Part shown: positions 1 through 64,000 of the stretch, piece by piece
Layout: each line of letters starts with the position of its first letter
How positions within the stretch are numbered: position 1 is the first letter of the stretch
Assembly: GCA_053919585.1 (NCBI GenBank)
Contig: CM132787.1
Source of the DNA: Euprymna scolopes
Lineage: Eukaryota
DNA: 64,000 nucleotides
Direction: 5' to 3' (one strand)
Program-made: the position numbers and the translations under genes
The notes under the pieces: model-generated
The model's input: the letters and a program-made list of their open reading frames with translations, nothing else
What the model was told of the DNA's origin: nothing
The model's database searches: none

Positions 1-261
1 CACTCTGAAACATAAAAATACATATTATTACAAATCCTGTTACCAACTATACTACTTGAAGCAAGATAAAACTAAAATGACACCTGAAATTACAGTACTA
101 CCACATTTTGACCTTTAACCTTCGCCTGACCTTGACCTTTAAAATCAGGTACCCCCCTTCAAAAATGTTTGTATTAACCCAAAGTATAGATGTACCAACT
201 TTGGTGCTTTGGGCCAGCATGTAACGATTTGGTCATATTTTGGCCATAAGCCACCCCACTA
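1..261. mobile_element. Terminus of an Academ-like DNA transposon inserted into the Penelope-like fragment (continues beyond window start)
   Basis: Ends ...AAGCCACCCCACTA (TAGT terminus on the minus strand, as for the other Academ elements here). Penelope sequence (ttaggagtttt) resumes at 262. Confidence 0.5.
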
Positions 262-880
262 TTAGGAGTTTTATGTATCTCTGTTTGGAGATCTTATAGA
301 AATTTTGAGATTTATCCGCCTTAACATATATTAGTTTGGATGTATTAATATCTTTTTTTTTATTTTGTCTAAATGTTGTTGGAACTGGTTTTTGTGTTTA
401 CGGAAGGATATGTTGTTTATAATGTCCGTAAGATCCATTTCAAATTTCGCCAATTGCTCTATGTGTGGAGCTGTGCTCTTGTTGCTGAATCCATAATATT
501 CGGTGGTATTTATAGGATTTTTGTCCTTAAGAAAGAAGTAGGCCTTCCAGCGCATCTTCCTAGTAAGTTCCTCCATTCTTCTTATTAGGTTGAGAAGGTA
601 GTCATTTTTTGGTGTTGTTGGGATGTTTTTGAGGGATAGGTTGAAATTAACTTTTTCCATTTCTTGTAAAGGTATAATCCAAGTTTTTTATGGAGAGTGC
701 TCAACCGTGAAGGAGCATATATTTCTTTTCAAGAGAAATAAGGTAAAAAAAACCCAATAAAAGTACTCGATATGTTAATAAAGCTGTATATAATTTTTTA
801 TTGAGCCCGTAATAAATTTACATTACTGTTTCCATTGGATTTTCACCCCAGGAGATGAGGTAGAGTACCAATTAAAAGAT
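262..880 (-). mobile_element. Penelope-like retroelement 5' fragment (unit A)
   Basis: ORF 331-660 MEKVNFNLSLKNIP...KMRWKAYFF resembles a PLE N-terminal region. Continues into RT motifs in the other units. Confidence 0.7.
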
Positions 881-1117
881 ATATATATATATATATTACT
901 TCCGACCAAGGCTGACCTCTTAATCCTTAGGTAAAAGAGCGGCATATCTTTTTATTCTCTTTATCTCAACCGAAAACTCTCCTTTACTTTCGACTTAATC
1001 CTCAGGTAAAAAAGTGGCTTATCTTTAAAATTTTTATATTCATATTTTTATTACTTGTCTGATTTTTGATGGTTACCGCAAAAAGTTTGAGGGCGACGGT
1101 GTTGCTACACTGTCTCC

Positions 1118-1268
1118 CCCCTTCCCCAACCACCCATTTTTGCGTACCCCCCAACCACCCCTTTTTGCGTTAATACCCCCCCAACCGCCCCTTTTTGTGT
1201 TACTGCCCCCCCCCATATCAAAGCACCGCCCCTAGGGGGGGCGGTACCGCCCACTTAGGGAAACGATG
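1118..1268. mobile_element. hAT-type terminus with subterminal minisatellite (repeated in every unit)
   Basis: End reads CATCGTTTCCCAAAGTGGGCGGTACCGCCCC on the minus strand in most copies. About three copies of ccccccaaccgcccctttttgcgtta. Flank AGTTAGGA fits the nnnTAnnn hAT target. Confidence 0.55.
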
Positions 1269-2120
1269 AGTTAGGACGTGGCAGGCTTGGCCGAGGCTGC
1301 CTGTGAGCAGTTTGGACGTAATTTGTACGTCTCTCACCACTCCTCCCACGTCCAAAGGAAAAGTTAGCTTCAGTGCCCTGTAAAAAGAAGGATGAATATA
1401 AAGGGGAACCGTACCTTCGCATTTCACTGCTAACTGCTTCAGCGAGGGATGATTCGCTTCTGCCAGTCACACCATTGGGAACGCTACCTTGATCATCTTC
1501 CACAGCGCCTTGGTTCTCTTCCCCTTGTTGGTCCTGACAAAGGTCGTCATTGCCGGGGCGTCTGCAAAATTCATTTCTTCCCCATGATTGTTGTGCATTG
1601 GTTGAGCCTGACCAGCTGTGACCTCTGGTTGCCTTTGAGGTCTGGAAACGGCTGCTGTGAGTCTGGCTCGCATATTTTCTCCCCTGGTAGGAACGGAAGC
1701 TTCTTGGTGTGCTCTGTTCTCGCCGGTGGGTGGGGGGGTTGGCTTCATGATTGGAGGTGCTTCTTCCACCTGCTCATTTTCGTCCGCTATGATGTTCTTG
1801 CGGGCCGAAGAGCTGTGTTCGGTATCGGGAGCCAGTTTGGGGAGAGCGTTCCGTTCATCCTGCATAGTGGATGTAGTTGCAGGGGTTTCAGGAACCTTCC
1901 CCTCCGGCTGGACTTCATGGTTAGTGTCCATCCGAGGGGGGCTGAGCGAGCCTTCTCTTGCCTTCCTCTTCTTGGCCTTTCTCTCTCTCTTGCCTTTGCT
2001 GCTCCCTGAGGCAGGTTCGATTATCTCCTCCTCCTGATCCGGTCTCTTCCTCCGATTCCTGCAGCTTTCTCTTACTTGCGCCGTTGGGAGGAGGATTGTC
2101 TGTATTTTGTTGAGATTGGA
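1269..2120 (-). pseudogene. Tx1/L1 ORF1 C-terminal fragment (also about 2499-3140, 11376-12230, 18620-23300 split by Transib, 31533-32390, 44465-45320)
   Basis: Homologous to 53981-54981 (MTTFVRTNKGKRTKALWK, PLYIHPSFYRALKL), which lies directly upstream of an APE endonuclease ORF2. Confidence 0.8.
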
Positions 2121-2724
2121 TTGTCGCATCGATGGCGAGTGGCCGCTCGAACTCGACTTAGGAGACATTGTGTACAACATGGAGCCGCCATTAGCTCTTT
2201 CTCAGTTAATATATAAAGTTCTAATCTTTGATACAATTCATGACCGTCGTGGTTACACTTTAAGGAATTGACGTTTGTTCCACGGGCTGATTCTGCAGCC
2301 ATCCTGTCATGGAATCCTCCAGAAGTCACAACATCACGTTCTTTTTGTGTTAATTTTGCTTGACGAATCAACCATTTTTGCGTACCCCCCAACCACCCCT
2401 TTTTGCGTTAATACCCCCCCAACCGCCCCTTTTTGTGTTACTGCCCCCCCCCATATCAAAGCACCGCCCCCAGGGGGGGCGGTACCGCCCACTTTGGGAA
2501 ACGATGAGTTAGGACGTGGCAGGCTTGGCCGAGGCTGCCTGTGAGCAGTTTGGACGTAATTTGTACGTCTCTCACCACTCCTCCCACGTCCAAAGGAAAA
2601 GTTAGCTTCAGTGCCCTGTAAAAAGAAGGATGAATATAAAGGGGAACCGTACCTTCGCATTTCACTGCTAACTGCTTCAGCGAGGGATGATTCGCTTCTG
2701 CCAGTCACACCATTGGGAACGCTA

Positions 2725-2782
2725 CACCTCCAATCATGAAGCCAACCCCCCCCGGGGGGGGTTGGCTTCATGATTGGAGGTG
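2725..2782. repeat. Perfect 58-bp palindrome (29-bp arms, no spacer)
   Basis: cacctccaatcatgaagccaacccccccc|ggggggggttggcttcatgattggaggtg. Confidence 0.95.
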
Positions 2783-3350
2783 CTTCTTCCACCTGCTCAT
2801 TTTCGTCCGCTATGATGTTCTTGCGGGCCGAAGAGCTGTGTTCGGTATAGGGAGCCAGTTTGGGGAGAGCGTTCCGTTCATCCTGCATAGTGGATGTAGT
2901 TGCAGGGGTTTCAGGAACCTTCCCCTCCGGCTGGACTTCATGGTTAGTGTCCATCCGAGGGGGGCTGCGCGAGCCTTCTCTTGCCTTCCTCTTTTTGGCC
3001 TTTCTCTCCCTCTTGCCTTTGCTGCTCCCTGAGGCAGGTTCGATTACCTCCTCCTCCTCTGATCCGGTCTCTTCCTCCGATTCCTGCAGCTTTCTCTTAC
3101 TGGCGCCGTTGGGAGGAGGATTGTCTGTATTTTGTTGAGATTGGATTGTCGCATCGATGGCGAGTGGCCGCTCGAACTCGACTTAGGAGACATTGTGTAC
3201 AACATGGAGCCGCCATTAGCTCTTTCTCAGTTAATATATAAAGTTCTAATCTTAGATACAATTCATGACCGGCCGGGCTTTAGTGAGGGCGGTTACAGGG
3301 AGTAAATGGTGGGTTAGTCAAGTATAGCCAACGCCTCGCGTTAGATAAGG

Positions 3351-6300
3351 CTAAGGCAAAGAAGCGTTTAGAGGATAAGAACTAATGACCAGCCGCTCAA
3401 ATCCAAGATCTGTAACACATTTACAATGTAACAGTATTCTGGTATCAGCTTCGTCGTGGTTACACTTTAAGGAATTGACGTTTGTTCCACGGGCTGATTC
3501 TGCAGCCATCCTGTCATGGAATCCTCCAGAAGTCACAACATCACGTTCTTTTTGTGTTAATTTTGCTTGACGAATCAGCTCCATACTCAAGAAGTGTTCT
3601 AAATCTTTTTTGTTCTCTGGGAGGTCAATAAACTGTCTCCAGTTAACAGGTAATGGTAAGTCCGTGTTATTCACTTTGTGACGTATTGGCCGGCTTTTTC
3701 CAATCCGAGAAATTCGAGTGGTATCCTTGATGGTATGTGCTTCATACCGATCAAATACGACATGGACTCTGGAGCATGATTGACTAAAGTGACTAAAGAC
3801 TGCGGTCACAAAATGGTCAGCGAGTTGTCCAAAGTTTTGGATATTTGCAGGTTTTCCAATTGCTTGGACAAGTGCCTGACCATCGATGATCACACAAGTT
3901 TTCAGGTTTGTTATTGGCAGTTGTTTCTCTACAGTTGTTCTTTTCTGGAGAATGTTGCCCAAAGCTGCTTTGTTTGTCGATCGTATTACCCCAGAAGTAT
4001 CTGCGAGTGAAAGTGGAACTGGTGAAAGTTCATAGCTGAGGATTTCCTTTAGGTCAACCTCCCGTCCAGCTTCCTTAGATACAAGCAAGCGTTGGAAGAG
4101 GTTTTGGTCTGCTTTGATAGTCTTTTGCTTGAGGGCTGGATCTTTGCACTGGACTTCATACATGGTTTTTAGGGTTGAGCTTTTCGACTGTCGGAGCTTT
4201 TCATGGAATCCAACAACCTTCTTGATAAGACGTGAAGCCACAAATTCCTGTATTTTCTCTTGTCCTTGTGCGTGTGCTGCCAGATTCTGTAATTTGAAGA
4301 GAAGCTACATCTCGAGTGGCTAGACTAACAACGTTTGGAGTTTGATGTTGAAAGATGCCATAAATCTTCAATTGATCAACAATTTTCTGAACATCTTGCT
4401 TGTCCCGTTTTAGTCTTGAAGGTCCAGCTTCTTTCACATATAAAGAACTATAGTCTTTATCTGCAGTGTGCATGTCCAGCATTAAGTTTGTCTCATGGAC
4501 AATTCTGGTTCGCTCATTAAATGTGAGACACCATTGATCTCTTGCTCCTTCTGATCGTGTTATTCCAACAAGGCCTCCTGCAACTTTACCAACTTTGTTT
4601 ACATGCTCCAAGGCATGATCCGTCGATAGCTGATTGAATGTGTTGTTTGTCGTCTTGACCACAAAGTTTCCATTAATGAACTCATGGTGGACATCAGGGT
4701 GGCTTGTTTCTAGGAGCATGCAATCAAGGTACACTGCTCCCCAGCGGGTGTAATTGACATGGTCATATTGAGCAAACCAGGGTAACATTTTAGCGAAAGA
4801 CGATTTATGCAGGCTCCAGTTTCTGGTTCTCTCAGCACGCAGGAACTGCAGTAAGATGAAAACCATTTTGATGTACGTCAACCAAAATCTGGAAGTTGGT
4901 GGCTGTGTCTCTTGAAAGTCATCCAACAAACTGATGATTCTAGACTGAACATGTTCATCCTCCAGTGCTTTGACGTTGTTGCTGATCACCTCTCGCTGAT
5001 CGTGTGCCTCCAAAGATTCTATGACGTTGACTGATAATGTTTGGATGGCATATTTGTCTACTTGGTGGTCCTGTGCCCATTCGATGAATGTTGGCCAGAG
5101 AATTTTCCATACGGCTTCAAATGTGAGCTTGTGTGCTCGAATCGCCCTGTTGTATGATTTGGCTTGCATGTTGTTCTGAGCTGTGTTCTGACCAAAGACG
5201 GCACTTTCGGCCCATACTTCAAGGAGACCAGAGTCTGCAAAGTGCTTTCCAATGACACACATAAAGTTCTTAATAATGTGGAAACCCCCAAGTCGTAAAA
5301 ATATGTTTTTGCATTGATCACTGTTGGCCCACTGTATTTCCTTGGCTTTGCAATACAGCTGTTGGTCCAAAGTGATGACAGTAGACTGACCAGGATTTAT
5401 AATGCTAGAAATTCTGAGGCATCGCATCATAACCGTCCATAGTGTGTTGTCTTCGTGAGTGGGTGAATTGAGTAGTGGCAAATAACCGATTGTGCAGACC
5501 TCATGTTAGTCTTGAGTTGTAAGTTGGTTGAAACCTGTCCATGCAGGAACATGATCACTGTTAGATCCATGGATTCGAGAAAGAAACCAAGCCATATCTT
5601 TAGCAGAAGCTTCGTTGCACACCTGATCATCTGGTGTAAACATCATTTCCTTCAAGGTGTCTATAAATTTCGGATCCTCGCGACAAGGTCGACAAGGTAA
5701 CTTCTGAAGTTCATGAAGTTCCGGAGGGACTTTCAATGACTTAGATTTCCCAAGAGGAAGAGTGTCCTGCTGTTTCTGTTTGGGTACTACTCTCTGATAC
5801 ACAACCATTTGTGTCGCATGAAATGTTCCCATGCCATCCAATGTTTCTTCAATATTGTCTGCAGCATAATGACAGAACTTGTTTAGTGACACGTTTGATG
5901 GAATAGGCGTGTTTTTATTATCTGCAAACTGTTGCAGATAGTGAACTCCAAGAGTTGTGTCCAGTCTACGCACCTGGTCATAACTGGCACAGTGCCCAGC
6001 GTGATGGACAAGTTCAACGAGCCATTTCGACCGAGTCGCCTGATGAATTGCCAGGCCTAGTCCAACATGTTTTGGTGTAAGCCTTTTACGTTTCGAGACA
6101 GCATAAACAAGGTCTTGACTGATGCTCAATGCGGTCCGTTTCACAAAGTCGTCATCTTCCTCTCTGTCCACTTTCTCTGACAGCATAATACCGAGAAAAA
6201 GAAACAAGCTCTCTGGAATAATTTGTTCTGCATTTTCTTTGCTGACAGATATGCAGTTATCAAGTCCAGGGTGAGATTTTATGTCACTTCTAATGCGTAA

Positions 6301-7296
6301 CGCACAGTGATGCAAAGTTAGCATTGCATCTGTCTCTGATTGTGAGAACTGGGTTTGCTTGAGATTATTCACAAATGTGTTGGTCTCCATTTCCTCAGAT
6401 TTATTTTTCAATGGCTGAACATCAATCTTGGATGACTGTGTAGAAAACAACAGCTGTGGTTGATGTGGATTAAGTTGTGGTACAAAGTATATTTGCCCGG
6501 GAAGAATTTGGTGCAGTTTCTCTTTAAGGCGGAATCTATTATCCCGGTATGATCCAGCTTCAATGCCAAATTCTCTGCGTAAGGAAGAGTACCTATCCCA
6601 AACATCATTCAGCGAATAGATATCATCTTGTGCCAATCCAGTTGACACTTCTGACGCGACTTTGTTAAAGCATATATCTCTGGGCGTTTCAGCTGTAATT
6701 GTATAGGACTTGGATGCTTTTCTATTGAACTCGACATAACACTGAAGATGATACCTGGCATCTGCCGCTACAAGATCAGTAACTCCTGCTAGACGACACT
6801 GCATAACATGGCTCATTTGAGCTCCTTCAAGAATTTTGTCAGAAACTTCAAAAGTTGCAACTAAGTATGTTTCTTTGTTGCTTTTCTTTTGGCAGAAGAT
6901 GCACAAGTCAGTGTTCATAGTGGAAGATTTACTGCGTAATGAAGGTTTTCGTAGTGGACTCTCAGATGCACTGCTTGAGGTAATGGTGCGTTCATACGTT
7001 GTTCTGAGCCGTGTTAGTTTTAAGGAACTTGTGAAGGTAGAATAACAGTGTTTGTGATTGATGACTTTAATCTCTTTAATGATTTTCTCAAAATCAATGG
7101 CTTGAATTCTTTCTATAGTGCGGAAGTTTTCAGAATCCTTGTACTTCTTGCGTTCTGCAGCAGCTATGCGGGCCCTTTGAATTCCAACCTCTCCAAGATT
7201 TCTAATAGGTTTCTTTGAGTCTTTCTTCTGACAAAAAAGGCATAGGGTCCAATCAATACTTGTACCGGAAGACATCTGAGGGCTCTGGGTGCTCAC
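3351..7296 (-). pseudogene. Academ transposase/XPG-like nuclease pseudogene (ORFs 5506-7296, 4201-5481, 3351-4241)
   Basis: CxxC...YHxxCY, ADNI, TLDQQLY, LGGFH, DHxNY, DHALEH, then PIN/XPG-like DGQA, VFDRY, HDEADTR. Contains a stop and a frameshift, and is truncated before the DTD and Cys-rich motifs seen in family 2. Confidence 0.75.
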
Positions 7297-8378
7297 ACTC
7301 TACTCCATATTGAAGCTCAGCTCAACTCAGAACATGCTGTTGGAGAATAAGAACAAATAAAAATTATGCAAATTAGCACATTATCATACTCTAAAGAACA
7401 CTAGCTTAACTAATCAAATGTGTTCATGCTTTATTTTTTTTAATATCTATTAAACTCATAAACAACATCTACAGCGAATGGCACTATCATCTTTCCCTTT
7501 CTCATGGAAAAAAATGAAGAAAGATAACAAAATGGCAGTACCCGATACACGGACACTAGTGGGAGCCAACAGATAATGATAATAACTTATTATATATTAC
7601 ATTCATCACATATATAAACTTCTTATACATAGATTAAGTACAAGTGAATACAATAAAAGATTTTAAGAAAATCATTTTTCGCTTTGGCAGCCATTTTGTT
7701 TTTTTGCAATAATTATCTTCCAAACTAGGCAAAGAACCCCACCAAATTCTTTGGAGAACTTAAATAATCATATAGTTGATGCTATAAAAAAGAAGTTTTA
7801 TGACAATTGAATGAGATGTATTTTCTCTATACTGACCGTAAGCGTCTTACGTCTAAAAATTAATTTTTTTTTTTTGGGGGGGGCTCCTTTTGGTTGAACA
7901 AAATATTTTTCTATTCAATATAGAGTTAAAATAATTAAATATTTGGATTATACAGTCTCTAAATGTTTTACCTACCAAATTTCAGAAATATTGAATTTGT
8001 GGAAGTATTTTTTAAAAATTTAGATAACATTGAAATTTTGTGACGTTTCATGGCTTAAATTTAGTAGCCAAATATGCAAACTTTACACCCTCCTAAAATC
8101 TGAACCATAACGTTTACAACCAAATAATTTAGCAAATCATCTTAACTCTCCAAGAGGAAATTTTGTGCCAATTTTCAAGTAATTCGGAGTTAGTGGGTGT
8201 AATTGCCAGGTGAATTGAGATAGAATGACCCAATGAAGTTCATCAGAAATTTGGCTAAAAAGTGATAATAAAATCATTTTAAATGTATAAAAATATGGAA
8301 TTCTTACTAAACAAAGTTTAATATACATCACAAATATTATCTCCAATTACAGCAAATTTCATAACATTATCTCAAATA

Positions 8379-9781
8379 CAGGGTGCGGCATAAATAACGC
8401 CCTTTCTTAATATCCTTTTTTTCTTTATAATATGAATGCAATTTAAAGATAAATAAAAGTAAAAGGTATATCTCAAATTTATTAAATATCTAATTCAATA
8501 TCCACATTGGTGATCTTTACAGTAATGATCTTCTGAACTAAAAAAACGATTTTTGGGAGCAAAATTAGTCAATAAATATAAAATCAAAATAAATTTAATG
8601 AAAAAAAGGATACCAACTTTATTAACTTTAAAATTTAACGCAGATGTTCAAAATGTTCTCCATCATGTTCCATACAATTTTGAACTCTACCAGCGACACT
8701 TTTACAAACATTTTTACACTCTTCAATGGTAATTTCATGAAATTTATCTGAAATTGCATTTTTTAATTCCTGAATTGTTTTCGGCTTAAGATTGTAAACT
8801 TTATCTTTTAATATACCCCACAAAAAAAAGTCTGGTAGCGTTAAGTCCGGAGATCGTGATGGCCATTCAATTGGTCCCCTTCGTCCTATCCAACTATCTT
8901 CAAAATTTTCATTTAACCATTCCCTAACTCTTAACCCATAATGTGGTGGAGCCCCATCCTGTTGTAAAAAAATATCAGTCTGATTTTCAACTCTTGGCCA
9001 AACTTCCGTTTGAAGCATATGCAAATAATTATTTTGATTCACAGTACCCTCGAAGAATATTGGCCCTATTAATCCCATACAAGAAATGGCAGCCCAAACT
9101 GTTACTCCTGGCGAATTAACATCCTTTTCCAAGATGATATGAGGATTCTCATTACTCCAATACACACAATTATGGCGATTGATATGCCCATTTAACTTAA
9201 AGGTTGCTTCATCTGACCACCATATCTTTTCAAGGAAAGTTATATCTTCATTAACTTTATTCAAAAAGATTTCACAAAATTGTAATTGTCTATCTTGATC
9301 TCCATCATGCAAACTTTGAAGAACACGTGGAATGTAAGATCTCATCTTTAGCTTCTTCAATATTCTGCGAACACTCCTATCACTGATTGCTAACTCTGTA
9401 GAAAGACGTCTACTGGATTTTTGAGGAGTATGCAGCAACGATTCTTGTAGTTCATTGGACTTTTCTAAGCTCGTTGCGACAACTGGCCTTCCGGATCTTT
9501 GAGCATCCCTTACACTTCCTGTGGATTCAAATTTTTTAATCAAGCTTTTGATATTTCGGCTTTGCACTCTTGGGATGTCATATTCATCTGATAACAATCT
9601 TGCAGTTTTAGCACCATTATTATTATTTTGATAATACAATTGTATTGCTTTTACTCTCTGTTCAATTGTTAATCTCATGGTTTAAAAAATACCTGAAAAA
9701 AATAAATGTTTAAGAATTAGTTAAAGAAAATATACATAAATATAATAAGATATAAAAGGGCGTTATTTATGCCGCACCCTG
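8379..9781 (-). mobile_element. Tc1/mariner DD41D (rosa/VS-like) element, full length
   Basis: 27-bp TIR CAGGGTGCGGCATAAATAACGCCCTTT and TA target duplication. Empty site ctcaaaTAgat in units B and D. Confidence 0.93.
8635..9678 (-). CDS. DD41D transposase, 347 aa, intact
   Basis: N-terminal HTH with GRP; WWSDEATF, QQDGAPPH, SPDLTLPDFFLWG; 41 residues between the second and third D. Confidence 0.92.
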   Translation of the reverse strand: MRLTIEQRVKAIQLYYQNNNNGAKTARLLSDEYDIPRVQSRNIKSLIKKFESTGSVRDAQRSGRPVVATSLEKSNELQESLLHTPQKSSRRLSTELAISDRSVRRILKKLKMRSYIPRVLQSLHDGDQDRQLQFCEIFLNKVNEDITFLEKIWWSDEATFKLNGHINRHNCVYWSNENPHIILEKDVNSPGVTVWAAISCMGLIGPIFFEGTVNQNNYLHMLQTEVWPRVENQTDIFLQQDGAPPHYGLRVREWLNENFEDSWIGRRGPIEWPSRSPDLTLPDFFLWGILKDKVYNLKPKTIQELKNAISDKFHEITIEECKNVCKSVAGRVQNCMEHDGEHFEHLR

Positions 9782-9994
9782 TAGATATGGAGCTATGTCA
9801 CATTATAATAGTACTGTATTTTCAACCATGGCGGCCATTTTGTTTTTGTTCTAAAAAATTATTAAAGGCCTAATTGAATGGGCATCCTCCTGAAAAACCT
9901 TCAGTATGGACCCCTCTAACAGTCTGACATGAATGCTTGCTCCTAACATTCCGTACCCCCTAAAGTGAATTTTCAAGATTTTGCCTCCTGACTA

Positions 9995-10975
9995 CAATAT
10001 CAAACTGGATAAATGCAGCCTTGCTCTTGTTGGGTATCCTGTTAAACCAGTTAATCGTATCCTCAGTGTTGACCCATTGGGTAAGGTTAAATTTCTTTTT
10101 TATTTGGTTGTTAATTCTTTCGAGGATCCTTTTACTTATTTTTCCGATTTCCGGTTTGGTGGGGTTAATAAGTCTGGTTTGGGGTTTAGTCTCGAAGTGT
10201 TCTTTGTGGTCTTTAAGGAGGAGGTATGCACTTTTTGTTTGGAGCTTGGAGACTCTATCGCTCAAGTTAGGGTGTCTGTAATGGTTTTACTGTCCAAATT
10301 TATATCCTTAATCATGTTGATTTTGGATTTTTTATATGTGGCGGTGAGGTTGTTATTTAGGAGTTTTATGTATCTCTGTTTGGAGATCTTATAAAAATTT
10401 TGAGATTTATCCGCCTTAACATATATTAGTTTGGATGTATTAATATCTTTTTTTTTATTTTGTCTAAATGTTGTTGGAACTGGTTTTTGTGTTTACGGAA
10501 GGATATGTTGTTTATAATGTCCGTAAGAGCCGTTTCAAATTTCGCCAATTGCTCTATGTGTGGAGCTGTGCTCTTGTTGCTGAATCCATAATATTCGGTG
10601 GTATTTATAGGATTTTTGTCCTTAAGAAAGAAGTAGGCCTTCCAGCGCATCTTCCTAGTAAGTTCCTCCATTCTTCTTATTAGGTTGAGAAGGTAGTCAT
10701 TTTTTGGTGTTGTCGGGATGTTTTTGAGGGATAGGTTGAAATTAACTTTTTCCATTTCTTGTAAAGGTATAATCCAAGTTTTTTATGGAGAGTGCTCAAC
10801 CGTGAAGGAGCATATATTTCTTTTCAAGAGAAATAAGGTAAAAAAAACCCAATAAAAGTACTCGATATGTTAATAAAGCTGTATATAATTTTTTATTGAG
10901 CCCGTAATAATTTTACATTACTGTTTCCATTGGATTTTCACCCCAGGAGATGAGGTAGAGTACCAATTAAAAGAT
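9995..10975 (-). mobile_element. Penelope-like RT 5' fragment (unit B; also 17439-18205, 30141-31120, 43084-44055)
   Basis: KDHKEHF...RLINPTKPEIGKISK...QWVNT...WF...FIQFDIV (RT motif) cut by the Academ terminus; frameshifted. Confidence 0.75.
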
Positions 10976-12460
10976 ATATATATATATATTACTTCCGACC
11001 AAGGCTGACCTCTTAATCCTTAGGTAAAAGAGCGGCATATCTTTTTATTCTCTTTATCTCGACCGAAAACTCTCCTTTACTTTCGACTGGGGCTGACCCC
11101 TTAATCCTCAGGTAAAAAAGTGGCTTATCTTTAAAATTTTTATATTTATATTTTTATTACTTGTCTGATTTTTGATGGTTACCGCAAAAAGTTTGAGGGC
11201 GACGGTGTTGCTACACTGTCTCCCCCCTTCCCCAACCACCCATTTTTGCATCCCCCCCAACCGCCCCTTTTTGCGTTAATGCCCCCCCAACCGCCCCTTT
11301 TTGAGTTACTGCCCCCCCCCCCATATCTAAGCACCGCCCCCAGGGGGGCGGTACCGCCCACTTTGGGAAACGATGAGTTAGGACGTGGCAGGCTTGGCCG
11401 AGGCTGCCTGTGAGCAGTTTGGACGTAATTTGTACGTCTCTCACCACTCCTCCCACGTCCAAAGGAAAAGTTAGCTTCAGTGCCCTGTAAAAAGAAGGAT
11501 GAATATAAAGGGGAACCGTACCTTCGCATTTCACTGCTAACTGCTTCAGCGAGGGATAATTCGCTTCTGCCAGTCACACCATTGGGAACGCTACCTTGAT
11601 CATCTTCCACAGCGCCTTGGTTCTCTTCCCCTTGTTGGTCCTGACAAAGGTCGTCATTGCCAGGGCGTCTGCAAAATTCATTTCTTCCCCATGATTGTTG
11701 TGCATTGGTTGAGCCTGACCAGCTGTAACCTCTGGTTGCCTTTGAGGTCTGGAAACGGCTGCTGTGAGTCTGGCTCGCATATTTTCTCCCCTGGTAGGAA
11801 CGGAAGCTTCTTGGTGTGCTCTGTTCTCGCCGGTGGGGGTGGGGGGGTTGGCTTCATGATTGGAGGTGCTTCTTCCACCTGCTCATTTTCGTCCGCTATG
11901 ATGTTCTTGCGGGCCGAAGAGCTGTGTTCGGTATCGGGAGCCAGTTTGGGGAGAGCGTTCCGTTCATCCTGCATAGTGGATGTAGTTGCAGGGGTTTCAG
12001 GAACCTTCCCCTCCGGCTGGACTTCATGGTTAGTGTCCATCCGAGGGGGGCTGCGCGAGCCTTCTCTTGCCTTCCTCTTCTTGGCCTTTCTCTCCCTCTT
12101 GCCTTTGCTGCTCCCTGAGGCAGGTTCGATTACCTCCTCCTCTGATCCGGTCTCTTCCTCCGATTCCTGCAGCTTTCTCTTACTGGCGCCGTTGGGAGGA
12201 GGATTGTCTGTATTTTGTTGAGATTGGATTGTCGCATCGATGGCGAGTGGCCGCTCGAACTCGACTTAGGAGACATTGTGTACAACATGGAGCCGCCATT
12301 AGCTCTTTCTCAGTTAATATATAAAGTTCTAATCTTAGATACAATTCATGACCGGCCGGGCTTTAGTGGGGGCGGTTACAGGGAGTAAATGGTGGGTTAG
12401 TCAAGTATAGCCAACGCCTCGCGTTAGATAAGGCTAAGGCAAAGAAGCGTTTAGAGGATA

Positions 12461-15400
12461 AGAACTAATGACCAGCCGCTCAAATCCAAGCTCTGTAACA
12501 CATTTACAATGTAACAGTATTCTGGTATCAGCTTCGTCGTGGTTACACTTTAAGGAATTGACGTTTGTTCCACGGGCTGATTCTGCAGCCATCCTGTCAT
12601 GGAATCCTCCAGAAGTCACAACATCACGTTCTTTTTGTGTTAATTTTGCTTGACGAATCAGCTCCATACTCAAGAAGTGTTCTAAATCTTTTTTGTTCTC
12701 TGGGAGGTCAATAAACTGTCTCCAGTTAACAGGTAATGGTACGTCCGTGTTATTCACTTTGTGACGTATTGGCCGGCTTTTTCCAATCCGAGAAATTCGA
12801 GCGGTATCCTTGATGGTATGTGCTTCATACCGATCAAATACGACATGGACTCTGGAGCATGATTGACTAAAGTGACTAAAGACTGAGGTCACAAAATGGT
12901 CAGCGAGTTGTCCAAAGTTTTGGATATTTGCAGGTTTTCCAATTGCTTGGACAAGTGCCTGACCATCGATGATCACACAAGTTTTCAGGTTTGTTATTGG
13001 CAGTTGTTTCTCTACAGTTGTTCTTTTCTGGAGAATGTTGCCCAAAGCTGCTTTGTTTGTCGATCGTATTACCCCAGAAGTATCTGCGAGTGAAAGTGGA
13101 ACTGGTGAAAGTTCATAGCTGAGGATTTCCTTTAGGTCAACCTCCCGTCCAGCTTCCTTAGATACAAGCAAGCGTTGGAAGAGGTTTTGGTCTGCTTTGA
13201 TAGTCTTTTGCTTGAGGGCTGGATCTTTGCACTGGACTTCATACATGGTTTTTAGGGTTGAGCTTTTCGACTGTCGGAGCTTTTCATGGAATCCAACAAC
13301 CTTCTTGATAAGACGTGAAGCCACAAATTCCTGTATTTTCTCTTGTCCTTGTGCGTGTGCTGCCAGATTCTGTAATTTGAAGAGAAGCTACATCTCGAGT
13401 GGCTAGACTAACAACGTTTGGAGTTTGATGTTGAAAGATGCCATAAATCTTCAATTGATCAACAATTTTCTGAACATCTTGCTTGTCCCGTTTTAGTCTT
13501 GAAGGTCCAGCTTCTTTCACATATAAAGAACTATAGTCTTTATCTGCAGTGTGCATGTCCAGCATTAAGTTTGTCTCATGGACAATTCTGGTTCGCTCAT
13601 TAAATGTGAGACACCATTGATCTCTTGCTCCTTCTGATCGTGTTATTCCAACAAGGCCTCCTGCAACTTTACCAACTTTGTTTACATGCTCCAAGGCATG
13701 ATCCGTCGATAGCTGATTGAATGTGTTGTTTGTCGTCTTGACCACAAAGTTTCCATTAATGAACTCATGGTGGACATCAGGGTGGCTTGTTTCTAGGAGC
13801 ATGCAATCAAGGTACACTGCTCCCCAGCGGGTGTAATTGACATGGTCATATTGAGCAAACCAGGGTAACATTTTAGCGAAAGACGATTTATGCAGGCTCC
13901 AGTTTCTGGTTCTCTCAGCACGCAGGAACTGCAGTAAGATGAAAACCATTTTGATGTACGTCAACCAAAATCTGGAAGTTGGTGGCTGTGTCTCTTGAAA
14001 GTCATCCAACAAACTGATGATTCTAGACTGAACATGTTCATCCTCCAGTGCTTTGACGTTGTTGCTGATCACCTCTCGCTGATCGTGTGCCTCCAAAGAT
14101 TCTATGACGTTGACTGATGTTTGGATGGCATATTTGTCTACTTGGTGGTCCTGTGCCCATTCGATGAATGTTGGCCAGAGAATTTTCCATACGGCTTCAA
14201 ATGTGAGCTTGTGTGCTCGAATCGCCTTGTTGTATGATTTGGCTTGCATGCTGTTCTGAGCTGTGTTCTGACCAAAGACGGCACTTTCGGCCCATACTTC
14301 AAGGAGACCAGAGTCTGCAAAGTGCTTTCCAATGACACACATAAAGTTCTTAATAATGTGGAAACCCCCAAGTCGTAAAAATGTTTTTGCATTGATCACT
14401 GTTAGCCCACTGTATTTCCTTGGCTTTGCAATACAGCTGTTGGTCCAAAGTGATGACAGTAGACTGACCAGGATTTATAATGATAGAAATTCTGAGGTAT
14501 CGCATCATAACCGTCCATAGTGTGTTGTCTTCGTGAGCGGGTGAATTGAGTAGTGGCAAATAACCGATTGTGCAGACCTCATGTTTGTCTTGAGTTGTAA
14601 GTTGGTTGAAACCTATCCATTCAGGAACATCACTGTTAGATCCATGGATTCGAGAAAGAAACCAAGCCATATCTTTAGCAGAAGCTTTGTTGCGCACCTG
14701 ATCATCTGGCATAAACATTGAACTTGTTTAGTGACACGTTCGATGGAATAGGCGTGTTTTTATTATCTGCAAACTGTTGCAGATAGTGAACTCCAAGAGT
14801 TGTGTCCAGTCTACGCACATGGTCATAACTGGCACAGTGCCCAGCGTGATGGACAAGTTCAACGAGCGATTTCGACCGGGTCGCCTGATGAATTGCCAGG
14901 CCTAGTCCAACATGTTTTGGTGTAAGCCTTTTACGTTTCGAGACAGCATAGACAAGGTCTTGACTGATGCTCAATGCGGTCCGTTTCACAAAGTCGTCAT
15001 CTTCCTCTCTGTCCACTTTCTCTGACAGCAAAATACCGAGAAAAAGAAACAAGCTCTCTGGAATAATTTGTTTGGCATTTTCTTTGCTGACAGATATGCA
15101 GTTATCAAGTCCAGGGTGAGATTTTATGTCACTTCTAATGCGTAACGCACAGTGATGCAAAGTTAGCATTGCATCTGTCTCTGATTGTGAGAACTGGGTT
15201 TGCTTGAAATCATTCACAAATGTGTTGGTCTCCATTTCCTCAGATTTATTTTTCAATGTCTGAACATCAATCTTGGATGACTGTGTAGAAAACAACAGCT
15301 GTGGTTGATGTGGATTAAGTTGTGGTACAAAGTATATTTGCCCGGGAAGAATTTGGTGCAGTTTCTCTTTAAGGCGGAATCTATTATCCCGGTATGATCC

Positions 15401-17438
15401 AGCTTCAATGCCAAATTCTCTGCGTAAGGAAGAGTACCTATCCCAAACATCATTCAGCGAATAGATATCACCTCGTGCGAATCCAGTTGACACTTCTGAC
15501 GCGACTTTGTTAAAGCATATATCTTTGGGCGTTTCAGCTGTAATTGTATAGGACTTGGATGCTTTTCTATTGAACTCAACGTAACACTGAAGATGATACC
15601 TGGCATCTGCCGCTACAAGATCAGTAACTCCTGCTAGACGACACTGCATAACATGGCTCGTTTGAGCTCTTTCAAGAATTTTGTCAGAAACTTCAAAAGT
15701 TGCAACTAAGTATGTTTCTTTGTTGCTTTTCTTTTGGCAGAAGATGCACAAGTCAGTATTCATAGTGGAAGATTTACTGCGTAATGAAGGTTTTCGTAGT
15801 GGACTCTCAGATGCACTGCTTGAGGTAATGGTGTGTTCATACGTTGTTCTGAGCCGTGTTAGTTTTAAGGAACTTGTGAAGGTAGAATAACAGTGTTTGT
15901 GATTGATGACTTTAATCTCTTTAATGATTTTCTCAAGATTAATGGCTTGAATTCTTTCTATAGTGCGCAAGTTTTCAGAATCATTGTACTTCTTGCGTTC
16001 TGCAGCGGCTATGCGGGCCCTTTGAATTCCAACCTCTCCAAGATTTCTAATAGGTTTGTTTGGGTCTTTCTTCTGACAAAAAAGGCACAGGGTCCAATCA
16101 ATACTTGTACCGGAAGACTTCTGAGAGCCTTGGGTGCTCACACTCGACTCCATATTGAAGCTCAGCTCAACTCAGAACATGCTGTTGGAGAATAAGAACA
16201 AGTAAAAATTATGCAAATTAGCACATTATCATACTCTAAAGCTTAACTAATCAAATGTGTTCATGCTTTATTTTTTTAATATCTATTTGATAAGCTCATA
16301 AACAACATCTACAGCGAATGGCACTATCATCTTTCCCTTTCTCATGGAAAAAAAACGAAGAAAGATAACAAAATGGCAGTATCCGATACACGGACACTAG
16401 TGGGAGCCAACAGATAATAATAATAACTTATTATATATTACATTCATCACATATATAAACTTCTTATACATAGATTAAGTACAAGTGAATAAAATAAAAG
16501 ATTTTAAGAAAATCATTTTTCGCTTTGACAGCCATTTTGTTTTTTTGCAATAATTATCTTCCAAACTAGGCAAAGAACCCCACCAAATTCTTTGGAGAAC
16601 TTAAACAATCATATAGTTGATGCTATAAAAAAGAAGTTTTATGACAATTGAATGAGATGTATTTTCTCTATACTGACCGTAAGCGTCTTACGTCTAAAAG
16701 TTAATTTTTTTTTTTTGGGGGGGGGGTGCTCTTTTTGGTTAAACAAAATATTTTTCTATTCAATATAGAGTTAAAATAATTAAATATTTGGATTATACAG
16801 TCTCTAAATGTTTTACCTACCAAATTTCAGAAATATTGAATTTGTGGAAGTATTTTTTAAAAATTTAGATAACATTGAAATTTTGTGACGTTTCATGGCT
16901 TAAATTTAGTAGCCAAATATGCAAACTTTACACCCCTCCTAAAATCTGAACCATAACGTTTACAACCAAATAATTTGGCAAATCATCTTAATTCTCCAAG
17001 AGGAAATTTTGTGCCAATTTTCAAGTAATTCGGAGTTAGTGGGTGTAATTGCCAGGTGAATTGAGATAGAATGACCCAATGAAGTTCATCAGAAATTTGG
17101 CTAAAAAGTGATAATAAAATCATTTTAAATGTATAAAAATATGGAATTCTTCCTAAACAAAGTTTAATATACATCACAAATAATATTATCTCCAATTGCA
17201 GCAAATTTCATAACATTATCTCAAATAGATATGGAGCTATGTCACATTATAATAGTACTGTATTTTCAACCATGGCGGCCATTTTGTTTTTGCTCTAAAA
17301 AATTATTAAAGGCCTAATTGAATGGGCATCCACCTGAAAAACCTTCAGTATGGACCCCTCTAACAGTCTGACATGAATGCTTGCTCCTAACATTCCGTAC
17401 CCCCTAAAGTGAATTTTCAAGATTTTGCCTCCTGACTA
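12461..17438 (-). mobile_element. Academ family 1, copy B (internal deletion near 14720, no mariner)
   Basis: ORFs 14702-16153, 13284-14399 and 12434-13324; TAGTCAGG terminus at 17438. Confidence 0.75.
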
Positions 17439-18206
17439 CAATATCAAACTGGATAAATGCAGCCTTGCTCTTGTTGGGTATCCTGTTAAACCAGTTAATC
17501 GTATCCTCAGTGTTGACCCATTGGGTAAGGTTAAATTTCTTTTTTATCTGGTTGTTAATTCTTTCGAGGATCCTTTTACTTATTTTTCCGATTTCCGGTT
17601 TGGTGGGGTTAATAAGTCTGGTTTGGGGTTTAGTCTCGAAGTGTTCTTTGTGGTCTTTAAGGAGGAGGTATGCACTTTTTGTTTGGAGCTTGGAGACTCT
17701 ATCGCTCAAGTTTAGGGTGTCTGTAATGGTTTTACTGTCCAAATTTATATCCTTAATCATGTTGATTTTGGATTTTTTATATGTGGCGGTGAGGTTGTTA
17801 TTTAGGAGTTTTATGTATTTCTGTTTGGAGATCTTATAAAAATTTTGAGATTTATCCGCCTTAACATATATTAGTTTGGATGTATTAATATCTTTTTTTT
17901 ATTTTGTCTAAATGTTGTTGGAACTGGTTTTTGTGTTTATGGAAGGATATGTTGTTTATAATGTCCGTAAGATCCGTTTCAAATTTCGCCAATTGCTCTA
18001 TGTGTGGAGCTGTGCTCTTGTTGCTGAATCCATAATATTCGGTGGTATTTACAGAATTTTTGTCCTTAAGAAAGAAGTAGGCCTTCCAGCGCATCTTCCT
18101 AGTAAGTTCCTCCATTCTTCTTATAAGGTTGAGAAGGTAGTCATTTACATTACTGTTTCCATTGGATTTTCACCCCAGGAGATGAGGTAGAGTACCAATT
18201 AAAAGT

Positions 18207-18237
<31 letters not shown>

Positions 18238-19568
18238 CTTCAGACCAAGGCTGACCTCTTAATCCTTAGGTAAAAGAGCGGCATATCTTTTTATTCTCTT
18301 TATCTCGACCGAAAACTCTCCTTTACTTTCGACTGTGGCTGATCCCTTAATCCTCAGGTAAAAAAGTGGCTTATCTTTAAAATTTTTATATTTATATTTT
18401 TATTACTTGTCTGATTTTTGATGGTTACCGCAAAAAGTTTGAGGGTGACGGTGTTGCTACACTGTCTCCCCCCTTCCCCAACCACCCATTTTTGCGTCCC
18501 CCCCAACCGCCTCTTTTTGCGTTAATGCCCCCCCAACCGCCCCTTTTTGAGTTACTGCCCCCCCTGATATCAAAGCACCGCCCCCAGGGGGGCGGTACCG
18601 CCCACTTTGGGAAACGATGAGTTAGGACGTGGCAGGCTTGGCCGAGGCTGCCTGTGAGCAGTTTGGACGTAATTTGTACGTCTCTCACCACTCCTCCCAC
18701 GTCCAAAGGAAAAGTTAGCTTCAGTGCCCTGTAAAAAGAAGGATGAATATAAAGGGGAACCGTACCTTCGCATTTCACTGCTAACTGCTTCAGCGAGGGA
18801 TGATTCGCTTCTGCCAGTCACACCATTGGGAACGCTACCTTAATCATCTTCAACAGCGCCTTGGTTCTCTTCCCCTTGTTGGTCCTGACAAAGGTCGTCA
18901 TTGCCGAGGCGTCTGCAAAATTCATTTCTTCCCCATGATTGTTGTGCATTGGTTGAGCCTGACCAGCTGTGACCTCTGGTTGCCTTTGAGGTCTGGAAAC
19001 GGCTGCTGTGAGTCTGGCTTGCATATTTTCTCCCCTGGTAGGAACGGAAGCTTCTTGGTGTGCTCTGTTCTCGCCGGTGGGGGGGGGCACAGTGGGCCCA
19101 GATGGCCAATGTTTGGAAATAGAGGTGAAGCATCATCACAAATGACTTTTATAAGATTTTTTTCAAAACTTTTGAGGCATATGATCAACTTGGGTTCATT
19201 TTAATTAGATTTTAACTGATATTTGTCTCTGAAAACAGTTCTGGGACCAAATTGACCTATTTTGGCTGTGTCACAAAATGTCGCGAATTTACTGAAATTT
19301 ACTAAATTCAGAGAAATATTTAAATAGGCATTATTTCAGTTTGGATTGAGATAGGAAAGTGGTTGAGAGCTTGTTAGAAGCGTATGGCCAAGGAGAACAT
19401 AATGGAAGCAATTCATGTTGAGCTAATATACCAGTTTATGTATTGGCTTTTATAAAGTAATGAATCTGTCTGAAATTGTGTATTTCTGTTGAAAATTGCA
19501 CAGGTAACAATACAAACATTATGTGTATTATTGAATTTTCTCAAAACCTCACATAAAGATAATATAAA

Positions 19569-19683
19569 TTAATCAAGAAAAATGTCTTCAATAAGGCTTG
19601 CATACCAGTTCTTGGACAAGCCAAACAACCGATTATGTGAACATATGGCACACTGGCCCCAGATCGCCAAACTTTGGAAATAG
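19569..19683 (-). pseudogene. Diverged transposase C-terminus fused to an internal TIR-like end
   Basis: Encodes SHNRLFGLSKNWYASLIEDIFLD versus SHGRLVGLPKRWYASLVEDIFLD; abuts CACACTG-19bp-TGGAAATAG at 19649-19683. Confidence 0.85.
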
Positions 19684-19968
19684 AGATTAGGCGAAGTCTT
19701 ACTTTGATTTTTCTGGCATTTTCTCGTTTTTTTTTTCAGTTTTATACCCAAGTACAGAGTAACTAAAGCATACTTTGACTTAGAGAAAGTGTATAAAAGG
19801 ATACAGGAACCAAAAATGCTTTGATTTTGTCTAAATTCACGAAATTAGGAGAAATTATAAAATTGGAGTAGTTTCGTTGACTCAACCGAGATAATTCAGT
19901 TTGTGTTATGTTTCTCATTCCATACTGGCAGATAAGAATATAAAATAAAACAACAAATAAATCACCAT

Positions 19969-22149
19969 CTAGTCAAGAAAAATGTCTTCAACGAGGCTTG
20001 CATACCATCGCTTCGGTAGACCTACCAACCGACCATGCGACCGAATGGTGTGATCGTCAGCTCCACATTCCGTGCAAAATTTTCTTGCCTGAAAATGAGT
20101 GGTTATGTTCTGGATGATTGGATCTGATCGTTCCAGTAACCTGGCCATTACATCAGTTAATTGGAGCAGTGGGTCAGTTTTCCTCGACAAGAACTGCAAG
20201 TAGTTGCGAATGTCTTTGTTGTTTGACTCTAAGCATTCCTCTGACAGACTTCCCAGTCCATGAGCATCATTTAGACTCATCAATTCTGTTGAATGATGAA
20301 GAGTCCCATGCAAGGTGTGATTCATCATGACCCATGGGAAGTTGTCACACAAATTGTATGAAGTCTGCTCACAAAGTTCTTTGAACTTCATCAGATCGAT
20401 CTTACGTGACGACGACACAACCGATAGAACAGTGGAGAGCTGACGATGAAGGAGAAGCAGGTTTTCTCGGTGTTTTTCCTCAACTAATTTTTCGATTGAA
20501 GCTAGAACTTCCTCTGAAAAGAAGCGACGGCCTTGTGGACCATTGGTTGATGTCCCACCTTTTCCACCAGCAGAGTTGACTCTATCAAGATACAGGCCTG
20601 TCTCTGTGTAGATCGCTTCGAGAACTCGATCCTTCGCTCGACGGACAGGTTCACCACGAACGTCGGACCTCTCAATCCACTGTTGGTAGTCAGCATGGCA
20701 CCGATACAAAACCTTCAGGAACCACGTTGTTCCATTGATGTACGAATGAGTCACAGTGATGCTTGATTGGTCAGATGTTGTGAGTGGCTTCTTGGTTAAT
20801 CCTTGACGAGTCTCAAAATCTCCTTGTTTTGCTTTGACTTTACCATTCTCATCAACTAGTTCATTGTACAGCTCGAGAGAATTCTTTGCTGATCTGTTAA
20901 TGGGAAAGCCCTCTGCAACCTTGGTTCTGTCAGTCCAATCAGCCTGTTTTGTTGTGCATAGGATGCAATCAGCCCCTCCCAACCCTGAAATGTCCCTTTT
21001 GAATTTCAGATCCTTCATTGAATCGTGTACTATGACATTCACATCATATCCTTGACCATCAGCAGTAACAAAAATTCCATCTGAAGCCAACTCTTGGCGT
21101 GCTTTGTCTGTAGTGGGAACGACCATATTAAGAAGATCTTCATCGGTCTCTTTCTCCCTGATCAAGAATAGTGGTCTTAATGTTCTACAGTTGTTTGGCG
21201 AGTGATTCTGCCACAGACAAAAAAAAGAACCGTCCTGGTAACGAGCAAGTAGTTTCAGTGGTGTAATGCCATACTGGAACATATTTTCAGTTGCGTCCAG
21301 CATACTTGTAGAGTTCCACACTACTTGTTGACCAGCACCGTCACATCCATCTTTAAACACCATTTCAAGGACACCATCTCTGCATTTATCTTTTATGATT
21401 TTCTTAGGGATCAAGGATATGATGGACTCGATCGTCATTTTCACTAGGTCCTTGTACTGCACCTGAACTCCACTGTCATCAAGAACTGGGGAGATACTGG
21501 GGCGGAGCTTTTTACGTCCCTCCAACAACTCATTGCTGGTTGGAAAATAGATTCCCTTCGCAGCAAGTATGTGCCTCATCTTTCTCATTTGCTCCCTACT
21601 CAACGTTAATGAATGCATCAATGCAATCGCTTCATTGATCTCAAAGGAATGAATATCGTTCACATTGGACGAAAATATCTCATACCCAACTCGAGCTGTC
21701 TTCTTTTCCGATTGAATATTCACACGATGAATCATATATCCTAGCAACTGAGTGACTGAAAGCTCAGGACATTCCTTTGCAGCGTATTCTTCAATGTAGT
21801 CGAGCAGACCCTGTGTTCTTTCCTTCTGCATTCTCTCCCCTAAGTTGACAAAACTCTTCCTTTGCTTCTTTCCAACTTGTGGACAGTTCCCTTCCATTTC
21901 GATTTCTTCTTTCGATGCTTGAGCAAGGATTTCGGTGTTTGCTAGGCGTTTCTTTTTCAATCGTTTGAAATGGTTCCATGCATTCAAGAAGAAGCCACTG
22001 ATTTCTTTGTTTTCGTGAAAACCATGAGTTTCTCTGAATTGGCGAAAGCATTTGGCATATTCAGGTGGTTTGGTACGGCATAATGCAGCCTGACTAATGA
22101 TGGCTTTGAAGACCTGATATTCTGTGGTGAGAACATTGTTGCCTGCCAT
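19969..22149 (-). CDS. RAG1-like (Transib superfamily) DDE transposase, 726 aa, uninterrupted
   Basis: KDGCDGAG (RAG1 KESCDGMG, D600), MKDLK...CILC (D708 and CxxC), HTLHGTLHH...SEECLESNNK (HKTLAH...SEGNESGNK, E962), WQNHSPNNCRTLRPL, C-terminal CxxCx4Hx4H. Confidence 0.88.
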   Translation of the reverse strand: MAGNNVLTTEYQVFKAIISQAALCRTKPPEYAKCFRQFRETHGFHENKEISGFFLNAWNHFKRLKKKRLANTEILAQASKEEIEMEGNCPQVGKKQRKSFVNLGERMQKERTQGLLDYIEEYAAKECPELSVTQLLGYMIHRVNIQSEKKTARVGYEIFSSNVNDIHSFEINEAIALMHSLTLSREQMRKMRHILAAKGIYFPTSNELLEGRKKLRPSISPVLDDSGVQVQYKDLVKMTIESIISLIPKKIIKDKCRDGVLEMVFKDGCDGAGQQVVWNSTSMLDATENMFQYGITPLKLLARYQDGSFFCLWQNHSPNNCRTLRPLFLIREKETDEDLLNMVVPTTDKARQELASDGIFVTADGQGYDVNVIVHDSMKDLKFKRDISGLGGADCILCTTKQADWTDRTKVAEGFPINRSAKNSLELYNELVDENGKVKAKQGDFETRQGLTKKPLTTSDQSSITVTHSYINGTTWFLKVLYRCHADYQQWIERSDVRGEPVRRAKDRVLEAIYTETGLYLDRVNSAGGKGGTSTNGPQGRRFFSEEVLASIEKLVEEKHRENLLLLHRQLSTVLSVVSSSRKIDLMKFKELCEQTSYNLCDNFPWVMMNHTLHGTLHHSTELMSLNDAHGLGSLSEECLESNNKDIRNYLQFLSRKTDPLLQLTDVMARLLERSDPIIQNITTHFQARKFCTECGADDHTIRSHGRLVGLPKRWYASLVEDIFLD

Positions 22150-25100
22150 CTGAATATGATAATTTCTTTTTTTTAAACTTCAGTTAACCCGATAATAGCC
22201 TGTAATGAAGAAAAAAGCATAGACATTAACTGAATGGTCATATAGAATAATAGAATACTCAAAATATTTGATAGAACATGTAAAAGCAAACTAAAACTTT
22301 GGCAAAATGCCCGAATTTGGTAATTTGGTCCCAGATCCCGGAAAAATGAAAATTCTATTTGTCAGAAAAAAAAATTTACTGCTAAGATTTACAAAACAAA
22401 TTTGACATAGTTAGAAAGGTCTTAGGCTATATTTTTTGAAACATATATACTTTGATATGTAAATCTTAGCGGTTTTTGAGCTATTTGAGGAATTGAACAA
22501 AAAATAAATGACAATTTTGCTGAAACATTAAGGTAAAATTTCACTAAATAAGCTTTTATCTTATCAAAATTTCATCTATTATACCACAAACAAGACCTGT
22601 TAGAAAAAAAAGATGAATTTAGTTATACAAATTGAAAAAATAACATCAAAAAACCCATTATGGCATTTTATTTACAAATTCTGGCTTAGTTTATATGATA
22701 AGGTTCATATGTAGTCAAGAATATGATCTCGACACGATTTTGAATTTCCGCTAGGTTTGAGATAGCATAAAATCACTTCACGTGATGCTACAGACCTAAT
22801 TTTTTTTTTGTTTGTTCAGAAATTTTATTTACTTACAGAATTTCTATAGTTCAAGGTACATAGAGAAAGTTTTTTTTTAGGCTATTTCCACCTCTGGGCC
22901 CACTGTGGGGGGGGGGTTGGCTTCATGATTGGAGGTGCTTCTTCCACCTGCTCATTTTCGTCCGCTATGATGTTCTTGCGGGCCGAAGAGCTGTGTTCGG
23001 TATCGGGAGCCAGTTTGGGGAGAGCGTTCCGTTCATCCTGCATAGTGGATGTAGTTGCAGGGGTTTCAGGAACCTTCCCCTCCGGCTGGACTTCATGGTT
23101 AGTGTCCATCTGAGGGGGGCTGCGCGAGCCTTCTCTTGCCTTCCTCTTCTTGGCCTTTCTCTCCCTCTTGCCTTTGCTGCTCCCTGAGGCAGGTTCGATT
23201 ACCTCCTCCTCTGATCCGGTCTCTTCCTCCGATTCCTGCAGCTTTCTCTTACTGGCGCCGTTGGGAGGAGGATTGTCTGTATTTTGTTGAGATTGGATTG
23301 TCGCATCGATGGCGAGTGGCCGCTCGAACTCGACTTAGGAGACATTGTGTACAACATGGAGCCGCCATTAGCTCTTTCTCAGTTAATATATAAAGTTGTA
23401 ATCTTAGATACAATTCATGACCGGCCGGGCTTTAGTGGGGGCGGTTACAGGGAGTAAATGGTGGGTTAGTCAAGTATAGCCAACGCCTCGCGTTAGATAA
23501 GGCTAAGGCAAAGAAGCGTTTAGAGGATAAGAACTAATGACCAGCCGCTCAAATCCAAGATCTGTAACACATTTACAATGTAACAGTATTCTGGTATCAG
23601 CTTCGTCGTGGTTACACTTTAAGGAATTGACGTTTGTTCCACGGGCTGATTCTGCAGCCATCCTGTCATGGAATCCTCCAGAAGTCACAACATCACGTTC
23701 TTTTTGTGTTAATTTTGCTTGACGAATCAGCTCCATACTCAAGAAGTGTTCTAAATCTTTTTTGTTCTCTGGGAGGTCAATAAACTGTCTCCAGTTAACA
23801 GGTAATGGTAAGTCCGTGTTATTCACTTTGTGACGTATTGGCCGGCTTTTTCCAATCCGAGAAATTCGAGCGGTATCCTTGATGGTATGTGCTTCATACC
23901 GATCAAATACGACATGGACTCTGGAGCATGATTGACTAAAGTGACTAAAGACTGCGGTCACAAAATGGTCAGCGAGTTGTCCAAAGTTTTGGATATTTGC
24001 AGGTTTTCCAATTGCTTGGACAAGTGCCTGACCATCGATGATCACACAAGTTTTCAGGTTTGTTATTGGCAGTTGTTTCTCTACAGTTGTTCTTTTCTGG
24101 AGAATGTTGCCCAAAGCTGCTTTGTTTGTCGATCGTATTACCCCAGAAGTATCTGAAAGTGGAACTGGCGAAAGTTCATAGCTGAGGATTTCCTTTAGGT
24201 CAACCTCCCGTCCAGCTTCCTTAGATACAAGCAAGCGTTGGAAGAGGTTTTGGTCTGCTTTGATAGTCTTTTGCTTGAGGGCTGGATCTTTGCACTGGAC
24301 TTCATACATGGTTTTTAGGGTTGAGCTTTTCGACTGTCGGAGCTTTTCATGGAATCCAACAACCTTCTTGATAAGACGTGAAGCCACAAATTCCTGTATT
24401 TTCTCTTGTCCTTGTGCGTGTGCTGCCAGATTCTGTAATTTGAAGAGAAGCTACATCTCGAGTGGCTAGACTAACAACGTTTGGAGTTTGATGTTGAAAG
24501 ATGCCATAAATCTTCAATTGATCAACAATTTTCTGAACATCTTGCTTGTCCCGTTTTAGTCTTGAAGGTCCAGCTTCTTTCACATATAAAGAACTATAGT
24601 CTTTATCTGCAGTGTGCATGTCCAGCATGTAGTTTGTCTCATGGACAATTCTGGTTCGCTCATTAAATGTGAGACACCATTGATCTCTTGCTCCTTCTGA
24701 TCGTGTTATTCCAACAAGGCCTCCTGCAACTTTACCAACTTTGTTTACATGCTCCAAGGCATGATCCGTCGATAGCTGATTGAATGTGTTGTTTGTCGTC
24801 TTGACCACAAAGTTTCCATTAATGAACTCATGGTGGACATCAGGGTGGCTTGTTTCTAGGAGCATGCAATCAAGGTACACTGCTCCCCAGCGGGTGTAAT
24901 TGACATGGTCATATTGAGCAAACCAGGGTAACATTTTAGCGAAAGACGATTTATGCAGGCTCCAGTTTCTGGTTCTCTCAGCACGCAGGAACTGCAGTAA
25001 GATGAAAACCATTTTGATGTACATCAACCAAAATCTGGAAGTTGGTGGCTGTGTCTCTTGAAAGTCATCCAACGAACTGATGATTCTAGACTGAACATGT

Positions 25101-28100
25101 TCATCCTCCAGTGCTTTGACGTTGTTGCTGATTACCTCTCGCTGATCGTGTGCCTCCAAAGATTCTATGACGTTGACTGATAATGTTTGGATGGCATATT
25201 TGTCTACTTGGTGGTCCTGTGCCCATTCGATGAATGTTGGCCAGAGAATTTTCCATACGGCTTCAAATGTGAGCTTGTGTGCTCGAATCGCCCTGTTGTA
25301 TGATTTGGCTTGCATGTTGTTCTGAGCTGTGTTCTGACCAAAGACGGCACTTTCGGCCCATACTTCAAGGAGACCAGAGTCTGCAAAGTGCTTTCCAATG
25401 ACACACATAAAGTTCTTAATAATGTGGAAACCCCCAAGTCGTAAAAATATGTTTTTGCATTGATCACTGTTGGCCCACTATATTTCCTTGGCTTTGCAAT
25501 ACAGCTGTTGGTCCAAAGTGATGACAGTAGACTGACCAGGATTTATAATGCTAGAAATTCTGAGGCATCGCATCATAACCGTCCATAGTGTGTTGTCTTC
25601 GTGAGTGGGTGAATTGAGTAGTGGCAAATAACCGATTGTGCAGACCTCATGTTAGTCTTGAGTTGTAAGTTGGTTGAAACCTGTCCATGCAGGAACATGA
25701 TCACTGTTAGATCCATAGATTCGAGAAAGAAACCAAGCCATATCTTTAGCAGAAGCTTCGTTGCACACCTGATCATCTGGCGTAAACATCGTTTCCTTCA
25801 AGGTGTCTATAAATTTCGGATCCTCGCGACAAGGTCGACAAGGTAACTTCTGAAGTTCATGAAGTTCCAGAGGGACTTTCAATGACTTAGATTTCCCAAG
25901 AGGAAGAGTGTCCTGCTGTTTCTGTTTGGGTACTACTCTCTGATACACAACCATTTGTGTCGCATGAAATGTTCCCATGCCATCCAATGTTTCTTCAATA
26001 TTGTCTGCAGCATAATGACAGAACTTGTTTAGTGACACGTTCGATGGAATAGGCGTGTTTTTATTATCTGCAAACTGTTGCAGATAGTGAACTTCAAGAG
26101 TTGTGTCCAGTCTACGCACCTGGTCATAACTGGCACAGTGCCCAGCGTGATGGACAAGTTCAACGAGCCATTTCGACCGAGTCGCCTGATGAATTGCCAG
26201 GCCTAGTCCAACATGTTTTGGTGTAAGCCTTTTACGTTTCGAGACAGCATAAACAAGGTCTTGACTGATGCTCAATGCGGTCCGTTTCACAAAGTCGTCA
26301 TCTTCCTCTCTGTCCACTTTCTCTGACAGCAAAATACCGAGAAAAAGAAACAAGCTCTCTGGAATAATTTGTTCTGCATTTTCTTTGCTGACAGATATGC
26401 AGTTATCAAGTCCAGGGTGAGATTTTATGTCACTTCTAATGCGTAACGCACAGTGATGCAAAGTTAGCATTGCATCTGTCTCTGATTGTGAGAACTGGGT
26501 TTGCTTGAAATCATTCACAAATGTGTTGGTCTCCATTTCCTCAGATTTCTTTTTCAATGTCTGAACATCAATCTTGGATGACTGTGTAGAAAACAACAGC
26601 TGTGGTTGATGTGGATTAAGTTGTGGTACAAAGTATATTTGCCCGGGAAGAATTTGGTGCAGTTTCTCTTTAAGGCGGAATCTATTATCCCGGTATGATC
26701 CAGCTTCAATGCCAAATTCTCTGCGTAAGGAAGAGTACCTATCCCAAACATCATTCAGCGAATAGATATCATCCCGTGCCAATCCAGTTGACACTTCTGA
26801 CGCGACTTTGTTAAAGCATATATCTCTGGGCGTTTCAGCTGTAATTGTATAGGACTTGGATGCTTTTCTATTGAACTCGACATAACACTGAAGATGATAC
26901 CTGTCATCTGCCGCTACAAGATCAGTAACTCCTGCTAGACGACACTGCATAACATGGCTCATTTGAGCTCCTTCAAGAATTTTGTCAGAAACTTCAAAAG
27001 TTGCAACTAAGTATGTTTCTTTGTTGCTTTTCTTTTGGCAGAAGATGCACAAGTCAGTGTTCATAGTGGAAGATTTACTGCGTAATGAAGGTTTTCGTAG
27101 TGGACTCTCAGATGCACTGCTTGAGGTAATGGTGCGTTCATACGTTGTTCTGAGCCGTGTTAGTTTTAAGGAACTTGTGAAGGTAGAATAACAGTGTTTG
27201 TGATTGATGACTTTAATCTCTTTAATGATTTTCTCAAAATCAATGGCTTGAATTCTTTCTATAGTGCGGAAGTTTTCAGAATCCTTGTACTTCTTGCGTT
27301 CTGCAGCAGCTATGCGGGCCCTTTGAATTCCAACCTCTCCAAGATTTCTAATAGGTTTCTTTGAGTCTTTCTTCTGACAAAAAAGGCATAGGGTCCAATC
27401 AATACTTGTACCGGAAGACATCTGAGGGCTTTGGGTGCTCACACTCTACTCCATATTGAAGCTCAGCTCAACTCAGAACATGCTGTTGGAGAATAAGAAC
27501 AAATAAAAATTATGCAAATTAGCACATTATCATACTCTAAAGAACACTAGCTTAACTAATCAAATGTGTTCATGCTTTATTTTTTTTAATATCTATTAAA
27601 CTCATAAACAACATCTACAGCGAATGGCACTATCATCTTTCCCTTTCTCATGGAAAAAAATGAAGAAAGATAACAAAATGGCAGTACCCGATACACGGAC
27701 ACTAGTGGGAGCCAACAGATAATGATAATAACTTATTATATATTACATTCATCACATATATAAACTTCTTATACATAGATTAAGTACAAGTGAATACAAT
27801 AAAAGATTTTAAGAAAATCATTTTTCGCTTTGGCAGCCATTTTGTTTTTTTGCAATAATTATCTTCCAAACTAGGCAAAGAACCCCACCAAATTCTTTGG
27901 AGAACTTAAATAATCATATAGTTGATGCTATAAAAAAGAAGTTTTATGACAATTGAATGAGATGTATTTTCTCTATACTGACCGTAAGCGTCTTACGTCT
28001 AAAAATTAATTTTTTTTTTGGGGGGGGGGCTCCTTTTGGTTGAACAAAATATTTTTCTATTCAATATAGAGTTAAAATAATTAAATATTTGGATTATACA

Positions 28101-28524
28101 GTCTCTAAATGTTTTACCTACCAAATTTCAGAAATATTGAATTTGTGGAAGTATTTTTTAAAAATTTAGATAACATTGAAATTTTGTGACGTTTCATGGC
28201 TTAAATTTAGTAGCCAAATATGCAAACTTTACACCCTCCTAAAATCTGAACCATAACGTTTACAACCAAATAATTTAGCAAATCATCTTAACTCTCCAAG
28301 AGGAAATTTTGTGCCAATTTTCAAGTAATTCGGAGTTAGTGGGTGTAATTGCCAGGTGAATTGAGATAGAATGACCCAATGAAGTTCATCAGAAATTTGG
28401 CTAAAAAGTGATAATAAAATCATTTTAAATGTATAAAAATATGGAATTCTTACTAAACAAAGTTTAATATACATCACAAATATTATCTCCAATTACAGCA
28501 AATTTCATAACATTATCTCAAATA

Positions 28525-29927
28525 CAGGGTGCGGCATAAATAACGCCCTTTCTTAATATCCTTTTTTTCTTTATAATATGAATGCAATTTAAAGATAAAT
28601 AAAAGTAAAAGGTATATCTCAAATTTATTAAATATCTAATTCAATATCCACATTGGTGATCTTTACAGTAATGATCTTCTGAACTAAAAAAACGATTTTT
28701 GGGAGCAAAATTAGTCAATAAATATAAAATCAAAATAAATTTAATGAAAAAAAGGATACCAACTTTATTAACTTTAAAATTTAACGCAGATGTTCAAAAT
28801 GTTCTCCATCATGTTCCATACAATTTTGAACTCTACCAGCGACACTTTTACAAACATTTTTACACTCTTCAATGGTAATTTCATGAAATTTATCTGAAAT
28901 TGCATTTTTTAATTCCTGAATTGTTTTCGGCTTAAGATTGTAAACTTTATCTTTCAATATACCCCACAAAAAAAAGTCTGGTAGCGTTAAGTCCGGAGAT
29001 CGTGATGGCCATTCAATTGGTCCCCTTCGTCCTATCCAACTATCTTCAAAATTTTCATTTAACCATTCCCTAACTCTTAACCCATAATGTGGTGGAGCCC
29101 CATCCTGTTGTAAAAAAATATCAGTCTGATTTTCAACTCTTGGCCAAACTTCCGTTTGAAGCATATGCAAATAATTATTTTGATTCACAGTACCCTCGAA
29201 GAATATTGGCCCTATTAATCCCATACAAGAAATGGCAGCCCAAACTGTTACTCCTGGCGAATTAACATCCTTTTCCAAGATGATATGAGGATTCTCATTA
29301 CTCCAATACACACAATTATGGCGATTGATATGCCCATTTAACTTAAAGGTTGCTTCATCTGACCACCATATCTTTTCAAGGAAAGTTATATCTTCATTAA
29401 CTTTATTCAAAAAGATTTCACAAAATTGTAATTGTCTATCTTGATCTCCATCATGCAAACTTTGAAGAACACGTGGAATGTAAGATCTCATCTTTAGCTT
29501 CTTCAATATTCTGCGAACACTCCTATCACTGATTGCTAACTCTGTAGAAAGACGTCTACTGGATTTTTGAGGAGTATGCAGCAACGATTCTTGTAGTTCA
29601 TTGGACTTTTCTAAGCTCGTTGCGACAACTGGCCTTCCGGATCTTTGAGCATCCCTTACACTTCCTGTGGATTCAAATTTTTTAATCAAGCTTTTGATAT
29701 TTCGGCTTTGCACTCTTGGGATGTCATATTCATCTGATAACAATCTTGCAGTTTTAGCACCATTATTATTATTTTGATAATACAATTGTATTGCTTTTAC
29801 TCTCTGTTCAATTGTTAATCTCATGGTTTAAAAAATACCTGAAAAAAATAAATGTTTAAGAATTAGTTAAAGAAAATATACATAAATATAATAAGATATA
29901 AAAGGGCGTTATTTATGCCGCACCCTG
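28525..29927 (-). mobile_element. Tc1/mariner DD41D element, second copy at the homologous site
   Basis: Same TIRs and TA flanks, offset 20,146 bp from the first copy. Confidence 0.93.
28781..29824 (-). CDS. DD41D transposase, 347 aa, protein identical to 8635-9678
   Basis: Identical translation in the ORF track. Confidence 0.92.
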   Translation of the reverse strand: MRLTIEQRVKAIQLYYQNNNNGAKTARLLSDEYDIPRVQSRNIKSLIKKFESTGSVRDAQRSGRPVVATSLEKSNELQESLLHTPQKSSRRLSTELAISDRSVRRILKKLKMRSYIPRVLQSLHDGDQDRQLQFCEIFLNKVNEDITFLEKIWWSDEATFKLNGHINRHNCVYWSNENPHIILEKDVNSPGVTVWAAISCMGLIGPIFFEGTVNQNNYLHMLQTEVWPRVENQTDIFLQQDGAPPHYGLRVREWLNENFEDSWIGRRGPIEWPSRSPDLTLPDFFLWGILKDKVYNLKPKTIQELKNAISDKFHEITIEECKNVCKSVAGRVQNCMEHDGEHFEHLR

Positions 29928-32900
29928 TAGATATGGAGCTATGTCACATTATAATAGTACTGTATTTTCAACCATGGCGGCCATTTTGTTTTTGTTCTAA
30001 AAAATTATTAAAGGCCTAATTGAATGGGCATCCTCCTGAAAAACCTTCAGTATGGACCCCTCTAACAGTCTGACATGAATGCTTGCTCCTAACATTCCGT
30101 ACCCCCTAAAGTGAATTTTCAAGATTTTGCCTCCTGACTACAATATCAAACTGGATAAATGCAGCCTTGCTCTTGTTGGGTATCCTGTTAAACCAGTTAA
30201 TCGTATCCTCAGTGTTGACCCATTGGGTAAGGTTAAATTTCTTTTTTATTTGGTTGTTAATTCTTTCGAGGATCCTTTTACTTATTTTTCCGATTTCCGG
30301 TTTGGTGGGGTTAATAAGTCTGGTTTGGGGTTTAGTCTCGAAGTGTTCTTTGTGGTCTTTAAGGAGGAGGTATGCACTTTTTGTTTGGAGCTTGGAGACT
30401 CTATCGCTCAAGTTAGGGTGTCTGTAATGGTTTTACTGTCCAAATTTATATCCTTAATCATGTTGATTTTGGATTTTTTATATGTGGCGGTGAGGTTGTT
30501 ATTTAGGAGTTTTATGTATCTCTGTTTGGAGATCTTATAAAAATTTTGAGATTTATCCGCCTTAACATATATTAGTTTGGATGTATTAATATCTTTTTTT
30601 TTATTTTGTCTAAATGTTGTTGGAACTGGTTTTTGTGTTTACGGAAGGATATGTTGTTTATAATGTCCGTAAGAGCCGTTTCAAATTTCGCCAATTGCTC
30701 TATGTGTGGAGCTGTGCTCTTGTTGCTGAATCCATAATATTCGGTGGTATTTATAGGATTTTTATCCTTAAGAAAGAAGTAGGCCTTCCAGCGCATCTTC
30801 CTAGTAAGTTCCTCCATTCTTCTTATTAGGTTGAGAAGGTAGTCATTTTTTGGTGTTGTCGGGATGTTTTTGAGGGATAGGTTGAAATTAACTTTTTCCA
30901 TTTCTTGTAAAGGTATAATCCAAGTTTTTTATGGAGAGTGCTCAACCGTGAAGGAGCATATATTTCTTTTCAAGAGAAATAAGGTAAAAAAAACCCAATA
31001 AAAGTACTCGATATGTTAATAAAGCTGTATATAATTTTTTTATTGAGCCCGTAATAAATTTACATTACTGTTTCCATTGGATTTTCACCCCAGGAGATGA
31101 GGTAGAGTACCAATTAAAAGATATATATATATATATATATATATATTACTTCCGACCAAGGCTGACCTCTTAATCCTTAGGTAAAAGAGCGGCATATCTT
31201 TTTATTCTCTTTATCTCGACCGAAAACTCTCCTTTACTTTCGACTGGGGCTGACCCCTTAATCCTCAGGTAAAAAAGTGGCTTATCTTTAAAATTTTTAT
31301 ATTTATATTTTTATTACTTGTCTGATTTTTGATGGTTACCGCAAAAAGTTTGAGGGCGACGGTGTTGCTACACTGTCTCCCCCCTTCCCAAACCACCCAT
31401 TTTTGCATCCCCCCCAACCGCCCCTTTTTGCGTTAATGCCCCCCCCAACCGCCCCTTTTTGCGTTACTGCCCCCCCCCCATATCTAAGCACCGCCCCCAG
31501 GGGGGCGGTACCGCCCACTTTGGGAAACGATGAGTTAGGACGTGGCAGGCTTGGCCGAGGCTGCCTGTGAGCAGTTTGGACGTAATTTGTACGTCTCTCA
31601 CCACTCCTCCCACGTCCAAAGGAAAAGTTAGCTTCAGTGCCCTGTAAAAAGAAGGATGAATATAAAGGGGAACCGTACCTTCGCATTTCACTGCTAACTG
31701 CTTCAGCGAGGGATAATTCGCTTCTGCCAGTCACACCATTGGGAACGCTACCTTCATCATCTTCCACAGCGCCTTGGTTCTCTTCCCCTTGTTGGTCCTG
31801 ACAAAGGTCGTCATTGCCAGGGCGTCTGCAAAATTCATTTCTTCCCCATGATTGTTGTGCATTGGTTGAGCCTGACCAGCTGTGACCTCTGGTTGCCTTT
31901 GAGGTCTGGAAACGGCTGCTGTGAGTCTGGCTCGCATATTTTCTCCCCTGGTAGGAACGGAAGCTTCTTGGTGTGCTCTGTTCTCGCCGGTGGGGGTGGG
32001 GGGGTTGGCTTCATGATTGGAGGTGCTTCTTCCACCTGCTCATTTTCGTCCGCTATGATGTTCTTGCGGGCCGAAGAGCTGTGTTCGGTATCGGGAGCCA
32101 GTTTGGGGAGAGCGTTCCGTTCATCCTGCATAGTGGATGTAGTTGCAGGGGTTTCAGGAACCTTCCCCTCCGGCTGGACTTCATGGTTAGTGTCCATCCG
32201 AGGGGGGCTGCGCGAGCCTTCTCTTGCCTTCCTCTTCTTGGCCTTTCTCTCCCTCTTGCCTTTGCTGCTCCCTGAGGCAGGTTCGATTACCTCCTCCTCT
32301 GATCCGGTCTCTTCCTCCGATTCCTGCAGCTTTCTCTTACTGGCGCCGTTGGGAGGAGGATTGTCTGTATTTTGTTGAGATTGGATTGTCGCATCGATGG
32401 CGAGTGGCCGCTCGAACTCGACTTAGGAGACATTGTGTACAACATGGAGCCGCCATTAGCTCTTTCTCAGTTAATATATAAAGTTGTAATCTTAGATACA
32501 ATTCATGACCGGCCGGGCTTTAGTGGGGGCGGTTACAGGGAGTAAATGGTGGGTTAGTCAAGTATAGCCAACGCCTCGCGTTAGATAAGGCTAAGGCAAA
32601 GAAGCGTTTAGAGGATAAGAACTAATGACCAGCCGCTCAAATCCAAGATCTGTAACACATTTACAATGTAACAGTATTCTGGTATCAGCTTCGTCGTGGT
32701 TACACTTTAAGGAATTGACGTTTGTTCCACGGGCTGATTCTGCAGCCATCCTGTCATGGAATCCTCCAGAAGTCACAACATCACGTTCTTTTTGTGTTAA
32801 TTTTGCTTGACGAATCAGCTCCATACTCAAGAAGTGTTGTAAATCTTTTTTGTTCTCTGGGAGGTCAATAAACTGTCTCCAGTTAACAGGTAATGGTACG

Positions 32901-33440
32901 TCCGTGTTATTCACTTTGTGACGTATTGGCCGGCTTTTTCCAATCCGAGAAATTCGAGCGGTATCCTTGATGGTATGTGCTTCATACCGATCAAATACGA
33001 CATGGACTCTGGAGCATGATTGACTAAAGTGACTAAAGACTGAGGTCACAAAATGGTCAGCGAGTTGTCCAAAGTTTTGGATATTTGCAGGTTTTCCAAT
33101 TGCTTGGACAAGTGCCTGACCATCGATGATCACGCAAGTTTTCAGGTTTGTTATTGGCAGTTGTTTCTCTACAGTTGTTCTTTTCTGGAGAATGTTGCCC
33201 AAAGCTGCTTTGTTTGTTGATCGTATTACCCCAGAAGTATCTGCGAGTGAAAGTGGAACTGGTGAAAGTTCATAGCTGAGGATTTCCTTTAGGTCAACCT
33301 CCCGTCCAGCTTCCTTAGACACAAGCAAGCGTTGGAAGAGGTTTTGGTCTGCTTTGATAGTCTTTTGCTTGAGGGCTGGATCTTTGCACTGGCCTTCATA
33401 CATGGTTTTTAGGGTTGAGCTTTTCGACTGTCGGAGCTTT

Positions 33441-36167
33441 TCATGGAATCCAACAACCTTCTTGATAAGACGTGAAGCCACAAATTCCTGTATTTTCTCT
33501 TGTCCTTGTGCGTGTGCTGCCAGATTCTGTAATTTGAAGAGAAGCTACATCTCGAGTGGCTAGACTAACAACGTTTGGAGTTTGATGTTGAAAGATGCCA
33601 TAAATCTTCAATTGATCAACAATTTTCTGAACATCTTGCTTGTCCCGTTTTAGTCTTGAAGGTCCAGCTTCTTTCACATATAAAGAACTATAGTCTTTAT
33701 CTGCAGTGTGCATGTCCAGCATTAAGTTTGTCTCATGGACAATTCTGGTTCGCTCATTAAATGTGAGACACCATTGATCTCTTGCTCCTTCTGATCGTGT
33801 TATTCCAACAAGGCCTCCTGCAACTTTACCAACTTTGTTTACATGCTCCAAGGCATGATCCGTCGATAGCTGATTGAATGTGTTGTTTGTCGTCTTGACC
33901 ACAAAGTTTCCATTAATGAACTCATGGTGGACATCAGGGTGGCTTGTTTCTAGGAGCATGCAATCAAGGTACACTGCTCCCCAGCGGGTGTAATTGACAT
34001 GGTCATATTGAGCAAACCAGGGTAACATTTTAGCGAAAGACGATTTATGCAGGCTCCAGTTTCTGGTTCTCTCAGCACGCAGGAACTGCAGTAAGATGAA
34101 AACCATTTTGATGTACGTCAACCAAAATCTGGAAGTTGGTGGCTGTGTCTCTTGAAAGTCATCCAACAAACTGATGATTCTAGACTGAACATGTTCATCC
34201 TCCAGTGCTTTGACGTTGTTGCTGATCACCTCTCGCTGATCGTGTGCCTCCAAAGATTCTATGACGTTGACTGATAATGTTTGGATGGCATATTTGTCTA
34301 CTTGGTGGTCCTGTGCCCATTCGATGAATGTTGGCCAGAGAATTTTCCATACGGCTTCAAATGTGAGCTTGTGTGCTCGAATCGCTCTGTTGTATGATTT
34401 GGCTTGCATGTTGTCCTGAGCTGTGTTCTGACCAAAGACGGCACTTTCGGCCCATACTTCAAGGAGACCAGAGTCTGCAAAGTGCTTTCCAATGACACAC
34501 ATAAAGTTCTTAATAATGTGGAAACCCCCAAGTCGTAAAAATATGTTTTTGCATTGATCACTGTTGGCCCACTGTATTTCCTTGGCTTTGCAATACAGCT
34601 GTTGGTCCAAAGTGATGACAGTAGACTGACCAGGATTTATAATGCTAGAAATTCTGAGGCATCGCATCATAACCGTCCATAGTGTGTTGTCTTCATGAGC
34701 GGGTGAATTGAGTAGTGGCAAATAACCGATTGTGCAGACCTCATGTTTGTCTTGAGTTGTAAGTTGGTTGAAACCTGTCCATTCAGGAACATGATCACTG
34801 TTAGATCCATGGATTCGAGAAAGAAACCAAGCCATATCTTTAGCAGAAGCTTCGTTGCACACCTGATCATCTGGCGTAAACATCGTTTCCTTCAAGGTGT
34901 CTGTAAATTTCGGATCCTCGCGACAAGGTCGACAAGGTAACTTCTGAAGTTCATGAAGTTCCGGAGGGACTTTCAACGACTTAGATTTCCCAAGAGGAAG
35001 AATGTCCTGCTGTTTCTGTTTGGGTACTCCTCTCTGATACACAACCATTTGTGTCGCATGAAATGTTCCCATGCCATCCAATGTTTCTTCAATTATGTCA
35101 ATATTGTCTGCAGCATAATGACAGAACTTGTTTAGTGACACGTTCGATGGAATAGGCGTGTTTTTATTATCTGCAAACTGTTGCAGATAGTGAACTCCAA
35201 GAGTTGTGTCCAGTCTACGCACCTGGTCATAACTGGCACAGTGCCCAGCGTGATGGACAAGTTCAACGAGAGATTTCGACCGGGTCGCCTGATGAATTGC
35301 CAGGCCTAGTCCAACATGTTTTGGTGTAAGCCTTTTACGTTTCGAGACAGCATAGACAAGGTCTTGACTGATGCTCAATGCGGTCCGTTTCACAAAGTCG
35401 TCATCTTCCTCTCTGTCCACTTTCTCTGACAGCAAAATACCGAGAAAAAGAAACAAGCTCTCTGGAATAATTTGTTCTGCATTTTCTTTGCTGACAGATA
35501 TGCAGTTATCAAGTCCAGGGTGAGATTTTATGTCACTTCTAATGCGTAACGCACAGTGATGCAAAGTTAGCATTGCATCTGTCTCTGATTGTGAGAACTG
35601 GGTTTGCTTGAGATCATTCACAAATGTGTTGGTCTCCATTTCCTCAGATTTATTTTTCAATGTCTGAACATCAATCTTGGATGACTGTGTAGAAAACAAC
35701 AGCTGTGGTTGATGTGGATTAAGTTGTGGTACAAAGTATATTTGCTCGGGAAGAATTTGGTGCAGTTTCTCTTTAAGGCGAAATCTATTATCCCGGTATG
35801 ATCCAGCTTCAATGCCAAATTCTCTGCGTAAGGAAGAGTACCTATCCCAAACATCATTCAGCGAATAGATATCACCTCGTGCGAATCCAGTTGACACTTC
35901 TGACGCGACTTTGTTAAAGCATATATCTCTGGGCGTTTCAGCTGTAATTGTATAGGACTTGGATGCTTTTCTATTGAACTCGACATAACACTGAAGATGA
36001 TATCTGGCATCTGCCGCTACAAGATCAGTAACTCCTGCTAGACGACACTGCATAACATGGCTCATTTGAGCTCCTTCAAGAATTTTGTCAGAAACTTCAA
36101 AAGTTGCAACTAAGTATGTTTCTTTGTTGCTTTTCTTTTGGCAGAAGATGCACAAGTCAGTGTTCAT
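33441..36167 (-). pseudogene. Longest open Academ family 1 transposase segment (908 aa)
   Basis: Lacks the stop and 9-bp deletion of copies A and C. N-terminus is cut by the nested insertion and the C-terminus is frameshifted. Confidence 0.7.
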
Positions 36168-36293
36168 AGTGGAAGATTTACTGCGTAATGAAGGTTTTCG
36201 TAGTGGACTCTCAGATGCACTGCTTGAGGTAATGGTGCGTTCATACGTTGTTCTGAGCCGTGTTAGTTTTAAGGAACTTGTGAAGGTAGAATA

Positions 36294-39200
36294 TAGTCAG
36301 GGAGCAGTTGTCATCTGCTTCAAGAATTTTGCCAAAATTGAAATTTCACTTGGATATGATCAAGAACATCACAACGAATAACTTTCAACTTGTCTTCCAA
36401 CTATTAGCATCATATTTCATCACGAGAGGGCGCTTTTCCAAAATGGCTACGAAAAATCATGAGAATATAGTAGAAACTTTATTTTTTGCCAAAATATCAG
36501 GACACTGGGTTGTCTTTCAATGATTTTCTTAACATATAGTGAATGCCCCCATATTTTAAAACCAAAATCACTGGATACAAGGTAGACAAAGGGCGCTTTT
36601 GCCTAAGATGGCCTCCAAAATAATGCACAGCCCATAGGAATTAAGGGGAGCGTTTGGTTCAAAACTGAAATTGCCTTGTGGGCATTCATACTCCTATCAG
36701 TACTATATGGTAGGCTGGGTTACCAATGTTGTACAAAAAAAAAAAAATTGATACCCCCCAATTTGGGGACGTGAGGGGGCAAAAAAACAATTTTCAGCCC
36801 GATTTGGCATAATGTTCTAAATCTTATAACTAGAGAAACACTGGGCCAATTGAGATGAAAAAAATATATGGGTACACTATAGAGACTGCTCTAGATAGTA
36901 ATTTGCGGCAGAGAGATAATTTACATTTTCAAGTATTCTTAATGAAAAAAAAATATATATTATGTATAGTTATGTTGTACATTTCTATCATTCCATGTCA
37001 TCTTCACTAATGTCATCTATTTCTTCATTGTAGTCGTCTGAATTTTCACAGCCATCACCACATCCACAAGCATCAGAGCACATTAGTGAATTCTTATGGC
37101 ATCCACATCTGTTTGTCATACAGGAACTGCGGCAGGAACATTGACGCAGCTCTAACAATGCTTCTGGTGCTGGCACATTAATATTTAGTACAGGTACCAA
37201 ATAACCATCCTGCCTCTCCCATGAAAAATTAGTTGCTGGTGGGATGCTAGGGCATGGTTTGGTGGATAGATTCCACACCAAAGCCATGTAGAATGCCCTT
37301 TGTGTGTGCGGTATGAGAGTTCCTAATGTAGGAGGCAACTGTCTTCCTTCCGTGGCATTTTGTGCAAAGAGTGCCCATCTCAGTTCTTTTATACTCTCTG
37401 ATATCACTTTTCCAGAAGGTTTATACAAAAGGCATATGTAGCGTTCCATCTGGTTGACAACCCACTCTGGAACATCAGTACTCTTTCCAAATGCTGCAAA
37501 GGCATCAAGCAGGGGGGTATCACATGCCATAAATGCCTTGAAGTGACTTGTGACTCCTTTCCCAGCAAATGCACCAGTGTTGTCAGTCCCTATGAAGGCA
37601 TACCATCCCACTAATGCTTTTGCTTTCTTAATGCCGAGCTTATTATAGCTTTCAAATATTGAAATCCTCTCTGTATTATTCCTAACAAAGCACGTCATTG
37701 GCGGGATTAATGGATAGTTTCCAGTAAGTAACACAAAGACATCTGTATCTACTGAAAATATATCCACTTTAGCATTTTCATCTTTGTGATTGACGTCCAC
37801 AGCATTAAGCAGTACCAACTGGTCACCTTCCTCTAAGCAGTGACTTCCTTCTGACATTTGTGGCATGGACACAACATTGGCAAGGTGGCAATTAGCTTCT
37901 ATGATTGTGTCGTACATAACAAGAACCTTCTTTGACTTTCCTTGGTAGTGTGCTAGTACTTTCTGTGATAGATATTTGGTGAGCTCAGCCTTTGTCTCGA
38001 TATGTGATAGAAACATCCTTATATTCTTTATGTCTGTACTGTCATTAACATGATAATGGATAGCTGCTGTTTTCTTGGTTCTTTTGTCTCTTGTGGTTTG
38101 TTTGAGAGATCCTGGTCGATATTGGTCAAAGACAACACGTATTTCATCATATTGTGCCCCCATATCTTCAACCATTTCAACAAATTTGTTTGCAAAATTT
38201 AAAGCAGTAAATTTCTCACATGTTTTTGTTACCATGTTGACAACACACATTGCATCAATTATTAAAATTGCAGTTTGGGTGCTATTTGCTTGATCTGCTG
38301 GGGGCTGGCTTACATCTTCTGGAATAGGGAGATCCATGACCAACTTTACTAACTGGGATTTTCCAGAAAGCATAATCATTGAACCATCTGACTGGAAATT
38401 TGATGGTGGGGCACTGTCAAATTCATATTCTCCTATAGCATCTTTCACTTCAAATTCAGGTCTTCTTTTGCCTATAACCAATAGTCTGGAAAGCAATTTC
38501 CTCTCTTGTTTGACAGCAACTAATTGGCCCTTCACCTTTGTTTTGACAACTGGACCAACATTCTTGAAATAGGGAATGTTATTTTTCTTCTGGGGATCCC
38601 AAAAGCCAACTGTCTTCTCAACCATCCTACTCGTCACAAACTTCCCCAGTGCCTCTCTTCCTAATTTATCTCTTTGTTCAATATTCTGACTGACTTCAAT
38701 TGGCGGTACAGCATATGTCATCAAGTTAAACATGTCACTTTCTTCAAATGGATTTCCTTGTTTGTTGATGGCATCCACAAGTTTTGCAGCATTTTGTATC
38801 AATCTAGTACCTTTTCCACGTGTTAATTCGTGGTGAAGTGATGTTGCCTGTCTACTTTCTATTCCAGCATAGTCTTTGAACTCATTAATGACTCTGCTTA
38901 ATGTAGGAGCAATGATAAAGTATTTGTCTAATGCTGACTCATTTCCTGTAATGCCGATGAAACCCCCTTTGCATTTCATTTTCTTATGTTCTTGTTCAAT
39001 CGCATGATCTGGATCAATTGCTGTAAATGATGCATTGTGTTTAGCAATGGTAAAGTTTCCTTCATTAAGAAATTTCCATAGATTAGGATCATTTGTCTGC
39101 ATCTCCAACATGTCAGCAACATATAGCGTACCCCATCTTCCATAGTTAAACTGATCATGTGCATGGAAGTAGGACAGCAACTCTTCCATTTTTTCCAAAT

Positions 39201-42200
39201 GAAGCTTCCAATCACCTTTCCTTGTAGCAGCAATGAACATCAGCAAAACCATTACTTGGTTCATGTAGTTTGTCAGGAATTTTTGAATACCTTTCCCATT
39301 TTCTTGCCATTCCTCCATCCGTTTGAAAGTATCATTTGTCATCAGCTGATGGTGCATAAGGTTAATTTGTTTCTGAAATTCTTCTGTATCCTTGCTTGGT
39401 TCATTGATGTATGACTTAAATGATTGGGCAATTTTCTTGATACCTGGTGTGATTTCTGCTCTGTCATTTTCTGAGAACACAGTCTGAAAGAACAAATGAT
39501 GCAATGCTATGAGTGTCACTGTATGTGCTTCTATTCCTCTGTACACATGTCGCCCATCTAATATTTGCCTCACTGTCGCTGGTCCATAAAGGTCTGACTC
39601 TTGCCAAGCTATATCAATGCCACTGCCTTCAACATACTTCCCTAAACATTTGAGAGCAGCCATAGTAGTGTGCAAACTCCCAAGTCTAATGCACCACTGC
39701 GATTTGTAATCTTTCAATCTTACTGCACGATTATACAAGTCGCCATCTAGTGTAATCGCAGGCCTGCAATCATCTCCCATAGTCATGCAATTAATCTTCT
39801 GTGCCTGCATTAGAATAGTCAAGAGTACAGGCCACTCTGTTGGACTTCTCCTGTAAAGAGGGGCACATATTCCAACATTCCAAATTGGTGTTTTCTTAGT
39901 GATAAGTGAATTATAGGTTGACCACGTAGGACATTGGAGATTCTTTTTCTGAGTACAGACTTTATTTTTTGATCCAGTCGTCATAATTTCTGTTGAATTT
40001 TTATTTGACACAGCAGTAGTCACTGAACCATCTTTGGTTTCTTCATATATACCTCCCATCTCATCTTCCTCATCTCTATTGTTTGTAGTTTCTTCCTCCA
40101 TGTTTTCCAACACATATGTTTCATCTTCATTGTCTTTGGTGCCTGTGCTCGTGGCTCCCATTTCTTTAACTTCTTCATATACCTGTTTTCCTTGTGACTC
40201 TGTTCCTGTATTATCAGCTACATCTTCACCATCTTCACACTCTTCATCTTTTCCCCACTTCCCATCCCTCAACACATTTGACAAAATCCAGCTACAGGTC
40301 AAGAACCAAATTACATTCATCTGCTCATAGACAATGTCAGTGCCTTTCAGAGTGTACAATTTGTAATTCACATGATCAACCTTTGGAATTGATGGTTTGT
40401 CACATTGAAAGTACTTTACATCTAAATTTTCTTTTAAAGACTTGTCTTTGATACCTAGGTTTAACTTAAGTTTACCACCAAGAATAGGATTACTTTCAAG
40501 CTCTTGCTGTGCTATTAGCAAGTCTGCCCCATGAAATGGCCCTACCTCACTACTCCAGTCAATATTGTCAATTGCAAACAAGGGTCTCACACCCTGCCTT
40601 AGAAAAGGGGGTATGTGCATGCCCTGAACACTGTCATTTACATTATCCATTACAGCCAAAGCCATTCTTGTTGTTATTCTCTCCACCTCATCATACGAAA
40701 AACAGCCGCCTTCATGTCTCTGAGCATTTCCACTTCTGAACGTGACCTGTTTGCTTGATATGATGTAAGGGCCAGACCAACTGTAAATGGTGTATCCTTA
40801 TCCTTCTGGAACCCACCACCATCTTCAGATTCGTAGTTTACTTGTCGATTGGATCTATATGAAGGCACAATGTGCTGAGTTAAATTTCTTTACATTTTCT
40901 CTGCTTCTTCTTCTCGTTTTATATGTAGACTAGTATGTAGGCCATATGTTATCCACCTTACTAACTGTAATAATTTTTTTGGTGTTTCAAAGTCCTCAAA
41001 TGAGCCTAGATATTTCCAATCTTTGATGCTATCTATTTCTTGTCTAATTATCTTTGATGCTTTACTTAGGATTTCCATCTCTTCATCTACATCTGACACT
41101 TGATACTCACGAGAAACAATTTTGTCTTTAATTTTCTTGGAGACAACTACTTCAGGTTTAGGACCACGCTTTACAAAATCAATTCCAGGAATCTTCTCAA
41201 GAAGACGCTTTTTCAAAAGCTGCTTGTAGTTGCTAGTTAGAACTGGCACTTCATGTTCTTTAAGGAGTTTAATGTAGGCATCATTGATTACATTCATATC
41301 AATGCCTGGAAAAGTATCACTGCTAGTTAATCTTAGTTGGACAATGTTGACAATTTCAATAATAGATATAGCACCTCCAATGTCATCATTTTCTGTTTGT
41401 TGGTTGTTGGCAGTCTTTGATGTTTCAAGGTATCTGGTTTCTTTTCTTAAACATGTCAAGTGGTATTTTAAATCTTGTGCAAATGCATCCATTGCATCCA
41501 TAAGGAGTGCTAGTCTTGCATGGACATCTTCACTTGGACTACAGTTCTTGATTTCCAAGAATTTTTTCCCCATGGACTCGCTGCACACTTCATGAATTTG
41601 TTCTCTGCCTTGATCTTGACAGAAGACACATAAATCTGAATCAAATGTTTTCCTTGATTTTGGTGATACAAAACTTGTACTTGGCCTTCGTCGCTTTTTG
41701 CTCATTGACTCTTTTAATTCTTCTTCATGACTCCTTTCAGCTTTTGCAAGATTGCTTGTGTTACAGAATGATTTGTAACACTTTCTATGGTAATGGTAAT
41801 CTGTTCCTCTAACTATTTTCAATGTATTTATTCTATCACAAATGTTTCTGTTCTTGCCAATTCTACCCCATCTTTCACTACACAATCTGATATTGGAGAG
41901 GGATGTTTCAGTTGCAGTAGAAAACAGATCGTGCAGCTTCTCGTCGCATATGATGCATTCCTCCATATTGCCGTTGTTCTGGTTACTATTGCTCCAAACA
42001 CAAATCTAAGGCCAGCTGCAGCCCTGCAAAGGAAAAATACATTTAGAACATTGCAATATAATAAACTTAAGATAATCAATAGAAATAAAGACATTTAGGG
42101 TTATTTTTGGGATTTTAGGTATTTTTGTCAGTAAATTAGGCAGCCAATTTGAAAATCGCTCTCACGCGCTTAAACCGGCTCTGAAATTTGGAAGACAAGT

Positions 42201-42304
42201 TGAAAGTGATTATCTATGATGACCTCCAACACATACAAGTGAAAAATCAATTTTGGCAAAATTTCTGAAGTAGCTATTAATTAATGACAAATGCCCCCTG
42301 ACTA
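36294..42304 (-). mobile_element. Academ (AcademX-type) family 2, full-length 6011 bp, nested in family 1
   Basis: Imperfect TIRs of about 100 bp starting TAGTCAGGG(A/G)GCA(G/T)TTGTCAT; 3-bp TSD ATA (empty site gtagaATAacag). Confidence 0.85.
36988..41966 (-). pseudogene. Academ transposase + XPG-like nuclease + Cys-rich finger, about 1650 aa, two frameshifts (ORFs 40890-41966, 40674-40868, 36988-40686)
   Basis: AIDNID, LDGDLY, LGSLH, DHAIEQ, IIDAM, VFDQY, EEGDQ, DTDVFV, GTDNT; C-terminal CSC..C...CGC....C...CGC. Confidence 0.8.
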
Positions 42305-45300
42305 ATAACAGTGTTTGTGATTGATGACTTTAATCTCTTTAACGATTTTCTCAAAATCAATGGCTGGAATTCTTTCTATAGTGCGGAAGTTTTCAGAATC
42401 ATTGTACTTCTTGCGTTCTGCAGCAGCTATGCAGGCCCTTTGAATTCCAACAAATGTTTTACCTACCAAATTTCAGAAATATTGAATTTGTGGAAGTATT
42501 TTTTAAAAATTTAGATAACATTGAAATTTTGTGACGTTTCATGGCTTAAATTTAGTAGCCAAATATGCAAACTTTACACCCTCCTAAAATCTGAACCATA
42601 ACGTTTACAACCAAATAATTTGGCAAATCATCTTAATTCTCCAAGAGGAAATTTTGTGCCAATTTTCAAGTAATTCGGAGTTAGTGGGTGTAATTGCCAG
42701 GTGAATTGAGATAGAATGACCCAATGAAGTTCATCAGAAATTTGGCTAAAAAGTGATAATAAAATCATTTTAAATGTATAAAAATATGGAATTCTTACTA
42801 AACAAAGTTTAATATACATCACAAATAATATTATCTCCAATTACAGCAAATTTCATAACATTATCTCAAATAGATATGGAGCTATGTCACATTATAATAG
42901 TACTGTATTTTCAACCATGGCGGCCATTTTGTTTTTGCTCTAAAAAATTATTAAAGGCCTAATTGAATGGGCATCCACCTGAAAAACCTTCAGTATGGAC
43001 CCCTCTAACAGTCTGACATGAATGCTTGCTCCTAACATTCCGTACCCCCTAAAGTGAATTTTCAAGATTTTGCCTCCTGACTACAATATCAAACTGGATA
43101 AATGCAGCCTTGCTTTTGTTGGGTATCCTGTTAAACCAGTTAATCGTATCCTCAGTGTTGACCCATTGGGTAAGGTTAAATTTCTTTTTTATTTGGTTGT
43201 TAATTCTTTTGAGGATCCTTTTACTTATTTTTCCGATTTCCGGTTTGGTGGGGTTAATAAGTCTGGTTTGGGGTTTAGTCTCGAAGTGTTCTTTGTGGTC
43301 TTTAAGGAGGAGGTATGCACTTTTTGTTTGGAGCTTGGAGACTCTATCGCTCAAGTTAGGGTGTCTGTAATGGTTTTACTGTCCAAATTTATATCCTTAA
43401 TCATGTTGATTTCGGATTTTTTATATGTAGCGGTGAGGTTGTTATTAAGGAGTTTTATGTATCTCTGTTTGGAGATCTTATAGAAATTTTGAGATTTATC
43501 CGCCTTAACATATATTAGTTTGGATGTATGAATATCTTTATTTTGTCTAAATGTTGTTGGAACTGGTTTTTGTGTTTATGGAAGGATATGTTGTTTATAA
43601 TGTCCGTAAGATCCGTTTCAAATTTCGCCAATTGCTCTGTTTGGAGCTGTGCTCTTGTTGCTGAATCCATAATATTCGGTGGTATTTATAGGATTTTTGT
43701 CCTTAAGAAAGAAGTAGGCCTTCCAGCGCATCTTCCTAGTAAGTTCCTCCATTCTTCTTATTAGGTTGAGAAGGTAGTCATTTTTTGGTGTTGTTGGGAT
43801 GTTTTTGAGGGATAGGTTGAAATTAACTTTTTCCATTTCTTGTAAAGGTATAATCCAAGCTTTTTATGGAGAGTGCTCAACCGTGAAGGAGCATATATTT
43901 CTTTTCAAAAGAAATAAGGTAAAAAAAACCCATTAAAAGTACTCGATATGTTAATAAAGCTGTATATAATTTTTTATTGAGCCCGTAATAAATTTACATT
44001 ACTGTTTCCATTGGATTTTCACCCCAGGAGATGAGGTAGAGTACCAATTAAAAGATATATATATATATATATATATTACTTCCGACCAAGGCTGACCTCT
44101 TAATCCTTAGGTAAAAGAGCGGCATATCTTTTTATTCTCTTTATCTCGACCGAAAACTCTCCTTTACTTTCGACTGGGGCTGACCCCTTAATCCTCAGGT
44201 AAAGAAGTTGCTTATCTTTAAAATTTTTATATTTATATTTTTATTACTTGTCTGATTTTTGATGGTTACCGCAAAAAGTTTGAGGGCGATGGTGTTGCTA
44301 CACTGTCTCCCCCCTTCCCAAACCACCCATTTTTGCGTCCCCCCCCAACCGCCCCTTTTTGCGTTAATGCCCCCCCCCCAACCGCCCCTTTTTGTGTTAC
44401 TGCCCCCCCTGATATCAAAGCACCGCCCCCAAGGGGGCGGTACCGCCCACTTTGGGAAACGATGAGTTAGGACGTGGCAGGCTTGGCCGAGGCTGCCTGT
44501 GAGCAGTTTGGACGTAATTTGTACGTCTCTCACCACTCCTCCCACGTCCAAAGGAAAAGTTAGCTTCAGTGCCCTGTAAAAAGAAGGATGAATATAAAGG
44601 GGAACCGTACCTTCGCATTTCACTGCTAACTGCTTCAGCGAGGGATGATTCGCTTCTGCCAGTCACACCATTGGGAACGCTACCTTGATCATCTTCCACA
44701 GCGCCTTGGTTCTCTTCCCCTTGTTGGTCCTGACAAAGGTCGTCATTGCCGGGACGTCTGCAAAATTCATTTCTTCCCCATGATTGTTGTGCATTGGTTT
44801 AGCCTGACCAGCTGTGACCTCTGGTTGCCTTTGAGGTCTGGAAACGGCTGCTGTGAGTCTGGCTCGCATATTTTCTCCCCTGGTAGGAACGGAAGCTTCT
44901 TGGTGTGCTCTGTTCTCGCCGGTGGGGGTGGGGGGGTTGGCTTCATGATTGGAGGTGCTTCTTCCACCTGCTCATTTTCGTCCGCTATGATGTTCTTGCG
45001 GGCCGAAGAGCTGTGTTCGGTATCGGGAGCCAGTTTGGGGAGAGCGTTCCGTTCATCCTGCATAGTGGATGTAGTTGCAGGGGTTTCAGGAACCTTCCCC
45101 TCCGGCTGGACTTCATGGTTAGTGTCCATCCGAGGGGGGCTGCGCGAGCCTTCTCTTGCCTTCCTCTTCTTGGCCTTTCTCTCCCTCTTACCTTTGCTGC
45201 TCCCTGAGGCAGGTTCGATTACCTCCTCCTCTGATCCGGTCTCTTCCTCCGATTCCTGCAGCTTTCTCTTACTGGCGCCGTTGGGAGGAGGATTGTCTGT

Positions 45301-45549
45301 ATTTTGTTGAGATTGGATTGTCGCATCGATGGCGAGATGCCGCTCGAACTCGACTTAGGAGACATTGTGTACAACATGGAGCCGCCGTTAGCTCTTTCTC
45401 AGTTAATATATAAAGTTCTAATCTGTGATACAATTCATGACCGGCCGGGCTTTAGTGAGGGCGGTTACAGGGAGTAAATGGTGGGTTAGTCAAGTATAGC
45501 CAACGCCTCGCGTTAGATAAGGCTAAGGCAAAGAAGCGTTTAGAGGATA

Positions 45550-46145
45550 AGAACTAATGACCAGCCGCTCAAATCCAAGCTCTGTAACACATTTACAATG
45601 TAACAGTATTCTGGTATCAGCTTCGTCGTGGTTACACTTTAAGGAATTGACGTTTGTTCCACGGGCTGATTCTGCAGCCATCCTGTCATGGAATCCTCCA
45701 GAAGTCACAACATCGCATTCTTTTTGTGTTAATTTTGCTTGACGAATCAGCTCCATACTCAAGAAGTGTTCTAAATCTTTTTTGTTCTCTGGGAGGTCAA
45801 TAAACTGTCTCCAGTTAACAGGTAATGGTACGTCCGTGTTATTCACTTTGTGACGTATTGGCCGGCTTTTTCCAATCCGAGAAATTCGAGTGGTATCCTT
45901 GATGGTATGTGCTTCATACCATCAAATATGACATGGACTCTGGAGCATGATTGACTAAAGTGACTAAAGACTGAGGTCACAAAATGGTCAGCGAGTTGTC
46001 CAAAGTTTTGGATATTTGCAGGTTTTCCAATTGCTTGGACAAGTGCCTGACCATCGATGATCACACAAGTTTTCAGGTTTGTTATTGGCAGTTGTTTCTC
46101 TACAGTTGTTCTTTTCTGGAGAATGTTGCCCAAAGTTGCTTTGTT
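45550..46145 (-). mobile_element. Academ family 1, copy E, short fragment ending the array
   Basis: ORFs 45523-45846 and 45843-46133; homology stops at about 46145. Confidence 0.75.
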
Positions 46146-46521
46146 GGTGCCTAGATTCTGAAAAAAAAAAAATGTTAAACTTTTCCATAGCTAAAAGATA
46201 AAATGAGGAATATTTGTTTTTAAGCTACCAGTACAAATAAAACCTAATAACAAATATATGATGTGGATTTATTTTAGCCTTGTAGGAACCCCCCCCCCCA
46301 TAAAACATGACCTTTTGATTTATTTTAAAATAAGTTTTCAGTAAAATTCTCTCTCATAAACAAAAGTGGTATTCTACATTTTATTTTAAAAGATTACACA
46401 TGAACAAACTGAAAAACTTGACAAAGAAATATATCAATTCTTTTAGAATTTATTCACATGTAAAATTAATTTAAAATATTTCTTAGTTATTTAAGTATTT
46501 TCGGATAGTTAATAAAATAAA

Positions 46522-46925
46522 TTGCTGGGGACTAGTGTCCTTGATCAGCCTAGGAAGAAGCTTTATCGGGAACTAGTGGTGGGTACCGCGAAGGATCCCC
46601 TTTGTAGGCGATTAGGTTGGTCGTTGGAAGTTATGCGTTCTCAGTGGAGTTGGGCGCCGGGTCGGGATTTTCTGACTAACTCGGAATTCTCCCTGACCTG
46701 GCGACTGGTCCGAAAAGCACTGCCGCTCTTCGACGAATTCAGCATGTATGGAGAACAGACGAGGGCCTGGTGTCTGCGCTGCGACGAACACCGGCTCGAA
46801 ACGGTCGAGCATGCGTTTTTCAGTTGTAGCCGGATCCAGGCCCTATTGAAGTACGTCGCAGAGGTAACGGCTCGCATCGATGGCGAGTGGCCGCTCGAAC
46901 TCGATTTAGGAGACATTGTGTACAA
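46522..46925 (+). pseudogene. Tx1/L1 ORF2 C-terminal fragment (zf-RVT-like)
   Basis: LTNSEFSLTWRLVRKALP...CLRC...ETVEHAFFSC; homologous to 60106-60786. Confidence 0.85.
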
Positions 46926-47166
46926 CAGGGGTCGGCAACCTTGTGGAGAGTGAGGGCCAAATAAGTATGTAGTATCATGGAGAGGGCCAAACAGTATAGC
47001 TAAGTGTAATGGAGAACCATATATAAAATATATAAATAAATTGGAGGGTGTTAAAAGAAAGGATTAATATGTAATAATTTTATTTAAACAATACTCATTA
47101 TAATTACTATCACAATAAAAAAAAAACAGTCCTTTTTACAAACAAAAAACAAGAAATAATAAATGA

Positions 47167-48945
47167 TTAATGAGACCCCTGTTTCTGCTTATTGTGTGAT
47201 AACTTGTCTACATCAGGTGAAATATTTGTTGATGATAAAAGCAAAACATCATCCAGGTGATCGTCACGCAATCTACTTCTCAAATGACTTTTTGTATATT
47301 TCATTTTGGAAAAGACTTGTTCACAGGCATATGTACTGCTAAATAATGACATCATCAGTTTTGCATTAGCCATGATGTTTTTATACTTTCCGCTTGGCAA
47401 TATATATTTCTTGTAAAAGTCAGCAGTGGATTCGAAATGATATTTCGATTTCAAAGATTCATTGCACTGCAAGTCAATTAACTCCAGCTGATATTCTTCT
47501 GCCACTTGCTCAACATCTGTTTCGTAAGGAGTACCAAATAACTTAAATAAAATTCTATATTTCCGGAAGTCAGCAAAAAGAAAACTCTTTTCTCAAATCC
47601 TTAATAGAGCTCACAAAGAAGTCCGGTATAAAATCTTTCTTGTGATTTTGGAGACTTGAGAAATGAGAGTAGTTTCCCTTTTGAAGCTGTGATTCCCACA
47701 GTTGAAGTTTGCTCTCAAAAGCATTAATTTTACTAAACATCTCAAATACATCCTTTTTCTTTCCTTGAAGCTCAAGATTCAAAGTGTTCATGTGGGTCGT
47801 GATGTCCACTAAAAAAGCTAACTTGCCAACCCACTGTGAATCTTGAAAGTGAGAATTATCTTGTTCTTTGCTTTCTAAAAACATGGAAATCTCTTCTCTC
47901 AATGCATATACTCGCTCCAGCATTTTCCCACGGGTAAGCCATCGAACATTTGAAAAATATGTAAGGTCGCCATACTCTGCTTCGATTTGTTTTAGAAATT
48001 CTTGGAATTGGCGGTGATTCAGCCCTCTTGACAATATAAAATTCACTATTTTTACGACCACTACCATGATGTCCTTAAAATTCAGTGATTTTGCACACAA
48101 GGCTTTTTGATGAATAATGCAGTGAAGTTTGATTATTTGTTTATCGATACCTATATGGTTTGGAGCAATGCAACAAACCCCTTTTTCTCTCCAACCATTG
48201 CTGGTGCTCCATCTGTGATTACTCCAGAAAGCTTTGATAAATCCAGATTCATTTCGGTAATCCATTTTATTACGCTTTGCAAAATATCTGCTCCAGTGCT
48301 AGTGTCTTTCATAGGAATCGATTTTGCAAATTCTTCCACAATATCAAATGTTTGTGTTACACCCCTCACAAACACAGCAAGTTGACAAGTATCCCTAATA
48401 TCTGTGGTTTCATCGATAGTAATGGAATAATACTCCAGATTATTTAAACTCCCCTTCAATCCACTTCTGACATTTGCTGCCAATTCTTCAATTCGCCTTG
48501 TTACTGTTCTTGACAAGCTGATAGTAGAAAATAATTCCTTTTTTTCTGGACAAATAACATCTGCTACCTTTAACAATAATTCTTTGAAGAACTCTCCATC
48601 AGTAAATGGCTTCATCCTTTCTGCAATTAGTTTTGACACCTCGTAACTAGCGCGAATATTTCGGTCACTTTCTCCAACTTTTCTAGTAAAAAAGGATGAT
48701 TGCTTTGTAAAATTATTTCTCAATCGTGCAAATTCGTGCTCTCATGCTTTTCCGGTAAAACTGTCGTAATAATTATGACGAGTTTCATAGTGCCGTTTAA
48801 TATTTGAGACTTTCTTCACAGCAATGGTTTCTTGACAAATTAAGCAAACACATTTTGCAAAATGCTCAATGAAAAAATATTTAATTGTCCAGGCATCGTT
48901 AAAAATTCGGCACTCCAAATCCACTTTTCTTCTCTTAGCTTCCAT
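47167..48945 (-). pseudogene. GTF2IRD2-like hAT transposase, frameshifted
   Basis: BED finger CLIC...RHYETRH, IDETTD, TDGAPAM, HCIIHQ, VRWL, STYACEQVFS. Confidence 0.88.
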
Positions 48946-49040
48946 GGGCTTGTTTTTGTTCAGACAAAAAACGATTTCTGGAAAGGAAAAAGAACAAAAA
49001 ATATGGTAATAAGAGCTTGACATGGTGGGTGCACTAACTA

Positions 49041-49280
49041 TACATATTTCCTTAAAATAAATATAAACATAATTGAACAGAAACACAATATAAAAATATT
49101 TATTATTCCTAGTTTTTCAATATATATTTCCTTAAAATAAATATAAACATAATTGAACAGAAACACAATATAAAAATATTTATTATTCCTAGTTTTTCAA
49201 TATATATTTCCTTAAAATAAATATAAACATAATTGAACAGAAACACAATATAAAAATATTTATTATTCCTAGTTTTTCAA
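49041..49280. repeat. 80-bp tandem repeat x3
   Basis: Units start at 49041, 49121 and 49201. Confidence 0.95.
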
Positions 49281-49434
49281 TAAGAAAATAAAGTTATAAA
49301 AACTCTTATTATAAAAATATAAAAAAATATATTGACTTAAGATAATTCTTACAATGACTTTATTGTAAGTAAGACTAAACTTGACCAGTAACAATAAATT
49401 AGATATTACTGATGAATTTCTTCATCACTGGAGG

Positions 49435-49670
49435 CACTGGCGTAGCTAGGGGGGGGGGGCGGTCCGCCCCGGGCGGCACACCTGAGGGGGCGGCATTTTG
49501 AGAGGGTAAAAATAGAAAGTAGAAAAAAAATAAACAAAAGTTAGCAAAAAATATGAAATTTTATACCAAAAAGGTTGTAAAAAATCGGAATTTTGGGGGT
49601 ATCGGAATCAGGGGGGGGCGGCATTTTTTTACTACCGCCCCGGGCGGCAAAAGGTCTAGCTACGCCACTG
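49435..49670. mobile_element. 236-bp hAT-type MITE
   Basis: TIR CA(C/G)TGGCGTAGCTAG; exact 8-bp TSD ACTGGAGG. Confidence 0.9.
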
Positions 49671-50669
49671 ACTGGAGGATAAGTATATATTGTCAATAAA
49701 TACACTGTAATGACTTTATGATGTTATCGGAATCTAAATTTGACTTGGATGTCAGGTAGGTATTCTGACATGGCAGATGTAAATTTATGTTGCTTCTTTC
49801 GTGACCTGATGAAAATACAAGAAACAAGAAAAAAATATAGTGAATTTCATAATTTATTCAAAAATTAGTGGTGCATTTCAGTGCACAGTATACAAGTGGG
49901 ACACAAAATCCCACTTTTTGTAAAAAATAGATAAAATGCAATAAAACCAAGTAAAACTGCAAAAAAATCCGTCATAGTAATTTTTTTATCTTTAATCATT
50001 CACTGACGTATAATTAGATAACTAAATATAAGAATAAACTACTAAAAATGAAATTTTATTTACTTTTTAGCCATAAATATTCACACATCGACAAGTAAAC
50101 CCGTTATAAAGATGTGTCGCAGTTTAAAGAAAACTCCTCCCTTTTAAAAAAACAAAAAAAACAAAAAAAACAAACAAAAAAAAAAACAACACCCATTATT
50201 AATAGCGGTCGATGAACGAAAAAACCTCCCACTCTCCTCTCATAGATTTCTCCACTCCCACTTCCTCTATTTCTTTTACGTGCGCGAGAGAACCAAGTTT
50301 CACCCCCTTCCTCTCTCTGATAGACAGATTGGACGTTTTTTTTGCCCTTAGTAAACAACTCTTACCACTACCAACACCTCCCACTCCCTCACAGTCACCA
50401 AACCTCTCGCATCACCCGCGTGCTCGTGCTTAAATAACACATCGTCATCATCATTCAAAGAACTTTTCAACACCTTTTTTTTTCATTTTCAATTCAAGGG
50501 ACAAATAATCCCAATCTGCTCGAAAGGGTTAAGACTGTGAGACTTTGTCCCATTTTATATATTCAGGTTCTCAACTGTCACTTTAATTTGGTTTGCCTAT
50601 ATTCAGTGCATGTCCAGGGTAAAGTGGCGGGCCGGATGTGGCCCGCGGGCCGTAGGTTGCCGACCCCTG

Positions 50670-50825
50670 GACTAGACCATCCCCCCTCGAGAGTGAGGGA
50701 GAAACGAAGAAAAACATTTAACAAGGAAAAATGTTAAAACAAACGTGAAAAGCGCCTTGAACCTAGCCAAATGGCCCAGTGGCGGATCCCTTCCAAGACA
50801 ATCGGACAAGAGCTAAAGTTTCGTA
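50670..50825 (-). mobile_element. 5' end of a further Tx1 element, cut off by the hAT
   Basis: Resembles 59040-59211 (tagac...gagggagaaa, gccttgaacct, aaagttt..gctg). Confidence 0.6.
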
Positions 50826-50829
50826 GCTG

Positions 50830-50854
50830 AAGAACAGATACTACACTTTGATCT
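50830..50854 (-). other. U2 snRNA-derived fragment (retrotransposon target remnant)
   Basis: Minus strand AGATCAAAGTGTAGTATCTGTTCTT matches the conserved U2 5' region containing the GUAGUA branch-point recognition sequence. Confidence 0.85.
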
Positions 50855-51151
50855 CATTTATATATTTTATTGTTTAAAGAAAAAATTGGAAATACAAAAC
50901 AGTACAAACAAAAATTTCAAAAACAACAAAATTAGGCACAAGGCCCTATAAGAAGTTGGGGAGGGGAAGGGTACAGGGTCTTTGTGACTAGAAAAGCAAT
51001 GATGACTTGGAGTCTTATTCTTGACTGGCAACATTTACCATAATACCTCATTCACTCTATGGATCCTAATCTAACTAGTAAATCCCAAGCGTTGCGAATA
51101 AAAAAACATATATACAATTTGTAAAGGCTTATCTGTATGTATGTGTATGCA

Positions 51152-51183
<32 letters not shown>

Positions 51184-52862
51184 ATAGTGTGTGTATGTGC
51201 ATTTGTGAGGTGACAAAAAAGTCCAATTTCATTGGTAAAATAAAGTTTTTGAATTAAATGTGTATCAGCTGGTGGAGTGGGGAAAGCTAATGAAAAAAGT
51301 TCAATTCAAACATAAAATATAAATCCTACTGGGTTGTTAGTATTGACCCCCCCCCATACTATTCTAGCGGCTAGATCCCCCCACTGTTTTCCGGGGAACC
51401 GAAAACAAGCAGGGAAATCCCTATAGAGGGTTGGGGAGAAGCCTTACTAGCAATGGGAGAAAACAAAGCAGTGGGTGGAGGGGTCGGTCGGTGACCTCTG
51501 AGTGGTGGGGGAGGATCGGGATTTATCCAAAACAAAGATGTGATAAAGGGGAGCGGGTAGACTCGGGGGTTTTTACCACCAGTCAAGAGTCTCTTTACTG
51601 AACTATGCTAAACTAAGCGGGATGGGTTCCGAAGGACTCAGCACCGCCCGTGCCATGCTTAAGGAGGTAACACGTATTGAAACTTGGCTCCTCGACGGAT
51701 GCACTAACTAGTGCTGTGCACCCACCTCTTGTCAAATTCCACTCTAGGCAACCTCCTCCAATCGCATCTGATTTTTACTTTAAGCAAATGTTTAAAGTAA
51801 ACAATCAGATCCCGATCTGGAACAGATGTCCCTTCGCGGACCAACTTGAGGCGCTAAATCCAGATCACCATACGTGCTACTGCTAGGATCGCCAGGAAAA
51901 CCATACTTTCCTCCCTGGGGAACGGCGGCTACATGTTGTAGACAAAATATCCTTCGTCGAGATCGAGCGGACACTCGGCATCGATGCGAGCCGCTACCTC
52001 TCTGACGTACCCCAATAAGGGCTGTATCCGGCTGCAACTAAAAAACGCGTGCCCGATCGTTTCGGGCTCGCGTTCGTCACAGCAAGGACAAAAGCACCTC
52101 GTATGTTCTTTATACCGGTAGAGTCCGTCGAAAAGGGGAAGAGCATTTCGGACTAGTCGCCAAGTAAGGGAAAATTCCGAGTTGTTCAGAATCTCCCGTC
52201 CCGGCGCCCAACTCCAGTGAGAACAGACAACCTCCATCGACCATCCCATCCGCCTACAAAGTCCCCTCCACTAACTCTCGATATAATTTCTTTCTTGGCT
52301 GATCGAGGACACTGGTCCCCGGCAAAGCTCAAAGAGCGGTCCGGCATTCGGAGAAGAACTTAGACTCCCTCCTCGGTCTACGACGACCTTCTACCGAGGG
52401 GTTGGGTTTGAAATTGGGAAACCACAGGGACCCAAGGAGCGTCTTCAAGCAAACGACCCAGGAAAGCCAATCTCTCGGCGTTTCTATGACACAAGAGACT
52501 GGGGTGCCCCAGTCCTCCCTCGCTTGGACTCCGAACACAGACCTCTCTGCAGACATAATGCTTACCCTCGTTCCACAATAGTGAATCGAGGCGCCCTTGT
52601 AAGCGGGTTAGTCGTTCTGCAGGGAGAGGAAGTACAGACAAACGGTAAAGGATTAGCAGAAAGACGTATGTAGAACACGCCTCCGCCCGACCCTTCAAGG
52701 ACAATTTCTTTCCAATCCAAGTCTTCACCGACGATTTGACCTTAGACTGTACTTCCGACCAATTCTTTTCCAGCTGAAGTCCCGGTCCAAACCAGACACC
52801 GAGAATGCGGAGCAGTCCATCGGTTCAGCTGAAAATACCTGGAAGCGAGTTTACCCCGGTCC

Positions 52863-53477
52863 TGTTGGGATTTGAATATCCCTGGAAATAAAGTTCAACT
52901 CTCACACATGAGAATGTGGGAACATGTCGATAAGTCCTTAATCCGAAATAAGACGAGGGCAATGTGCGAAGGAACACAACACAGTTATTAACAATTTAAC
53001 AGTTTTAATGAGAAAGAAAATATGCACATATGTACAAGATAGAATAATACAGAACGACCAAATTAAGTGGATGGAAGTAAGAGAAGATAGTTAATTGTTG
53101 CGAAAACGTATTCTGCTAGACTTATCTGAAGAGGAGTCGTGTAACATTGTTGACATGCGCTTCCTCGCTTCGTTCGTTCTGGCTCCTTTTCGTTGGTGAT
53201 ATCTCGGTTGCAATTCAAACAGGGCTAGCAGGTTCCATCCTGACTGCCACTCACGCTGGTTGAAAAGCAATTGGAAAACTGGCAGAGCTACCGTCGAGGG
53301 TGTGTGATCCGCAAATCCGGATGAGATGAAAAAGAGGCCGCGAAGCGCGCGAGCAGGGGTTTTCTAAAGCCCCTCATGTGATTCCCAGAGGTGTGGGGAT
53401 GGCTTCCCTAATCCACGGGCTGACAGGGGTTAAAGCAAATTTAATCAGCAGGAGCTGTACACAAATTAATTCCAATA
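52863..53477. mobile_element. Probable solo LTR, 615 bp
   Basis: TGTTGGGA...TTCCAATA termini with 4-bp TSD GTCC; Tx1 resumes exactly. Confidence 0.65.
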
Positions 53478-55065
53478 GTCCAGGCCCCCAACCGCAGGCC
53501 AACAGACTTGCTATTCCCCACGACCTTATCTATATTGAGATTAAGGATTGCATTCCTATCACCCATTAAAACTACCCGTTCCGGATCCACTAGGAAGCCC
53601 TCCAACCGTCGAAAAAAGGATACCCTCTCTACAGCAGAATTGGGAGCATAAACAGCGACAATCCGAAAAACACTGCAATTAACGGTAACATCAACAACGC
53701 CCCCCGTCCTCGTCCGCGTGAACAACATTCACCGACGCTGTCAGGGTGCGATTTACTAACAAGGAGATTTCACGACTATGAGTATTGCCATATGCTGAGT
53801 AGACATTGAATTCGCCTGCCAGCACCTGACAATCCCCGTCACAAACAAAGTGGGTCTCCTGAATAGCTGCGATATCTACCTTAAGGGACACCAGATCTCT
53901 CAGCACGCGCGAGGCTTTGCTTCGACATCTCATGCCCCTCACATTCAATGTAGCTAGGTTCAAAGACATGATTAATGCATTTAAACAGTGTCACAAACGG
54001 GACTAAAGTCTTCAGGAGTTAGGACGTGACAGGTTTGGCCGAGGCTGCCCGTGAGCTTTTCGGACGTAACTTGTCCGCCTCTTACCACACTTTCCACGTC
54101 CAAGGGAAAACTTAACTTTAGTGCCCTGTAAAAAGAAGGGTGAACATAAAGAGGGATCCTACCTTCACTCTTTGCTGCCAGCTGCTTCAGAGAGGGGTGA
54201 TCTTCCTCTACCAGTCGCACCTCTGTGAATGCTTCCTTGGCTGGTCTCACCATCTTCCACAGGGCCTTGGTCCGCTTACCTTTGTCGGTCCTAACAAAGG
54301 TCATCAGTCGTGGGGTGTCCGAGAAGTTTCTGGGGTCAGCGACTATTTTCCCCTGATGACCTCGCATTGGTTAAGCCTCACCAGCTGTGACCTCTGGTTT
54401 CCTTTGAGGTCTGGGAAGGGTTGTAGCGCGTCAGGCTCGCAAATCCTGTCTCCCAGCAGGAACGGTAGTTTGCGTGACCGTTCCATACGCACAGGGGGCA
54501 AGAACTTGGCGTCGGTTTTGCTCTGTTCGCCAGGCGCCTCCTCCTCCTTATCTTTGGCTTGGCCGTCCGCTTCTTGGATGGCGGGGGAGCTCGTTTCGGC
54601 CTGCATGGGGGTGGGAGGCAGAGGGACGTTTGCTGATTTAACATCTGGCCTCTCACTCTTGGTGTTGATGGAGGAGCCCCCGCGCAGGGGACTGAGTGAA
54701 CTACCCCTGGCTTTCTTCCTTTTTGCCTTCCGCTCCCTTCTGTCTTTACGTTCGGTGTTGGCTACTGCTGCCTCTTCCTCCGACACCGTCTCCTCTTCAG
54801 ACTCCAGCAGCTTCCTTTTGCCTGTATTGGAAGCTGCGCCTTCCTCATTACTTTGCTGTACCGCGACGGTGGTCTGTGATGCTTCGATAGACTTATTGTT
54901 TCTGCTATTGGCACCTCGGCTGATGGTTGTCTGGTGGAGGAGATGACCGTTCTGGTTTTCCCCTTCGTTACAGTGGTCCATCCATCGCTGGTTCCTGGCA
55001 TTGCTGGCTTTGCTGTTGCGTTGGTGGCACTTGTTTTGTCAGCAGCAGTTCTTGCTGGGACCTTT

Positions 55066-56100
55066 ATCGCAACTTTAACCTAGTAACAGTCAAAGCTGAT
55101 CACGTAAGGCTTCTTTAAGTAGCAGCTTAACATATTAGGAGATAAAAGAAATAGAAAGAAAACAATGCAATTTTTAAGTAACACACAAATTACATTTAAT
55201 AACAGAGAAGGAAAAAAAAAATGAAAGCGAAATGTTCTTTTTTTGAGTCCTAATATTCAAAGTTTATTCTTATAACATCGACTGAAAACTCGTGGGTGTA
55301 GAACCCATAAAAGGAGGGGGCTGCATAATAGTGTCCCATTATGCCGCTCTTAACAAGCCATTTAACAGTTAGAGAGAGCATCAATAATTAAAGGAAAAAC
55401 TTACTTTGTAGAATATATTTTTTGAAGGATAGGAAAGAAAGAAAAAAAAAAAAGTCCACCATCCAATGTTGTTGAATCGCGATTACTTCCCTTGTATCTT
55501 TACAAGCACGATTTTCTTACTGCAAATGTTTCTTTTTTAGAAAACGTAATTTCCGTAGATAGGATCTTTTTCTTGGTTTTCCATTCAACACAATTTTTCC
55601 TTAGCTAGCAGCATCCGTCTAGCTCTCCGTTGATTACTCGTGGCTCTCGCGATCTTGCCTGATTGTTCATGCCTTTGTGCTTTAGGCATAGTTACTCTTC
55701 TTCGGCACTTGTTCTACAGTCTTTTCGAACAGTTCCTGTTCGAGACGTGACACATCCGTATATTCTCGGCTTCTTGTCTGCGTCTCCATTAATTATCCTT
55801 TTTTAGGGCTTATCTGCCCGACCTGAAACACGTCCCATTCCTAGGACTGTTGTTTCAAATTCCCGAGTCTACAGACATGTCTGCTCATTACAAAATCTTG
55901 TCTGCAACTGATTAAATTGGCGGTTTATTCGTATTTTGGCGGCAAAATCCTCTTTCCAACCGTCAACTGAAATTCAACACGCGCGACATCAGCAGCAGCT
56001 GTTAAAGTTTCATAGGAAGTGAGGGGGTGGAAAGGAAAGAGAAAGAAATGAAAAGAGAAAGAAAGGGACAGCCTAAAATTAATTTCTGACACTTTGGCTT
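55066..56100. mobile_element. Unclassified 1035-bp insertion in Tx1 ORF1
   Basis: 8-bp TSD GGACCTTT (55058-55065, 56101-56108); no TIRs seen. Confidence 0.6.
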
Positions 56101-56611
56101 GGACCTTTTTGGGGCAATCCTTAGCCATATGGCCCTGCTGCTGACACTGCCAGCAAATTGGCTTTCTTCCCTCCTCGCATTTTAGCATAGCTGGGATCTT
56201 GTAAAATTGCTCCGTGTTTAGGCGCATTTCCAATTTGTATTCTCCAGTGGGGATGTTTCTCTTCCTCTTAACAGGAACCACCGACTCCACATCCCCATAT
56301 TGACTGAAGACTGCTCCTATGTGTTTAGGCTCTAGGAAGCAAGGGACTTTGAGAACTGATACCGTCGTTTTTCTCCGACTCATATACTCCGCCTGGAGCT
56401 TGATGTTCTGTGAGCGGAGCTGCGATTTCTTGGTGATGGTCTCTACCTCTTGCTGAATCGGGAGCAGGATGTCATACCTGGCGAAGCTTTTCCGGCAGAC
56501 GTACCTGACTGGGATGTTCAGTTCCAGCAGTATGTCTACCATGGTATCTTTTCCGATACCCGCCAGGCTTTTGGTTCTGGTGTCGGAAGTAATCAGGGAG
56601 ACTATTCTTTT

Positions 56612-57640
56612 TGTGACATTCGCTGTTGGGTATGTATATAATTAATACATACAAACTCGGGAAGGACCGATCAGCGAATGCGCTAAGCTATGGTTCTCCC
56701 TTCTAGAATGCAAAGCGCGCTGAGATTAGATGGAATAATGTTTCCATTGTGATATTTTATATACATCAAATAACAAAGAGAAAAAAAAAACCAAACAAAC
56801 GGCGGATTATATTTTAATTCCAAAATTACGGGTGCATCACGCGTGATTCTTCTTTTATTATTAAATCTAGAAAATATGGAGAGGGAGATTCTCTTGGTTG
56901 TTTTTTTTTTTATATAAAAAAATGAAATGTCACATTACTCATTTATATATATATGCCAATTCAATATATTGATGCTGAAATAACAATCAATCATTCGCAC
57001 ATTAAATCAGAACTTGATTCCTTTTCTCTTTTTTTTTTCTTATATATAAAAAATGAAATGTCACATTACTCATTTATATATATATATATATATATATGCC
57101 AATTCAATATATTGATGCTGAAATACTAATCAATCATTTATTTTTTTTGTGTTCATAGTGCATCTGCACTTCATGATATAGAAAAGAGCAAATATCTGCA
57201 AAACGTTCTAGATCTCTTCCGAGAGTCATATTGGTTGCTTTCTCTCTTTTTTTCTTTTTTTTTTTTACGTAATGAAAACCCCCGCTATGAAAAATTCTTT
57301 TTCATACTTGTCATATCGCCTTCTGCGTTAAAAGAAAAATGCCTGTATTTACCTTAGGTTTTCCAGGTTCATATTCCTCTTTTTTTTTTTTTATCTTGAT
57401 GGGGTTAAATCGGTAATTCCTTTTTTTTTCTAATTCCCACGTGGTGCGCTGCGTCTATCCCATTTTCAATCTTCCCGGCAACTGACTTTCCATTTTTTTT
57501 TTTTTTGTCGCCTTAGTTATTTCCCTTGGTCCTCGCTCCTGCTGATATTCTTTCTCTATGTTCTCTACGTTCTCTCTCTCTCTTTTGCCAATGTGCCGTT
57601 TCGACGGGTTTGTTTATCTTTTTCGTACGGGCCTGTCACA
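56612..57640. mobile_element. Probable solo LTR, 1029 bp
   Basis: TGTGACA...TGTCACA termini with TSD TTTT. Removal restores DMKKRIVSLITSD in ORF1. Confidence 0.7.
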
Positions 57641-59215
57641 TTTTCTTCATGTCTTTGACGGAACCCGGAAGTGGTTGAATGGTATTACCGTCCGTAAACT
57701 CTTTGTATGTCGACTCGAATAGCTCCCTGTATTCATCAGGTGTCAGCTGGGATTGTGGACCCCAAGATGACCCCTCTGCTTGGCTGGAGGATGCAGTCGC
57801 ATCTTTACTCTCTTGCTTCTGCTTCTGCGGCTGCTTGGGAGTTGCCTGTTTATGCTGGGAAGTCAGAGATGGCCATTCCATGCTGGTGAGTTGGCTAGCC
57901 TCTGTTTCCCGGGATTCTCCCTACTTGCTCTTGTGTGGGGACTTTGTTCCTGATGACACAACTTCAGTAGTCGTTGTGGCAGGAGCTGATGAGTTAGGGC
58001 GACTCCCCTCCTGGGTAGCTGACCGGGGTTCGTTATTGGGTTCCCCGAAGAGGACCTTAATGGACTTAATGGTGGAGTTTATGATGTCCAGGGTACTCTC
58101 CGCGGAATCCTTTTATTGGTTTTTCTCCCCTTGGGTGGAGTTGACCATTGGGGGAGCAGGACTCTCGTTTTTGGTAGGAGTCGCGGGTAGGGTTCGAGGG
58201 ACGTGTGCCGTAACCATTTGAGGGCTGCCTTTCCCGGTGATTATGGCTTCACTCTTTGGTTCCTTCCCTCTTTTCTGGGGTGTATTGCTCCCCTCCTGGG
58301 GAGCAAAAACTGAGGCTTCTTCCTGCCTTGATGTAGGGGACTGCAGGGCTCCAGTTACCACGGGTTCTGGAAGCTTTTCCCTACTCGTAGTCTTCTCTGG
58401 TGGGGAGTGGTCCTCTTGGGGAGCTGAGACCGCACTTGGTGCTGCTTTGGTTATAGTGTCCAGGGTCGCCGCGGGCTGCGGCCCTACCCCGCCAATTTTT
58501 TTCAAGGTTGCCGCGGGCTGCGGTCCTACCTTACTGTCCACAGGTCCTCTCTCGTATTCTCCACTGGCCCGGGGCCGGGATTTTACTTCCTTTTCCATGG
58601 ATTTTTCAGGGAGAGCGATTCTCCGCATTTGGGGTGGTAATCCCCGCCTGCTCGGAATCGTGGAGGGGGTGTTGGTCGCTGATGCAGACCAGGCTTTGGA
58701 GGGAGGAAAAAATAAAACAGTACGGGGGAAAAAGGGGATGGCCAGGGGCGAAGAGAGTTGACCTCCCCTTGCGGGGAAATCTGGTTAGTCAGCTCGATCC
58801 CCTCTTGAGACGAAATGGTGGCTAGCGGGTCTGAGTGCCGCGTTGCAATTAAGGAAAGAGAGGGATTGGCATCTCTGCCCAGAGAGAAGGCAGAAACGAA
58901 GGTATAAACCCCAAAACCCTTTCCTCAAACAACCCCAACAGGAAACAACAAAGAGACCCGGTCTGCTCAATCCAACGGGAGAGCAGCGAAGGAAGACAAA
59001 GACTAGCGGGTCAGAGTGCCGCTAGCAATTATGAGGGAGAAGTAGACATTCCTCCCAGAGAGAGGGAGAAAGGAAGAAACCTTAAAACTAAAAAACTTAA
59101 AACTAAACCTTAAAACTATGATCAAGGTCCTGACTCCCCAAAAGAGGGGGTCTGGTCCTTGCAGACATAAAATGCCTTGAACCTGGTAATTGAAGACCAA
59201 AAGTTTTGTATGCTG

Positions 59216-59241
59216 AAGAACAGATACTACACTTTGATCTT
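59216..59241 (-). other. U2 snRNA-derived fragment between tandem Tx1 elements
   Basis: Minus strand AAGATCAAAGTGTAGTATCTGTTCTT. Confidence 0.85.
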
Positions 59242-62200
59242 TATATTTAATTTATTTCGTTTAAAGAAAAAATTAAAATTAAAAAAATTCCAATATAAAA
59301 TTAAAAAATTTACAAAAGTAAACTCTCCAAAAAACAAACAAATTTAGGCACAAGGCCCTATAAGATCGGGGGAGGGGAGTGTTGCAGGGTCTTTGTAACT
59401 AAAGTAAAAATGGAATCTTTGGCGACTTTACTCTTGACTGGCAACATTTACCACAATACCTCATTCACTCTGGAATCTAAAGCTAACTAATGAAAACCCC
59501 AGCGTTTTTGCAAAAAGGATATATATACAATTTCTGTGTGTGTGTTTGTGTGTGCGCGCATTTTTTTTTTTTTTTTTTTAAATAATGTGTGTGTGTGTGT
59601 GTGTGTGTGAAAAAAGTTCAATTCATTGGAAAATAAAAAGTTCTTGAATTTGGAAGAAAAGCAGTTCATGTTGGTGAGTGGGAAGTATAGAAAAAATATA
59701 CAAAAAATAAAATTAGTGCATTGTTAGTAAGGTCCCTCCCTGAGCTAATCTAAGTAGTTAGATCACCTACTGTTTTCCGGGGTACCGAAAAAAAGCGGGG
59801 AGATCCCTAGTGGGGATTGGGAAGAAATCATATCGGGTGTTGGGAGTAAAATAAATAGATTGTTAAAAACAAAAAGGGGGAATATATTAGGTGGCGACCT
59901 TCGAGTAGGGGTTGGTCAGGGGATGATAGAACAAAAAGATAGGGGGGGTAGTGGTAGGGTAGCCTCGGAAGGTTCTCTAGTGCCAAAAAACAAACAATCA
60001 AGGGACAGGATCTCATTTGTACCACCAGTCAAGAGTCTCTTTACTTTTTATTTGTCTAACCTAGCGGGATGGGCTCCGTAGGATCCAGTACCGCATGTGC
60101 CATGCCTATGGTGGTAACACGAATTCAAACTTGGCGCCTCGTCGGATGCACAAGCTAGCGTCATGCACCCACCTCTTGTCAAAGACCACTCGAGGCAACC
60201 TCTTCCAAACGCATCTGATCTTTACTTTAAGCAGATGCTTAAAGTAGACTATCAGATCCCGATCCGGAACAGATATCCCTTCGCGGACTTGCTTGAGGCG
60301 TGTGATCCATATGACCATCCTCGCTACTGCTAGTATCGCTAGAAAAACCATTCTTTTCTCCCTAGGCAGCGGCGGATCAATGTTCTCCACAAAATATGAT
60401 TCGTCGAGTTCAAGCCAGCGCTTGGCATCGATGCGAGCCGTTACCTCGTTGACGTACCCTAGGAGGGTCTTGAGCCTGCTACAGCGGAAAAAGGCATGAC
60501 CGACAGTTTCTCTCATGTCTTCGTCGCAGCGCAGGCAGTAGACCCGGGTTTCTTCATTGTAAAGGTTGAGTTCCTCAAGAAGGGGCAGTGCGTTCCGGGC
60601 AAGTCGCCAGGTAAGGGAAAATTCCGAATTTGTAAGAAAGTCCCGTCCTGGCGCCCAACTCCACTGGGAGCGGACCTCCTCCAACGACATCCCCATCCGT
60701 TTCACTAGCGGTTCCTTTTTGCTACACCCCACTAGCTCCCGATAAAGCCTGTTCCTAGACTGTTCGAGGACACTGGTCTCCGGCAACGCTCTAAGTACGG
60801 ACCGGCATTCGGCGTAGAATATTTGTTCCCCCCTCGGTCTCCGCCGTGGTCAGGTGTGAGATTGGAAAACGAGCTTTCAACTGCAGTGACCCATGGAACG
60901 TCTACGTACAACGAACGGCTCAGGGAGGCCAACCTCTCTGCGTGCTTGTGACACAGGAGATCGGGCAGTCCCAAGCCTCCCTCACTCGGATTTCGAACAC
61001 AGACCTCTCTGCAAACATAATGCTTACCCTCGTTCCACAAGAGTGCGTCGAGGTGCTCCTGTAAGCTGATTCGTCGTTTTGCAGGGAGGGGAAGTACAGA
61101 CAGACGGTAAAGGATGAGCGGAAAGACATATGTAGCACACGCCTCCGCCCGACCCTTCAAGGACAATTTCCTTCGAACCCAAGTCTTAACAGAGGATTCG
61201 ACCTTGGCCTCTACTTCCTACCAGTTTTTCTTCAGCTGGAGACCCGGTCCGAACCACACACCAAGGATCCGGACCGGGCCGTCAGTCCAACTGAAGATGC
61301 CCGGAAGCGGATTTACCCCGGTCCAGGCACACTACCGCAGACCCACCGACTTACTGCGATTGAAGACGGCCCCCGTAACTTCTTCATATTGAGCGAGCGC
61401 CTCGGTGACCACTTGAATGTCCATGGGGCAAGACACGAACACGGTGACGTCATCGGCGAACGCGGAAACCCTGGCTTGTGTGCCTCCAGGGAGAGCTATT
61501 CTGTGCAGGACTGGTGTAGTCGCCTCGTCCCTTAACTTGCGAAGGACGGGTTCCAACGCCAGGACGTACAAGAGAGGCGGCAGCGGACAACCCTGTTGCA
61601 CCGACCGGGAGACGGCAAAAAGACTCCGACAGCTTACCGCTGATCTGCACCGCTACCGTCGGCCTGTCATACAGTACAGAGATCCACTTGCGGAAGTCCA
61701 GATTAAATCCGGCGGCCTCCACCACAGATCCCAGGAACCTATGGTCCACCCTATCGAAAGCCTTGGACTGATTCAAACTGATCAGCGCGGCCTCGGCGTC
61801 GTCTTCTGTCCCCTCTATGATCGTGCGTATCAGATGAAGATTGTCCTGAATCGATCTCCCCTTTACAGCATAGCTCTGGTCTGGTTCGATCAAGTCAGTG
61901 ATGACAACCTGCAACCGATTCGCAAGAACCTTGGCCAAAATCTATAACTCTGTGTTTAGCAGAGTCAAGGGCCTGACATCGTCTAAATCTTCCTCCCCAC
62001 CATGCCGTTGACCTTTCCTCAGCAATGTGATCACTCCCTTGGTCACCTGCCGGCAATACGTATTGTGGCTGGGATTCCGTAGAAACCCACCTTGTCGACC
62101 ACCATTTGCACCTTGTAATCACCGGTCATTATGTTTCGTTGACCGCGACAAGGTGTTACCTCCTTCACATCCCCATACTGACTGAGGATTACCCCCAGCT

Positions 62201-64000
62201 GTTTCGCTCCCATGTAACAAGGGATGTTCAGCACCGACACGTTTGTTCGCCGCCTGTTGAGGTAGACCGGGTGCAGCTTTATATTCCTCGACTGGTTGTT
62301 CATTTTGGAGAGTCTGACGGCGTCCTCTGGGGTGGGAAGCAGTACATCCCACATTGCATAACTCTTTCTGCAGATATAATTAGCCGGGATGTTCTGCTCC
62401 ATCAAGATCTTGACCATCGTCTCCTTGTTTATACCGGTCAGACCTCTCGCCTTTGTATCTGAGGTAATTAGCGAGAGCACTCTCTTTTCCAGGCTTTCCA
62501 CTTGACCTAGAAGGGGCTGGATTGTGTTGCCCTTTGTGTACTAGCTGTATTTGGCAAGAAAGAGCTCTCTATAATCCTGGGGGGTCATTTTAACCTCGTC
62601 TTTAGGTCCCCATGCTGTTCCTCCTCCTTGTGTGGTATTTGACGTCCCTGGGGCCGGAGGAGCTGTGGCTGGAGCTGGCTGCTTCATGGGGGCTGGCGAT
62701 GTTGCTGGCGTGGGGGTGTGACCTTTACCGGCCAGTGTTGGCCAGTCCGCAGGTGTCGTAGCGTGCTGGCTTTCCTGGCTTTCCGGGTCATTCCCCGAAC
62801 TATGCTTCTTTTTCTTCTGAGGCTGGGTTTTGTTAGCCTCAGATGACAGTGCCTCCCCTCCTGGGGAGGCCTTCCCTATGTCTGTTGTGGCCGCTGGTTG
62901 GAGGGTTTCTGCTGGCTGGACCTTGTTGTTGCCGGTCTGGTCCTTGGCCGCTTCTTCCTTCGCTTCCTTCTTGGCCGCTTTCTTCCCTTCGTTGCCCTCT
63001 TGGGGAGTGTTGAGGGGCAACGGATTTTTTATATCCTCCCCGAATAGCGATTGCAGGGAGGCTCGCGTTTCATTGAACAGTTCCTGTTCAGTCTTCTTGC
63101 AGGAGCTGTTTTTCTTTTCTTCCCCTTTTGTTGGTGGGGGATCCCGCTCTTGGGGAGCGGGGGAGCATTGTCCTGGTGTTGCCACCATAACTTCTGGGAC
63201 CTGGGGAGTAGCTTGTCCTGGTCCCTCTGTTTTCCCCGCCTGGCGTTCTTGGGGCACCTTTCTGAGGCTGATTGCCCATGTGGGGAGTTGCTTGGCCCTT
63301 TTTTTGGGTGTAGCTGGTAATTTTCCGGGGGTCGCCGCGGGCTGTGGCCCTACCCCGCCAATTTCTATCAAGGTCGCCGCGGGCTGCGGCCCACCTTGCT
63401 GCTATCCTGCTCTGCTACATTCTCTCCAGTGGCCCGGGGCCGGGATTTGACTCCCTTTTCTGGGGATTTCTCAGGGGGAGCGATGTCACGCATTTGGGGT
63501 GGAGTACCCCTCCTGCTTGGCATCGTGGTGGGGCGTTGGCCGCTTATGCAGACCAGGCTTGGGAGGGAGGTAAAATAAAAATAGTGCGGGGGGGACAAAG
63601 GGATGGAGGGGGTGGCTAGGGGCGAAGAGAGAAAGAGAGTTGACCTCCCCTCGCGGGGAAGTCACGTTAGTCAGCTCGATCCCCCCCTTGCGGGGGGAGA
63701 GCAGAGAAGTGAGACGCAGTGGTTGATAGCAGGTCCGAGTGCCGCGTCGCAAGTAAGGAAAGAGAGGGATAGGCATCTCTGCCCAGAGAGAAGGCAGAAA
63801 CGAAGGTATAAACCCCAAAACCCTTCCCTCAAACAACCCTAACAGGAAGCGACAAAGAGACCCGGTCTGCTCGATCCAATGGGAGAGCAGCGAAGGAAGA
63901 TAAAGACTAGCGGGTCAGACTGCTGCTAGTTAATTAAGAGGGAGAAGTAGACATTCCTCCCAGAGAGAGGGAGAAAAGAAGAAAAAACCTTCAGACTAAA
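59242..64000 (-). mobile_element. Tx1-clade non-LTR retrotransposon (Keno-like), degenerate; ORF1 end and APE deleted at about 62043
   Basis: RT motifs QSKAFDRVDH, QGCPLxPLLY, FADD; zf-RVT 60106-60786; ORF1 62043-63600; 5'UTR similar to 58760-59080. Confidence 0.87.

What the first reader, a model, noticed from the sequence alone, without database searches (positions are those of the whole stretch)
2725..2782. Perfect palindrome centred on the Transib target site: candidate hairpin/P-nucleotide excision footprint
Seen: a spacer-less 29-bp-arm palindrome whose axis is the same G-run that holds the Transib in unit C. The right arm equals the Transib right flank (G8 here, G9 at 22908), and about 245 bp of the opposite flank is missing. 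Known: RAG/Transib cleavage seals flanking DNA as hairpins, and off-centre opening yields palindromic P nucleotides. Inference: a germline coding-joint-like scar from excision of this element.
Basis: partly seen in the sequence, partly recalled or inferred. Interest (0 to 1): 0.8.

Follow-up and report, generated by a model that had tools for sequence, protein, structure and literature searches.

The report
Possible Transib excision scar: 58-bp palindrome
A perfect 58-base mirror-image sequence sits at the same G-run where a recently active RAG1-like (Transib) jumping gene lies in a neighbouring repeat unit. It is best, but not conclusively, read as the scar of a DNA hairpin made when such an element was cut out and the break was patched.

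Summary
Positions 2725-2782 form a perfect, spacer-less palindrome with 29-bp arms, the only complex one in the window. Its right arm is identical to the first 29 bases right of the Transib at 19088-22907, apart from G8 versus G9.

The palindrome is the right-hand end of a patchwork (1732-2754) of three unit fragments joined at 1-5-nt microhomologies. So "245 bp missing" is only one way to describe the locus.

About 21 other near-identical (99-100%) full-length or nearly full-length Transib copies show the family was recently mobile. Published work shows that Transib, RAG and hAT enzymes seal flanking DNA as hairpins, and that Ac/Ds scars can carry palindrome arms of up to 20 nt with microhomology.

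Limits:
- No independent reads confirm the palindrome. Logan contigs leave 2638-2754 uncovered, and no run was listed for the junction words.
- No allele shows a Transib at this exact site.
- Unit SNPs are a gene-conversion mosaic and cannot decide the history.
- A 29-nt arm far exceeds normal P nucleotides.

My odds: hairpin excision scar about 0.5, transposase-independent template switching or end joining at a fragile G-run about 0.3, artefact about 0.1.

The scan holds one other, untested note (s1-275098) of a 50-nt palindrome at a truncated Transib end elsewhere in this genome.

The parts
2754..2782 (+). Right arm of the palindrome. This is the resident start of repeat unit U1 (G8 TTGGCTTCATGATTGGAGGTG) and continues collinearly into the unit.
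   Evidence: Positions 2754-14718 align to 22909-34883, and the arm is identical to 22909-22937.
2725..2753 (+). Left arm: an inverted copy of 2754-2782. The outermost C (2725) is shared with the end of segment A', giving a 1-nt microhomology.
2366..2725 (+). Patch A': a 360-bp copy of unit segment A, which normally lies 246 bp upstream of the G-run. It is closest to the neighbouring A0 (1128-1487). Only 2 real differences remain once the junction bases are set aside.
2245..2370 (+). Patch D: a 126-bp copy of unit segment D (= 3452-3577). It is joined to C by the microhomology CG (2245-2246) and to A' by a junction of 5 nt or less.
1732..2246 (+). Patch or remnant C0f: the first 515 bp of a unit head, following tail T0 across a G3-T-G7 run (1728-1738). 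It carries about 5 private changes.
19088..22907 (+). Transib element, 3820 bp, with CACAGTG...CACTGTG ends. Its flanks are G9 (19079-19087) and G9 (22908-22916), which fits a 5-bp GGGGG target-site duplication in a G13 target. A 726-aa RAG1-like ORF lies at 19969-22149 on the minus strand.
   Evidence: Pfam RAG1 7e-13; HzTransib structure 6pqn 7e-27. About 21 other near-identical copies genome-wide.
11835..11847 (+). Intact ('empty') paralogous site, G5-T-G7. The same state occurs at 31992-32004 and 44924-44936.
11595..11840 (+). Segment B (246 bp) in an intact unit. This is the stretch absent between A' and the palindrome.

Best explanation
The palindrome is a fossil of a covalently closed DNA hairpin on the right-hand flank of a double-strand break in the G-run. 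The break was most likely made when a Transib element, of the same young family that now sits in the sister unit, was excised from this site.

Inferred steps:
1. The RAG1-like transposase nicked at the element end, and the flank 3'-OH attacked the opposite strand. This sealed the flank G8TTGG... as a hairpin.
2. A host nuclease opened the hairpin 29 nt from the tip, not 1-2 nt. This distance suits an MRN/CtIP-type cut better than an Artemis-type cut.
3. Unfolding gave a tail that carried the inverted copy.
4. The tail was joined through one base of microhomology to a left end. That left end had been lost or re-synthesised in several template-switching steps, producing patches C, D and A' with 2-5-nt microhomologies.

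Shown: the sequence anatomy, the paralogous coincidence, and the youth and type of the Transib family. Inferred: that a Transib was ever at this site, the hairpin itself, and which nuclease opened it. How the element came to be here (duplicated with the unit, an independent insertion, or a local hop to or from the 19088 site) cannot be decided.
For: - The palindrome is perfect, spacer-less and flush, and unique in the window and in 153 kb of other loci.
- Its axis is 8 nt from TTGG, against 9 nt for the Transib boundary in the sister unit.
- Both of these G-runs lack the T that all four other copies of the site carry (three intact units and the T0/C0f junction at 1728-1738).
- Only about 5 G/C runs of 7 or more exist per unit. 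Only 2 of 29 family insertions have an all-G/C 5-mer directly upstream of the left end. The coincidence is therefore not explained by a general G-run preference of the family.
- The Transib has a RAG1-like 726-aa ORF and about 21 other copies at 99-100% identity.
- Fourteen other C8G8 sites sampled in the genome have arms of only 8-11, i.e. just the homopolymers.
- Literature: Transib, hAT and RAG make flank hairpins (PMC5499845, PMC4840297). Ac/Ds scars in yeast have palindrome arms of up to 20 nt and mostly show microhomology (PMC5873905).
Against: - There is no filled allele or orthologue for this exact site.
- The palindrome is not seen in independent data.
- A 29-nt arm is longer than any P tract I could document (PMC2193825, PMC5873905).
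- The arm is G8, not G9, so a 1-nt homopolymer change or a different insertion register must be assumed.
- No trace of the left-flank hairpin or of a target-site duplication can be read in a homopolymer.
- SNP phylogeny gives no specific link.
- The surrounding microhomology patchwork is equally typical of replication-based rearrangement.
Confidence: 0.5

Rival explanations
1. This is a transposase-independent rearrangement at a fragile G-run. Replication stalling or a spontaneous break in the G13 tract was repaired by microhomology-mediated template switching (MMBIR/FoSTeS) or polymerase-theta end joining. One switch copied 28 nt of the opposite strand. The homopolymer end allowed a flush C8G8 join, for example through a few untemplated G's pairing with the C-tail of a sister end.
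For: - Three neighbouring junctions show 2-5-nt microhomology, and the patches come from the same unit.
- There is 1-nt microhomology at the palindrome.
- The 246-bp gap lies in the 50-300-bp range of G4-induced, Pol-theta-repaired deletions, which sometimes carry templated inserts (PMC4654259).
- The G-rich site is indel-prone in dispersed paralogues.
- No evidence places a Transib at this site.
Against: - In G4 scars the junction lies at the 3' edge of the G motif and the G tract is lost (PMC4654259). Here the G-run is fully retained and the gap lies 5' of it.
- A template switch has no reason to return at exactly the base where the inverted copy ends (zero spacer, zero overlap), and the C8 3' end has no microhomology for that return. 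This is my reasoning from the sequence.
- The rival requires coincidence with the Transib boundary in the sister unit, roughly 1 in 5 even if both processes seek G/C runs.
Confidence: 0.3
2. This is an assembly or library artefact: a fold-back chimera or mis-join in a tandem array of 97-99% identical units. The palindrome does not exist in the animal's DNA.
For: - No independent contig covers 2638-2754.
- No run was listed for the 86 junction-specific bases.
- The locus lies in a difficult tandem array.
Against: - Fold-back chimeric reads give arms as long as the read, not 29 bp followed by a different unit segment. Overlap assemblers do not join on 1 nt.
- The neighbouring patches carry their own variants (C0f has about 5 private changes) and clean microhomology junctions, as real evolved sequence does.
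- k-mer contigs are expected to clip a 58-bp palindrome as a tip, so their silence is uninformative.
Confidence: 0.1
3. This is a hairpin scar left by a different hairpin-forming transposon (hAT or MULE type) that once sat in this G-run. It is unrelated to the Transib in the sister unit.
For: It has the same hairpin logic as the best explanation. hAT and MULE enzymes also seal flanks as hairpins (PMC5499845).
Against: No such element lies in any paralogous copy of the site. hAT scars are centred on the complement of the base next to the element rather than flush (PMC5873905). It leaves the coincidence with the Transib boundary unexplained.
Confidence: 0.05

Closest known systems
Ac/Ds (hAT) excision footprints with palindromic (P-type) insertions
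   Same: Both show an inverted duplication of flanking DNA that begins at the element/flank boundary, microhomology at the final joint, and a deletion on the other side. In yeast, arms of 3 nt or more occur in 47% of scars and reach 20 nt (PMC5873905).
   Different: The candidate element here is a Transib, not a hAT. The arm is 29 nt, longer than the reported maximum. The palindrome is flush, not centred on the complement of the adjacent base. It is a germline fossil without a known filled allele.
V(D)J coding joints with long P nucleotides (Artemis- or DNA-PKcs-deficient cells)
   Same: The enzyme family is the same (RAG1-like) and the chemistry is nick-hairpin. Off-centre opening gives palindromic additions, often with a large deletion on the partner end (PMC2193825).
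   Different: Normal P tracts are 1-2 nt, and 1-7 nt in Artemis-null ES cells. 29 nt implies a different opening activity. This is a germline transposon donor site, not a lymphocyte receptor locus.
G-quadruplex-induced, polymerase-theta-repaired deletions (C. elegans dog-1/FANCJ)
   Same: One junction lies at a G-rich motif and the other 50-300 bp away. Microhomology is minimal, and templated inserts occur occasionally (PMC4654259).
   Different: In those deletions the G tract itself is removed and the fixed junction is at its 3' edge. Here the G-run is retained, the gap lies on its 5' side, and the insert is a flush inverted copy.
Multi-step template switching or filler DNA at break repair (aborted SDSA, MMBIR/FoSTeS)
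   Same: Patches of 126-515 bp copied from nearby homologous sequence are joined at 2-5-nt microhomologies.
   Different: Such events do not by themselves predict a spacer-less palindrome at the terminal junction.

Membership tests
Hairpin-derived transposon excision footprint (Transib/RAG/hAT type) | An inverted duplication of the flank that starts exactly at the element/flank boundary, with no spacer | tested here: met
   Perfect 29+29 palindrome. The axis is 8 nt from TTGG, against 9 nt for the Transib boundary in the sister unit, a 1-nt offset inside a homopolymer.
Hairpin-derived transposon excision footprint (Transib/RAG/hAT type) | Independent evidence that the element occupied this very site (a filled allele, orthologue or haplotype) | tested here: inconclusive
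   Only a paralogous unit carries the element. Public runs gave no informative contigs. SNP trees are a mosaic.
Hairpin-derived transposon excision footprint (Transib/RAG/hAT type) | A candidate element that encodes a nick-hairpin DDE transposase and was recently mobile | tested here: met
   A 726-aa ORF matches Pfam RAG1 (7e-13) and the HzTransib structure 6pqn (7e-27). About 21 other copies are 99-100% identical. The hairpin chemistry itself comes from the literature (PMC5499845, PMC4840297).
Hairpin-derived transposon excision footprint (Transib/RAG/hAT type) | Both copies of the target-site duplication retained around the scar | tested here: inconclusive
   The target is a G homopolymer. 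A GGGGG duplication cannot be told apart from run-length change.
Hairpin-derived transposon excision footprint (Transib/RAG/hAT type) | Palindromic tract length within the documented range | tested here: not met
   The arm is 29 nt. Documented lengths are 1-2 nt normally, 1-7 nt in Artemis-null cells (PMC2193825), and at most 20 nt for Ac/Ds in yeast (PMC5873905).
G4 / polymerase-theta deletion scar | Fixed junction at the 3' edge of the G motif, with loss of the G tract | tested here: not met
   G8 is retained. The missing 246 bp lie 5' of the run. The criterion is from PMC4654259.
G4 / polymerase-theta deletion scar | Second junction 50-300 bp away, minimal microhomology, optional templated insert | tested here: met
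   246 bp are missing relative to A', there is a 1-nt microhomology, and the 28-nt insert is templated but inverted.
Replicative template-switch rearrangement (MMBIR/FoSTeS) | Microhomology at every switch point | tested here: not met
   Microhomology is present at C>D (CG), D>A' (5 nt or less) and A'>inverted arm (C). There is none possible at the return switch on the palindrome axis, where the 3' end is C8 (and reasoning from the sequence).
Fold-back chimera / assembly artefact | Inverted arms that extend for read-scale lengths, or a join without biological junction features | tested here: not met
   The arm stops at 29 bp and passes into a different unit segment. The neighbouring junctions have microhomology and private variants.
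Tandem duplication by alternative (sister-chromatid) transposition | The element lies at the junction of two equally old direct copies, with a footprint at the outer boundary | tested here: not met
   The layout fits: footprint at 2754, Transib at 19088-22907, period 20155. But copy-to-copy substitution divergence ranges from 0.15% to 1.8%. The tails T2 and T4 differ at 15 of about 900 sites, against 4 of about 900 for T1 and T3. The Transib left flank also lacks the T of the presumed target.

The most novel reading that the evidence does not exclude
The palindrome and the Transib are two ends of one event. In a sister-chromatid ('alternative') transposition by a Transib, the hairpinned right flank of one sister was joined to the left flank, giving the scar at 2754. 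The element, still attached to the other sister, inserted 16.3 kb downstream. This would create the layout L-footprint-[U1 U2]-Transib-[U3 U4], a roughly 20-kb tandem duplication. It would be the first case of transposase-driven segmental duplication by a RAG-family element. So far this is known only for hAT elements such as Ac/Ds (my recollection, not checked in a paper here).
Probability: 0.07. Interest if true: 0.8.

Novelty: new member of a known kind. Interest (0 to 1): 0.5.

Why it matters
The nick-hairpin chemistry of Transib is known from purified enzyme and from its relationship to RAG1. Natural germline donor-site scars of Transib elements are, as far as my searches showed, not documented.

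A confirmed scar would be in-vivo evidence for flank hairpins made by a live Transib in a cephalopod. Its 29-nt arm would say something about how an invertebrate germline opens such hairpins, far from the tip. It would also show how messy the accompanying repair can be.

The same genome offers an intact, young family of about 22 full-length or nearly full-length copies on which excision could be tested directly. If the scar is not confirmed, the locus is still a clean example of a multi-junction microhomology rearrangement at a G-run.

Tried and rejected
1. Read-level confirmation. Logan contigs of runs X1, X2, X3 and X9, laid on 1000-4500, leave 2638-2754 uncovered. One X2 contig shows only the ordinary B|C form, 1733>2755. 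A second run search with only the junction-specific 86 nt listed none.

2. SNP grouping.
- A' groups with the adjacent A0, not with the Transib unit. Two of its four 'differences' are junction bases.
- The right flank is 2-4 substitutions from three units alike.
- Divergence along the 20-kb repeat is mosaic, 0.15-1.8%.
- I therefore dropped the idea that phylogeny could show whether the Transib predates the duplication.

3. Sister-chromatid transposition model. It is attractive on layout but disfavoured by unequal divergence and by the T-less left flank. I kept it only as the novel case.

4. 'Fold-backs are common at G-runs'. C8G8 occurs 48 times in the genome, but 14 other sampled sites have arms of only 8-11. 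Rejected as far as sampled.

5. 'G-runs are the family's usual target'. Only 2 of 29 left ends follow an all-G/C 5-mer. Rejected.

6. Cryptic-heptamer cleavage at the GTG inside G5-T-G7. This would give C6G6, not C8G8. Rejected on sequence.

7. Polymerase-theta snap-back on the C8 3' tail. There is no complementary G stretch in that strand. Rejected as a simple route.

8. Looking for the other reported Transib-end palindrome. I guessed it might sit at the truncated copy on C22 and searched a pattern for it, with no match. I did not try to obtain them another way.

Full report
**What is in the sequence.**
Positions 2725-2782 read CACCTCCAATCATGAAGCCAAC8 followed by G8TTGGCTTCATGATTGGAGGTG. This is a perfect palindrome with 29-bp arms and no spacer. 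It is the only perfect palindrome with arms of 8 or more in the window that is not an (AT)n tract. Nothing comparable occurs in 153 kb of other loci fetched from the same genome. Chance cannot produce it.

**Context.**
The window is G000:C5:21204001-21268000 of a 5.9-Gb animal genome. Other notes of this scan call it a squid- or cuttlefish-type mollusc, which I did not test. The window holds a tandem array of units of about 7-9 kb that are 97-99% identical and occur only here. Elsewhere in the genome relatives are at most 80% identical. Each unit carries long minus-strand ORFs of a multi-copy eukaryotic family, some of whose relatives have DUF6589.

I name the unit segments from an intact unit:
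- A = 11234-11594
- B = 11595-11840
- the G-run = G5-T-G7 at 11835-11847
- C = 11841-12354
- D = 12535-12660

Intact G-runs also lie at 31992-32004 and 44924-44936.

**The Transib.**
Positions 19088-22907 form a 3820-bp element with CACAGTG...CACTGTG ends. It lies between G9 (19079-19087) and G9 (22908-22916). This is what a 5-bp GGGGG target duplication in a G13 run would give. Its 726-aa ORF matches Pfam RAG1 (7e-13) and the solved Helicoverpa Transib transposase 6pqn (7e-27). The genome holds about 21 other full-length or nearly full-length copies at 99-100% identity, so the family was mobile recently. Literature: Transib target duplications are invariably 5 bp, and the enzyme uses a nick-hairpin mechanism (PMC4840297, PMC5499845).

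**The coincidence.**
The right arm 2754-2782 is the resident start of unit U1, and the alignment runs on for 12 kb (2754-14718 = 22909-34883). The arm is identical to the 29 bases right of the Transib. The axis lies 8 nt from TTGG, and the Transib boundary lies 9 nt from it. Both of these G-runs lack the T that all four other copies of the site carry, namely the three intact units and the T0/C0f junction at 1728-1738.

A unit has only about 5 G/C runs of 7 or more. Only 2 of 29 exact left ends of this family follow an all-G/C 5-mer. So the family does not generally seek G-runs. A second, unrelated event landing in the same run is therefore a real coincidence, roughly 1 in 5 at best.

**The locus is more complex than a 245-bp deletion.**
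Reading rightwards, the order is:
- tail T0 with A0 (1128-1487) and B0
- a G3-T-G7 run (1728-1738)
- C0f (1732-2246)
- D (2245-2370)
- A' (2366-2725)
- the inverted arm
- U1

The junctions are C>D with the microhomology CG, D>A' with 5 nt or less, and A'>arm with one C.

Two descriptions fit equally well:
1. About 1 kb of templated filler was inserted at a two-ended break between T0 and U1.
2. The region is the remnant of a former unit with three microhomology deletions of 180 bp, about 6-7 kb, and 246 bp plus the inverted 28 nt.

In both, the palindrome is the right-hand terminus of a multi-step repair whose right end lay at the G-run.

A' is nearest to the adjacent A0. Two real differences remain, both private to A0. 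C0f has about 5 private changes. The event is therefore not brand new. Within wide error its age resembles the U1/U3 divergence (0.47% substitutions overall). It also resembles the spread I estimate within the Transib family from the bit scores.

**Mechanism.**
A flush, spacer-less inverted copy is what a covalently closed hairpin gives when it is nicked away from its tip and unfolded. Nicking 29 nt from the tip, followed by unfolding, yields a tail ending ...GGAGGTG-3'. Its last G pairs with the C at the end of A', which is exactly the 1-nt microhomology seen. This part is inference.

The length is the weak point:
- P nucleotides are normally 1-2 nt, and 1-7 nt in Artemis-null cells (PMC2193825).
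- Ac/Ds scars in yeast reach 20-nt arms, and 85-100% of them show microhomology (PMC5873905).
- From my own knowledge, not tested here, an MRN/CtIP-type endonuclease cuts some 15-30 nt from blocked ends and would suit the distance.

**Rivals.**
G4 or polymerase-theta scars share three features: a 50-300-bp gap, minimal microhomology and templated inserts (PMC4654259). But they delete the G tract and fix the junction at its 3' edge. Here the run is retained.

Replicative template switching explains the patchwork. It does not explain why the inverted copy ends at exactly the base where normal sequence resumes. The C8 3' end also offers no microhomology for that return. A contrived route exists for a homopolymer end, with a few untemplated G's pairing with a sister's C tail.

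An assembly fold-back chimera would have read-length arms, not 29 bp.

**Tests that failed or were uninformative.**
Logan contigs from four runs leave 2638-2754 uncovered. The junction-only search listed no run. Contig builders clip such palindromes, so this is no evidence of absence, but the palindrome remains unconfirmed outside the assembly.

Phylogeny cannot tell whether the Transib predates the duplication of the [U1 U2] pair:
- Substitution divergence between the two copies runs 0.65%, 0.15%, 0.4% and 1.24%, then 1.1-1.8%.
- Tails T2 and T4 differ at 15 of about 900 sites, against 4 for T1 and T3.

This mosaic also speaks against the otherwise tidy idea that a sister-chromatid transposition made the 20,155-bp period.

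C8G8 is 24 times commoner than G8C8 in the genome (48 against 2). The 14 other sites I could read are just abutting homopolymers.

**Other notes of this scan.**
One untested note (s1-275098) reports a 50-nt palindrome at a truncated Transib end elsewhere in this genome. If it holds, it would make hairpin fossils a recurring feature. My one guess at its location found nothing.

**Verdict.**
The hairpin-scar reading is the best single explanation at about 0.5, but it rests on a paralogous coincidence and on mechanism, not on a filled allele or on reads. It would be a new member of a known kind: the hairpin-type excision footprints known for hAT elements and V(D)J joints, here attributed to a Transib and unusually long.

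Noticed in passing
whole genome (G000); e.g. L031-L045: CCCCCCCCGGGGGGGG occurs 48 times in the genome, while GGGGGGGGCCCCCCCC occurs only twice. Several of the C8G8 sites belong to shared repeat families whose copies begin with a G-run. The cause of the asymmetry is unknown.
   Followed up: partly
window 18200-19087: The unit tail directly left of the Transib (T2) carries 9 private substitutions in its last 900 bp or so, 6 of them C>T or G>A, plus a private 212-bp deletion further upstream. Its sister tails are much cleaner. This may reflect methylation spreading from the element or error-prone repair.
   Followed up: no
window 8378-9782 (ORF 8635-9678, minus strand): A Tc1/mariner-type element (DDE_3, HTH_Tnp_Tc3_2, DUF4817) is inserted in the long units U1 and U3 but not in the short ones. 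The region around it is the least diverged part of the array, at 0.15%.
   Followed up: partly
window 36293-42452: A roughly 6.1-kb insertion replaces about 0.9 kb in unit U4 relative to U2. Its content was not examined.
   Followed up: no
window 3351-7296, minus strand (ORFs of 296, 426 and 596 aa): The repeat unit encodes long ORFs of a multi-copy eukaryotic family without a Pfam domain. Some relatives carry DUF6589. The best database hit is 80% identical. The unit is probably a transposon-derived gene or element in tandem.
   Followed up: partly
G000:C46:132755148-132755176: The only other copy of this Transib family whose left end follows an all-G/C 5-mer sits after CCCCC. So 2 of 29 insertions lie in G/C homopolymers.
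   Followed up: no
window 11234-11375 and paralogues: The first 140 bp or so of segment A contain 30-bp periodic C-runs. They match a separate dispersed short repeat at 86-90% identity on many chromosomes.
   Followed up: no

What the first reader, a model, noticed from the sequence alone, without database searches (positions are those of the whole stretch)
19088..22907. RAG1-like transposon with RSS-like asymmetric ends: CACAGTG + 19 or 10 bp + TGGAAATAG
Seen: left end CACAGTG (19088-94), 19-bp spacer, TGGAAATAG (19114-22). Right end (reverse complement) CACAGTG (22901-07), 10-bp spacer, TGGAAATAG (22882-90). The ORF is uninterrupted with the RAG1 DDE triad. Known: CACAGTG is the V(D)J RSS heptamer, the RAG 12/23 rule uses spacers differing by about one helical turn, and some Transibs have asymmetric TIRs. 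Inference: this family may obey a 10/19 pairing rule with its own nonamer and may be recently active.
Basis: partly seen in the sequence, partly recalled or inferred. Interest (0 to 1): 0.88.

Follow-up and report, generated by a model that had tools for sequence, protein, structure and literature searches.

The report
Young Transib transposon, asymmetric 10/19 ends
This is an intact, recently mobile single-gene relative of the RAG1 recombinase (a Transib DNA transposon, probably in a mollusc) whose two ends keep one short and one long spacing between two conserved motifs. Such RSS-like asymmetry is already described for some Transibs, but here it comes with a seemingly live element on which a pairing rule could be tested without RAG2.

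Summary
CACAGTG + 19 bp + TGGAAATAG lies at 19088-19122, and its inverted partner CACAGTG + 10 bp + TGGAAATAG at 22882-22907. Between them is one uninterrupted 726-aa RAG1-like transposase gene on the minus strand.

It is a Transib, not a RAG1L/RAG2L transposon. The best solved relative is HzTransib, and there is no second gene.

An empty-site allele in public DNA runs skips exactly 3825 bp, which is the 3820-bp element plus a 5-bp GGGGG target duplication. The insertion is therefore polymorphic and young.

The short/long architecture is not a private accident:
- Complete elements with 55-60% identical transposases, a 669-bp non-autonomous derivative and partial elements all show 10 bp at one end and 19 bp at the other, with the 9-mer kept and the sequence beyond it randomised.
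- A sister clade (46% identity) keeps the 9-bp difference (19/10, 23/14) with other distal motifs and with the long end on the other side of the gene.

The protein has a RAG1-NBD-like domain and a CTT-type zinc knuckle.

Asymmetric Transib ends, NBD and CTT1 in Transibs are published (Kapitonov & Jurka 2005; Tao 2022), so this is a new member of a known kind. A strict 10/19 pairing rule remains untested. The scan noted the same 19/10 ends on another piece of this genome.

The parts
22901..22907 (-). 5' terminal heptamer CACAGTG (outermost bases of the element on the gene's upstream side)
   Evidence: The element boundary is confirmed by contigs that end or leave exactly at 22907/22908 (records 3, 13, 22, 28).
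22891..22900 (-). 10-bp 'spacer' of the 5' end: a conserved TR2-like GGCCCAGA plus GG
   Evidence: It is identical in L003, L005 and L125. It co-varies with the 3' end in L126 (GACCCAGA at both ends).
22882..22890 (-). distal 9-mer TGGAAATAG of the 5' end
   Evidence: It is invariant in 6 of 6 short ends of related elements, and the sequence just inside it is unrelated between lineages.
22150..22881 (-). 5' untranslated / presumed promoter region of the element
   Evidence: There is no ORF of 80 aa or more. There are only patchy matches to relatives.
19969..22149 (-). Transib transposase gene, 726 aa. It has an NBD-like domain (about residues 93-166), an RNase-H fold with D270 and D380, CxxC at 395-398, H614/H619, E638, and a C-terminal CX2CX4HX4H knuckle at 692-705.
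19649..19683 (+). internal, second 19-type end: CACACTG + 19 bp + TGGAAATAG. It is the original 3' end of the transposase-bearing element.
   Evidence: D4, 83% identical to 19086-19131
19570..19648 (-). 79-nt copy (76%) of the last 26 codons and stop of a sister-family transposase gene, abutting the internal end
   Evidence: (D2). Contigs follow 19566-19648 and then diverge, or jump from 19648 to 20174 (record 4 and the joints table).
19123..19569 (+). 3' untranslated region of the sister family, now the outer part of the composite element
   Evidence: Depth is continuous with the rest of the element.
19088..19122 (+). outer 3' end in use: CACAGTG + 19 bp (GGCCCAGA, a variable TGG, CCAATGTT) + TGGAAATAG
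   Evidence: Contigs of other loci and species begin exactly at 19087/19088 (records 3, 10, 11).
19083..19087 (.). left copy of the 5-bp target-site duplication GGGGG (its position within the G run is ambiguous)
   Evidence: the empty-site contig joins 19084 to 22910, skipping 3825 = 3820 + 5. There are 9 G on each side in the filled allele and 13 G in the empty allele.
22908..22912 (.). right copy of the 5-bp target-site duplication GGGGG

Best explanation
Window 19088-22907 is an intact, autonomous, recently transposed Transib DNA transposon. It carries a single gene for a RAG1-core-like DDE transposase and no RAG2-like partner. It belongs to a clade, seen mostly in marine and mollusc-associated assemblies, with the hallmarks that Tao et al. 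2022 gave for 'Subgroup I' Transibs.

Its ends are bipartite. A 15-bp terminal block (heptamer CACAGTG plus the TR2-like GGCCCAGA) and a distal 9-mer (TGGAAATAG) lie 2 bp apart at the 5' end and 11 bp apart at the 3' end. Counted from the heptamer, these are 10-bp and 19-bp spacers.

Shown:
- the boundaries of the element;
- the 5-bp target duplication;
- presence/absence polymorphism of the insertion;
- conservation of both motifs and both spacings, while everything inside the 9-mer diverges.

Inferred mechanism:
- A transposase dimer nicks at the CAC and forms hairpins on the flanks, as RAG and HzTransib do.
- Its catalytic core and C-terminal zinc knuckle hold heptamer + TR2.
- Its N-terminal NBD-like three-helix domain, on a flexible linker, reads the 9-mer.
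- Because the two NBDs act as a pair, a complex with one near and one far 9-mer (offset about 0.9 helical turn) is favoured. Selection therefore keeps one short and one long end.

The copy in the window is a composite. A complete element (19649-22907) sits in the tail of a sister-family transposase gene, and the unit now moves with the sister's outer 19-type end.
For: Identity:
- Pfam RAG1 at 7.4e-13.
- HzTransib 6.7e-27, BbRAG1L 1.2e-13 and RAG1 7e-11 by sequence; 4.7e-61, 5e-42 and 1.6e-25 with a 32-sequence profile.
- The AlphaFold model (pLDDT 87) superposes on HzTransib at Z 31.3 and on RAG1 at Z 30.8.
- There is no other gene between the ends.

Mobility:
- An empty-site contig skips 3825 bp. 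In run X1 its depth is 18.9, equal to the flanks. In X5 it is 49 against a flank depth of 98.
- The whole of 19088-22908 lies on one contig at about 2.5 times flank depth, with 11 substitutions and 5 gaps.
- Other flanks are seen in runs of two other organisms.
- RNA-seq assemblies hold 0.78-0.86 of the sampled words.

Ends (table):
- Short ends have 10 bp in 6 of 6 cases: window, L003, L005, L126, L125, L134.
- Long ends have 19 bp in 6 of 6 cases: window outer, window inner, L003, L004, L126, L125.
- The 9-mer is exact in 11 of 12 cases.
- Between lineages only the terminal 35-39 nt are alignable.
- L126 changes GGCCCAGA to GACCCAGA at both ends.
- The sister clade keeps the 9-bp offset: 19/10 with TGGTAAAAC in L128/L129, and 23/14 with TATTTCGT and a perfect TSD CGGGT in L127. 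There the long end lies upstream of the gene.

Protein domains:
- Model residues 91-166 align to RAG1 387-460, the NBD.
- There is a colinear profile match to GGRPRQHLLSLTRRAQKHR.
- CX2CX4HX4H is conserved, and relatives carry the canonical CX2CX3GHX4C.

Literature:
- The NBD reads the nonamer and helps enforce the 12/23 rule; CTT* binds TR2 (10.1101/2023.08.20.553239; PMC7204232).
- AanRAGL has a 4/13 bipartite TIR, which is also a 9-bp offset (PMC9435367).
Against: - No biochemical test exists.
- RAG1 without RAG2 loses the preference for asymmetric substrates (PMC4840297), and the TIR asymmetry of amphioxus ProtoRAG is thought to matter little (PMC7204232).
- The sequence match of the NBD-like segment to RAG1 is not significant on its own (domain E 11). 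It rests on the structural superposition of a predicted model.
- Related elements share ancestry, so repeated 10/19 pairs are not independent observations. The polarity flip is a single event on the tree.
- Target duplications could not be seen in most metagenome contigs (only L127). Their two flanks may come from different copies.
- Subgroup I membership was judged from features, not from a tree with the published reference sequences.
Confidence: 0.7

Rival explanations
1. The asymmetry is functional but is not a pairing rule. The two ends are told apart for another reason, such as ordered binding or cleavage, different affinity of left and right ends as in many cut-and-paste transposons, or a host bending factor needed at one end only. 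Symmetric pairs would still be cut, only less well.
For: Differentiated left and right ends are common in DNA transposons (general knowledge). RAG1 alone does not enforce 12/23 (PMC4840297). The long end carries extra semi-conserved sequence (CCAAACTT) that could be a site of its own.
Against: The long end sits downstream of the gene in the window's clade and upstream in the P0036/P0038 clade, so the asymmetry is not tied to promoter or gene orientation. The same 9-mer is kept at both ends. The constant feature is the 9-bp offset (10/19, 10/19, 14/23).
Confidence: 0.22
2. The 9-bp difference is a neutral indel that arose once in an ancestor and has simply been inherited. The transposase reads only the terminal 15 bp.
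For: All sampled elements are related. Invertebrate RAGL transposases are thought to rely mainly on the terminal 15-17 bp (PMC7204232).
Against: - Over tree paths of more than one substitution per site in the protein, the sequence just inside the 9-mer is randomised, yet the 9-mer is exact in 11 of 12 ends.
- No spacer has gained or lost a base in 16 ends.
- The middle of the long spacer varies in sequence but not in length.
- The distal motif has changed in sister lineages while the 9-bp offset stayed.
- The non-autonomous L125 and the composite window copy each kept one end of each type.
Confidence: 0.05
3. It is a RAG1L/RAG2L (RAGL) transposon or a domesticated RAG1-like host gene rather than a Transib.
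For: It has an NBD-like domain, a CTT1-like knuckle and a segment between the CxxC and the next conserved block that HzTransib lacks, all of which are RAG1L-like.
Against: There is no second ORF of 80 aa or more between the ends apart from one overlapping the transposase gene. The element is only 3.8 kb. HzTransib is the best match by sequence and Z-score. TIRs, a TSD and an empty-site allele show a mobile element, not a fixed host gene.
Confidence: 0.02

Closest known systems
Insect Transib families with RSS12-like 5' and RSS23-like 3' ends (Transib5 of D. melanogaster; Transib2_AG, TransibN1-N3_AG of Anopheles; Kapitonov & Jurka 2005, PMC1131882)
   Same: Single-gene RAG1-core-like transposase. 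Ends begin with a CAC heptamer, then a spacer, then a second conserved block. The short spacer is at the 5' end and the long one at the 3' end. 5-bp TSD at a G/C-rich target.
   Different: Spacers are 10/19 (offset 9), not 12/23 (offset 11). The distal motif is TGGAAATAG, not an A-rich AAAAAAATC-like nonamer. The first 8 bp of the spacer are conserved (TR2-like). The host is probably a mollusc. The protein has the NBD-like and CTT1-like parts.
Subgroup I Transibs of Tao et al. 2022 (PMC9435367; ctenophore, Hydra and other members)
   Same: Asymmetric TIRs. A C-terminal CTT1-type zinc knuckle. A retained region after the CxxC that Subgroup II (HzTransib) lacks. An NBD equivalent.
   Different: The last ligand of the knuckle is H and not C, and GH is DH in this family. 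Placement on a tree with the published Subgroup I sequences was not done. The 10/19 + TGGAAATAG ends were not found by string search in the held supplement text, but its sequences are printed in 10-letter blocks, so the blank says little.
AanRAGL of Aureococcus anophagefferens (Tao et al. 2022)
   Same: Bipartite TIR: a 13-bp terminal block and a 10-bp distal block separated by 4 or 13 bp, which is the same 9-bp offset as the 2/11 bp seen here. 5-bp TSD. Polymorphic insertions show activity.
   Different: It carries a RAG2L gene. The motif sequences are different. The host is a protist.
PflRAGL-A of Ptychodera flava (Martin et al. 2023, 10.1101/2023.08.20.553239)
   Same: The same end organisation: heptamer, TR2, asymmetric spacer, nonamer-like motif. 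It comes together with an NBD in the RAG1-like protein.
   Different: It is a two-gene RAGL transposon. The offset is 10 bp. The nonamer is A/T-rich and the NBD has a GRPR/K motif; here the corresponding stretch is GKKQRK.
HzTransib of Helicoverpa zea (solved structures 6pqn-6pr5)
   Same: The closest solved relative (Z 31.3, 24% identity over residues 166-726). Cut-and-paste transposition through nick and hairpin, with a 5-bp TSD (literature).
   Different: The solved chains start at the equivalent of residue 166, so no NBD-like domain is matched. HzTransib has about 18 residues where this protein has 57 after the CxxC.
Vertebrate V(D)J RSS and the 12/23 rule
   Same: The identical consensus heptamer CACAGTG. 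Two classes of signal that differ by about one helical turn. An NBD-like domain in the enzyme.
   Different: The nonamer sequence, the spacer lengths (10/19) and the conserved spacer sequence all differ. There is no RAG2. The pairing rule has not been shown.

Membership tests
Transib superfamily | [quoted passage not shown] | tested here: met
   D270, D380 and E638 are invariant and aligned with the RAG1 catalytic motifs.
Transib superfamily | Terminal inverted repeats that begin with a CAC heptamer | tested here: met
   (15-bp perfect TIR CACAGTGGGCCCAGA)
Transib superfamily | 5-bp target-site duplication | tested here: met
   the empty allele skips 3825 = 3820 + 5 (GGGGG). L127 has a perfect CGGGT TSD.
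Transib superfamily | No RAG2-like gene in the element | tested here: met
   there is no independent ORF of 80 aa or more between the ends besides the transposase gene.
Subgroup I Transib (Tao et al. 2022) | Asymmetric pair of TIRs | tested here: met
Subgroup I Transib (Tao et al. 2022) | CTT1-type C-terminal tail (CX2CX3GHX4C) | tested here: inconclusive
   this protein has CX2CX4HX4H, with the same ligand spacing but the last C replaced by H and GH by DH. Relatives P0047 and P0050 carry the canonical motif. The BbRAG1L superposition reaches model residue 711.
Subgroup I Transib (Tao et al. 2022) | Equivalent of the RAG1 alpha11-alpha12 region that Subgroup II has lost | tested here: inconclusive
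   there are 57 residues between query 406 and 463 against 18 in HzTransib, and this stretch aligns without a break to BbRAG1L. Helices are modelled at 408-413, 421-431 and 445-448. They were not mapped helix by helix to RAG1 alpha11-alpha12.
Subgroup I Transib (Tao et al. 2022) | Branches with the published Subgroup I sequences, nearer to RAG1L than Subgroup II | not tested
   No reference sequences were available as tool objects. By E-value HzTransib (Subgroup II) is still the best solved match.
RAGL (RAG1L-RAG2L) transposon | Convergent RAG2-like kelch/PHD gene beside the RAG1-like gene | tested here: not met
   the element is only 3820 bp.
RSS-type signals obeying a 12/23-like rule | Two classes of signal with a conserved heptamer and distal motif and two fixed spacer lengths | tested here: met
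   10 bp in 6 of 6 short ends and 19 bp in 6 of 6 long ends. The sister clade has 10/19 and 14/23.
RSS-type signals obeying a 12/23-like rule | A-rich nonamer ACAAAAACC and 12/23-bp spacers | tested here: not met
   the distal motif is TGGAAATAG and the spacers are 10/19.
RSS-type signals obeying a 12/23-like rule | Efficient cleavage only of a short/long pair | not testable with these tools
   This needs biochemical or cell-based assays.

The most novel reading that the evidence does not exclude
A single-protein Transib transposase with an NBD-like domain and no RAG2 itself enforces synapsis of one 10-type and one 19-type end. The mechanistic root of the 12/23 rule would then predate the capture of RAG2, contrary to the proposal that RAG2 established the preference for asymmetric substrates (PMC4840297). 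This clade offers a probably active element on which to show it.
Probability: 0.3. Interest if true: 0.8.

Novelty: new member of a known kind. Interest (0 to 1): 0.55.

Why it matters
How and when the 12/23 rule arose is an open point in the origin of V(D)J recombination. One view credits RAG2 (Carmona et al. 2016). Others point to asymmetric ends in Transib and RAGL transposons (Kapitonov & Jurka 2005; Tao 2022; Martin 2023). No asymmetric-ended Transib appears to have been tested biochemically; the solved and assayed one is HzTransib.

This element offers several things together:
- an uninterrupted gene;
- exact ends and a confirmed 5-bp TSD;
- presence/absence polymorphism;
- probable transcripts;
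- an NBD-like domain;
- natural 'experiments': a composite with two long ends, a miniature derivative, and a sister clade with flipped polarity and other distal motifs.

That makes it a practical candidate for asking whether a RAG2-less enzyme prefers short/long pairs. As a genome feature it is otherwise an ordinary young DNA transposon.

Tried and rejected
- Exact-protein look-up of the window's transposase: not on record.
- Contigs of the two closest relatives (P0001 at 90%, P0002 at 70%) do not reach the ends.
- The one metagenome scan used too loose a pattern (8 + 9 fixed bases with a 0-20 gap). Its gap histogram therefore says nothing.
- DNA for P0027 and P0029 (krill genome) could not be fetched.
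- The 3' end of L134-L137 and the 5' end of L004 lie outside or were not recognisable in their contigs. The 3' end of the decayed L005 copy has the 9-mer but no recognisable heptamer.
- TSDs are absent around L003, L125, L126 and L128/L129. I take this as flanks of different copies joined by short-read assembly, not as evidence against the boundaries. Only L127 and the window's own empty site are informative.
- String searches of the Tao 2022 supplement for the end motifs or protein motifs found nothing usable, because the sequences are printed in 10-letter blocks.
- The 3-mismatch matches to the TIR core at 5322 and 34562 are an unrelated duplicated sequence with no 9-mer.
- Removing the element does not single out a TSD length by restoring a reading frame in the flank.
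- A reading as a RAGL transposon or a domesticated gene was rejected (see rivals).
Full report
**Observation.** On the plus strand CACAGTG occupies 19088-19094, a 19-bp stretch follows, and TGGAAATAG occupies 19114-19122. On the minus strand CACAGTG occupies 22907-22901, 10 bp follow, and TGGAAATAG occupies 22890-22882. The two ends share a perfect 15-bp inverted repeat, CACAGTGGGCCCAGA (I12). This 15-mer has no other exact copy in the 64-kb window. The ends differ by a single 9-bp block placed between that core and the shared 9-mer. Between them lies one uninterrupted ORF, 19969-22149 on the minus strand, of 726 aa. Because the gene is on the minus strand, the 10-bp end is the element's 5' end and the 19-bp end its 3' end.

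**What the gene is.**
- It matches Pfam RAG1 (PF12940, 7.4e-13).
- Among solved structures it matches the Helicoverpa zea Transib transposase best (6.7e-27), then amphioxus RAG1L (1.2e-13) and RAG1 (7e-11). A profile of 32 homologues raises these to 4.7e-61, 5e-42 and 1.6e-25.
- D270, D380 and E638 are invariant in the 32 sequences. They align with the CDG, YDEK and SEGNES motifs that hold the RAG1 catalytic residues.
- An AlphaFold model (mean pLDDT 87) superposes on HzTransib (Z 31.3, residues 166-726) and on RAG1 (Z 30.8).
- No second gene lies between the ends.

It is therefore a Transib, not a RAG1L/RAG2L transposon.

**Boundaries, target duplication and age.** I laid Logan contigs of four DNA runs on 18400-23600.
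- Two runs of 'organism A' contain a contig that joins 19084 directly to 22910. It skips 3825 bases, which is the 3820-bp element plus 5.
- The filled allele has nine G on each side and the empty allele has thirteen. The target duplication is therefore GGGGG, the canonical 5 bp of Transib and RAG.
- In run X1 the empty-site contig has the same depth as the flanks (18.9). In X5 it has half the flank depth (49 against 98). The insertion is polymorphic.
- The element itself lies on a single contig, 19088-22908, at about 2.5 times flank depth. It differs from the window copy by 11 substitutions and 5 gaps.
- Contigs from two other organisms start or stop exactly at 19087/19088 and 22907 and continue into different flanks.
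- RNA-seq assemblies, including oligo-dT and poly-A libraries labelled mollusc or invertebrate metagenome, hold 0.78-0.86 of the sampled words.

**Is the asymmetry more than a private indel?** I fetched contigs that encode relatives of the transposase and read their ends (table).
- In the window's own clade and its neighbours, every short end has exactly 10 bp. These are the window, L003 (60% protein identity), L005, L126 (55%), the miniature L125 and L134 (44%).
- Every long end has exactly 19 bp. These are the window outer end, the window inner end, L003, L004 (61%), L126 and L125.
- The 9-mer is exact in 11 of 12 ends; the exception is TGGAAATAT in L126.
- Between lineages only the terminal 35-39 nt can be aligned, and immediately inside the 9-mer the sequences are unrelated.
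- L126 changes GGCCCAGA to GACCCAGA at both of its ends.
- The 669-bp non-autonomous derivative L125 kept one end of each type.
- In a well-supported sister clade (P0036/P0038, 46% identity; tree) the 9-bp offset persists with other distal motifs. L128/L129 have 19/10 with TGGTAAAAC. L127 has 23/14 with TATTTCGT and a perfect 5-bp TSD, CGGGT. In this clade the long end lies upstream of the gene, not downstream.

So over long divergence the constant features are the terminal 14-15 bp, the presence of a distal motif at both ends, and a 9-bp difference in its distance. It argues for selection on one short plus one long end, independent of gene orientation.

**Anatomy of the 'spacer'.** It is not free sequence as in an RSS. 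Its first 8 bp (GGCCCAGA) are as conserved as the heptamer. This resembles the TR2 region of RAGL transposon ends, which is important for cleavage by amphioxus RAGL and is bound with the help of the C-terminal tail CTT* (PMC7204232; 10.1101/2023.08.20.553239). In the long end these 8 bp are followed by three or four freely varying bases and a semi-conserved CCAAACTT. The organisation of heptamer, TR2, asymmetric spacer and distal motif is the one described for Ptychodera RAGL-A ends, which have a 10-bp asymmetry. The 2/11-bp separation of the two conserved blocks parallels the 4/13-bp separation reported for the Aureococcus RAGL transposon (PMC9435367).

**Protein parts that could read such ends.**
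- Model residues 91-166 form three helices preceded by a basic, disordered stretch (GKKQRK at 93-98). They superpose on RAG1 387-460, the nonamer-binding domain, in chains that include it.
- The family profile aligns colinearly with GGRPRQHLLSLTRRAQKHR of RAG1. That stretch alone is not significant (domain E 11).
- The C-terminus carries CX2CX4HX4H at 692-705, conserved through the family. Two distant relatives have the canonical CX2CX3GHX4C of CTT1/CTT*.
- After the CxxC at 395-398 this protein has 57 residues where HzTransib has 18, and the stretch aligns to amphioxus RAG1L.

Together with the asymmetric ends, these are the features that Tao et al. 2022 give for Subgroup I Transibs (PMC9435367). 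I could not place the protein on a tree with their sequences, so membership is probable but not proven.

**Composite structure.** Inside the element, 19649-19683 is a second 19-type end (CACACTG, 19 bp, TGGAAATAG). It is 83% identical to the outer end. Directly before it, 19570-19648 is a 76% copy of the last 26 codons of the transposase gene. The simplest reading is that a complete element (19649-22907) inserted into the tail of a sister-family transposase gene, and the unit has since moved using the sister's outer end. Three points support this:
- depth is uniform across 19088-22907;
- contigs of three organisms cross 19648/19649;
- other contigs follow 19566-19648 and then leave, or jump to 20174, as expected of intact sister elements.

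The composite again pairs a 19-type end with the 10-type end.

**Mechanism proposed.** The steps shown are the boundaries, the TSD, the polymorphism and the conservation pattern. The rest is inferred from established knowledge of RAG, HzTransib and amphioxus RAGL:
- a dimer nicks at the CAC and makes hairpins on the flanking DNA;
- the core and the zinc knuckle hold heptamer and TR2;
- the paired NBD-like domains bind the two 9-mers;
- the geometry favours one near and one far 9-mer.

RAG1 without RAG2 loses the preference for asymmetric substrates (PMC4840297), which is the main reason for caution.

**Novelty.** Transib families with RSS12-like 5' ends and RSS23-like 3' ends were described in 2005 (PMC1131882). 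Asymmetric ends, CTT1 and NBD equivalents in Transibs were described in 2022 (PMC9435367). This is therefore a new member of a known kind, with its own numbers (10/19, offset 9) and its own distal motif. Its value is practical: it is a seemingly live, RAG2-less element with an NBD-like domain and natural end variants, on which the origin of the asymmetric pairing preference could be tested. Other first-stage notes of this scan report the same 19/10 ends and the same stacked 3' ends on other pieces of this genome. I could not inspect those sequences.

Noticed in passing
window 19570-19683: There is a second, internal 19-type end (CACACTG + 19 bp + TGGAAATAG). Directly before it is a 76% copy of the last 26 codons of the transposase gene. 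The element is a composite that now moves with a sister family's outer 3' end.
   Followed up: partly
L128:729-5765, L129:95-5005, L127:335-4770: A sister clade (46% protein identity) keeps the 9-bp end asymmetry but with the long end upstream of the gene and other distal motifs. L128/L129 have TGGTAAAAC at 19/10. L127 has TATTTCGT at 23/14, with a perfect TSD CGGGT.
   Followed up: partly
L127:335-385 and 4720-4770: The distal motif of L127 read with one more base (CTATTTCGT) is 7/9 identical to the reverse complement of TGGAAATAG. This may be an inverted distal motif or chance.
   Followed up: no
L125:500-1168: A 669-bp non-autonomous derivative in a JGI metagenome contig has one 19-type and one 10-type end and pieces of the 5' untranslated region. 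Its flank holds a direct repeat of about 70 nt.
   Followed up: partly
window 21886-22149 (protein residues 1-88): The N-terminal 88 residues are modelled as confident helices (pLDDT 71-92) but align to no solved chain. They lie in front of the NBD-like domain and their role is unknown.
   Followed up: no
window 18574-18747 and 23272-23600: The flanks contain very high-depth repeats (word depth up to 31,000 against about 100 for single-copy flank in run X5), with many alternative continuations.
   Followed up: no
window 18400-19087 and 22908-23600: The insertion sits in a run of 13 G (minus strand: prolines) inside an ORF-like, lysine/glutamate/proline-rich reading frame on the minus strand. 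That frame stays open across the junction whatever TSD length is removed. It may be a host exon or another repeat.
   Followed up: partly
window 5322-5336 and 34562-34576: At least 90 nt of identical sequence occurs at two places 29.2 kb apart. It was found through a 3-mismatch resemblance to the TIR core and is not Transib-related.
   Followed up: partly
L134:3702-4725, L126:3460-4120: The 3' untranslated regions of related elements carry tandem arrays of 150-200-nt units. In L134 these push the 3' end beyond the contig.
   Followed up: no
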